Positions 1 through 64,000 of a DNA stretch of 64,000 nucleotides are shown piece after piece. Below the pieces are notes generated by a model that did not search any database, had not been told where the DNA came from, and worked only from the letters and a program-made list of their open reading frames with translations. A program made the position numbers and the translations under genes. Position 1 is the stretch's first letter. Every line of letters begins with the position of its first letter. Location: NCBI GenBank assembly GCA_964016885.1, contig OZ024741.1:127906001-127970000 (forward strand), in the 5' to 3' direction. Origin of the DNA: Eledone cirrhosa. Lineage: Eukaryota.

Positions 1-3000
1 TAACCCAAACTAACCCTAACCCTAACCCTAACACTAACCCTAACCCTAACCCTAACCCTAAAACTAACTTACCCTAGCCCTAACCCTAAAACTAAACCTA
101 ACCCTAACAGTAACTAACCCTAACCTTAACGCTAACCCTAACCCAAACTAACACTAAAGCTAACCCTAACCCTAAGTAACCATAAACGTAACCCTAACTC
201 TAACTAACCGTAACGCTAACCCAACCCCTAACCCTAACTAACACTAACCCTAACCCTAACTAACCCTAACCCTAACCCTATCTCTAACACTAACCCTAAC
301 TAATCATAACCCTAACCCTAACTAACCGTAACCCGAACCCTAACCGGAACTAACTCTAACCCTAACACTGACTAACACTAACCCTAACCCTAACCCTAAC
401 TAAACCTAACCCTAACCGTAACTAACTCTAAACCTAACCCTGACTAACCCTGACTAACCCTGACCCTAACCCTAACCCGAACCCTAACTCTAACTAACCA
501 TAACCCTAACTAGCACTGACCGTAACCCTAACCCTAACCCTAACTAACCCTAACCCTAACCCTAATTAACCCTAGCCCTAACCCTCACTAACACTAACCC
601 TGACCCTAACCCTAACCCTAACCCTAACTAACCCTAACCCAAACCCTAACTAACCCTAACCATAACCCTAACTAGCACTAACCCTAACTCTAACCCTAAC
701 CTTAACCCTAACTAACCCTAACCCTAACCCAAACACCAACCCTTAACCTAACCCTACCTAATCCTAACTCTAACCCTAACCCTAACTAACACTAAACATA
801 ACCCTAACCCTAACCCTAACTAACCCTAACCATAACCCTAATCCTAACCCTCACTAACACTAACCCTAACCCTAACACTAACCTGTAGCTAACGTTAACC
901 CAAACCCTAACTAACCCTAACCCTACCCCTAACTAACCCTAACCTAAAGCTAACCCTAACCCTAACCCTAACCCTAACCCTAACCCTAACCCTAACCCTA
1001 ACCCTAACCCTAACCCTAAACCTAACTAACCCTAACCCTAACCCTAATCCTAACCCTAACCCTAACTAACACTAACCCTAAACTTAACTGTAACTAACCC
1101 TAACCGTAATCTTAACTAACAATAACCATAACCATAACCATAACTATAACCATAACCCTAACCTTAACCCTAACCTTAAACGTAACCTTAACCCTAACCT
1201 TAACTAACCCTAATCCTAACCCTAACCCTAAACATAACCTTAACTAACCGTAACCCAAACCTTAACTAACCCTAACCCTAACCCTAACCCTAACCCTAAC
1301 CTTACCTAACCCAAACCCTAAACCTAACCCTAACTGTAACTAACCCTAAATCTAACTGATACTAACCCTAACCCTAAACATAAATAACACTAACCCTAGC
1401 CTTAAGTCTAAGCCTAACAAACCCTAACCCTAACTAAGACTAACCCTAACCCTAACCCTAACCCTAACTAACACTAACCCTAACCCTAACTCTAACCCTA
1501 ACCTTAACTAACCCTAACCTTAACCCAAACCCTAACTCTAACTAAACCTAACCCTAACCCTAACCCTAATTAACCCTAACCCTAACACTAAACCTTACTA
1601 ACCCTAACCAGAACCCTAACCCTAACCCTAACTAACACTAACCCTAACCCTAACCCTAACCTGTAACTAACCCTAACCCTAACCTTAACTAACACTAACC
1701 CTAACCCTAACCAGCCCTAGCCCTAACCCTAAAACTAAAACTAAACCTAACGCTAACCCTGCCCTAACTAACCCTAACCGTGTAGCCTAATCATAACCCT
1801 AACTAACACAAAACCTAACACTAACCCTAACAGTAACTAACCCTAACGTTAACCCTAACCCTAACCTCAACCCTAACCCTAACCTTAAGCCTAACCCTAA
1901 CCTTAACACTAACCCAAACTAACAATAACCCTAACCCTAACCCTAACCAACCGTAACGCTAACTATACCCCTAACCCTAACTAACACTAACCCTAACCCT
2001 ATCTCTAACCCTAACTCTAACTAATCATAAGCCTAACCCTAACTAACATTAAACCGAACCCTAACCCTAATACTAACTAACACTAACCCTAACCCTGACC
2101 CTAACTAACCCTAACACTAAACCTAACCCTAACCCTGACTAACACTAACCCTACCCGTAACTAACTCTAACCCTAACCCTGACTAACACTAACCCTAACC
2201 CTAACCTTAACTAACACTAACCCTAACCCTAACCCTAACCCTAACTCTAACCCTAACAACACCTAACCCTAACCGTAACTAACTCTAACCCTAACCCTGA
2301 CTAACCCTAACCGAAACCCTAACGCTAACCCTAACCCTAACTAACCCTAACCCTAACTAGCACTAACCCTAAACCTAACCCTAACCCTAACCCTAACCCT
2401 AACCCTAACTCTAACCCTAACTAATCATAACCCTAACCCTAACTAACCCTAACCCGAACCCAAACCCTAACCCTAACCCTAACCCTAACCCTAACACTAA
2501 TCCTAACCCTAACCCTAACTAACCATAACCCTAACCGTAACTATCTCTAACCCTAACCATGACTAACACTAACCTTAACACTAACCTTCACTAACACTAA
2601 CCCTAACCCTAACACTAACACAAACCCTAACCCTAACTAAACCTAACCCTAACCGTAACTAACTGTAACACTAACCCTGATTAACCCTGACTAACCCTAA
2701 GCTTTACCCTGACCCTAACTAAACCTAACCCTAACTAGCACTAACCCTAAACCTATCCCTCACCCTAAATAACCCTAACCCTAACTAACACTAAATATAA
2801 CCCTAACCCTACCCCTAAATAACCCTAATCTAAAGCTAACCCTAACCCTAACCCTAACCCTAACCCTAACCCTAACTCTAACCCTAACCCTAAACTAACT
2901 AACCCTAACTAACCCTAAACCAACCCTAACTAACACTAACCCTAACCGTAACTAAACCTAACCCTAACCCTAAACCTAACCCTAACCCTAACCCTAACTA

Positions 3001-6000
3001 ACACTAACCTTAACCCTAGCCCTAACCCTAACTAACCCTAACCCTAACCCTAACCCTAATCCTAACACTAACCCTAACTAACACTAAACCTAAACCTAAC
3101 CCTAACTAACCCTAACCGTAATCTTAACTAACCCTAACCCTAACCCTAACCCTAACCATAACAATAACCCTAACCCTAACCCTAACCTTAACTAACCCTA
3201 ACCCTAACTCTAACCCTAAATCTAAAATTAACTAACCCTAACCCTAACACTAACCTTAACTAACCCTAACCCTAACTCTAACTAACACTAATCCTAACCC
3301 TAACTCTAACCATAACCTTAACTAACCCTAATCCTAATCCAAACCCTAACTCTAACTAACCCTAACCCTAATTAACCCTAACCCTAACCCTAACTAACAC
3401 TAACCCTAACCCTAAACCTAACTAACACTAACCCAAACCCTAACTCTAACTAACACTAACCCTAACCCTAACTAACCCTAACCCAACCCTAACTAACACT
3501 AACCCTAACCGTAACTAAACCTTACCCTAACCCTAACTCTAACCCTAACTAACACTAAACTTAACCCTAACCCTAACCCTAACTAACACTAACCCTATCC
3601 TTAACCCTAAACCTAACTAACCCTAACCCTAACCCTAATCCTAACGCTAACCCTAACTAACACTAACCCTAAACCTAACCCTAATAACCCTAATCGTAAT
3701 CTTAACTAACCCTAACCATAACCATAACTATAACTATAACCATAACCCTAACCCTAACCCTAGCCTTAACCCTAACCTTAACTAACCCTAATCCTAAACC
3801 TAACCCTAAACCTAACCTTAACTAACCCTAACCCAAACCTTAACTAACCCTAACCCTAACCCTAACCCTAACCTTAACTAACCCAAACCCTAACCAAAAC
3901 CCTAACTCTAACAAACCTTAAACCTAACTGACACTAACCCCAACCCTAAACATAACTAACACTAAACCTAGCCTTAACTCTAACCCTAACTAACCCTAAC
4001 CCTAACTAACACTAACCCTAACCCTAACCCTAACTAACACTAACCCTAACCCTAACTCTAACCCTAACCTTAACTAACCCTAACCCTAACCCAAACCCTA
4101 ACTCTAACTAACCCTAACCCTAACTAACCCTAACCGTGACCCTAAACCTAACTAACCCTAACCCTAACTCTAACCCTAACCCTAACCCTAACTAACACTA
4201 ACCCTAACCCTAACCCTAACCTGTAACTAACCCTAACCCTAACCTTAACTAACACTAACACTAACCCTCACCCTAACCCTAAATTACACTAGCCCTAACC
4301 CTAAAACTAAACCTAACGCTAACCCTACCCTAACTAACCCTAACCGTGTACTCTAATCCAAAGCCTAACTAACACAAAACCTAACGCTAACCCTAACAGT
4401 AACTAACACTAACCTTAACCCTACCCTAGCCTTAACCCTAACCTTAATCCTAACCCAAACTAACACAAACCCTAACCCTATCTCTAACCCTAACTCTAAC
4501 TAATCATAACCCTAACCCTAACTAACCCTAACCCGAAACCTAACCCTAATACTAACTAACACTAACCCTAACCCTAACCCTAACTAACCCTAACACTAAC
4601 CCTAACCCTAAACCTAACTAACACTTACCCTAACCCTAACCTTAACTAACCCTAACCCTAACCCAAACCCTAACACTAACTAACCCTAACCCTAACCCTA
4701 ACTAACCCTAACCCAACCCTAACTAACACTAACCCTAACCGTAACTAAACCTTACACTAACCCTAACTCTAACCCTAACTAACACTAACCTTAACCCTAA
4801 CCCTAACCCTAACTAACCCTAACCCTAACCTTAACCCTAACCCTAACTAACACTAACCCTAAACCTAACCCTAACTAACCCTAATCGTAATCTTAACTAA
4901 CCCTAACCCTAACCATAACCATAACTATAACCATAACCCTAACCCTAACCCTAACCTTCACCCTAACCTTAACTAACCCTAACCCTAACCCTAACCCTAA
5001 CCCTAACCCTAACCCTAACCTTAACCCTAAGCTTAACTAACCCTAATCCTAACCCTAACCCTAAACCTAACCTTAACTAACCCTAACCCAAACATTAACT
5101 AACCCTAACCCTAACCCCAACCCTAACCTTAACTAACCCAAACCCTAACCCAAACCCTAACTCTAACTAACCCTAAACCTAACTGACACTAACCCTAACC
5201 CTAAATAACCCTAACCCTAACTAAGACTAACCCTAACCCTAACCCTAACTAACACTAACCATTAACCCTAACTCTAACCCTAACTTTAACTAACCCTAAC
5301 CCTAACCCAAACCCTAACTCTAACTAACCCTAACGCTAACCCTAACCCTAACTAACCCTAACCCTAACCCTAAACCTAATTAACCCTAACCATAACCCTA
5401 ACTAAACACTAACCCTAACCCTAACCCTAACCTGTAACTAACCCTAACCCTAACCTTAACTAACACTAACGCTAACCCTAACCCTAACTAACCCTAGCCC
5501 TAACCCTAACCCTAAACCTAACCTGTAACTAACGTTAACCTAAACCCTAACTAACCCTAACCGTTTACCCTAACACTAACCCTAACTTACCCTAGCGCTA
5601 ACCCTAAAACTAAATCTAACCCTAACAGTAACTAACCCTAAACTTAACGCTAACCGTAACCCAAACTAACACTAAAGCTAACCCTAACCCTAACCCTATG
5701 TAAACCTAAACGTAACCCTAACCCTAACTAACCGTAACGCTAACCCTACCCCTAACCCTAACTAACACTAACCCTAACTCTAACTCTAACCCTAACCCTA
5801 ACCCTAACTAACCCTAACTCGAACCCTAACCCTAACCCTAACTAACACTAACCCTAACACTAACCCTAACTAACCCTAACACTAGCCATAACCCTAACCC
5901 TAACTAACACTAACCCTAACCGTAACTAACTGTAACCCTAACCCTGACTAACACTAACCCTAACCCTAACCTTAACTAACACTAACCCTAACCCTAACCC

Positions 6001-9000
6001 TAACACTAACCCTAACCCTAACTAAACCTAACCCTAACCGTAACTAACTCTAACCCTAACCCTGACTAACCCTGACCCTAACCCTAACCCGAACCCTAAT
6101 CCTAACTAACCATAACCCTAACTAGCACTAACCCTAACACTAACTAACACTAACCCTAACCCTAACTAACACTAATCCGGACACTAACCCTAACGCTAAC
6201 CCTAACTAACCGTAACCCTAATCCTAACTTATCCTAACCCTAACCCTAACTAGCACTAACCCTAACCATAACCCTAACCCTAACCCTAACCTCTACTAAC
6301 CCTAACCCTAACCTTAACTAACACTAAACATAACCCTAACACTAACCCTAACTAAACCTAACCATAATCCTAAACCTAACCCTAACTAACACTAACCCTA
6401 ACCCTAACCTGTAACTAACCATAAACCTAACCCTTACTAACACTAACCCTAACCCTAACCATAACCCTAACTAACCCTAGCCCTAACCCTAAAACTAAAC
6501 CTAACGCTAACCCTACCCTAACTAACCCTAACCGTGTACCCTAATCCTAACCCTAACTAACACAAAACCTAACCCTAACAGTAACTAACCTTAACCCTAA
6601 CCCTAAGCCTAACCCTAAGTAACCGTAACCGTAACCCTAACCCTAACTAACCGTAACGCTAACCCTACCCCTAACCCTAACTAACACTAAGCCTAACCCT
6701 ATCTCTAACCTTAACCCTAACTAATCATAACCCTAGCCTAACTAACCCTAACCCGAACCCTAACCCTAATCCTAACTAATACTAACCCTAACCCTAACCC
6801 TAACTAAGCCTAACACTAAACCTAACCCTAACCCTAACCCTAATTAACACTAAACTTAACCGTAACTAACTCTAACCCTAACCTGACTAACATTAACCCT
6901 AACCCTAACCCTAACCCTAACACTAACTAACCCTAACCCAACCCTAACTAATACTAACCCTAAACGTAACTAAACCTTACCCTAACCCTAACTCTAACCC
7001 TAACTAACACTAACCTTAACCCTAAACCTAACTAACCCTAACCCTAACCCTAATCCTAACCCTAACCCTAACTAACACTAACCCTAAACTTAACCCTTAC
7101 TAACCCTAACCGTAATCTTAACTAACCCTAACCATAATCATAACCATAATTATAACCATAACCCTAACCTTAACCCTAACCTTAACCCTAACCTTAACCC
7201 TAACCTTAACTAACCCTAATCCTAACCCTAACCCTAAACATAACCTTAACTAACCCTAACCCAAACCTTAACTAACCCTAACCCTAACCCTAACCCTAAC
7301 CTTACCTAACCCAAACCCTAACCCAAACCCTAACTGTAACTAACCCTAAACCTAACTGACACTAATCCAAACCCTAAACATAAATAACACTAACCCTAGC
7401 CTTAAGTCTAACCCTAACTAACCCTAACCCTAACTAAGACTAACCCTAACCCTAACTAACACTAACCCTAACCCTAACTCTAACACTAACCTTAACTAAC
7501 CCTAACCTTAACCCAAACCCTAACTCTAACTAACCCTAACCCTAACCCCAACCCTAATTAACCCTAACCATAACCCTAACCCTAACCCAAACTAACACTA
7601 ACGCTAACCCTCAACCTAACCCTAACCCTAACCCTAAACCTAACCCTAACTCTAACCCTAACTAATCATAACCGTAACCCTAACTAACCCTAACCCGAAC
7701 CCAAACCCTAACCCTAACCCTAACCCTAACACTAATCCTAACGATAACCCTAACTAACCTTAACCCTAACCGTAACTATCTCTAACCCTAACCATGACTA
7801 ACACTAACCTTAGCACTAACCTTCACTAACACTAAACCTAACCCTAACCGTAACTAACTGTAACACTAACCCTGACTAACCCTGATTAACCCTAACCTTT
7901 ACCCTAACCCTAACTAACCCTAACCCTAACTAGCACTAACCCTAAACCTAACCCTCACCCTAAATAACCCTAACCCTAACTAACACTAAATATAACCCTA
8001 AACCTACCCCTAAATAACCCTAATCTAAAGCTAACCCTAACCCTAACCCTAACCCTAACCCTAACCCTAACTCTAACACTAACCCTAAACAAACTAACCC
8101 TAACTAACCCTAAACCAACGCTAACTAACACTAACCCTAACCGTAACTAAACCTATCCCTAACCCTAACCCTAACCCTAACTAACACTAACCTTAACCCT
8201 AGCCCTAACCCTAACTAACCCTAACCCTAACCCTAACCCTAATCCTAACCCTAACCCTAACTAACACTAACCCTAAACATAACCCTAACCGTAATCTTAA
8301 CTAACCCTAACCCTAACCCTAACCCTAACCCTAACCCTAACTCTAACCCTAAACCTAAAATTAACTAACCCTAACCCTAACCCTAACACTAACCTTAACT
8401 AACCCTAATCCTAACCCAAACCCTAACTCTAACTAACCCTAACCCTAATTAACCCTAACCCTAACCCTAACTAACACTAACCCTAACCCTAAACCTAACT
8501 AACACTAACCCTAACCCTAACCTTAACTAACCCTAACCCTAACCCAAACCCTAACTCTAACTAACCCTAACCCTAAGGAACCCTAACCCAACCCTAACTC
8601 ACACTAACCCTAACCGTAACTAAACCTTACCCTAACCCTAACTCTAACCCTAACTAACACTAACCTTAACCCTAACCCTAACCCTAACTAACACTAACCC
8701 TATCCTTAACCCTAAACCTAACTAACCCTAACCCTAACCCTAATCCTAACCCTAACCCTAACTAACACTAACCCTAAACCTTAACTAACCCTAACCCTAA
8801 CCCTAACCCTAACCCTAACCTTAACTAACCCAAACCCTAACCCAAACCCTAACTCTAACTAACCTTAAACCTAACCGTAATCTTAACTAACCCTAACCAT
8901 AACCATAACTATAACTATAACCATAATCCTAACCCTAACCCTAACTTTAACCCTAACCTTAACTAACCCTAATCCTAACCCTAACCCTAAACCTAACATT

Positions 9001-12000
9001 AACTAACCCTAACCCAAACCTTAACTAACCCTAACCCTAACCCTAACCCTAACCTTAACTAACCCAAACCCTAACTAACACTAACACTAACCCTAACTCT
9101 AACCCTAACTAACACTAACCCTAACCCTAACTCTAACCCTAACCTTAACTAACCCTAACCCTAAACATAACTAACACTAAACCCAGCCTTAACTCTAACC
9201 CTAACTAACCCTAACCCTAACTAACACTAACCCTAACCCTAACCCTAACTAACACTAACCCTAACCCTAACTCTAACCCTAACCTTAACTAACCCTAACC
9301 CTAACCCAAACCCTAACTCTAACTAACCCTAACCCTAACCCTAAACCTAACTAACCCTAACCCTGACCCTAAACCGAACTAACCCTAACCCTAACCCTAA
9401 CTAACACTAACCCTAACCCTAACCCTAACCTGTAACTAACCCTAACCCTAACCTTAACTAACACTAACCCTAACCCTAAACTTAACCCTAAATTACACTA
9501 GCCCTAACCCTAAAACTAACCCTAACCGTGTACTCTAATCCTAACCCTAACTAACACAAAACCTAACCCTAAACCTAACCCTAACAGTAACTAACCCTAA
9601 CCTTAACCCTAACCCTAGCCTTAACCCTAACCCTAACCTTAACCCGAACCCAAACTAACACTAACCCTAACCCTATCTCTAACCCTAACTCTAACTAATC
9701 ATAACCCTAACCTTAACTAACCCTAACCCGAAACCTAACCCTAGTACTAACACTAACCCTAACCCTAACTAACCCTAACACTAACCCTAACCCTAAACCT
9801 AACTAACACTAACCCTAACCCTAACCTTAACTAACCCTAACCCTAACCCAAACCCTAACTCTAACTAACCCTAACCCTAACCCTAACTAACCCTAACCCA
9901 ACCCTAACTAACACTAACCCTAACCGTAACTAAACCTTACCCTAACCCTAACTCTAACCCTAACTAACACTAACCTTAACCCTAACCCTAACCCTAACTA
10001 ACCCTAACCCTAACCTTAACCCTGACCCTAACTAACACTAACCCTAAATCTAACCCTAACTAACCCTAACCGTAATCTTAACTAACCCTAACCCTAACCA
10101 TAACCATAATTATAACCATAACCCTAACCCTAACCCAAACCTTAACCCTAACCTTAACTAACCCTAATCCTAACCCTAACCCTAAACCTAACCTTAACTA
10201 ACCCTAACCCAAACATTAACTAACCCTAACACTAACCCCAACCCTAACCTTAACTAACCCAAACCCTAACCCAAACCCTAACTCTAACTAACACTAAACC
10301 TAACTGACACTAACCCCAACCCTAACCTTAACTAACCCTAACCCTAACCCTAACCCAAACCCTAACTCTAACTAACCCTAACCCTAACCCAAACTAACGC
10401 TAACCGTGACCCTAAACCTAACTAACCCTAACACTAACCCTAACCCTAACCCTAACCGGCAACTAACCCTAACCCTAACCTTAACTAACACTAACCCTAA
10501 CCCTAAACCTAACCCTATATTACACTAGCCCTAACCCTAAAACTAAACCTAACGCTAACCCTACCCTAACTAACCCTAACCGTGTACTCTAATCCTTACC
10601 CTAACTAACACAAAACCTAACCCTAAACCTAACCCTAACAGTAACTAACCCTAACCTTAACCCTAACCCTAGCCTTAACCATAACCCTAACCTTAACCCT
10701 AACCCAAACTAACACTAACCCTAACCCTATCTCTAACCCTAACTCTAACTAATCATAACCCTAACCCAAACTAACCCTAACCCGAAACCTAACCCTAATA
10801 CTAACTAACACTAACCCTAACCCTAAGCCTAACTAACCCTAACACTAACCCTAACCCTAAACCTAACTAACACTAACCCTAACCCTAACCTTAACTAACC
10901 CTAAACCTAACCCAAACCCTAACTCTAACTAACCCTAACCCTAACCCTAACTAACCCTAACCCCACCCTAACTAACACTAACCCTAACCGTAACTAAACC
11001 TTACCCTAACCCTAACTCTAACCCTAACAAACACTAACCTTAACCCTAACCCTAACCGTTAACTAACCCTAACCCTAACCTTAACCCTAACCCTAACTAA
11101 CACTAACCCTAAATCTAACCCTAACTAACCCTAACCGTAATCTTAACTAACCATAACCCTAACCATAACCATAACAATAACCATAACCCTAAACCTAACC
11201 CAAACCTTAACACTATCCTTAACTAACCCTAATCCTAACCCTAACCCTAAACCTTACCTTAACTAAACCTAACCCAAACATTAACTAACCCTAACCCTAA
11301 CCCCAACCCTAAACTTAACTAACCCAAACCCTAACCCAAACCCTAACTCTAACTAACCCTAAACCTAACTGACACTAACCCTAAACCTAACTCTAACTAA
11401 CCCTAACCCTAACTAAGACTAACCCTAACCCTAACCCTAACTAACACTAACCATTAAACCTAACTCTAACCCTGACTTTAACTAACCCTAACCCTAACCC
11501 AAACCCTAACTCTAACTAACCCTAACGCTAACCCTAACCCTAACTAACCCTAACCCTAACCCTAAACCTAACTAACCATAACCCTAACCCTAACCCTAAC
11601 TAACACTAACCCTAACCCTAACCCTAACCTGTAACTAACCCTAACCCTAACCCTAACTAACACTAACCCTAACCCAAACCCTAACTCTAACTAACCCTAA
11701 CGCTAACCCTAACCCTAACTAACCCTAACCCTAACCCTAAACCTAACTAACCATAACCCTAACCCTAAGCCTAACTAACACTAACCTTAACCCTAACCCT
11801 AACCCTAACTAACACTAACCCTATCCTTAACCCTAAACCTAACTAACCCTAACCCTAACCCTAATCCTAATCCTAACCCTAACTAACACTAACCCTAAAC
11901 CTTAACTAACCCTAACCCTAACCCTAACCCTAACCCTAACCCTAACCTTAACTAACCCAAACCCTAACCCAAACCCTAACCCAAACCCTAACTCTAACTA

Positions 12001-15000
12001 ACCTTAAACCTAACCGTAATCTTAACTAACCCTAACCATAACCATAACTATAACTATAACCATAATCCTAACCCTAACCCTAACCTTAACCCTAACCTTA
12101 ACTAACCCTAATCCTAACCCTAACCCTAAACCTAACATTAACTAACCCTAACCCAAACCTTAACTAACCCTAACCCTAACCCTAACCCTAACCTTAACTA
12201 ACCCAAACCCTAACTAACACTAACACTAACCCTAACTCTAACCCTAACTAACACTAACCCTAACCCTAACTCTAACCCTAACCTTAACTAACCCTAACCC
12301 TAAACATAACTAACACTAAACCCAGCCTTAACTCTAACCCTAACTAACCCTAACCCTAACTAACACTAACCCTAACCCTAACCCTAACCCTAACTAACAC
12401 TAACCCTAACCCTAACTCTAACCCTAACCTTAACTAACCCTAACCCTAACCCAAACCCTAACTCTAACTAACCCTAACCCTAACCCTAAACCTAACTAAC
12501 CCTAACCCTGACCCTAAACCGAACTAACCCTAACCCTAACCCTAACCCAAACCCTAACTCTAACTAACCCTAACCCTAACCCAAACTAACGCTAACCGTG
12601 ACCCTAAACCTAACTAACCCTAACCCTAACCCTAACCCTAACTAACACTAACCCTAACCCTAACCCTAACCTGCAACTAACCCTAACCCTAACCTTAACT
12701 AACACTAACCCTAACCCTAACCCTATATTACACTAGCCCTAACCCTAAAACTAAACCTAACGCTAACCCTACCCTAACTAACCCTAACCGTGTACTCTAA
12801 TCCTTACCCTAACTAACACAAAACCTAACCCTAAACCTAACCCTAACAGTAACTAACCCTAACCTTAACCCTAACCCTAGCCTTAACCATAACCCTAACC
12901 TTAACCCTAACCCAAACTAACACTAACCCTAACCCTATCTCTAACCCTAACTCTAACTAATCATAACCCTAACCCTAACTAACCCTAACCCGAAACCTAA
13001 CCCTAATACTAACTAACACTAACCCTAACCCTAACCCTAACTAACCCTAACACTAACCCTAACCCTAAACCTAACTAACACTAACTCTAACCCTAACCTT
13101 AACTAACCCTAAACCTAACCCAAACCCTAACTCTAACTAACCCTAACCCTAACCCTAACCTGCAACTAACCCTAACCCTAACCTTAACTAACACTAACCC
13201 TAACCCTAACCCTAACCCTATATTACACTAGCCCTAACCCTAAAACTAAACCTAACGCTAACCCTACCCTAACTAACCCTAACCGTGTACTCTAATCCTT
13301 ACCCTAACTAACACAAAACCTAACCCTAAACCTAACCCTAACAGTAACTAACCCTAACCTTAACCCTAACCCTAGCCTTAACCATAACCCTAACTTTAAC
13401 CCTAACCCAAACTAACACTAACCCTAACCCTATCTCTAACCCTAACTCTAACTAATCATAACCCTAACCCTAACTAACCCAAACCCGAAACCTAGCCCTA
13501 ATACTAACTAACACTAACCCTAACCCTAACCCTAACTAACCCTAACACTAACCCTAACCCTAAACCTAACTAACACTAACCCTAACCCTAACCTTAACTA
13601 ACCCTAAACCTAACCCAAACCCTAACTCTAACTAACCCTAACCCTAACCCTAACCCTAACCCAAACATTAACTAACCCTAACCCTAACCCCAACCCTAAC
13701 CTTAACTAACCCAAACCCTAACCCAAACCCTAACTCTAACTAACCCTAACCCTAACTAACACTAACCCTAACCCTAACCCTAACTAACACTAACCATTAA
13801 ACCTAACTCTAACCCTGACTTTAACTAACCCTAACCCTAACCCAAACCCTAACTCTAACTAACCCTAACGCTAACCCTAACCCTAACTAACCCTAACCCT
13901 AACCCTAAACCTAACTAACCATAACCCTAACCCTAACCCTAACTAACACTAACCCTAACCCTAACCCTAACCTGTAACTAACCCTAACCCTAACCTTAAC
14001 TAACACTAACGCTAACCTTAACCCTGACTTTAACTAACCCTAACCCTAACCCAAACCCTAACTCTAACTAACCCTAACGCTAACCCTAACCCTAACTAAC
14101 CCTAACCCTAACCCTAAACCTAACTAACCATAACCCTAACCCTAAGCCTAACTAACACTAACCTTAACCCTAACCCTAACCCTAACTAACACTAACCCTA
14201 TCCTTAACCCTAAACCTAACTAACCCTAACCCTAACCCTAATCCTAACCCTAACCCTAACTAACACTAACCCTAAACCTTAACTAACCCTAACCCTAACC
14301 CTAACCCTAACCTTAAACCTAACCGTAATCTTAACTAACCCTAACCATAACCATAACTATAACTATAACCATAATCCTAACCCTAACCCTAACCTTAACC
14401 CTAACCTTAACTAACCCTAATCCTAACCCTAACCCTAAACCTAACATTAACTAACCCTAACCCAAACCTTAACTAACCCTAACCCTAACCCTAACCCTAA
14501 CCTTAACTAACCCAAACCCTAACTAACACTAACCCTAACCCTAACTCTAACCCTAACCTTAACTAACCCTAACCCTAAACATAACTAACACTAAACCCAG
14601 CCTTAACTCTAACCCTAACTAACCCTAACCCTAACTAACACTAACCCTAACCCTAACCCTAACCCTAACTAACACTAACCCTAACCCTAACTCTAACCCT
14701 AACCTTAACTAACCCTAACCCTAACCCAAACCCTAACTCTAACTAACCCTAACCCTAACCCTAAACCTAACTAACCCTAACCCTGACCCTAAACCGAACT
14801 AACCCTAACCTTAACCCTAACCCTAACCCTAAGCCTAACTAACCCTAACCCTAACCCTAACCCTAATCTGCAACTAACCCTAACCCTAACCTTAACTAAC
14901 ACTAACCCTAACCCTAACCCTATATTACACTAACCCCAACCCTAACCTTAACTAACCCTAACCCTAACCCTAACCCAAACCCTAACTCTAACTAACCCTA

Positions 15001-18000
15001 ACCCTAACCCAAACTAACGCTAACCGTGACCCTAAACCTAACTAACCCTAACCCTAACCCTAACCCTAACCCTAACCCTAACCCTAACTAACACTAACCC
15101 TAACCCTAACCCTAACCTGCAACTAACCCTAACCCTAACCTTAACTAACTTAACCCTAACCCTAACCCTATATTACACTAGCCCTAACCCTAAAACTAAA
15201 CCTAACGCTAACCCTACCCTAACTAACCCTAACCGTGTACTCTAATCCTTACCCTAACTAACACAAAACCTAACCCTAAACCTAACCCTAACAGTAACTA
15301 ACCCTAACCTTAACCCTAACCCTAGCCTTAACCATAACCCTAACCTTAACCCTAACCCAAACTAACACTAACCCTAACCCTATCTCTAACCCTAACTCTA
15401 ACTAATCATAACCCTAACCCTAACCCTATATTACACTAGCCCTAACCCTAAAACTAAACCTAACGCTAACCCTACCCTAACTAACCCTAACCGTGTACTC
15501 TAATCCTTACCCTAACTAACACAAAACCTAACCCTAAACCTAACCCTAACAGTAACTAACCCTAACCTTAACCCTAACCCTAGCCTTAACCATAACCCTA
15601 ACCTTAACCCTAACCCAAACTAACACTAACCCTAACCCTATCTCTAACCCTAACTCTAACTAATCATAACCCTAACCCTAACTAACCCTAACCCGAAACC
15701 TAACCCTAATACTAACTAACACTAACCCTAACCCTAACCCTAACTAACCCTAACACTAACCCTAACCCTAAACCTAACTAACACTAACCCTAACCCTAAC
15801 CTTAACTAACCCTAAACCTAACCCAAACCCTAACTCTAACTAACCCTAACCCTAACCCTAACCCTAACCCAAACATTAACTAACCCTAACCCTAACCCCA
15901 ACCCTAACCTTAACTAACCCAAACCCTAACCCAAACCCTAACTCTAACTAACCCTAACCCTAACTAAGACTAACCCTAACCCTAACCCTAACTAACACTA
16001 ACCATTAAACCTAACTCTAACCCTGACTTTAACTAACCCTAACCCTAACCCAAACCCTAACTCTAACTAACCCTAACGCTAACCCTAACCCTAACTAACC
16101 CAAACCCTAACCCTAAACCTAACTAACCATAACCCTAACCCTAACCCTAACTAACACTAACCCTAACCCTAACCCTAACCTGTAACTAACCCTAACCCTA
16201 ACCTTCACTAACACTAACGCTAACCTTAACCCTGACTTTAACTAACCCTAACCCTAACCCAAACCCTAACTCTAACTAACCCTAACGCTAACCCTAACCC
16301 TAACTAACCCTAACCCTAACCCTAAACCTAACTAACCATAACCCTAACCCTAACCCTAACTAACACTAACCCTAACCCTAACCCTAACCTGTAACTAACC
16401 CTAACCCTAACCCTAACTAACACAAAACCTAACCCTAACCTAACCCTAACAGTAACTAACCCTAACCTTAACACTAACCCTAACCTTAACCCTAACCCTA
16501 ACCTTAACCCTAACCCAAACTAACCCTAACCCTAACCCTAACCCTAACTAACCGTAACGCTAACCCTACCCCTAACCCTAACTAACACTAACGCTAACCC
16601 TATCTCTAACCCTAACTCTAACTAATCATAACCCTAACCCTAACTAACCCTAACCTGAAACCTAACCCTAATACTAACTAACTCTAACCCTAACCCTAAC
16701 CCTAACTAACTCTAACACTAAACCTAACCCTAACTAACCCTAACCCAACCCTAACTAACACTAACCCTAACCGTAACTAAGCCTTACCCTAACCCTAACT
16801 CTAACCCTAACTAACACTAACCTTAAGCCTAACCCTAACCCTAACTAACACTAAACCTATCCTTAACCCTAAACCTAACTAACCCTAACCCTAACCCTAA
16901 TCCTAACCCTAACCCTAACTAACACTAACCCTAAACCTAACCCTAATAAACCTAACCATAATCTTAACTAACCCTAACCATAACCATAACTATAACTATA
17001 ACCATAACCCTAACCCTGACCCTAACCTTAACCCTAACCTTAACTAACCCTAATCCTAACCCTAACCCTAAACCTAACCTTAACTAACCCTAACCCAAAC
17101 CTTAACTAACCTTAAACCTAACTGACACTAACCCTAACCCTAACCTTAACTAACCCAAACCCTAACCCAAACCCTAACTCTAACTAACCTTAAACCTAAC
17201 TGACACTAACCCTAACCCTAAACATAACTAACACTAAACCTAGCCTTAACTCTAACCCTAACTAAACCTAACCCTAACTAACACTAACCCTAACCCTAAC
17301 CCTAACTAACACTAACCCTAACCCTAACTCTAACCCTAACCTTAACTAACCCTAACCCTAACCCAAACCCTAACTCTAACTAACCCTAACCCTAACCCAA
17401 ACTAACGCAAACCGTGACCCTAAACCTAACTAACCCTAACCCTAACCCTAACCCTAACCCTAACTAACACTAACCCTAACCCTAACCCTAACCTGTAACT
17501 AACCCTAACCCAAACCCTAACCCTAAATTACACTAGCCCTAACCCTAAAACTAAACCTAACGCTAACCCTACCCTAACTAACCCTAACCGTGTACTCTAA
17601 TCCTTACCCTAACTAACACAAAACCTAACCCTAAACCTAACCCTAACAGTAACTAACACTAACCTTAACCCTAACCCTAGCCTTAACCCTAACCCTAACC
17701 TTAACCCTAACCCAAACTAACACTAACCCTAACCCTATCTCTAACCCTAACTCTAACTAATCATAACCCTAACCCTAACTAACCCTAACCCGAAACCAAA
17801 TCCTAATACTAACTAACACAAACCCTAACCCTAACCCTAACTAACCCTAACACTAACCCTAAGCCTAAACCAAACTAACACTAACCCTAACCCTAACGTT
17901 AACTAACCCTAACCCTAACCCAAACCCTAACTCTAACTAACCCTAACCCTAACCCTATCTCACCCTAACCCAACCCTAACTAACACTAACCCTAACCGTA

Positions 18001-21000
18001 ACAAAACCTTACCCTAACCCTAACCCTAACCCTAACTAACACTAACCTTAACCCTAACCCTAACCGTTAACTAACCCTAACCCTAACCTTAACCTTAACA
18101 CTAACTAACACTAACACTAAATCTAACCCTAACTAACCCTAACCGTAATCTTAACTAACCCTAACCCTAACCATAACCATAACTATAACCATAACCCTAA
18201 CCCTAACCCAAACCTTAACCCTATCCTTAATTAACCCTAATCCTAACCCTAACCCTAAACCTAACCTTAACTAACCCTAACCCAAACATTAACTAACCCA
18301 AACCCTAACCCAAACCCTAACTCTAACTAACCCTAAACCTAACTGACACTAACCCTAAACCTAACCCTAACTAACCCTAACCCTAACTAAGACTAACCCT
18401 AACCCTAAACCTAACTAACACTAACCATTAACCCTAACTCTAACCCTAACTTTAACTAACCCTAACCCTAACCCAAACCCTAACTCTAACTAACCCTAAC
18501 GCTAACCCTAACCCTCACTAACCCTAACCCGAACCCTAACCCTAAACCTAACTAACCCTAACCATAACCCTAACCCTAACCCTAACTAACACTAACCCTA
18601 ACCCTAACCCTAAGCTGTAACTAACCCTAACCCTAACCTTAACTAACACTAACGCTAACCCTAACCCTAACCCTAACTAACCGTGACGCTAACTCTACCC
18701 CTAACCCTAACTAACACTAACGCTAATCCTATCTCTAACCCTAACTCTAACTAATCATAACCCTAACCCTAACTAACCCTAACCCGAAACCTAACCCTAA
18801 TACTAACTAACACTAACGCTAACCCTAACCCTAACTAACTCTAACACTAAACCTAACCCTAACCCTAACTAACACTAACCCTAACCGTAACTAACTCTAA
18901 CCCTAACCCTGACTAACACTAACCCTAACCCAAAACCTAACCCTAACACTAACCCTAACTACACCTAATCCTAACCGTAACTAAACTCTAACCCTAACCC
19001 TGACTAACTCTAACCGAAACCCTAACCATAACCCTAACCATAACCCTAACCCTAACTAACCCTAACCCTAACTAGCCCTAACCCTAGACCTAACCCTAAC
19101 CCTAACCCTAACCCTAACGCTAACCCTAGCTAATCATAACCCTAACCCTAACTAACCCTAACCCGAACTCTAACCCTAACCCTAACCCTAACCCTAACAT
19201 TAACCCTAACTACACCTAACCCTAACCGTAACTAACTCTAACCCTAACCCTGACTAACCCTAACCGAAACCCTAACCCTAATCCTAACCATAACCCTAAC
19301 CCTAACTAACCCTAACCCTAACTAGCACTAACCCTAATCCTAATCCTAACCCTAACCCTAACCCTAACCCTAACACTAATCCTAACCCTAACCCTAACCC
19401 TAACTAACCCTAACCCTAACCGTAACTATCTCTAACCCTAACCATGACTAACACTAACCTTAACCCTAACCTTCACTAAACCTAACCCTAACCCTAACCC
19501 TAACCCTAACCCTAACCCTAACCCTAACCCTAACCCTAACTCTAACTAATCATAACCCTAACCCTAACTAACCCTAACCCTAACTAAACCTAACCCTAAC
19601 CGTAACTAACTCTAACACTAACCCTGACTAACCCTGACTAACCCTAACCCTTACCCTAACCCTAAAAAACCCTAACCTAAAGCTAAACCTAACCCTAACC
19701 CTAACTAACACTAACCCTAACCCTAACTCTAACCCTTACCTTAACTAACCCTAACCCTAACCCAAACCCTAACCCTAACTAATCATAACCCTAAGCCTAA
19801 CTAACCCTAACCCGAACCCTAACACTAACTCTAACCCGAACCCTAACCCTAACACTAATCCTAACCCTAACCCTAACCCTAACTAACCCTAACCCTAACC
19901 GTAACTATCTCTAACCCTAACCATGACTAACACTAACCTTAAACCTAACCTTCACTAACACTAACCCTAACCCTAACCCTAACACTAAACCTAACCCTAA
20001 CTAAACCTAACCCTAACCGTAACTAACTCTAACACTAACCCTGACTAACCCTGACTAACCCTAACCCTTACCCTAACCCTAACTAACCCTAACCCTAACT
20101 AGCACATACCCTAACCCCAACCCTAACCCTAACTAACCCTAACCCTAACTAACACTAAATATAACCCTAACCCTACCCCTAAATAACCCTAACCTAAAGC
20201 TAACCCTAACCCTAACCCTAACCCTAACCCTAACCCTAACTCTAACACTAACCCTAACCCTAACTAACCCTAAACCAACCTTAACTAACACTAACCCTAA
20301 CCGTAACTAAACCTAACCCTAACCCTAACCCTAACCCTAACTAACACTAACCTTAACCCTAACTCTAACCCTAACTAACCCTAACCCTAACTAACACTAA
20401 CCCTAACCCTAACCCTAACTAACACTAACCCTAACCCTAACCCTAACCTGTAACTAATCCTAACCCTAACCTTAACTAACACTAACCCTAACCCTAACCC
20501 TAACCCTAACTAAACCTAGCCCTAACCCTAAAACTATACCTAACGCTAACCCTACCCTAACTAACCCTAACCGTGTACCCTAATCCTAACCCTAACTAAC
20601 ACAAAACCTAACCCTAAACCTAACCCGAACAGTAACTAACCCTAACCTTAACCCTAACCCTAACCTTAACCCTAACCCAAACTAACCCTAACCCTAACTA
20701 ACCGTAACGCTAACCCTACCCTAACCCTAACTAACACTAACGCTAACCCTATCTCTAACCCTAACTCTAACTAATCATAACCCTAACCCTAACTAACCCT
20801 AACCCGAAACCTAACCCTAATACTAACTAACACTAACCCTAACCCTAACTAACCCTAACCCTAACTAGTACTAACCCTAACCCCAACCCTAACCCTAACT
20901 AACCCTAACCCTAACTAACACTAAATATAACCCTAACCCTACTCCTAAATAACCCTAACCTAAAGCTAACCCTAACTCTAACCCTAACCCTAACTCTAAC

Positions 21001-21950
21001 ACTAACCCTAACGCTAACTAACCCTAAACCAACCCTAACTAACACTAACCCTAACCATAACTAAACCTAACCCTAACCCTAACCCTAACGCTAACCCTAA
21101 CCCTAACTAACACTAACCTTAACCCTAACCCTAACCCTAACTAACCCTAACCCTAACCCTAACCCTAATCCTAACCCTAACCCTAACTAACACTAACCCT
21201 AAACCTAACCCTAACTAACCCTAACCGTAATCTTAACTAACCCTAACCCTAACCCTAACCCTAACCTTAATTAACCCTAACCCTAACTCTAACCCTAAAC
21301 CTAACCTTAACACTAATCCTAACCCTAACTCTAACCTTAACCTTAACTAACCCTAACCCTAACCCAAACCCTAACCCTAACTAACACTAACCCTAACCCT
21401 AAACCTAACTAACCCTAACCCTAATCTTAATTAACCCTAACCCTAACTCTAACCCTAAACCTAACCTTAACTAACCCTAACCCTAACCCTAACCCTAACC
21501 TTAACTAACCCTAACCCTAACCCTAACTAACACTAATCCTAACTCTAACTCTAACCCTAACCTTAACTAACCCTAACCCTAACCCAAACCCTAACTCTAA
21601 CTAACCCTAACGCTAATTAACCCTAACCCTAACCCTAACCCTAACCCTAACCCTAACTAACCCTAACTCTAACCCTAACTAACATTAACCCTAAACCTAA
21701 CTAACACTAACCCTAACCCTAACCCCAACCCTAACTCTAACTAACCCTAACCCTAACCCTAACTAACACTAACCCTAACCCTAAACCTAACTAACCTTAA
21801 CACTAACCCTAACCCTAACCCTAAGCCTAACCCTAACCCGACGCCGACGCCGACTCCGAATCCGACGCCGACCTAACCCTAACCCTAACCCTAACCCAAC
21901 CCAACCCAACCCAACCTCCACCCCAACCCCAACCCTAACGCTAGCCCTAC
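1..21950. repeat. Degenerate telomeric array, (CCCTAA)n/(TTAGGG)n with abundant variant units
   Basis: CCCTAA units are interspersed throughout with CTAA, CACTAA, CCTTAA, CTCTAA, CCGTAA, CCATAA, CCCAAA and CCCTGA. Pure runs are only about 10 units (e.g. ~950-1017, ~19480-19540). C-rich on + at the window start is left-arm telomere polarity. Confidence 0.95.
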
Positions 21951-22235
21951 CGAGGAACCCCATTTCGGTCGCTTGTATTCTTGATCGCATTCTTCCGGTC
22001 GTTACCCAAGATTCATGACCATAGGTAAGGGGTGACACGAATACCGAATTGAAGATAGCGAGTTTGGCTTTTACAACTACCTCCCTTCTGGTTATTGAAT
22101 GCTGAAGCTGGAGCATTACTGTAGCAGCTCCTGCAATTTTTGCACTTAATAATGCCTCATGTCTTCCATCACTCGTGAACACGGCCCCTAGAAACTTGAA
22201 CTTCTCTACCTGGTTTCGATTTAGCACCATTTATC
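21945..22235 (-). mobile_element. RTE-clade LINE (Rex3/Expander-like) reverse transcriptase C-terminal fragment, truncated by telomeric repeats
   Basis: Translation QVEKFKFLGAVFTSDG...KAKLAIFNSVFVSPLTYGHESWVTTGRMRSRIQATEMGFLGR matches the RTE motifs F.YLG, K..IY.S...P.LTYG.E.W and IQA.EM.FLRR. The frame then runs into TTAGGG-derived sequence. Confidence 0.88.
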
Positions 22236-22738
22236 CCACTACAAATACTGGGACATTCGTATAGAGACACCAGGGAAAGATGCTGACCATCGATCGAAGA
22301 TTAAATTAAAATCTTCCAACATAGTTTTATATTGGAACCACATTTTATGTAACCTTTTTGATAATGAATAAAAAAATTAGTAAATCAATACAAAACCAAC
22401 TGGCAGGAGACCCAGGGGTAGACTCCGAGCAAGAGTTTGACATCCATTAACTTTGATTACAATAACCGGTTTATAATAGTATTCATGATTATAATAAGAT
22501 GATTTTATTTTATATACATGTATTAAAAGACAGGAGGAGTGTCTGTTTTAATGATTTAAAGCTCGCTAACACCTCCTCCCTTTGGTAAAAGGAGGGGAAA
22601 TATATTTTAAAATAGCCCAGCGTACAAGAAAACTAAAATTACAACAACATCAGTAACGTCACTAGTAGTATAAACAAACCAAGTACGTCAGCCCTATACC
22701 CCCAGTCAATCTCCACCTGATCCACCACATGTCAGCAA

Positions 22739-22742
<4 letters not shown>

Positions 22743-22781
<39 letters not shown>

Positions 22782-22876
22782 GAGAGAGAGAGAGAGAGAG
22801 TGTGTTTCTATCCTTAAAGCACCCGGATTGAAACAATTAGCAAAAATGTCGTATCCTCAGGCTTTTGACACGTTTA

Positions 22877-22944
<68 letters not shown>
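22743..22944. repeat. (GA)n/poly-G and (GTA)n microsatellites
   Basis: Direct reading. Confidence 0.9.
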
Positions 22945-23245
22945 ATCATATTATAACTTCGTCACACCCTCCTCTTCCTCCTCCTCATCAGTTGTATAAA
23001 AAATAAGTGTAAAAAAGTAAGATCACGATGTCTATAGGTATAACATGATTGATGAGAGACCTGCCATGTCAGAGCTGGCCTAGGGCTAAACAATAATAAC
23101 ATTATCATCTATACAAGAGACTATGGTGTATTTGGAGAGAAAATAATCCACATTGCACTTAGTTACCGGGTGTAATTAATATAAACACACACACACATAC
23201 ACATATATATACACACATTCATATATATATATATACATATGTATG

Positions 23246-23280
<35 letters not shown>

Positions 23281-23439
23281 CTTTTCTGAATTTGTTTAGC
23301 AAGATTCTTTATCTGAAAACGTGTGTTGAAACCGATATTGTTATACTTTGGGAGGGTCATGTTGCCAATAAGAAACACACGCACCAGTTGCTTTCACTTC
23401 AATTTATTATAATAAATTTATAAATTTAGGAATTTATAG

Positions 23440-23765
23440 ATTTCCGGTTGGTTGGTTGGTTCCACAACCAGATGGTTGTTTATATATTGTCAAAGTTCTT
23501 TCGTCACACATTCTGTGACCTCTTCAGTTACTGGGGATTCTTTTCTTTGTTTTTTGTGCCTCTCCTTTGTTCTGTCCTACGCCATCTTGTTTTTTTGTGT
23601 GTGTGTTGTGTGCTTAGTTTGCGCATGTGTTACATCCGGGTGTCTGTGTGTGTTTTATTCGTTTATTTATTTGTTTATTTACATGTTACTAGTTAGTTGT
23701 TTGTTCTATGTGCGTGTGTGTTTTCATTTTGTCCTTAATTGTAAGTTGTGATGTTGCTGTTACAT
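23440..23765 (-). mobile_element. Penelope-like element 3' UTR/pLTR fragment, same family as 55893-56500
   Basis: 23620-23765 (tgcgcatgtgttacatccgggtgt...actagttagttgtttgttctat...agttgtgatgttgct) aligns by eye with 55896-56060, which lies downstream of a GIY-YIG ORF. It also carries a hammerhead motif. Confidence 0.7.
23489..23531 (-). ncRNA. Minimal type I hammerhead ribozyme-like motif (degenerate)
   Basis: Minus strand reads GTAA-CTGAAGA-G-GTCACA(GAATG)TGTGAC-GAAA-GAAC-TT-TGAC, with both core boxes and a perfect 6-bp stem II. Stems I and III are imperfect. Confidence 0.55.
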
Positions 23766-23962
23766 AAGAAACGGAGAATCAGTGGTGCGATGAATAAGAT
23801 TTATAAGACATTACAATCGTTTTTCTGGCGACCAACTCGAGGCACGATCGATGCAATGATCAAACCTGACTCTGAAATCACAAGATCCTCGGATATGTCT
23901 CGATTCTACGAAAAAGAGTTTCCAATATATATATATACATATATATTATATATATACATATA

Positions 23963-24650
23963 CTAGCAGTGGTACCCGGCGTTGCATGGGATAAGGTATT
24001 TTTGAATGCGGGCCGCCAACAGACCTAATCGTGGAAAAACTGCATGCCTGGACAATATGTAAAGAAAATAAACTGAATACTCTGATGACTGGATAATCTT
24101 TAAGATTTTCCTCGATGAATCAGGAAAAATGCAAGTTTTCACCTAATGCGGGCCCTAGGGGATCAAGAAAATGAATTTTTTTATGTGCATAATATGCCTT
24201 GAAATTTCGGGCAAATCAGGTAGACGTAACGCCTCAAAATAGCCCTAAAAAGCTGAAAAAATGAAGTTTTTCACCTAATGCTGGCCCTAGGCCATAAAAA
24301 CGTTGGATTTTCTTTGCTCACCGTATGAAGAAGAGACTGACTAATACATAGTTACAATTTCAAGGAAATCAGTCTGACGTAACGCCTCATAAAACCCCTA
24401 AAAACCTGAAAAAACGCAGTTTTTCACCTAATGTCTAGGGTAACAAAAAGTTGAATTTTTTATGTGCATAACACTCCTTGAAGCATAAGTAATACACATG
24501 TAAAGTTTGAAAAAAGTCGATTGGGTACTTCTCAAGTTGTAGGGATTCAACCCCCCCCCCCCCCCCCCCCCCCCCCCACACACACACACCTACACACATC
24601 CTCAGGGAAGTGATGTAATGCAGACAGTCAGAAATACAGACAGATATTAT
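23963..24650 (-). mobile_element. Non-autonomous Helitron with internal tandem repeats
   Basis: The minus-strand 3' end is CCCATGCAACGCCGGG (imperfect hairpin)-TACCACTG-CTAG followed by T. Three 110-150 bp internal repeats (aaaa..gttttcacctaatg..ccctagg..gacgtaacgcctca) lie at ~24124-24520, with (CA)n/(CAGA)-like repeats near the other end. The 5' boundary is approximate. Confidence 0.65.
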
Positions 24651-24815
24651 AAGGGCGCGACGTTATATGTATGTATCCATCTAAAAAGAACTGCCAAGAC
24701 TGAAGCTTAAACTAAATTATTTGAAGAGCTGCTTCTTTGTTCCTTGATGAAAAAAATGTCTGATCAACCGGGAAAGCTTCAACAGACACACACACACGCA
24801 CACACGCACACGCGC

Positions 24816-24867
<52 letters not shown>

Positions 24868-24904
24868 GCACACACACACACACACGCACGCACACACACA
24901 CACG

Positions 24905-24939
<35 letters not shown>

Positions 24940-25134
24940 ATGTGTATATGTACACACACATATGTATGTATGTATATATGTATACACACACACATGGCTG
25001 AGTTTGGATCTAGCTAGTTGTCGAAACGGCCGGAGCTCAGCCGGCGGAGTCCGGAATCTTTTCGTATTACCCACTCTACTACTCCAGTACTCTGGTGGGT
25101 TCATGGTCGACCTGGTATTTTGCCACACCCTATT

Positions 25135-25183
<49 letters not shown>

Positions 25184-26687
25184 TATGTATACGTACATAC
25201 ATATATATATACATACATACATGCACGCATATATATATATGTACGTATGGATTTACCGAACATTTTTTATAATGTTCGGTTTGTTTGTAAACAAACAGCC
25301 CGAATTAAGCCGTACAGTGTTCGGCAACCACCGTTGCCCTTTTGTTCAACACTGACAAAGGAACGATGAACTAGTTTCTAGCTTATTAGCTGTCGTCAGC
25401 ACTGTATACCTTCCTGTCAGATGATTGAACGTCTGAAAGTATATACTTTCCTTATGCATATTAACGGCTGAGCAGCCTAATTTGCATATCGAGTGAGTTA
25501 GACGGCCGGGCGCACCGAAAACGATAAATGGAAAAAATGAAATTTAGAATAACAGATTAAAGTTTAAGCAAAGAATCGCTGCTTTCACCCTTAACGGGAT
25601 CTTCAGAAGATCTAATAAATAATTGCTCTACGGTTTTTATATATATATATATATTATCCTTATCGAGCCCTCTTCGGATTTTAGTCTTCACATTTATTAT
25701 TATTACTATATATATATATATAGCGAGAGAGAGATTGGGAGTTACTAGTTTAGACTAGTAAGACCATATTCAGCTAAGTACTCAATACTTGGGAAAGTAG
25801 AGTGTGTGTATAGTGAAAAGTTAGTGCCCGACGGCTGAACTCACGCCGTTTCCACGGGCACTAAATTTTATAAATATGTTGTTTCGTGTATGCATTTTAA
25901 ATATCTATTTAGATTGTTTGTCTAATAGTTTAGGATTAAATTTAATGTTTATTTCGTTTATACAAGTCTATGTAATTATTTAGTTGGCTATTTGAATTAT
26001 TTCAGGATATTTTTAGTTAATACTTTATATTTAGACATGTATTGTTTAATGATTTCTCTAGGATAACTTTAATAATTTTTAACCTTGAGACTTTTCATTG
26101 TTTTATGAGTATAGGAGATTCTGCAGATAATAATGTATATTGTTTAATGTTTATTCTTATACAGAGACTGTGTAATATGACGGCTGCAGCTTGAAAACGT
26201 GCGTCTCCCCCATACTCATATTCAAAACGGTTTAGTGGTTGGGAAATATGAATGATGTCTGGGGAAGGGATTATGGAAGATGTGTTGGGTCTAGTATAGA
26301 CATTTAGTTTGTAATAGGCTTTGTTTTAATGAGTATATTGGTTAGGAGTTTGGTATTCGACGGTCTTATCCACTGGGATTTTGTTTATTGTTGGCTTTGT
26401 TTTCGGAGTGTATTAGTTACGTACAGGGACGTTTCTTTTAGATACATCTACGTTCATATTTATTTATTTGAGAGCCCTACTTGCTTCTTTGTGTGTGTAA
26501 GTTTGTTTGTGTGTGTGTGTGGGGGGGGTAGTGTGTGTGGGGGGGGGGGGGGTAGTGTGGGGGGGGGGGGTTAGGGGGGGGGGGTAGTGTGCGCGCGAAC
26601 ATAAATAATAAATCTGAAACGATAAATTTTGTATTTCGCATTGAGCGAACGAAGCGAAATGAATTGAGAACGTAGAAATCAAAATAT

Positions 26688-26786
<99 letters not shown>

Positions 26787-27116
26787 CGAAATGTATATTA
26801 GATATACTTAATGCCTGTTGATCGTGTATGTAACATATGAAACCTTCTGAACTCTAAGCATTCTGCCGACTCACTGGCCATGAAGATATGTCGATATATT
26901 GATGTATTCATTCCTGCAGTAAAACATGAGTGGGGTTACTGTTTTTTCTGTCAAGTCCAGGAACACTTGCAAATGACCTGGTCAGAGACCCCCCCCCCCT
27001 CTCATTTAGAAATAGCAGCTAAATTTCCCTGAAATCTTACTAGGTCTACCCGCCCCCACACTACCACAATTGATCATAGTTATTATTGGATGAGAGAAGA
27101 TAATAACGATACAGAA

Positions 27117-27147
<31 letters not shown>

Positions 27148-27182
27148 TGTATGTATGTATGTATGTATGTATGTATGTATGT

Positions 27183-27584
27183 ATGACCCCTTAGCCTTTG
27201 TCAAGGCAGAATTCTAGGAGAAGGAAAACTCTGATATAACACCTGCAACCCTGATGGTATCCAATGATGTTGACTTGTTCTTCTTTTTGGTAAATATCAT
27301 CTTGGTTAAGAGAGTGGGACTGGCTTTGTGCAGTGCCTTTGCTCACTGTAAAAGCTTCACGGCACAGGCATTGCTTTATATCTGGAGATCTCTCTGCACT
27401 TGTCGTCACATGGTACCATGGGCCCAGCACTGTGTGTCAATAATTGTCACAAGTGTAGTGTTTGTACCAGAGTTTTCAAGTCGCTGGCTGGACTAAAAAG
27501 TCACACTCGTTCAGCACAACGGTAGGAGTTCTCCTACATGGATATAAAGTAGTGGCCGTACTCGAAAACGAGTTGGCAGCCACC
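27183..27584 (+). mobile_element. Bipartite non-autonomous RTE-derived retroposon (copy A)
   Basis: Near-identical to 36719-37132 in the opposite orientation. The 5' part contains GGCAGAATTCTAGGAGAAGGAAAACTCTGA, which resembles RTE 5'UTR motifs. The 3' end is an ACTCG-AAAA-CGAGT stem-loop plus GGCAGCCACC and ATGT repeats. It sits next to a (TATG)n tract. Confidence 0.7.
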
Positions 27585-27760
27585 ATGTATATATATATAT
27601 GTATGTATATGTATGTGTATGTGTATATGTATGTGTATGTGTGTATATGTGTGTGCATATATATGTATATATATATATATGTGTATGTATGTATATGTAT
27701 ATATGTATGTGTGTATGTATATGTGTGTATATATATATGTATATGTATATTATTTTTTTT

Positions 27761-27802
27761 TCTCGTGCAATAGTCATACTCGATAACGAGGGGGCAGCCA
27801 TC
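27761..27802 (+). mobile_element. RTE LINE extreme 3' end fragment followed by (ATGT)n tail
   Basis: TCTCGTGCAATAGTCATACTCGATAACGAGGGGGCAGCCATC(ATGT)n; near-identical reverse complement of 37206-37246. Confidence 0.65.
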
Positions 27803-28143
27803 ATGTATGTATGTATGTATGTATGTATGTATGTATGTATGTATGTATGTATGTATGTATGTATGTATGTATGTATGTATGTATGTATGTATGTATGTAT
27901 GTATTCACACAATCTCTCTATATAAATCATCGATGATAAAATCATGAGAATCCATTTAACTAAACTTCACACACGCTTATATATATGTGTGTGTCTGCGT
28001 CTGTGTGTGTGTGTGCGTGTATGTGTGTGTATGTGCGCGCGTGTATGTGTGTGTATGTGCGGGTGTGTGATGTGTGTGTGATGTGTGTGCTGTGCGTGCA
28101 TATATGTGTATAAATGTATACACACATATCTCTCTCTCTGTCT

Positions 28144-28191
<48 letters not shown>

Positions 28192-28288
28192 AAGAATATA
28201 TATTTATACTCTGCTATGGATTGAGTACCTTACTTACTGTGGTTACCCCCTATTGAACCCGGGATACACACACACACACACACACACA

Positions 28289-28390
<102 letters not shown>

Positions 28391-28414
28391 TGTATATATA
28401 TATATATATATATA

Positions 28415-28484
<70 letters not shown>

Positions 28485-28713
28485 GAATATCGAGAATCGG
28501 AATATCAGCCCACGAAATCACGATAAACAATATCCGACATGTGGCAGAGGGCTCAATAGTTTGGATAAACCAGAGCTATAACTATCGTTAAATTACCAAC
28601 ACATAGAGAGCATGCCTAAAATCACCTGTGCAGCCGAAAAAGAACGACCAGGAAGATTCGGGTCACTCAAATAAAATATCAATAAATTAATAAATTAAAT
28701 GAATGTAAAAAAC

Positions 28714-28903
<190 letters not shown>

Positions 28904-28996
28904 GGATATATATATATATATATAAAAATGGATAGAATGAAACGAAATTTCATTTCTCACTCTTAGTACGGCACTTACTTAAATGTAAGTATGTAA

Positions 28997-29034
<38 letters not shown>

Positions 29035-29299
29035 CGTCGTAGGGTCTATAGCGTAGTTAGAACTCCATGTAATCCGTTAGCAAGTATTTCAGTGAGATCC
29101 AGAGATTGGTTCCGTGTTTCGCCGAGTCAATCTTTTAGATACAGAGTCTGATATAGTAGATATTAGTTTAACAATGATAATGATAACAAAAGCAAGTTAT
29201 TTTACATAGTCATTTCATTGTTTTACGATCGTTTCGGAGGGTTGATCATATTGATATATTGATTGATCCATAGCAGTTAGAGAACTGTATATTATCACA

Positions 29300-29425
29300 A
29301 TTGTTTCTGAAGAAGACGGTATAATCGAACCTATATATTATGTCTGATAGTATACGGTTCTCTAACTGCTATAAATCAATCAATATATCAATATGATCAA
29401 CCCTTTGAATTGATAGTAAAACAAT
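29300..29425 (+). ncRNA. Degenerate hammerhead-like motif with long stem II region
   Basis: ATTGTTT-CTGAAGA...GAAT-TGATAG-TA-AAACAAT has a perfect stem I. The mirrored arm keeps the canonical GAAA-CGATCG-TA-AAACAAT with a palindromic stem III. Confidence 0.5.
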
Positions 29426-29460
29426 GAAATTAATATGTAAAATAACTTGCCATTGTTATT

Positions 29461-29630
29461 GGCAGTATTGGTAGAGCGTCGGACGCCATGCTTTGCAGCA
29501 TAGAGTTATGCTCCTTTACGGTTCAAATCCCGCTGAGGTTAACTTTGCTTTTCATCCTTAGGGGGTCGATAAAATAAAGTACCAGTAATGTACTGGTTTA
29601 TTTGCTGGCCTTGTGCCAAAAGTAGAAACA
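29461..29630 (+). mobile_element. tRNA-derived SINE with Nin/Deu-like central domain
   Basis: A-box-like GGCAGTATTGGTAGAGCG, B-box-like GGTTCAAATCCC, core CTTTTCATCCTTAGGGGGTCGATAAAATAAAGTACCAG. Flanked by GTTATT direct repeats. Same family as 41130-41746. Confidence 0.8.
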
Positions 29631-29825
29631 GTTATTATCATTGTTAAACTAATATTTAATATATATCTATATCTATCTATCTGTACTATCCACGGGGTGT
29701 AAAACAACCCCCCACTAACGTTCCCCCCTATTGGGGATTTCGATTGTTTTATTTTGTATATAGTTTATTGTTATTCATTATTATTGTGTAATGTCCCATT
29801 TTTGTACGCCCTTGTGGCAAATAAA

Positions 29826-29930
<105 letters not shown>

Positions 29931-30302
29931 AGGGAGCAGAGAAAGAAATCAAGTGGTTGGTAGAAATGTAAATTCTGGGACATTTGTTGAAGGTTCTTTT
30001 CCATTCCTTTAAAAGCTATTGTACCACACGCACACACATACATACATCCATACCACCACACATGCACCCGCATACACACACACACACACACGCACACATA
30101 AACACATGTGTATTAACACACACACACACACGTACACACACATTTCTATGTATATATATATATTATGGCAGCCATGCCATTAGGGCAACACTATAGTTTC
30201 CCGTTTATATCCGAGTGGATATTGAATCTGTGTAAAAACTAATGGTAGAGTAGTGGACTGAATAAACATACAGAAACACACGACATTCCCCGCCCCCCAT
30301 AT

Positions 30303-30337
<35 letters not shown>

Positions 30338-30391
30338 ATATATATATATATATATATATATGGGGGTGGAAGAAGATTGAGTGTCATGTGT

Positions 30392-30457
<66 letters not shown>

Positions 30458-30590
30458 ACATATATGTATATATATATGCATATTTATGTGTTTATATATA
30501 TATATATATACGAATCTATATATATGTGTGTATGTGTGTGTATGACTGTTTTCTTTGCCAACCAACATTCATTTAACAAATCCTATTCCA

Positions 30591-30707
<117 letters not shown>

Positions 30708-31081
30708 ACACAAACGCACATGCATACATATATACACATACTACACTCTCCTCTATCACAATCTCTGCCCCTGCCACCCATCTCACCCTCTCCTCCTCCC
30801 ACTCTCTCTCTCACACCTTTCCACAACACCCATCTCATTATTCCACCCTTTATCATGTCAGACGACACTCTGTTTATTTAGTGTTCCCTTCCATTTTAGC
30901 AGTCGCAAAAATATTCCCTCCCTCCATCACCCGAACCTTCCAACAGGGACGCCGCCATTTTTCCATTCCACATCATTCCATATACACACGCACACGCACG
31001 TACATACACGTACACACACAAACATACACACATGTGTGCGCATTCACATGCACAAAACAAAACACACATGCACACACACAT

Positions 31082-31120
<39 letters not shown>

Positions 31121-31218
31121 CGTGTACACATACATCCACATATACATATATCCATACACGCATATATATGTGTGTATATATATATATATATACATACACA
31201 CACACGCGCGCGAGCGCG

Positions 31219-31269
<51 letters not shown>

Positions 31270-31939
31270 ATGTGTGTGTGTGTGTATGTGTGTGCGCGTG
31301 TCCACAGCAAAGTTACACACGAAAAAAATAAAAGGAAATACATGGGAAGAATGAACAAAAGCATTATCCCCTCGCCAGCCACCCCTGGGCAAAGCAATTT
31401 CGTGCATAAAGATGGTATTGCATAATATTGCGTCCATAATATACACATGTTTGTAAATATATATATATATTCTTTCCGGTGTTTTTTTCCATTGTCTTTG
31501 TCCTGTGTGCTCCCTATTTTTAATTTTTATTCTAAAGACTTAGTCATACGGGCTTTTTTAAAAAACTATCATATAATAGACATCACACCACACGGCCTGT
31601 TTTCCTCTGCTCTCCCTTCTTGCTTTTTCTACGCTTCAGTGTCCTTTTTCTTTGTCTGCGGGTTGGACTACAGTTCTTATTTTCTTCTGTTTTACTATTT
31701 TTACTCTTCTATATTTTTTCTCCTTTGTCTAATCCCTTGTGCACTCTATATTTGTGTAATTTGCCTAAAGGCATAACTTGTCTTTACCTGTTTTGTTATA
31801 TCCCAGTGTGCACTGGAATAAATGATATTGACCTTAATAACCGAAACCGTAATGATTTCTAAAGGTTGACTGAGGTGATGGGACTGTCCGTCTTTCCGTT
31901 GTTTTTACATTGTCTCATGCTTATGCGCTTCCTATTTTG

Positions 31940-31975
<36 letters not shown>

Positions 31976-31987
31976 AACAAACAAAAA

Positions 31988-32054
<67 letters not shown>

Positions 32055-32339
32055 ACATATATATATATTATTATTCATGCATGTACATTTATTACGCTAC
32101 CCTAGGTTTCAAGGAATAAGCGCGGAAAGCATTTTCAGACTGTACACGGAGGTGCAGAACACATAAATCAGATCCATGCGCCGTAAATGTCTTCGAGTGT
32201 AGAGGCAATTTGTCTGAATGAAATTTCTGGCGAGATCTGTGCATAGCGGACATAACCCAAGAAAATTTTAATCTATCCTCAAAGGGAAGAGACTCTTGTG
32301 TGTTCTTGAGAAGCTAGTGGTGTGATATGTTGTGATGTC

Positions 32340-33616
32340 CACAAAGTTAAAGATTGAACTGCTTTCGAAATCGATCTTCAAGATTTAACCTCCAGCATTA
32401 AATCCCGTAAGTACAAAAACCCTTCGAAAATAAATGGTATTAACATTTTTTAATCATCTAGAAATATTTTGTCTTCTCCGATGAAACTATGAGCCTACAT
32501 GAAACAGACATAGTCAATTTATCCTAAACAATATAACTAATAAATACCAGAAATCTAGAACAGACGCTTATAACAATATTAATGATGAAGCCACGGAAAT
32601 TGCAGGAAAGATTGACACTAGAGAAGAATGCTTAAATAAACGTTTTGCCTTTATCATGTTGAATGACCAAAAACCTGATTTTATCAACAGACCCAGCTGC
32701 AGATTGCTAAACCCAGCTAGAACAGAATTAGGACTAACCAGTAAGAACATTTTAAGAGAAATTAATGTACGCTCCAAGGGCAACACTTATTACAGTGGGG
32801 AAACACTTCGTCTGAGATATACTGGTTTAGAGATATTCTTCCGAAAACAAAAAGGGACTAGGTTCACACAGTTTGATATAGTAGACATTTATCCTTCCAT
32901 TTCTAAGACACAATTATCTAAGGCTTTCTTAGAGTTCGCCTGTAGATTTAGTTACATTAGCAACCAGGATTTCTTAGTTATTATGCATGCCCGACAGAAC
33001 CCCCAAGTGGATGCGCGTGGCCTAATAGTAAGAATGTTGGACTTACGATCATAACGTCGTTGGTTCGTTTCCTGGGCTGGGTTTTATGTTGTGTTCTTGA
33101 GTAAAACAATTCATTTCACGTTGCTCCGGTATACTCAGCTGAAAATAAGTACCAACAGTAGCTGGGCATTTAACCCTGCGATGGACTGGCGTCATGCCCA
33201 GAGTGGGTGGGGATGATCTTTACCCACAGTCGCTTTTCGCCACAGAAACCGGGATAAGCACCGGTTTGATGAGCTTCTGGGCTCGGGACAGACTTTAGAT
33301 TTAGAAAAGACCCTCCTGTTTAACAACGGGTCCATATGGGTTAAAAAAACTTGACACAAGGGTTTCTTTGATGTCTTGATTGAGTCGTACGACAGCGTTG
33401 AGGTGTGCGACAAGGTTGGTTTATATATTCTTCATACATTAAGTGTAAATTCCCCAATCACACTATTGGTCTATACCGAGGTGATGGCCTTTGTATATCA
33501 CACAATTGCAATGGAAAATCCCTAGATAAATTTTGTAAGGATTTAATAAATCCCTTCACACTCAAGGACTTAAAATTACTTTAGATACAAACCTTTCCAA
33601 TGTCAATTTCCTCGAG
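32340..33616 (+). mobile_element. Naiad-type Penelope-like element RT pseudogene fragment
   Basis: Frameshifted peptides AFEIDL, NITNKYQK..INDEATEIA, AFIMLNDQKPDFINRPSCRLLNPARTELG, FDIVDIYPSIS, HAR/KTLLFNNG, SYDSVEVCDKVGLYIL, IGLYRGDGL and NVNFLE appear in the PLE RT motif order. Confidence 0.85.
33007..33303 (+). mobile_element. tRNA-derived SINE inserted in the PLE RT
   Basis: Head GCGCGTGGCCTAATAGTAAG..GGTTCGTTTCC, conserved centre TTGTGTTCTTGAGTAAAAC..AACCCTGCGATGGACTGGCGTC, tail ACAGAAACCGGGATAAGC..CAGACTTTA. It splits the RT between HAR and KTLLF. Confidence 0.75.
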
Positions 33617-33620
33617 TTAA

Positions 33621-34298
33621 GGTGGCAAGGGATATGCACCGATGAAAGAGTCTGTCCACATCGCGAGACTCATTCTTATGGATGGCTGTTTCCATCTCTA
33701 TTGAAATGAGTCAGGCGATTGTTTGGGGGACCCAGGGCGCCAGATGCCAGATGTTTTCATCGCTATGTGTTCGACAAGAAAGCTATCAGTCGACATTTTA
33801 ATGTATTTGTATTCGTTTAAATCAACGGACAGCATTACAGTCAGATCAAGCGAGTTTAATCGTAAAATTTCAACGGAATTGCAGGCTTGTTATTTATAAA
33901 AAGCCGCCATGTCGTATCAAATGAAACACGATGGTTATCTGTCATCGTTTGACAGTATTATTTAAAGCAGACGACAGCTCAGCACCGACTGAAGGAAACA
34001 TTCACCGGACAGTTGGCCAAATGTACCGAGATAACACAATAGAATAGAAATTACACTGTTGTCATCTTCAGAGACGAAAAGAACAAACAGCAACATCGAG
34101 ATTTGATTTTCAGCTTTCAACCTTTCCAATCTTGTTCAATTGTTCTTGTAAAATGTCTGACTTCACACCGGAAGCGGAAGGAGTCATTCATTCATCAGAA
34201 ATTTCTCTCTAACATCAAAGTCGATATAGCTGCTTCAGATCCGGCCCAAGTACTCGTGTATATACACATAGGGAAAACTTGCCACCCACCACCACACC
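33621..34298. mobile_element. Putative non-autonomous DNA transposon with TTAA flanks and short TIRs (Kolobok/Crypton-like)
   Basis: TTAA|GGTGGCAAG at 33617-33629; CTTGCCACC at 34278-34286; CACC|TTAA at 34295-34302. It interrupts the PLE RT right after FLE. Confidence 0.45.
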
Positions 34299-34401
34299 TT
34301 AACAGCCACCTCTCTTCAATTTCTCCATACGCTGTTATACATACATACACAAATCTATCTATCTATCTATCTACACTTTGTATATATATATATATATTAT
34401 A

Positions 34402-34458
<57 letters not shown>

Positions 34459-34536
34459 AATATAAATATAAATATATATATTTATAAATAAATAAATATA
34501 TACATACATACATACATACATACATACATACATACA

Positions 34537-34608
<72 letters not shown>

Positions 34609-34907
34609 TTTTTTCTGCTTTCTCTTTTTCTCTCTACGTCTCTCTGACTCTTTCTGAACCCACTTTCTGTCTGTCTGTCTCTATTTCATTCAGTTTCTCG
34701 AAATTCTAATATCTGTTCACCACAAAAGCAAGAAGACTTTTCGCTTCTGTTCTGCTCTCCCTTTAATTCATGTATGAATGCTTTATAATAATAATAAGGT
34801 TTGTTTGAAATTTGAAGGTAAATGTTGCCGCTTTGTATTGTAAACGCCGTACTTGCCGATCTTGTAAATAATGGAACGGACAAAGCCGACTAAACTTGCA
34901 CTTTTGC

Positions 34908-34986
<79 letters not shown>

Positions 34987-35029
34987 ATATATATATATAT
35001 TTGCGTGCGTGTTTATATATATATATATA

Positions 35030-35113
<84 letters not shown>

Positions 35114-35191
35114 TATATACATACATATATATTTATGAGTGTGTATATATGTGTGGGTGCGTGTGTGTGTATGCGTTTGTATATACATCCA

Positions 35192-35282
<91 letters not shown>

Positions 35283-35354
35283 ATATATATATATATATAT
35301 ATGTGCGTGCGTGTTTATATATATATATATATTATATATTATATATATATATAA

Positions 35355-35420
35355 TTGTTTCTACTTTTGGCACAAGGCCAGCAATAACTCAGTGTATTAC
35401 TGGTACATTATTTTATTTTA
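35355..35420 (-). mobile_element. SINE 3' fragment (Nin/Deu-like family)
   Basis: ttgtttctacttttggcacaaggccagcaat..cagtgtattactggtac matches the 41130 copy. Confidence 0.7.
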
Positions 35421-35428
35421 TACACGCA

Positions 35429-35486
<58 letters not shown>

Positions 35487-35568
35487 GACATCCGAAAATC
35501 ATTATTATTTTTCATATATATATACTTATATATATACATATATACATACATGCACACGCACAGCACAT

Positions 35569-35649
<81 letters not shown>

Positions 35650-36262
35650 CACACATACATATATATATGTGTGCATATAAAGTTGGAGGATAATGATCAC
35701 AGCGTCATTGTATGTATATAAGCATCTGTGCGTGCATGAATGTGTGTGCACGCGTGAATATGTGTGACCATGTGTGTGTGTGTTTGTATGTGTGTGTGTA
35801 TGTGTGTGTGTGTCTATGTGTGTTTGTGTGAGACTATCTGCGTGCACAAACGAATCTGCATGTGTCTCTTGTACTATAATCAGTTATGAACACACACGCA
35901 TTGCGTGTGTATATGTATATATATATATATATTGTGTATATATATTAGAGTGTGTATGTGTGTGAGTGTATGTATGTGTGTCTGTGTGAATGTGTGTGTA
36001 TGAGTGTGTGTGTTGGGGGGGGGGTGCCATTGTTCTTGATCGGTTAACTATTTGTAGTGAATATGAGGTCGGTCCCGGGTTGCAGGACACGACCTGGTGT
36101 GAGGACAGATATTATTGTAAAGTTTACAACACAGAAAGTTTGGATCATCTAAGTGACGACGGAGATTTGTTAGGCTGTAAATGCTTTCGCTGAATTCAAA
36201 CACATCGCAAAAGATTCGTTTGTTAGACGCCATTTTGAACTTCAAGCAGTGCCTGAATCATC

Positions 36263-36306
<44 letters not shown>

Positions 36307-36334
36307 CACAGACACACAGATACACACACACACA

Positions 36335-36381
<47 letters not shown>

Positions 36382-36668
36382 ACGCACAAACACACATACA
36401 CGCACAAACGTACATACACGCATAAGAACACAACACGCACACACATATATATACACACATACAGGCAGAAACACACACACGCACACACACACACATACAT
36501 CCATACATAATACTTACATACTTACATACATACATACATAAATACATATACACACACATACATCCATACATAATACTTATATACGTACATACACACATCC
36601 ATACATACATACATACATACATACATACATACATACATACATACATACATACATACATACATACTTAC

Positions 36669-36699
<31 letters not shown>

Positions 36700-36718
36700 C
36701 ATACATACATACATACAT

Positions 36719-37132
36719 GGTGGCTGCCAACTCGTTTTCGAGTACGGCCACTACTTTATATCCATGTAGGAGAACCCCTACCAATGGGCTGAACGAGTGT
36801 GACTTTTTAGTCCAGCCAACGACTTGAAAACTCTGGTACAAAGACTACACTTGTGACAATTATTGACACTTAGTGCTGGGCCCATGGTACCATGTGACGA
36901 CAAGTGCAGAGAGATATCCAGATATAAAGCAATGCCTGTGCCGTGAAGCTTTTATAGTGAGCAAAGGCACTGCACAAAGCCAGTCCCACTCTCTTAACCA
37001 AGATGATATTTACCAAAAAGAAGAACAAGTCAACATCATTGGATACCATCAGAGTTGCAGGTGTTATATCAGAGTTTTCCTTCTCCTAGAATTCTGCCTT
37101 GACAAAGGCTAAGGGGTCATCTCTCCCGGAGA
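36719..37132 (-). mobile_element. Bipartite non-autonomous RTE-derived retroposon (copy B)
   Basis: Reverse complement of 27183-27584 (the ORF-track peptides at 27191- and 36873+ are almost identical). Flanked on both sides by (CATA)n. Confidence 0.72.
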
Positions 37133-37205
37133 TACATACATACATACATACATACATACATACATACATACATACATACATACATACATACATACATACA
37201 TACAT

Positions 37206-37309
37206 GATGGCTGCCCCCTCGTTATCGAGTATGGCCATTGCACGAGGAGAAATAAAAAATTAAAAAATAATAATAATAATAAATAAATAAAAAGAAAATA
37301 AAAAAAAAG

Positions 37310-37392
<83 letters not shown>

Positions 37393-38946
37393 CACATATA
37401 CACACACACACATATACACACACACATACATTAATAACAATAATAATAATAATAATCATAACAACAATAATAATAACGACAACAACAATAATAATACACA
37501 TATACATATATATATACACACACACACACACACATAAGCATATCTACACACACACACACACACGATAGCAACTAACAGCGCTGCGATCGAATGTGGCCCT
37601 TTAGCCCAGCCAATGATCTAAAATGTCTTGCACAGAGTCGGCAACCAAAACATTCACAGGGAATAGTCGGCTGTGGTTGGAGTTCGTGTACTTTTGCATG
37701 TCGCTTGAGCCCTCCTGCTGATTTACATTCTCTACCACATGTTTGTCAAGCATGATGAGTAGCATCTCCAACAGCAGCCTGGTAGTCAACCACTGGTCTT
37801 ACTTTATGACTGCGAAGATGACTTTCGAGTCCAGCTTTGCTTAGGCAGAGTCTCGCACATACGCTGCATGTCAGCACCATAGGAGGACCCTCGCCGTCTG
37901 GAAGTGCAACAGCAATGCCCTTCCTCACATCCCGCTTTACTTTCTCGTATGCGATTCGAGATGCCTCAAAGGCAACTTTTCCCTCATATACAGTCTTTCT
38001 CCATTTATTACGATCAGCAGCAATATTCTCCCATGTATCAGCAGAGATGTTAGCGTCTTTCAGAGAGGCTTTCAAGGAATCCTTATACCTCTTTTTTGGT
38101 TTATGTGGTGGTCGTTTTCCTTTAACCAACTCGCCATAAAAGAGTTGTTTTGGTATTCTAGAATCCTTCATCCTGGCAAGGTGATCACTCCAACGGAGTC
38201 GTTGCTTAAGCACAAGAGCTTCTATACTGTCACACATAGAGCTTTCCAAAATCTCGACATCACTGATGTGGTCCCTCCAGTGAACGCCATGGATCCGTCT
38301 GAGACACATCTGATGGAAACGCTCCAATTGCTTAAGGTGGTGTCAATATGTGACCCAGGTCTCGCAGGCATAAAGAAGACAAGAGAGCACACATGCCCTG
38401 TACACCTTTACCTTTGTCCTCCTGCATATATCTCGCCGACCCCAGAGTCGCCTTTCTAGCTTTCCGAAAGCATCACTTGCTTTCCTAATCCTAAGTGAGA
38501 TTTCACTGTCAAGGTTGCTGTATCGATTGACAGTGCTTCCCAGGTAGACAAACTGATCAACCACTCCAAGTCGTTTGCCATACACATAGATGTTTGGTTC
38601 AGTGTACTGCTTACCAGGGGCAGGTTGGTACATGACGACGGTTTTCTTGAGACTGACAGTCAGACCTAGGGCAGTGCAAGCGTCAGAAAATGTATTCAAA
38701 ATGTGCTGCATATCACTCTCTGTGTGCGCTACAAGATCGCAATCATCTGCATACAAGAGGTCTCTTATGATTGATGTAAATACTTTTGTCTTCGCAGCAA
38801 AGCGCCTGATGTTAAATATGCTGCCTGAGGTTCGATATCGGATGTAAACACCATGCTCGCAATTCCTGAATGCAATACAGAAAACCATTGCAAAGTATAT
38901 GGCAAACAGGATCGGTGCTGGAATATTCCCCTGTTTCACTCCATTT
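37206..38946 (-). mobile_element. 5'-truncated RTE (BovB-like) LINE pseudogene: RT C-half, three C2H2 zinc fingers and 3' end
   Basis: [53 protein letters not shown]. In-frame TGA stops lie at ~38343 and ~37746 and the frame ends at 37572. The probable 3' terminus is at 37206-37246, beyond an expanded microsatellite. Confidence 0.92.
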
Positions 38947-39058
38947 TTGGGTTCCGGGTTAGATGCCACTGTGTGGCATTATAGGCAAACATCATTTACC
39001 AAGGGTTCGGGTCAGCCTATGCTTTGTGAGGTAAGCTGAGTAAATGGAATGTTTGGAA
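38947..39058 (+). repeat. Inverted copy of SINE segment 40116-40227 fused to the RTE 5' break
   Basis: 112 bp, near-identical reverse complement of 40116-40227. Confidence 0.85.
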
Positions 39059-39221
39059 TACATACATACATACATACATACATACATACATACATACATA
39101 CATACATACATACATACATACATACGGTGGCAGTGCCCCATGGAGTCGGTACCCCACATAGCCTTAACCCATCGGCTGAAACGCAAATAAGTAAATAAAT
39201 ACAAAAATAGATACATAAATG

Positions 39222-39542
39222 CACACTGAACCTCCGTCGGTTCCGACGACGAGTGCTCCAGTTGTTTGAGAACCCTGCTCCTGAAACAACGAGCAAGTTA
39301 CTGAGCATCCCACAAACAGGTGAACCTGTAACACAATTCTCAGGTCGATTCACCGTGACACAGTGTGTGACATGACTGATCCATTGAATTATATGTACAA
39401 CACATTTTTACCAGCTGAGTGGAGTGAAGCCTCATGAAATAAAGTGTCCCCTCCCCCTGGGACACAAAGCGACGCCGGAAATAGACCGCGTGACCTTGTG
39501 ATCGTAAACCCAACACAGTAACCACTAAGCCACGTGCCTTCA
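39222..39542 (-). mobile_element. tRNA-derived SINE, near full length
   Basis: Minus strand reads GAAGGCACGTGGCTTAGTGGTTA (A box)...CACTCAGCTGGTAAAAATG...GTCACACACTGTGTCACGGTGAATC...CTCGTCGTCGGAACCGACGGAG, which resembles the abundant octopus SINE as recalled. Confidence 0.72.
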
Positions 39543-39726
39543 CACACATTCCTATCTACATCAATACGTACACATACACATACGTACAGACGCGCATACA
39601 TACAAAGATATGTACATATGTACGTACATAGAAATACACACTCACACATACATAAACACATACACACACACCCCCACACAGACAGACACACAGTCACACA
39701 CACACATTCACACACACACACACACA

Positions 39727-39779
<53 letters not shown>

Positions 39780-40007
39780 GTGTGTGGGTGTGGGTGTATA
39801 TGTGTGTGTGTGTGTGTGTGTCTGTGTTTATGTATGTGTGAGTGTGTATTTCTACGTACGTACATATGTACATATGTTTGTATGTATGCGCGTATGTACG
39901 TATGTGTATGTGTACGTATTGATGTAGATATGCATGTGTGTGAAGGCACGTGGCTTAGTGGTTACTGTGTTGGGTTTACGATCATAAGGTCACGCGGTCT
40001 ATTTCCG
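39476..40007. repeat. Fold-back inverted duplication, ~195-bp arms
   Basis: 39476-~39672 is the reverse complement of ~39812-40007. The arms include the SINE head plus its flank, and the spacer is (CA)n/(TA)n/(TG)n. Confidence 0.9.
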
Positions 40008-40263
40008 ATCAACGGAATAGCCTACTTCTGAAAATTAACGTGCAAATGACTAATTATTCTACAGACACGTGTGACAACGCTGACCCACGGAATTGCAGGT
40101 ACAGTTTATTCGAGCTTCCAAACATTCCATTTACTCAGCTTACCTCACAAAGCATAGGCCGACCCGAACCCTTGGTAAATGATGTTTGCCTATAATGCCA
40201 CACAGTGGTATCTAACCCGGAACCCAATGATTGCAAAGCGAACTCCTTGACTATTCGACCATG
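40004..40263 (-). mobile_element. tRNA-derived SINE, 3'-truncated
   Basis: Head GCATGGTCGAATAGTCAAGGAGTTCGCTTTGCAATCATTGGGTTCCGGGTTAGATACC; 3' part CACGTGTCTGTAG..TTGCACGTTAATTT..TTCCGTTGATCGGA. Confidence 0.65.
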
Positions 40264-40335
40264 CGACAGTCATATTATAAAACGTATATATTACAGACTA
40301 GACAATTATTTGGAACAGTGAGAAAAATTCGCGTA

Positions 40336-40465
<130 letters not shown>

Positions 40466-40551
40466 CCGTACATGCATACACACAAATATATGTAATCTGT
40501 GTCTGTCTATCTATTTAACTCTCTCTCTCACTCTCCCCCCCACCCCCCACC

Positions 40552-40584
<33 letters not shown>

Positions 40585-41129
40585 TATATATACATATTTT
40601 TATATATGTATGTATTTATTTATGTACGCGCGCGCGTGTGCTATAAATTACTGAAACAATATGTCCGACAAAAAACGTTTTTATTTCATTCGAGACGTCG
40701 AACGAAACAGAATACCTTTTGTTGTACTCATTGTTTCAATAAAACCTTTTCACTCTCAGCATTGTACTTTGACTACTTCATTCTAAGTGGCCTTACTATG
40801 TTCCCCTATGTTTACATCCAAAATTGTCCCAATTATGTCTAATAAATGGTTCCACATAATTTTACATTGATATTTCCAAAATCGAAAACTCCGAATGTAA
40901 ACCACTTCAGAAAAAACTATAATTTAGGTTTATTAATTATATTTAATTATTGATTTTCCTTTCCTTTCAATGTAGTCGATACATTTGAATTATAGTATGA
41001 AATACGATCCTATTGCAAGAGGACATTAGGATGTAAATAGCAAAACTTTACCCGGAAAGTGCTCTCATTGTTTATGTAACAGCAACAATAACAATAACAA
41101 CAATTTCATTTATTGGCTACAAGTAATAA

Positions 41130-41746
41130 TTGTTTCTACTTTTGACACAAGGCCAGCAATTATCCCAGTGTATTACTGGTACTTTATTTTATCGACCCCG
41201 TAAGGATGAAAGGCAAAGTTGACCTCGGCGGGATTTGAACTCAGACAATAAAGGGCCGTAACTCTGTGCTTGAAAGCATGGCGTCCGACCCTCTACCGAT
41301 ACTGCCAATCCAACAAATAATAATAATAATGAATTCTACTATAGGCACAAGGCCAGCAATTTGGGGAGAGGGGTAAGTCGATTAAATCGACCCTAGTGCA
41401 TTACTGGTACTTCATTTTATCGACCCCGTAAGGATTAAAGGCAAAGTTAACCTCGGCGGGATTTGAACTCAGAACGTAAAGGGCCGTAATTCTATGCCGC
41501 GAAGCAGGATGTCTGACGCTCTACCGATACTGCCAATCCACCGCTCTAATAATTAATTGTTTCTACTTTAGGCACAAGGCCAGCAATTATCCCAGTGTAT
41601 TACTGGTACTTTATTTTATCGACCCCCGTAAGGATGAAAGGCAAAGTTAACCTCGGCGAGATTTGAACTCAGACCATAAAGGGCCGTAACTCTATGCTGT
41701 AGAGCATGGCGTCCGACCCCCTACCGATACTGCCAATCCACCGCTC
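41130..41746 (-). mobile_element. Three tandem Nin/Deu-like SINE copies
   Basis: Copies at 41130-41311, 41333-41546 and 41557-41746 each contain TTTTATCGACCCC-GTAAGGAT.AAAGGCAAAGTT.ACCTCGGCG.GATTTGAACTCAGA and are separated by (TAA)n. Confidence 0.88.
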
Positions 41747-41804
41747 TAATAATAAATAAATAATAATCATGTATAATTATTTAAAATTTTTCTAGCCTCA
41801 AATT

Positions 41805-44800
41805 TCACAGCTTCGGGCCTGAGCAGGTCAAAGTCCTACCCTCAACAGCAGCAGTATAGTTAAACACACAGGTGATAGTCCCCCCCTAGTTGTGGCTATA
41901 AGATACAATGTCACATGTGCCGGTCGGTATTACTACAACTAGAGGACATTGCTACTAGATGTCGGTATTACTAAACTGGTGGATGTTGTGCTAGTGGTGG
42001 TGGTGGTAGTGTTGTTGGTGGTGGTGGTAGTGTTGTTGGTGGTGATGGTAGTGTTGTTGGTGGTGGATTTAGTGATAGTGGTGGTGGTAGTGTTGTTGGT
42101 GGTGGATTTAGTGGTAGTGATGGTGGTAGTGTTGTTGGTGGTGGATTAGTGGTAGTGGTGGTGGTGTTGTTGTTGGTGGTGGATTTAGTGGTAGTGGTGG
42201 TGGTGGTGTTGTTGGTGGTGGATTTAGTGGTAGTGATGGTGGTGGTGTTGTTGGTGGTGGATTTAGTGGTAGTGGTGGTGGTGTTGTTGTTGGTGGTGGA
42301 TTTAGTGGTAGTGGTGGTGGTGGTGTTGTTGGTGGTGGATTTAGTGGTAGTGGTGGTGGTGTTGTTGTTGGTGGTGGATTTAGTGGTAGTGATGGTGGTA
42401 GTGTTGTTGGTGGTGGATTTAGTGGTAGTGGTGGTGGTGTTGTTGTTGGTGGTGGATTTAGTGGTAGTGGTGGTGGTGGTGTTGTTGGTGGTGGATTTAG
42501 TGGTAGTGATGGTGGTGGTGTTGTTGGTGGTGGATTTAGTGGTAGTGGTGGTGGTGTTGTTGTTGGTGGTGGATTTAGTGGTAGTGGTGGTGGTGGTGTT
42601 GTTGGTGGTGGATTTAGTGGTAGTGGTGGTGGTGTTGTTGTTGGTGGTGGATTTAGTGGTAGTGGTGGTGGTGGTAGTGTTGTTGGTGGTGGATTTAGTG
42701 GTAGTGGTGGTGGTAGTGTTGTTGGTGGTGGATTTAGTGGTAGTGGTGGTGGTAGTGTTGTTGGTGGTGGATTTAGTGGTAGTGGTGGTGGTGTTGTTGT
42801 TGGTGGTGGATTTAGTGGTAGTGGTGGTGGTGGTGTTGTTGGTGGTGGATTTAGTGGTAGTGGTGGTGTTGTTGTTGTTGGTGGTGGATATAGTGGTAGT
42901 GGTGGTGGTGTTGTTGTTGGTGGTGGATTTAGTGGTAGTGGTGGTGGTGGTGTTGTTGGTGGTGGATTTAGTGGTAGAGGTGGTGTTGTTGTTGGTGGTG
43001 GATTTAGTGGTAGTAGTGGTGGTGGTAGTGTTGTTGGTGGTGGATTTAGTGGTAGTGGTGGTGGTAGTGTTGTTGGTGGTGGATTTAGTGGTAGTGGTGG
43101 TGGTAGTGTTGTTGGTGGTGGATTTAGTGGTAGTGGTGGTGGTGTTGTTGTTGGTGGTGGATTTAGTGGTAGTGGTGGTGGTGGTGTTGTTGGTGGTGGA
43201 TTTAGTGGTAGTGGTGGTGGTGTTGTTGTTGGTGGTGGATTTAGTGGTAGTGGTGGTGGTGGTGTTGTTGGTGGTGGATTTAGTGGTAGTGGTGGTGGTG
43301 TTGTTGTTGGTGGTGGATTTAGTGGTAGTGGTGGTGGTAGTGTTGTTGGTGGTGGATTTAGTGGTAGTGGTGGTGGTGTTGTTGTTGGTGGTGGATTTAG
43401 TGGTAGTGGTGGTGGTGTTGTTGTTGGTGGTGGATTTAGTGGTAGTGGTGGTGGTGGTGTTGTTGGTGGTGGATTTAGTGGTAGTGGTGGTGGTGTTGTT
43501 GTTGGTGGTGGATTTAGTGGTAGTGGTGGTGGTGTTGTTGTTGGTGGTGGATTTAGTGGTAGTGGTGGTGGTGGTGTTGTTGGTGGTGGATTTAGTGGTA
43601 GTGGTGGTGGTGTTGTTGTTGGTGGTGGATTTAGTGGTAGTGGTGGTGGTAGTGTTGTTGGTGGTGGATTTAGTGGTAGTGGTGGTGGTGTTGTTGTTGG
43701 TGGTGGATTTAGTGGTAGTGGTGGTGGTAGTGTTGTTGGTGGTGGATTTAGTGGTAGAGGTGGTGTTGTTGTTGTTGGTGGGGGATTTAGTGGTAGTAGT
43801 GGTGGTAGTGTTGATGGTGGTGGATTTAGTGGTAGTGGTGGTGGTGTTGTTGTTGGTGGTGGATTTAGTGGTAGTGGTGGTGGTAGTGTTGTTGGTGGTG
43901 GATTTAGTGGTAGTGGTGGTGGTGGTGTTGTTGGTGGTGGATTTAGTGGTAGTGGTGGTGGTAGTGTTGTTCGTGGTGGATTTAGTGGTCGTGGTGGTGG
44001 TGGTGGTGTTGGTGGTGGATTTAGTGGTAGTGGTGGTGGTGTTGTTGTTGGTGGTGGATTTAGTGGTAGTGGTGGTGGTAGTGTTGTTGGTGGTAGATTT
44101 AGTGGTAGTGGTGGTGGTGGTGGTGTTGGTGGTGGATTTAGTGGTAGTGGTGGTGGTGTTGTTGTTGGTGGTGGATTTAGTGGTAGTGGTGGTGGTAGTG
44201 TTGTTGGTGGTAGATTTAGTGGTAGTGGTTGTGTTGTTGTTGTTGGTGGTGGATTTAGTGGTAGTGGTGGTGGTGGTGTTGTTGGTGGTGGATTTAGTGG
44301 TAGTGGTGGTGGTGGTGTTGTTGGTGGTGGATTTAGTGGTAGTGGTGGTGTTGTTGTTGGTGGTGGATTTAGTGGTAGTGGTAGTGGTGTTGGTGGTGGA
44401 TTTAGTGGTAGTGGTGGTGGTGTTGTTGTTGGTGGTGGATTTAGTGGTAGTGGTAGTGGTGTTGGTGGTGGATTTAGTGGTAGTGGTGGTGGTGTTGTTG
44501 TTGGTGGTGGATTTAGTGGTAGTGGTGGTGGTGGTAGTGTTGTTGGCGGTGGATTTAGTGGTAGTGGTGGTGGTGGTGGTGTTGGTGGTGGATTTAGTGG
44601 TAGTGGTGGTGGTGGTGGTGTTGGTGGTGGATTTAGTGGTAGTGGTGGTGGTAGTGTTGTTGGCGGTGGATTTAGTGGTAGTGGTGGTGGTGGTGGTGTT
44701 GGTGGTGGATTTAGTGGTAGTGGTGGTGGTGGTGGTGTTGGTGGTGGATTTAGTGGTAGTGGTGGTGGTAGTGTTGTTGGCGGTGGATTTAGTGGTAGTG

Positions 44801-47800
44801 GTGGTGGTGGTGGTGTTGGTGGTGGATTTACTGGTCGTGGTGGTGGTGGTGTTGTTGGTGGTGGATTTAGTGGTAGTGGTGGTGGTGTTGTTGTTGGTGG
44901 TGGATTTAGTGGTAGTGGTGGTGGTAGTGTTGTTGGTGGTGGATTTAGTGGTAGTGGTGGTGGTGGTAGTGTTGTTGGTGGTGGATTTAGTGGTAGTGGT
45001 GGTGGTGGTGGTGTTGGTGGTGGATTTAGTGGTAGTGGTGGTGGTGGTAGTGTTGTTGGCGGTGGATTTAGTGGTAGTGGTGGTGGTGGTGGTGTTGGTG
45101 GTGGATTTAGTGGTAGTGGTGGTGGTGGTAGTGTTGTTGGCGGTGGATTTAGTGGTAGTGGTGGTGGTGGTGGTGTTGGTGGTGGATTTAGTGGTAGTGG
45201 TGGTGGTGGTGGTGTTGGTGGTGGATTTACTGGTCGTGGTGGTGGTGGTGTTGTTGGTGGTGGATTTAGTGGTAGTGGTGGTGGTGTTGTTGTTGGTGGT
45301 GGATTTAGTGGTAGTGGTGGTGGTAGTGTTGTTGGTGGTGGATTTAGTGGTAGTGGTGGTGGTGGTAGTGTTGTTGGTGGTGGATTTAGTGGTAGTGGTA
45401 GTGGTAGTGTTGTTGGTGGTGGATTTAGTGGTAGTGGTGGTGGTAGTGTTGTTGGTGGTGGATTTAGTGGTAGTGGTGGTGGTGGTGTTGTTGGTGGTGG
45501 ATTTAGTGGTCGTGGTGGTGGTGGTGTTGTTGGTGGTGGATTTAGTGGTAGTGGTGGTGGTAGTGTTGTTGGTGGTGGATTTAGTGGTAGTGGTGGTGGT
45601 GGTAGTGTTGTTGGTGGTGGATTTAGTGGTAGTGGTGGTGGTGGTGTTGTTGGTGGTGGATTTAGTGGTAGTGGTGGTGGTGGTGGTGTTGGTGGTGGAT
45701 TTAGTGGTAGTGGTGGTGGTGGTGGTGTTGGTGGTGGATTTAGTGGTAGTGGTGGTGGTGTTGTTGGTGGTGGATTTAGTGGTAGTGGTGGTGGTGGTGG
45801 TGTTGGTGGTGGATTTAGTGGTAGTGGTGGTGGTGGTAGTGTTGGTGGTGGATTTAGTGGTAGTGGTTGTGTTGTTGTTGTTGGTGGTGGATTTAGTGGT
45901 AGTGGTGGTGGTGGTGTTGTTGGTGGTGGATTTAGTGGTCGTGGTGGTGGTGGTAGTGTTGTTGGTGGTGGATTTAGTGGTAGTGGTGGTGGTGGTGTTG
46001 TTGGTGGTGGATTTAGTGGTAGTGGTGGTGGTGGTGTTGTTGGTGGTGGATTTAGTGGTAGTGGTGGTGGTGTTGTTGTTGGTGGTGGATTTAGTGGTAG
46101 TGGTGGTGGTGTTGTTGGTGGTAGATTTAGTGGTAGTGGTGGTGGTGTTGTTGTTGGTGGTGGATTTAGTGGTAGTGGTGGTGGTAGTGTTGTTGGTGGT
46201 GGATTTAGTGGTAGTGGTGGTGGTGTTGTTGTTGGTGGTGGATTTAGTGGTAGTGGTGGTGGTAGTGTTGTTGGTGGTGGATTTAGTGGTAGTGGTGGTG
46301 GTGGTGTTGTTGGTGGTGGATTTAGTGGTAGTGGTGGTGGTGGTGTTGTTGGTGGTGGATTTAGTGGTAGTGGTGGTGGTGTTGTTGGTGGTGGATTTAG
46401 TGGTAGTGGTGGTGGTGTTGTTGTTGGTGGTGGATTTAGTGGTAGTGGTGGTGGTAGTGTTGTTGGTGGTGGATTTAGTGGTAGTGATGGTGGTAGTGTT
46501 GTTGGTGGTGGATTTAGTGGTAGTGGTGGTGGTAGTGTTGTTGGTGGTGGATTTAGTGGTGGTGGTGGTGGTGGTGTTGTTGGTGGTGGATTTAGTGGTA
46601 GTGGTGGTGGTGTTGTTGGTGGTGGATTTAGTGGTAGTGGTGGTGGTAGTGTTGTTGGTGGTGGATTTAGTGGTAGTGGTGGTGGTAGTGTTGTTGGTGG
46701 TGGATTTAGTGGTAGTGGTGATGGTAGTGTTGTTGGTGGTGGATTTAGTGGTCGTGGTGGTGGTGGTGTTGTTGGTGGTGGATTTAGTGGTAGTGGTGGT
46801 GGTAGTGTTGTTGGTGGTGGATTTAGTGGTAGTGGTGGTGGTAGTGTTGTTGGTGGTGGATTTAGTGGTAGTGGTGGTGGTGTTGTTGTTGGTGGTGGAT
46901 TTAGTGGTAGTGGTGGTGGTAGTGTTGTTGGTGGTGGATTTAGTGGTAGTGGTGGTGGTAGTGTTGTTGGTGGTGGATTTAGTGGTAGTGGTGGTGGTAG
47001 TGTTGTTGGTGGTGGATTTAGTGGTAGTGGTGGTAGTGTTGTTGGTGGTGGATTTAGTGGTAGTGGTGGTGGTAGTGTTGTTGGTGGTGGATTTAGTGGT
47101 AGTGGTGGTGGTAGTGTTGTTGGTGGTGGATTTAGTGGTAGTGGTGGTGGTGGTGTTGTTGGTGGTGGATTTAGTGGTAGTGGTGGTGGTAGTGTTGTTG
47201 GTGGTGGATTTAGTGGTAGTGGTGGTGGTAGTGTTGTTGGTGGTGGATTTAGTGGTAGTGGTGGTGGTAGTGTTGTTGGTGGTGGATTTAGTGGTAGTGG
47301 TGGTGGTGGTGTTGTTGGTGGTGGATTTAGTGGTAGTGGTGGTGGTAGTGTTGTTGGTGGTGGATTTAGTGGTAGTGGTGGTGGTGTTGTTGTTGGTGGT
47401 GGATTTAGTGGTAGTGGTGGTGGTGTTGTTGTTGGTGGTGGATTTAGTGGTAGTGGTGGTGGTGGTGTTGTTGGTGGTGGATTTAGTGGTAGTGGTGGTG
47501 GTGGTGTTGTTGGTGGTGGATTTAGTGGTAGTGGTGGTGGTGGTGTTGTTGGTGGTGGATTTAGTGGTAGTGGTGGTGGTGGTGTTGTTGGTGGTGGATT
47601 TAGTGGTAGTGGTGGTGGTGGTGTTGTTGGTGGTGGATTTAGTGGTAGTGGTGGTGGTGGTGTTGTTGGTGGTGGATTTAGTGGTAGTGGTGGTGGTGGT
47701 GTTGTTGGTGGTGGATTTAGTGGTAGTGGTGGTGGTGGTGTTGTTGGTGGTGGATTTAGTGGTAGTGGTGGTGGTGGTGTTGTTGGTGGTGGATTTAGTG

Positions 47801-50800
47801 GTAGTGGTGGTGGTGGTGTTGTTGGTGGTGGATTTAGTGGTAGTGGTGGTGGTGGTGTTGTTGGTGGTGGATTTAGTGGTAGTGGTGGTGGTGGTGTTGT
47901 TGGTGGTGGATTTAGTGGTAGTGGTGGTGGTGGTGTTGTTGGTGGTGGATTTAGTGGTAGTGGTGGTGGTGGTGTTGTTGGTGGTGGATTTAGTGGTAGT
48001 GGTGGTGGTGGTGTTGTTGGTGGTGGATTTAGTGGTAGTGGTGGTGGTGGTGTTGTTGGTGGTGGATTTAGTGGTAGTGGTGGTGGTGGTGTTGTTGGTG
48101 GTGGATTTAGTGGTAGTGGTGGTGGTGGTGTTGTTGGTGGTGGATTTAGTGGTAGTGGTGGTGGTGGTGTTGTTGGTGGTGGATTTAGTGGTAGTGGTGG
48201 TGGTGGTGTTGTTGGTGGTGGATTTAGTGGTAGTGGTGGTGGTGGTGTTGTTGGTGGTGGATTTAGTGGTAGTGGTGGTGGTGGTGTTGTTGGTGGTGGA
48301 TTTAGTGGTAGTGGTGGTGGTGGTGTTGTTGGTGGTGGATTTAGTGGTAGTGGTGGTGGTGGTGTTGTTGGTGGTGGATTTAGTGGTAGTGGTGGTGGTG
48401 GTGTTGTTGGTGGTGGATTTAGTGGTAGTGGTGGTGGTGGTGTTGTTGGTGGTGGATTTAGTGGTAGTGGTGGTGGTGGTGTTGTTGGTGGTGGATTTAG
48501 TGGTAGTGGTGGTGGTGGTGTTGTTGGTGGTGGATTTAGTGGTAGTGGTGGTGGTGGTGTTGTTGGTGGTAGATTTAGTGGTAGTGGTGGTGGTGGTGTG
48601 TTGTTGGTGGTGGATTTAGTGGTAGTGGTGGTGGTGGTGTTGTTGGTGGTGGATTTAGTGGTAGTGGTGGTGGTGGTGTTGTTGGTGGTGGATTTAGTGG
48701 TAGTGGTGGTGGTGGTGTTGTTGGTGGTGGATTTAGTGGTAGTGGTGGTGGTGGTGTTGTTGGTGGTGGATTTAGTGGTAGTGGTGGTGGTGGTGTTGTT
48801 GGTGGTGGATTTAGTGGTAGTGGTGGTGGTGGTGTTGTTGGTGGTGGATTTAGTGGTAGTGGTGGTGGTGGTGTTGTTGGTGGTGGATTTAGTGGTAGTG
48901 GTGGTGGTGGTGTTGTTGGTGGTGGATTTAGTGGTAGTGGTGGTGGTGGTGTTGTTGGTGGTGGATTTAGTGGTAGTGGTGGTGGTGGTGTTGTTGGTGG
49001 TGGATTTAGTGGTAGTGGTGGTGGTAGTGTTGTTGGTGGTGGATTTAGTGGTAGTGGTGGTGGTGGTGTTGTTGGTGGTGGATTTAGTGGTAGTGGTGGT
49101 GGTAGTGTTGTTGGTGGTGGATTTAGTGGTAGTGGTGGTGGTGGTGTTGTTGGTGGTGGATTTAGTGGTAGTGGTGGTGGTAGTGTTGTTGGTGGTGGAT
49201 TTAGTGGTAGTGGTGGTGGTGGTGTTGTTGGTGGTGGATTTAGTGGTAGTGGTGGTGGTGGTGTTGTTGGTGGTGGATTTAGTGGTAGTGGTGGTGGTGG
49301 TGTTGTTGGTGGTGGATTTAGTGGTAGTGGTGGTGGTAGTGTTGTTGGTGGTGGATTTAGTGGTAGTGGTGGTGGTGGTGTTGTTGGTGGTGGATTTAGT
49401 GGTAGTGGTGGTGGTAGTGTTGTTGGTGGTGGATTTAGTGGTAGTGGTGGTGGTGGTGTTGTTGGTGGTGGATTTAGTGGTAGTGGTGGTGGTAGTGTTG
49501 TTGGTGGTGGATTTAGTGGTAGTGGTGGTGGTGGTGTTGTTGGTGGTGGATTTAGTGGTAGTGGTGGTGGTAGTGTTGTTGGTGGTGGATTTAGTGGTAG
49601 TGGTGGTGGTGGTGTTGTTGGTGGTGGATTTAGTGGTAGTGGTGGTGGTAGTGTTGTTGGTGGTGGATTTAGTGGTAGTGGTGGTGGTGTTGTTGTTGGT
49701 GGTGGATTTAGTGGTAGTGGTGGTGGTAGTGTTGTTGGTGGTGGATTTAGTGGTAGTGGTGGTGGTGGTGTTGTTGGTGGTGGATTTAGTGGTAGTGGTG
49801 GTGGTAGTGTTGTTGGTGGTGGATTTAGTGGTAGTGGTGGTGGTGGTGTTGTTGGTGGTGGATTTAGTGGTAGTGGTGGTGGTAGTGTTGTTGGTGGTGG
49901 ATTTAGTGGTAGTGGTGGTGGTGGTGTTGTTGGTGGTGGATTTAGTGGTAGTGGTGGTGGTAGTGTTGTTGGTGGTGGATTTAGTGGTAGTGGTGGTGGT
50001 GGTGTTGTTGGTGGTGGATTTAGTGGTAGTGGTGGTGGTAGTGTTGTTGGTGGTGGATTTAGTGGTAGTGGTGGTGGTGTTGTTGTTGGTGGTGGATTTA
50101 GTGGTAGTGGTGGTGGTAGTGTTGTTGGTGGTGGATTTAGTGGTAGTGGTGGTGGTGGTGTTGTTGGTGGTGGATTTAGTGGTAGTGGTGGTGGTAGTGT
50201 TGTTGGTGGTGGATTTAGTGGTAGTGGTGGTGGTGGTGTTGTTGGTGGTGGATTTAGTGGTAGTGGTGGTGGTAGTGTTGTTGGTGGTGGATTTAGTGGT
50301 AGTGGTGGTGGTGGTGTTGTTGGTGGTGGATTTAGTGGTAGTGGTGGTGGTAGTGTTGTTGGTGGTGGATTTAGTGGTAGTGGTGGTGGTGGTGGTGTTG
50401 GTGGTGGATTTAGTGGTAGTGGTGGTGGTGTTGTTGTTGGTGGTGGATTTAGTGGTAGTGGTGGTGGTAGTGTTGTTGGTGGTGGATTTAGTGGTAGTGG
50501 TGGTGGTAGTGTTGTTGGTGGTGGATTTAGTGGTAGTGGTGGTGGTGTTGTTGTTGGTGGTGGATTTAGTGGTAGTGGTGGTGGTAGTGTTGTTGGTGGT
50601 GGATTTAGTGGTGGTGTTGTTGGTGGTGGATTTAGTGGTAGTGGTGGTGGTGTTGTTGTTGGTGGTGGATTTAGTGGTAGTGGTGGTGGTAGTGTTGTTG
50701 GTGGTGGATTTAGTGGTAGTGGTGGTGGTGTTGTTGTTGGTGGTGGATTTAGTGGTAGTGGTGATGGTAGTGTTGTTGGTGGTGGATTTAGTGGTAGTGG

Positions 50801-53800
50801 TGGTGGTAGTGTTGTTGGTGGTGGATTTAGTGGTAGTGGTGATGGTAGTGTTGTTGGTGGTGGATTTAGTGGTAGTGGTGGTGGTAGTGTTGTTGGTGGT
50901 GGATTTAGTGGTAGTGGTGGTGGTGTTGTTGTTGGTGGTGGATTTAGTGGTAGTGGTGGTGGTAGTGTTGTTGGTGGTGGATTTAGTGGTAGTGGTGGTG
51001 GTGTTGTTGTTGGTGGTGGATTTAGTGGTAGTGGTGGTGGTAGTGTTGTTGGTGGTGGATTTAGTGGTAGTGGTGGTGGTAGTGTTGTTGGTGGTGGATT
51101 TAGTGGTAGTGGTAGTGGTGGTGTTGTTGGTGGTGGATTTAGTGGTAGTGGTGGTGGTGTTGTTGTTGGTGGTGGATTTAGTGGTAGTGGTGGTGGTAGT
51201 GTTGTTGGTGGTGGATTTAGTGGTAGTGGTGGTGGTGGTGGTGTTGGTGGTGGATTTAGTGGTAGTGGTGGTGGTGTTGTTGTTGGTGGTGGATTTAGTG
51301 GTAGTGGTGGTGGTAGTGTTGTTGGTGGTGGGTTTAGTGGTGGTGTTGTTGGTGGTGGATTTAGTGGTAGTGGTGGTGGTGTTGTTGTTGGTGGTGGATT
51401 TAGTGGTAGTGGTGGTGGTAGTGTTGTTGGTGGTGGATTTAGTGGTGGTGTTGTTGGTGGTGGATTTAGTGGTAGTGGTGGTGGTGTTGTTGTTGGTGGT
51501 GGATTTAGTGGTAGTGGTGGTGGTAGTGTTGTTGGTGGTGGATTTAGTGGTAGTGGTGGTGGTGGTGGTGTTGGTGGTGGATTTAGTGGTAGTGGTGGTG
51601 GTGTTGTTGTTGGTGGTGGATTTAGTGGTCGTGGTGGTGGTGGTAGTGTTGTTGGTGGTGGATTTAGTGGTAGTGGTGGTGGTGGTGTTGTTGGTGGTGG
51701 ATTTAGTGGTAGTGGTGGTGGTGTTGTTGGTGGTGGATTTAGTGGTAGTGGTGGTGGTGTTGTTGTTGGTGGTGGATTTAGTGGTAGTGGTGGTGGTAGT
51801 GTTGTTGGTGGTGGATTTAGTGGTAGTGATGGTGGTAGTGTTGTTGGTGGTGGATTTAGTGGTAGTGGTGGTGGTAGTGTTGTTGGTGGTGGATTTAGTG
51901 GTGGTGGTGGTGGTGGTGTTGTTGGTGGTGGATTTAGTGGTAGTGGTGGTGGTGTTGTTGGTGGTGGATTTAGTGGTAGTGGTGGTGGTAGTGTTGTTGG
52001 TGGTGGATTTAGTGGTAGTGGTGGTGGTAGTGTTGTTGGTGGTGGATTTAGTGGTAGTGGTGATGGTAGTGTTGTTGGTGGTGGATTTAGTGGTCGTGGT
52101 GGTGGTGGTGTTGTTGGTGGTGGATTTAGTGGTAGTGGTGGTGGTAGTGTTGTTGGTGGTGGATTTAGTGGTAGTGGTGGTGGTAGTGTTGTTGGTGGTG
52201 GATTTAGTGGTAGTGGTGGTGGTGTTGTTGTTGGTGGTGGATTTAGTGGTAGTGGTGGTGGTAGTGTTGTTGGTGGTGGATTTAGTGGTAGTGGTGGTGG
52301 TAGTGTTGTTGGTGGTGGATTTAGTGGTAGTGGTGGTGGTAGTGTTGTTGGTGGTGGATTTAGTGGTAGTGGTAGTGGTGGTAGTGTTGTTGGTGGTGGA
52401 TTTAGTGGTAGTGGTGGTGGTAGTGTTGTTGGTGGTGGATTTAGTGGTAGTGGTGGTGGTAGTGTTGTTGGTGGTGGATTTAGTGGTAGTGGTGGTGGTA
52501 GTGTTGTTGGTGGTGGATTTAGTGGTAGTGGTGGTGGTGGTGTTGTTGGTGGTGGATTTAGTGGTAGTGGTGGTGGTGTTGTTGTTGGTGGTGGATTTAG
52601 TGGTAGTGGTGGTGGTGGTGTTGTTGGTGGTGGATTTAGTGGTAGTGGTGGTGGTGGTGTTGTTGGTGGTGGATTTAGTGGTAGTGGTGGTGGTGGTGTT
52701 GTTGGTGGTGGATTTAGTGGTAGTGGTGGTGGTAGTGTTGTTGGTGGTGGATTTAGTGGTAGTGGTGGTGGTGTTGTTGTTGGTGGTGGATTTAGTGGTA
52801 GTGGTGGTGGTAGTGTTGTTGGTGGTGGATTTAGTGGTAGTGGTGGTGGTGGTGTTGTTGGTGGTGGATTTAGTGGTAGTGGTGGTGGTGTTGTTGGTGG
52901 TGGATTTAGTGGTAGTGGTGGTGGTAGTGTTGTTGGTGGTGGATTTAGTGGTAGTGGTGGTGGTAGTGTTGTTGGTGGTGGATTTAGTGGTAGTGGTGGT
53001 GGTAGTGTTGTTGGTGGTGGATTTAGTGGTAGTGGTGGTGGTGGTGTTGTTGGTGGTGGATTTAGTGGTAGTGGTGGTGGTGGTGTTGTTGGTGGTGGAT
53101 TTAGTGGTAGTGGTGGTGGTGTTGTTGGTGGTGGATTTAGTGGTAGTGGTGGTGGTGGTGTTGTTGGTGGTGGATTTAGTGGTAGTGGTGGTGGTGTTGT
53201 TGTTGGTGGTGGATTTAGTGGTAGTGGTGGTGGTAGTGTTGTTGGTGGTGGATTTAGTGGTAGTGGTGGTGGTGGTGGTGTTGGTGGTGGATTTAGTGGT
53301 AGTGGTGGTGGTGTTGTTGTTGGTGGTGGATTTAGTGGTAGTGGTGGTGGTAGTGTTGTTGGTGGTGGGTTTAGTGGTGGTGTTGTTGGTGGTGGATTTA
53401 GTGGTAGTGGTGGTGGTGTTGTTGTTGGTGGTGGATTTAGTGGTAGTGGTGGTGGTAGTGTTGTTGGTGGTGGATTTAGTGGTAGTGGTGGTGGTGGTGG
53501 TGTTGGTGGTGGATTTAGTGGTAGTGGTGGTGGTGTTGTTGTTGGTGGTGGATTTAGTGGTAGTGGTGGTGGTAGTGTTGTTGGTGGTGGGTTTAGTGGT
53601 GGTGTTGTTGGTGGTGGATTTAGTGGTAGTGGTGGTGGTGTTGTTGTTGGTGGTGGATTTAGTGGTAGTGGTGGTGGTAGTGTTGTTGGTGGTGGATTTA
53701 GTGGTGGTGTTGTTGGTGGTGGATTTAGTGGTAGTGGTGGTGGTGTTGTTGTTGGTGGTGGATTTAGTGGTAGTGGTGGTGGTAGTGTTATTGGTGGTGG

Positions 53801-54826
53801 ATTTAGTGGTAGTGGTGGTGGTGGTGGTGTTGGTGGTGGATTTAGTGGTAGTGGTGGTGGTGTTGTTGTTGGTGGTGGATTTAGTGGTAGTGGTGGTGGT
53901 AGTGTTGTTGGTGGTGGATTTAGTGGTAGTGGTGGTGGTGGTGGTGTTGGTTGTGGATTTAGTGGTAGTGGTGGTGGTGTTGTTGTTGGTGGTGGATTTA
54001 GTGGTAGTGGTGGTGGTAGTGTTGTTGGTGGTGGATTTAGTGGTCGTGGTGGTGGTGGTGGATTTAGTGGTAGTGGTGGTGGTAGTGTTGTTGTTGGTGG
54101 ATTTAGTGGTAGTGGTGGTGGTAGTGTTGTTGGTGGTGGATTTAGTGGTAGTGGTGGTGGATGTGTTGTTGGTGGTGGATTTAGTGGTAGTGGTGGTGGT
54201 GTTGTTGGTGGTGGATTTCATGATGGTGGTGGTGGTAGTGTTGTTGGTGGTGGATTTAGTGGTAGTGGTGGTGGTGTTGTTGGTGGTGGATTTAGTGGTA
54301 GTGGTTGTGGTGTTGTTGTTATTGGTGGATTTAGTGGTAGTGTTGGTGGATTTGGTGGTAGTGGTGGTGGTGATTTAGTGGTACTGGTGGGTGTTGTGGT
54401 GGTGGTGGATGTTGTGGCGGTGGATGTATTGGTGGTGGTAGCGATGTTGTTGTTGTTGTTGTTGGTGGTGGTAGATATGGTGGTGGTGGTGGTGGGTAGT
54501 GGTAGGTATTGTAGTGGTGGCGGTGGTGGTAGGTGTAATGGTGGTGGACGTAGTGGTGGTGGTAGGTGTAGTGGTGGTGGATGTAGTGGTGGTGGTATTC
54601 GTAGTAGTGGCAGGTGTAGTGGTGGTGGATGTAGTGGTGGTGGTAGGTGTAGTGGTGGTGGATGTAGTGGTGGTAGATGTAGTGGTGGTAGGTGTAGTGG
54701 TGGTAGGTGTAGTGGTGGTAGATGTAATGGGGTGGTGATAGAGGTTATTTTAGAAAGAGTTCATTGTTTGGCTTCTGTTCATCTCGAGAGGTTTTCAGAC
54801 ATCTTTGATGTTGAATTGATGCCCGC
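41805..54826 (-). pseudogene. Mucin-like PTS-domain giant exon (TTTTTTTKSTTNN)n with TTTTP/TTTTS lead-in and Cys-domain tail; frameshifted (pseudogene or assembly indels)
   Basis: The Thr frame is stop-free within each segment, the 5' part is ITSTTTTPTTTTP..., and the 3' exit is STTSTSLVIPTSSS then QCPLVVVIPTGTC...GGTITC..LTC. Frameshifts lie at ~54495, ~54372, ~48598, ~42146 and ~41950, and there are stops in the unique flanks. Confidence 0.55.
41990..54400. repeat. 39-bp minisatellite/VNTR (GGATTTAGTGGTAGTGGTGGTGGT[G/A]GTGTTGTTGGTGGT)n, roughly 315 units
   Basis: Direct reading. Unit lengths vary almost only in steps of 3 bp (27-42). Confidence 0.97.
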
Positions 54827-54835
54827 TATTGGTGG

Positions 54836-54912
<77 letters not shown>

Positions 54913-54926
54913 CACACACACACACT

Positions 54927-54960
<34 letters not shown>

Positions 54961-55232
54961 TACACACAGAGATACACCCCCACACAGATATACGCAAACG
55001 CACACACATACATACGTATATATGTATTATATAGACATATACATATATATTTGTGTGTGTTTGTGTATATATGCACATATATATATATATGTATATATAC
55101 ACACGCACATATACACATATGTATACATATATATATATACATGGATACATAGATATATATATATATGTATATATATATATAAACATATATATGTATACAT
55201 ATATATATATACATACACACACATACACACAC

Positions 55233-55294
<62 letters not shown>

Positions 55295-55315
55295 TGAGTG
55301 AGAGAGAGAGAGAGT

Positions 55316-55376
<61 letters not shown>

Positions 55377-55892
55377 CTATTTAGAGTTATGGAGATAAGG
55401 ACCTAGAGATAGTGATAGAGATATAGAGAGAAGAAGAAGAAGAAGAAGAAGAAGAAGAAGAAGAAGAAGAAGAAGAAGAAGGAGGAGGAGGAGGAGGAGG
55501 AGGAGGAGAATAAGAATAAGAGGAAGAATGAGGAGGGGGAGGAGAAGAAGAAGAAGGGGAAGAAGACATCATTGATGATAATGATGATGATGACCATGAT
55601 AATGAAGAAAAAAAACACGGTGGGGGGGGGGGGCAGAATAAACGTGAAATATGCAGAGAGGGAGTGTGAAAAGGAGAGAGAGGAGAGGTGTGAAATAGAG
55701 GGAGGGAGGGCGTGGAAAAAACAGAGAGAGGGTGGGGTGAAAAGAGGGAAAGAGGGAGCGCGAAGTGGAGGGAGGGAGGAGTGTGATGAAGGAGAGAGGG
55801 AGTATGAAAAAGAAGGAGAGAGGGTGTGTGAAGAGGAGTTGAGAGGGAGTGTGAAAAGGAGGGAGTCAGTGATCGCGAAGAGGAGGGTGTGA

Positions 55893-56500
55893 GGGTGCGC
55901 ATGCGTTACATCCGGGTGTGTGTTGTTATTTATTTATGTGTTTAATTACTTGTCACTAGTTGGTTGTTTGTTCTATCTATGTTTGTCTGATTTGTTTTGT
56001 TACTTTAGTTTCTGTATGTCTTCATTTTGTTTTTAATTACTAGTTGTGATGTTGTTGCTATTCCACTCATGTTTTCTGTTTAATTTTGGTAGGAGTTCGT
56101 TTATGTTTGTTGCCTCTGTGATTTGTCTGAGCATTGCATCTTTTCTGTGTGTGGATATAATTTGTATCTCTATGTTCTCTAATGTGCCCCGATGTTCTAT
56201 TTTGGCATGTTTGTGGAGTACTGAGGAGTTTTCCCATCCTGGAATTCTCATCAGTGTTCAGTTATCCTTTCTCCTATGCTACGGACTGTTTCACCTATGT
56301 ATGTTGTGTTCTTATTGATACACTGTCCTTCAGCACATTTTATGCTATATACTACGTTCCTAGTTTTGCAGTTAGTTTGCGGGCTTAGCTTGCAGACTAT
56401 GCATTTCCTATCAGTGCAATGAGTTCTTTGAAATGGGTATGTTTTACTAATTAGGGGTTTATGGGAATACCTTGTCTTTCAAATATCTTAATATTTAATT
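55893..56500 (-). mobile_element. Penelope-like element GIY-YIG endonuclease remnant (non-Naiad, Cys-rich linker) plus 3' UTR
   Basis: Manual translation PFQRTHCTDRKCIVCKLSPQTNCKTRNVVYSIKCAEGQCINKNTTYIGETVRSIGERITEH**, then after a frameshift SSVLHKHAKIEH..DAMLRQITEA..LNRKHEW. Confidence 0.85.
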
Positions 56501-56612
56501 TGAGCTTGTCTCTAAATCTGTAAGCTTTTTCCTATTTCCCACTATACTACCCTAAGTACTGAGTACTCTGGTGCGTTATGGTCCATCTGGTTCCTTACCA
56601 CAATTCCTTTGT

Positions 56613-56643
<31 letters not shown>

Positions 56644-56891
56644 TTTACTCCAGGATCTTTTACACCAGGAATTTGTTGAGTGCTCTAAATCTGCTATAAG
56701 CATTTATACCCTTTTCTAAATATATATTTTTTTATTTATTATTTGTCGTATTCCCAACTTTTTATTTTCATTTTTTATTTTTATTTTTATTTTTATTTTT
56801 ATTTTTATTTTTATTTTTATTTTTATTTTTATTTTTATATATACAATATTTTTTATATATACAATATTTATTTTATAATATTTATGTTCTT

Positions 56892-56941
<50 letters not shown>

Positions 56942-57088
56942 ATTTATATATGTATATGTCTGTGTGTGTGTGTGTGTATGTACGTATGTGTATGTACATA
57001 TGCATACGTATGTGTATGTATATATGTGTGTGTAGGTATATATGTGTATGTGAGTATGTATGTATGTGTATGTATGTGTATGTGTATG

Positions 57089-57121
<33 letters not shown>

Positions 57122-57125
<4 letters not shown>

Positions 57126-57373
57126 GATATTAACAAATGGAAACTATATTTATAAAACCATATTCATTTCATTATACATATTTCAAGGACACTAAGTTAA
57201 ATTATGGTGTGCTTTCATCAGACAAAATATAATATAGATCAGTTTTATAAAACTGATCTATATTATATTTTATCTGATGAAAACACACCATAATTTAACT
57301 TGGTGTCCTTGAAATATGTATAATGAAATGAATATGGTTTTATAAATATAGTTTCCATTTGTTAATATCGTAT
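57122..57373. repeat. Spacer-less 252-bp palindrome
   Basis: Centre CAGTTTTA|TAAAACTG at 57247/57248. The 126-bp arms have about 3 mismatches. Confidence 0.95.
57267..57329 (+). ncRNA. Type I hammerhead ribozyme motif (mirror copy on minus strand at 57166-57228)
   Basis: ATTTTAT-CTGATGA-aaacACACCA..TGGTGTcctt-GAAA-TATGTA-TA-ATGAAAT; 7-bp stem I, predicted AUA cleavage after 57322. Confidence 0.7.
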
Positions 57374-57457
57374 GTTTACTCCAAATACTTGTTGAGTGCT
57401 TTATATCAGTTATAAAAATATTTGCTTGTTGTATCCCAACAATTTAAATAGAACTTT

Positions 57458-57509
<52 letters not shown>

Positions 57510-57630
57510 GGAGGTGAGTTTTATTGTAGTACAATAAAGCAATGCAGATATCGGATAAGAAGCACTCTACAATTTGTAGGACTGGAGTATACATAATATA
57601 AGATCAAAAGATGGTTAAAGGAGTTCCATG

Positions 57631-57701
57631 TATTTTATTATGCGCATTTCAAAAACAAACATCATCATGCAATAATATTTGTGTTTTCATCAGATAAAAC
57701 A
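57631..57701 (-). ncRNA. Type I hammerhead ribozyme (inverted pLTR copy)
   Basis: Reverse complement of 60484-60554. Confidence 0.78.
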
Positions 57702-59975
57702 GGAGAACATGATATGAAGGCTAAAAAACACTTGTGGATAGTGCAGTTTTAAATCAACATATGAAAAGTGGTTTTAGATTGATGTGTGATATTGGGAAAA
57801 ATATTTTATTTAGAGAGGGGGGGGGAGGATGAAAAGGGAAGGAGATGAGAGGGAGAGATGGGTGATAGAGAGAAAGAGATAGTTTTTATAACTGAGAGGA
57901 GATATATTGTTTTACATAGAGAGGTTGAAAACCGTTGGAAGATAATGTATAAATTAAAAATTTTGAAAATTAACGAAGGGAGGATATGTGCGAGGAAAAA
58001 ATATTTTATTTAGGGAGGGGTGGTGGAAAGGATGAAAAAAAGGGGGAGGAGATGAGAGTGAAGGTGGAGAGGGAGAGATGGGTGATGGAGAGATTGATGG
58101 GAGCATCCGATTCATCCCAATTGACTGATTTAATTGGTATCTTCATTTTGAACTCTTTGAGTCGGAAAATTCCTCAACTTCGCGGTGGAATTTATCGTGA
58201 CGATGGACTCTTTACTATCCTAAATTGCAATATAGTTAACCTTAATATTATTAAGAACAATATACGTAATCTCTTTAACCAACATAACCTAAAAATTGAA
58301 TTTGATAATAGTATCAAACTAGCTAATTTCTTGGATGTATCTCTTAATCTTGACACTGGCCTATATTACCCTTACCATAAAAACAATGAGAACCTTAATT
58401 ATGTTAACTTTAAATCTAACCATCCTACCAATATCAAGAATGCTATAGTTAATAATATTGGAAAAAGAATATCTAACATATCTTCTAATAAAAACATCTT
58501 TGATGCTAACGCCAATTACTATAATAACGCACTTTCTAAAGCCGGCTATCCAGATAAAATCAAATATAGTAAAGAAACAAATTCTAGAAAATCCTTACAG
58601 TAGAATAATTAATCATGACCATTCCAATAATTTTAATAAAAGACCTAGATACAAAAACATAATCTGGTATAATGCTCCTTTCTCCATCTCTATTAATAAC
58701 AATATTCCTAAATTATTTTTTAGTGCCTTAAATAAATGCTTCCCTCCCTCACATATCTATAGTAAAATATTTAACAAACACACCATCAAATTTTCGTATT
58801 CTACATCCTCCAATATTTCCAACATCATCTCTAAACACAACAATAAAATACTAAATACTAAATCTCTTCCTTCCAATATTGAATTTCATAATAACAGTAA
58901 TAGTACTCCCGACGTCATTGTAAACCCTAGGCTAACTTCTGTAAACCCAAATACAACGTCAAACACAACTTCGCTAAATGTTCATAATCCAACTCTAAAT
59001 CAAGAAACTATTATTCCTATTATTCCTATTATTCCTATCGCAAACAACTTCTCCAATCCAATTCCTTCTATAGATAACACTAGATCACTCATTAATAATC
59101 TCTCTAATTGCAACTGCCGCATTAAAAATAAATGTCCTCTCAACAACCATTGTCTCGATAGGAACTTAATTTATGAATGTAAAATTATAACTAGCACCAA
59201 TTCCTTCACCTATTTTGGCTCCACTTCCACCTCTTTTAAAGCTCGTCTCTATAATCATCATTCATCTTTCAAATACAAACTTAAAAGAACCAACACTGCT
59301 CTCTCAGAACTCATATGGTCCTTAAAAGACAAAAACATTAAATATACCATCTTTTGGAAGAAAATTTACCATTATCTCTAACCTAGATTCTATAATAAAT
59401 AGACGTACAGATTTGTTTTCTATCTGCCTGCATAAATTCCATAGAACTTTTCACAAAGTATACAGTTAATATTCAATTCTTTATCAATTTAGAATCTTTT
59501 CTCAAAGGCACATATACATACACCTCTTTAAAATATACCCATCTACCTTATTTTAAAGGGCATTATACACTCTATAATACTTGTTTACTCATTACCCTCA
59601 TTCTATCTTCACCTTGTAAAATCATAACATATACATTTGTTGTTTTGACGCTAGAATATTCATCCGCAATCATTATTATTTTTTCTCTCTATCATAAATC
59701 TTTTTAATCTCAATTTCATCCTTAATTTATTATTTTTTTCTCCCCATCAATGAACTCATTATTAATACATATTAACTCTTTATTCGCATATATTATCAAT
59801 TCCTTCAATATACAAACTTTAACTTCACATTATTTTTCTCAAATCCTTCTACACACAAACCTTAATAATTTTTCTCTTCGTTAATTTTGAAATTGCCACA
59901 ATACATACATTTCTTTTTTTGACGTTAGAATATTCATCCACAATTATTATTTTTTCTCTCTATCTTCATACATAA

Positions 59976-60410
59976 ATTCCCTTCGTTAATTTTCAAATTC
60001 CTTTAATTTATACATTATCTTCCAACGGTTCCCAACCTCTCTATGTAAAACTATATATCTTTTTCTCAGTTATAAAAACTATCTCTTTCTCTCCATCACC
60101 TATCTCTCCCTCTCCACCTTCACTCTCATCTCCTCCCCCTTTTTTTCATCCTTTCCACCCCCCCTCCCTAAATAAAATATATTTTCCTCGCACATATCCT
60201 CCCTTCGTTAATTTTCAAAATTTTTAATTTATACATTATCTTCCAACGGTTTTCAACCTCTCTATGTAAAACAATATATCTCCTCTCAGTTATAAAAACT
60301 ATCTCTTTCTCTCTATCACCCATCTCTCCCTCTCATCTCCTTCCCTTTTCATCCTTTCCACCCCCCCCTCTCTAAATAAAATATTTTTCCCAATATCACA
60401 CATCAATCTA
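59976..60410 (+). repeat. ~220-bp direct tandem duplication in the PLE 3' UTR
   Basis: cccttcgttaattttcaaa..atacattatcttccaacggtt..ctcagttataaaaactatctctttctct occurs at ~59979 and ~60201. Confidence 0.85.
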
Positions 60411-60483
60411 AAACCACTTTTCATATGTTGATTTAAAACTGCACTATCCACAAGTGTTTTTTAGCCTTCATATCATGTTCTCC

Positions 60484-60554
60484 TGTTTTATCTGATGAAA
60501 ACACAAATATTATTGCATGATGATGTTTGTTTTTGAAATGCGCATAATAAAATA
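60484..60554 (+). ncRNA. Type I hammerhead ribozyme at PLE 3' end
   Basis: TGTTTTAT-CTGATGA-AAACACAAATATTATT(GCAT)GATGATGTTTGTTTTT-GAAA-TGCGCA-TA-ATAAAATA. All three stems form, and stem III is the palindrome ATGCGCAT. Confidence 0.8.
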
Positions 60555-60738
60555 CATGGAACTCCTTTAACCATCTTTTGATCTTATATTATATATATAT
60601 TTTAGAGTTAAATAAGGTTCATATGAATTATCTAAGAATGAGTTTTACACACATATATATATGTGTGTGTTTGTTTTTGTATGTACGTGTTTGTGATATG
60701 TATGTATATGTATGTGTATAATTGTATGGCTATGTATG

Positions 60739-60776
<38 letters not shown>

Positions 60777-60785
60777 TATATATAT

Positions 60786-60916
<131 letters not shown>

Positions 60917-61534
60917 GTGAGGTTTTTTTTACAAAATGAAAAATAACCGAGGTGTCCTACACGAGTGGAAGTATAAAGAAAAAAAGATGAAATCGAAAAT
61001 ATATTTATTTGGTTCATTTACCGGTTTCGCAGTTCTGCTTTTTAAAAGTAGAGTTGAGATGGAGGGTCTGTGGTTTTTTTTATGTATGTGTGTGTATATA
61101 TGTATGTGTGTGTGTGTATGCATTTGTGTATGCGTATGTATGTGTTTGTGTATTTGTATATGTATATTTATGTGTGAGAGTGTGTGTATGTATTTATTTT
61201 TACGTATGTATGTGTACGTGCAGTTGTGTGTATTGCTTACTACGTGTGTTTGTTCATTTATTTGTTGCCTGTATCGCTGTCAACATTATAATAGTCTTTA
61301 TATTCATTTTTATGTTTTTTATTTTTATATATATTTTTTCTTATATTTATTTGTGTGTGTGAGTATGTAGAGGTGTGTGTATATATTTCTATTTGTGTGC
61401 ATGCGTATGTATGCATGTATATATGTGTGTATGTATGTGTATGTATGTACGTGTGTATATACGTATGATTGTGTGTATGTATGTATGTATGTATGTATGT
61501 ATATGTATGTGTGTATGGGTATGTATGTGTATGC

Positions 61535-61567
<33 letters not shown>

Positions 61568-61658
61568 GTTGTATATATGTATGTGTATGTATGGATATGT
61601 TGATATTTATGTGTGTATGTATGTATGTGTATATGTATGTGTACGTATATATATACAC

Positions 61659-61702
<44 letters not shown>

Positions 61703-61717
61703 GTGTCTGTATGTGTG

Positions 61718-61802
<85 letters not shown>

Positions 61803-62026
61803 ATGTATATGATTGTGTGTGTGTGTTTGCATGTGTGTTTTTATTTTATTTTTCCTTTCCTTCTTCCTTTTCCTGCCTCACTTTCATATAGATTGCATTT
61901 TTGTTTTTGAAATCCAACGTCAATAAATACGCCAGGATTTTTTCATTCCGATGATCGAAAGCAACATTTTTTTGCTTTTAAGAAACCACTGGTAAATGAA
62001 ATAATTGCCTTATGTTGTTTATTACG

Positions 62027-62080
<54 letters not shown>

Positions 62081-62083
<3 letters not shown>

Positions 62084-62196
62084 GTTTCTACTTTAGGCAC
62101 AAGGCCAGCAATTACCCAGTGCATTACTGGTACTTTATTTTATCGACCCCGTAAGGATGAAAGGCAAAGTCAACCTCGGCAGGATTTGAACTCAGA
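62081..62196 (-). mobile_element. SINE 3' half (Nin/Deu-like family)
   Basis: Matches 41557-41675. Confidence 0.82.
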
Positions 62197-62256
62197 TATA
62201 TATATATATATTAAAATACAAATATTAATAAAATAGATGTTCTTTTGATCAATTAC

Positions 62257-62309
62257 ATTTTATCACACATATTTCGGAGGTACAACAGTACATCCTCACC
62301 AGACAAAAT
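62257..62309 (-). ncRNA. Degenerate hammerhead motif
   Basis: ATTTTGT-CTGGTGA-GGATGTAC(TGTT)GTACCTCC-GAAA-TATGTG-TG-ATAAAAT. It has two core substitutions and is likely inactive. Confidence 0.55.
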
Positions 62310-64000
62310 ATAATGATACATGACATACCCTGAGATGTTAAATGGTTAAGATTTAATCAAGGTAGTGATTAACCCAAGAGAAAATTCAACATGTATACCC
62401 TAATAATGAGAAAATGTGAAAACGTAATAAATTCAATAGAGAATGTGTGAGTAAGAAAAAACGTTGGTTAATGTGACAGCTATAGAGATTTTAAAATATA
62501 GGATACTACAAGTTATGTTTATCTATGAAAACTTCTCTTGAATTATAACAGTGAATGAGGGCCGCTGAGAGGGGATTTAGAGAGAGGGAAAGATAAAGGG
62601 GGGTAATATATGCAGAAAGAGATTTTTTCCAAAAGCTAAACGGTTAAGTTTCAAAATATTTAATTTATGTTATTTTAGGGTGAAGAATCAAGATTTAAGG
62701 TTTTTTTTTAAAAAGTTGCTGGTTATTTATATTTATTAATTTTATACATTCTATAAGTGTGTTAACATTTCTAAACTTATGAATTTTATGAGGGTAATAT
62801 TTAAAGGATTTACCGAAATGAAAATTTACACTGTTGAATATTTTCCTAAATGTAAATTTGAACGAAGATAATCTATGAAGTACTTATTGTTAGAAATATT
62901 TAAATAACGATTATGTATATAGGTATATATTTATGAGCCAGTATATTTTAGGTAGATGATAACGAATATAAAGTAATAGATTGAAGCATGTTAAAGTTAA
63001 ATAGATACCTATATATATATAACAGGGTGTAAATGCATGAATTATTCATAGTTCAAAATAGATAATAATCTAGAAATTTAGAAGTTATCTAAAGATTATG
63101 TATAGAGAGATATAGGGAGGTATATATAGATAAATATTAGGCATTAGTGATACAGTATACTTTAGATAAATGATAACGATTATAATCTTATATAAAGGAT
63201 TTCAACGTGTTACAGTTAAATACATACATATATATAAGAAAAACAATAATAAATGCATGGATAATTCAGAGTTCAAAATAAGGTCCATAATAATTTATAG
63301 TTTGGATATTTGCTCTATATTTGAATAATGGATATAAAAATACGGTAGGTATATTTAAAAATTTACAAAAGATAATTACATACATATTATAAATAAGTAA
63401 TCGAAAATGTAAACACATGAAAGATTCACAATTAAAAATAATTTTCGTAAAAATATAAGGGTTGGATATTTAAACTAGAATTTAAAACTTAGATAGGAAA
63501 ATAAAGATAGAGAAATAATGGTATGGATCAGAGTTAATAATATTACGTTATGTATATCAATGTGCCAGCGTGTTATTGAACAAATGTCATTCATTCGAGC
63601 GTTATTTCTTCTATAGATAGTTATAAGATAATGCAATATTAAAGGCCATTAATGTTTTTCCCTGTTGATTATATACGTCTGAAAACCAAGTTTTTAATGG
63701 TTTAGTGTTTCTCTCTCTTTTTTTCTAGTGTTGTGGGAGGCTAAAAATGTGGACGTAGCTTTATGAAGGCAACTAGAGAATAATTCACTTTTTTTGTTAA
63801 TTAGGGTCTCATAGTTATTAATAATCAACAGGGTCTTCATTGTACAGAGCGCGCAGTTATTTGATATACTAGAGTTGTAGTAAACTCCACAATTCCGAAG
63901 TTTTGTCCAAAGAATGGAGTATTTTAGATTACTCTCTTTTAATGACCATATGAGCTGTGATAAAGAAGTGGATGATTTCCTCTTGGAGTTCGAGAATGAG
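62257..64000 (-). mobile_element. Naiad-type PLE 3' end (GIY-YIG C-terminus, long AT-rich 3' UTR, terminal hammerhead), continuing beyond the window
   Basis: Manual translation from 63999 gives SFSNSKRKSSTSLSQLIWSLKESNLKYSILWTKL..NNCALCTMKTLLII..LINKKSELFSSCLHK, homologous to the 59xxx copy. Confidence 0.8.

What the first reader, a model, noticed from the sequence alone, without database searches (positions are those of the whole stretch)
21870..22235. Telomeric array begins at a GTAGGG seed inside an RTE reverse-transcriptase ORF: candidate fossil telomere-healing junction
Seen: on the minus strand the RT reads ...GAA ATG GGG TTC CTC GGT AGG GCT AGC GTT AGG GTT..., so element homology stops at GTAGGG (21945-21950) and telomere-type repeats start there with no subtelomeric spacer. 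Known: RTE/Rex3 proteins continue EM.FLRRVAG..., and telomerase adds repeats de novo at short TAGGG-like seeds. Inference: this chromosome end arose by breakage within a LINE copy followed by telomerase capping, using the element's own Arg-Arg-Val codons as the seed.
Basis: partly seen in the sequence, partly recalled or inferred. Interest (0 to 1): 0.75.

Follow-up and report, generated by a model that had tools for sequence, protein, structure and literature searches.

The report
Telomere-like array grown inside one LINE
This telomere-like run is not a chromosome end: it is a 30.7-kb internal array lying between the two halves of a single broken retrotransposon copy, likely begun as a short telomere patch at a repaired break and likely enlarged in place, so a large internal telomere block need not mark a chromosome fusion.

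Summary
The junction is real; the healed-chromosome-end reading is wrong. The window lies 128 Mb inside a 416-Mb contig. The array is 30.7 kb, one orientation, without assembly gaps, and degenerate (41% perfect units; assembled telomeres 89-99.8%). Beyond its far end the same Rex3-like RTE copy resumes: a 62-nt stub, an (AAG)18 tail and the second copy of an 11-bp target-site duplication. The two outer flanks are the halves of one host repeat. So the array sits inside a single LINE insertion and replaces about 161-167 nt of it. The family reads CGAAGGG, not GTAGGG, at the junction; only AGGG is the element's own in-register match (TAGGG in 13 of 1,179 motif-matching copies). Locus-specific variants and near-identical internal duplications indicate growth in place. 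Best reading: a telomerase-type repair patch (short interstitial telomeric sequence) later amplified into a satellite-sized block; seeding during retrotransposition is not excluded. No read data spanned the junctions. The scan noted a similar array inside another element in this genome before (e1-10354291). Known kind, unusually well resolved.

The parts
1..21944 (-). Window part of a 30.7-kb degenerate (TTAGGG)n interstitial array (whole array about G000:C2:127,897,200-127,927,944; G-rich strand = sense strand of the LINE). Beyond its far end, outside the window: 62-nt 3' stub of the same RTE family (C2:127,897,195-127,897,134), (AAG)18 + A8 tail, 4 extra bases, second TSD copy (C2:127,897,067-127,897,057), then the other half of the host repeat.
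   Evidence: 41% of 4,753 units perfect, longest pure run 11, 2,244 CCCTAA vs 0 TTAGGG on the + strand, no N
21833..21944 (-). Most degenerate edge of the array: TTGGGG/TTGGG units and a patch of GTCGGC-type hexamers
   Evidence: best 150-nt internal match falls to 0.69-0.75 at this edge
21945..21951 (-). Junction. AGGG (21948-21945) is in register with the array and is the family's own sequence; 21951 and 21949 differ from the family (C to G, A to T), so the break point cannot be placed closer than these 7 bases
21945..22212 (-). RTE (Rex3-like) segment downstream of the RT core, 24 of 268 positions differ from the family majority
22213..22295 (-). 5' piece of the same RTE copy (5'-truncated at 22295), joined to the next segment across an internal deletion of about 315 nt at a short microhomology
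22296..22301 (-). Six extra bases at the 5' junction, the reverse complement of the adjacent target flank (22311-22316)
   Evidence: read from the sequence
22302..22312 (-). First copy of the 11-bp target-site duplication ATTTTAATTTA
   Evidence: single copy in 9 of 9 host-repeat copies aligned (4 exact); no other occurrence in 183 kb of flanking DNA
22313..22389 (-). Upstream half of the AT-rich dispersed host repeat into which the RTE inserted
   Evidence: matches the DNA just upstream of the far-flank homology in 7 of 9 copies by BLAST
22390..22445 (+). Separate 55-nt tailless fragment of the same RTE family, opposite strand, outside the TSD; same family columns as the far stub

Best explanation
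A 30.7-kb degenerate telomere-like array lies inside one 5'-truncated RTE LINE copy, between its two halves and within its 11-bp target-site duplication, and it likely began as a short telomerase-type patch at a double-strand break that was rejoined with loss of about 161-167 nt and then likely grew in place. Steps: (1) the LINE inserted into an AT-rich host repeat (shown: TSD, tail, contiguous empty copies); (2) a break in the copy exposed a 3' end at or near AGGG, a few TTAGGG units were added in register and the end was joined to the distal piece (inferred); (3) the short tract acquired variants and expanded about a thousand-fold by local duplication (locus-specific variants and layered duplications shown; the process inferred). 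It is a passive satellite, not a functional telomere.
For: Interior position and no gap. Same family resumes on the far side in the right order and strand; 161 family-majority columns are missing. TSD and host repeat halves; 11 bp starting with A fits RTE TSDs (PMC6007223). In-register AGGG in 24 of 29 copies; any telomeric 4-mer precedes only 2.6% of family positions. Deletion (50-52% of loci), in-register microhomology including an AGGG example, and insertion within repeats (16 primate loci) are the described pattern (PMC2246262). Growth in place: a variant 22-mer occurs 75 times in the genome, all in this array; interior duplications reach 99.8% over 455 nt while edges match at 0.8-0.87; the 4-nt unit is 13-15% at both ends and in the middle. 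TTAGGG tracts from 30 nt to over 60 kb occur elsewhere in the genome in other contexts, while the reversed control pattern has 0 matches against 12,274.
Against: The two bases next to AGGG that differ from the family make the exact break point ambiguous: the array may start at 21951 and the AGGG overlap be partly chance. The same microhomology and orientation are expected from a template switch during retrotransposition. The copy has two more internal losses (about 315 nt, and about 105-120 nt before the tail), as a jumping polymerase would leave, though other copies show similar losses. Array units are 6-13% substituted from pure repeat and the LINE part 9% from the family, so the seed cannot be shown to be younger than the insertion. 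No array-free allele was found, and no contig from 4 runs spanned a junction. Telomerase involvement is inferred from a 4-nt match at one locus.
Confidence: 0.62

Rival explanations
1. The telomeric seed entered during retrotransposition: the RTE reverse transcriptase copied tail and stub, switched to telomeric RNA (or telomerase extended an integration intermediate) and returned to the RTE RNA at AGGG; the tract then grew in place.
For: One TSD encloses everything; the G-rich strand is the element's sense strand; AGGG would serve the return jump; three internal losses in one short copy; array and LINE have similar divergence.
Against: No telomeric tract followed within 30 nt by an AAG tail in the genome (0 matches); the junction is unique among at least 1,179 copies; none of 7 other internal tracts on C1 abuts this family, nor the edges seen at 3 further loci; premature tails (2 of 29 copies) and large deletions (L002) occur in copies without telomeric DNA.
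Confidence: 0.17
2. A piece of existing telomeric or interstitial telomere-like DNA was copied or ligated into a break in the LINE without telomerase, then expanded.
For: The genome holds many such tracts. The 4-nt TTAG unit also occurs in an array at C2:411.29 Mb (357 of 1,181 units) and a 0.5-kb tract on C6. The junction edge has TTGGGG variants like the proximal edge of a long pure array on C24.
Against: Diagnostic words are confined to this locus (75 of 75; 49 of 60 for a looser 23-mer); the 411.29-Mb array has a different unit; no arms of another element lie at either junction.
Confidence: 0.14
3. The array arose by slippage from the element's own AGGG or GGTTAG, with no telomeric input.
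For: The family has AGGG at the junction and one GGTTAG in the lost interval.
Against: The 12 other copies with TAGGG at the junction continue as normal element, 0 TTAGGG in the next 400 nt; the reversed control hexamer forms no tracts; one unit is not a slippage substrate (own knowledge).
Confidence: 0.05
4. One reading: a healed chromosome end, or a true end mis-joined to other sequence, or a fusion scar.
For: Abrupt start of telomere-type repeats within the frame; long pure internal arrays elsewhere in this assembly could be mis-scaffolded ends; junctions not checked in reads.
Against: A misjoin or fusion would not reunite the matching LINE stub, tail, TSD and host-repeat half; no gap; one orientation only, not head-to-head; array unlike assembled telomeres.
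Confidence: 0.02

Closest known systems
Short interstitial telomeric sequences inserted at repaired double-strand breaks (primates, rodents, horse; PMC2246262, PMC7215372)
   Same: Telomeric tract in one orientation inside a repetitive element, deletion at the site, in-register AGGG at the 5' side, mechanism read from the family sequence.
   Different: Those are short and fairly pure; this is 30.7 kb, degenerate, with higher-order duplications, in an invertebrate-type genome; the deletion (161-167 nt) is not short; no empty allele seen.
Heterochromatic interstitial telomeric blocks (review PMC6410037)
   Same: Large degenerate block enlarged by local amplification.
   Different: Usually centromeric and often read as rearrangement or fusion scars; here the flanks exclude a fusion. 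Chromatin state and centromere position untested.
Rex3/RTE-clade non-LTR retrotransposons (PMC2887409, PMC6007223)
   Same: Matching motif series after the RT domain, short 3' end with a trinucleotide tail, 5' truncation, 11-bp TSD.
   Different: This copy is a fragment with two internal losses, a premature tail and the array; the described RTE-born microsatellites come from the 3' tail, not from the interior.
De novo telomere addition (chromosome healing)
   Same: In-register telomeric addition at a short seed (as described in PMC2246262).
   Different: The distal piece was kept and rejoined; no new chromosome end exists.

Membership tests
Healed chromosome end / telomere | Array is terminal, no chromosomal DNA beyond it | tested here: not met
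   128 Mb lie beyond it; no N
Healed chromosome end / telomere | Mostly pure TTAGGG like this genome's other ends | tested here: not met
   41% perfect units vs 89-99.8% at the 5 telomeres found among 20 contig starts
Healed chromosome end / telomere | Distal part of the broken sequence is lost | tested here: not met
   Stub, tail, TSD and host half present
Fusion ITS | Head-to-head blocks, or unrelated flanks from two chromosome ends | tested here: not met
   2,244 CCCTAA vs 0 TTAGGG; flanks are one original locus
Short ITS inserted at a break | Empty form of the site can be inferred | tested here: met
   Family copies are continuous across the site
Short ITS inserted at a break | [quoted passage not shown] | tested here: inconclusive
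   AGGG in register in 24 of 29 copies, but two adjacent mismatches blur the break point
Short ITS inserted at a break | End-joining-type change at the site | tested here: met
   161-167 family positions missing
Short ITS inserted at a break | Short tract | tested here: not met
   30.7 kb; fits only as the ancestor of the array
Short ITS inserted at a break | Inserted after the host element (array-free orthologue or allele) | not testable with these tools
   No relatives held; run contigs did not span the site
Large (heterochromatic) ITS | Large block with signs of amplification | tested here: met
Large (heterochromatic) ITS | Heterochromatic, centromeric or pericentromeric | not testable with these tools
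   No chromatin or cytogenetic data
RTE clade (Rex3-like) LINE | Non-LTR RT domain | tested here: met
   PF00078 in 3 of 4 family fragments, 2 above cut-off; best PDB hits R2 retrotransposon proteins; the window fragment itself lies past the domain, no Pfam hit
RTE clade (Rex3-like) LINE | AP endonuclease upstream in one ORF | tested here: inconclusive
   PF14529 E=0.006, below cut-off, in 1 of 4 fragments; copies are broken
RTE clade (Rex3-like) LINE | Short 3' end with simple-repeat tail; TSD 6-15 bp | tested here: met
   AAG tails in 9 of 23 copies within the stretch read; 11-bp TSD; ranges
RTE clade (Rex3-like) LINE | Groups with Rex3/RTE in an RT tree | not tested
   Only compared by eye with Rex3 proteins shown in supplement 2 of PMC2887409

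The most novel reading that the evidence does not exclude
The telomeric seed was written into the LINE while it was being inserted (reverse transcriptase switching onto telomeric RNA, or telomerase seizing the integration intermediate), and this chimeric copy then grew a 30-kb telomere-like satellite that mutagenised its flank (far stub 25-29% diverged vs 9% for the near half): a retrotransposition route to large interstitial telomere blocks with no break of an old chromosome end and no fusion.
Probability: 0.15. Interest if true: 0.62.

Novelty: new member of a known kind. Interest (0 to 1): 0.3.

Why it matters
A 30-kb internal telomere-like block on a giant chromosome would ordinarily be taken for a fusion scar or an assembly join. 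Here the nested target-site duplication shows that both flanks were one locus, giving a base-resolved case linking the short break-repair type of interstitial telomeric sequence to the large satellite type. The locus also offers a dated frame (the LINE copy) for measuring how such arrays grow and whether they mutate their flanks. The ingredients are known, so the value is as a clean example and a caution, not a new system.

Tried and rejected
Read support: 7 runs listed, 4 laid twice; three are one sample, hold exact flank pieces (window 22405-22740; L031:573-1044) and may be the assembly's source; no contig spanned a junction or showed an empty allele; holes at depth 3-8 prove nothing. Targeted insertion or duplicated junction: rejected (1 of 1 match). 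Stub from another subfamily: none of 18 best genomic matches shares its run of differences or its early tail. Retroposed telomeric RNA with an AAG tail: 0 matches. Tract carried in by an inverted-repeat element: no arms at either junction, though one short tract on C1 lies in such an element. Hypermutation of the stub: 19 of 66 (15 of 60 without six ambiguous columns) vs 24 of 268, Fisher p=0.0001 and 0.0015; 23 similarity-chosen copies pool 126 of 1,468, maximum 20% (6 of 29 copies dropped as truncated or rearranged), but among 12 motif-chosen copies the 8 that aligned over 54-60 columns without gross misfit or showed low counts ranged 4-22% and 4 were uninterpretable; noticed after the fact, so only suggestive. 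Protein homologue search gave one unnamed hit; the Atlas did not hold the query. The flank test of the C2:411.29-Mb array used wrong edges and is void; only one true edge was read and not tested against the RTE family. Megablast self-comparison was uninformative. Eight paper searches listed no paper on a large telomeric array nested in a LINE's TSD or on cephalopod ITS; subscription papers are not covered.

Full report
Observation. On the minus strand a 96-codon open frame (window 22230-21943) ends ATEMGFLGRA and runs into telomere-type repeats; GTAGGG is at 21950-21945. The family is a non-LTR element: PF00078 in 3 of 4 fragments of other copies, R2 proteins as best solved-structure hits, AAG tails, and a motif series that matches by eye the Rex3 proteins shown in supplement 2 of PMC2887409. 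No tree was built.

Not a chromosome end. The window is G000:C2:127,906,001-127,970,000; C2 is 416,293,306 bases. The array ends about 8.8 kb upstream of the window at C2:127,897,200, with no N in the 150 kb read. It is 30.7 kb, all in one orientation (2,244 CCCTAA, 0 TTAGGG); 41% of 4,753 units are perfect and the longest pure run is 11. Five of 20 contig starts carry telomeres, with 89-99.8% perfect units; neither end of C2 shows one.

One insertion. Past the far end, on the same strand, come a 62-nt stub of the same family, (AAG)18, eight A, four extra bases and ATTTTAATTTA. The stub aligns 161 majority columns after the junction, up to 167 if six ambiguous columns belong to the array. The same 11-mer lies at window 22312-22302, six bases before the element's truncated 5' end, and nowhere else in 183 kb of flank. 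The DNA beyond the far 11-mer is a dispersed repeat whose homology starts at the 11-mer. In the 9 best copies fetched (of 41 other matches listed) the 11-mer site is single (exact in 4), and the DNA before it matches window 22313-22389 in 7 of 9 by BLAST. The 11-mer is thus a target-site duplication, of the size and first base usual for animal RTEs (PMC6007223, passages; PMC2887409, passages), and LINE plus array are one 31.2-kb insertion. This excludes a healed end and a fusion, and makes a misjoin very unlikely.

The seed. The family reads CGAAGGG where the window reads GGTAGGG. AGGG is present in 24 of 29 similarity-chosen copies, TAGGG in 0 of 29. Genome-wide 13 of 1,179 copies with the junction motif have TAGGG; the 12 others continue as ordinary element. 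So the element's own contribution is a 4-nt in-register match; the T is either a private change that improved the seed, array-derived, or a later change. These cannot be told apart. The junction is unique.

Growth in place. A variant 22-mer has 75 matches in the genome, all in this array; a looser 23-mer 49 of 60. Interior duplications reach 99.8% over 455 nt, while the edges match other parts at 0.8-0.87. A 4-nt unit makes up 13-15% of units at both ends and the middle and 0% in 7 samples from 5 other internal tracts and 5 telomeres, though it recurs in two other tracts. Other internal tracts range from 30 nt to 36 kb and over 60 kb, each with its own variants; none of 7 on C1 abuts this family. 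The reversed control pattern has 0 matches against 12,274 (most matches come from a few large arrays), which argues for telomeric origin of such tracts in general.

Mechanism. Shown: insertion, nesting, loss of 161-167 nt, in-register AGGG, locus-specific layered duplications. Inferred: a break, addition of a few repeats by telomerase, rejoining, expansion. In PMC2246262 (passages and section 7) deletions accompany 50-52% of such insertions, four or more in-register bases occur in 17% of rodent loci against 0.39% expected, and 16 primate loci lie inside repeats; PMC7215372 (passages) agrees. PMC6410037 (passages and section 2.2) lists amplification routes and repeat-induced mutagenesis in yeast. 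I give this path 0.62. Seeding during retrotransposition (0.17) predicts the same orientation and microhomology and fits the copy's two other internal losses and the similar divergence of array (6-13% from pure) and element (9%), but no tract followed by an AAG tail exists and such losses occur in other copies. Capture of existing telomeric DNA gets 0.14, slippage from the element 0.05, end or artefact 0.02.

Unexplained. The far stub is 25-29% from the family majority against 9% for the near half (p=0.0015 on the cautious count), with no closer subfamily found; some unrelated copies reach 20-22% there, so flank mutagenesis is only a lead. A 55-nt inverted copy of the same family columns sits 78 nt outside the TSD.

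Limits. No read or contig spanned the junctions, no relative is held, and the taxon label (octopus-like) comes only from earlier unchecked notes. Only search hits of supplements 2 and 7 of PMC2887409 were seen; supplements of the ITS papers, which list deletion sizes, were not read and may bear on whether a 160-nt loss is typical. Eight paper searches (listings and abstracts only, apart from the five papers named) showed no report of a large telomeric array nested in a LINE's TSD. The scan noted a similar array inside an inverted-repeat element on this contig (e1-10354291) and short repair-type tracts in this genome.

Verdict. Observation partly confirmed, interpretation partly supported. A well-resolved new member of a known kind; interest 0.3.

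Noticed in passing
window 22390-22445 (+): Tailless 55-nt piece of the same RTE family, inverted, covering the same columns as the far stub, set in the host repeat with short matches at both ends; could be a templated repair insertion copied from the nearby element.
   Followed up: partly
window 22296-22316: The six extra bases at the 5' junction are the reverse complement of the target flank, forming a small hairpin over the TSD.
   Followed up: partly
window 22212/22213; L002 (G000:C1:299.02 Mb): About 315-nt internal deletion at a short microhomology; another copy has a near-identical but not identical deletion.
   Followed up: partly
L009, L021 and the far stub: AAG tails attached at internal positions of the element, well before the usual 3' end.
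   Followed up: partly
window 41997-54417: 12.4-kb GGT-rich satellite of 39-nt period, 93% matches, 20 kb from the telomere-like array.
   Followed up: no
G000:C2:127,868,000-127,882,000 (L033, L034): Another tandem array of about 14 kb, 15 kb beyond the far end; three large arrays within 100 kb.
   Followed up: no
L142:4370-4580 (G000:C1:75.54 Mb): Short TTAGGG tract at the centre of an inverted-repeat element.
   Followed up: no
G000:C1:208.556-208.592 Mb and C1:217.83 to beyond 217.89 Mb: Two more large degenerate internal telomere-like arrays (36 kb; over 60 kb), each with its own signature variant.
   Followed up: partly
L189 (C17:25.26 Mb), L190 (C24:9.12 Mb): Nearly pure TTAGGG runs of over 4-6 kb deep inside scaffolds; possibly mis-scaffolded true ends or young insertions.
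   Followed up: no
L188 (C9:21.66 Mb): Telomere-like runs interleaved with T-rich blocks over at least 7 kb.
   Followed up: no
L086-L094 and L031:970-1067: The host repeat ends in AAAAGGGTTAA-like termini, resembling TTAA-flanked inverted-repeat elements (label recalled, not tested).
   Followed up: no
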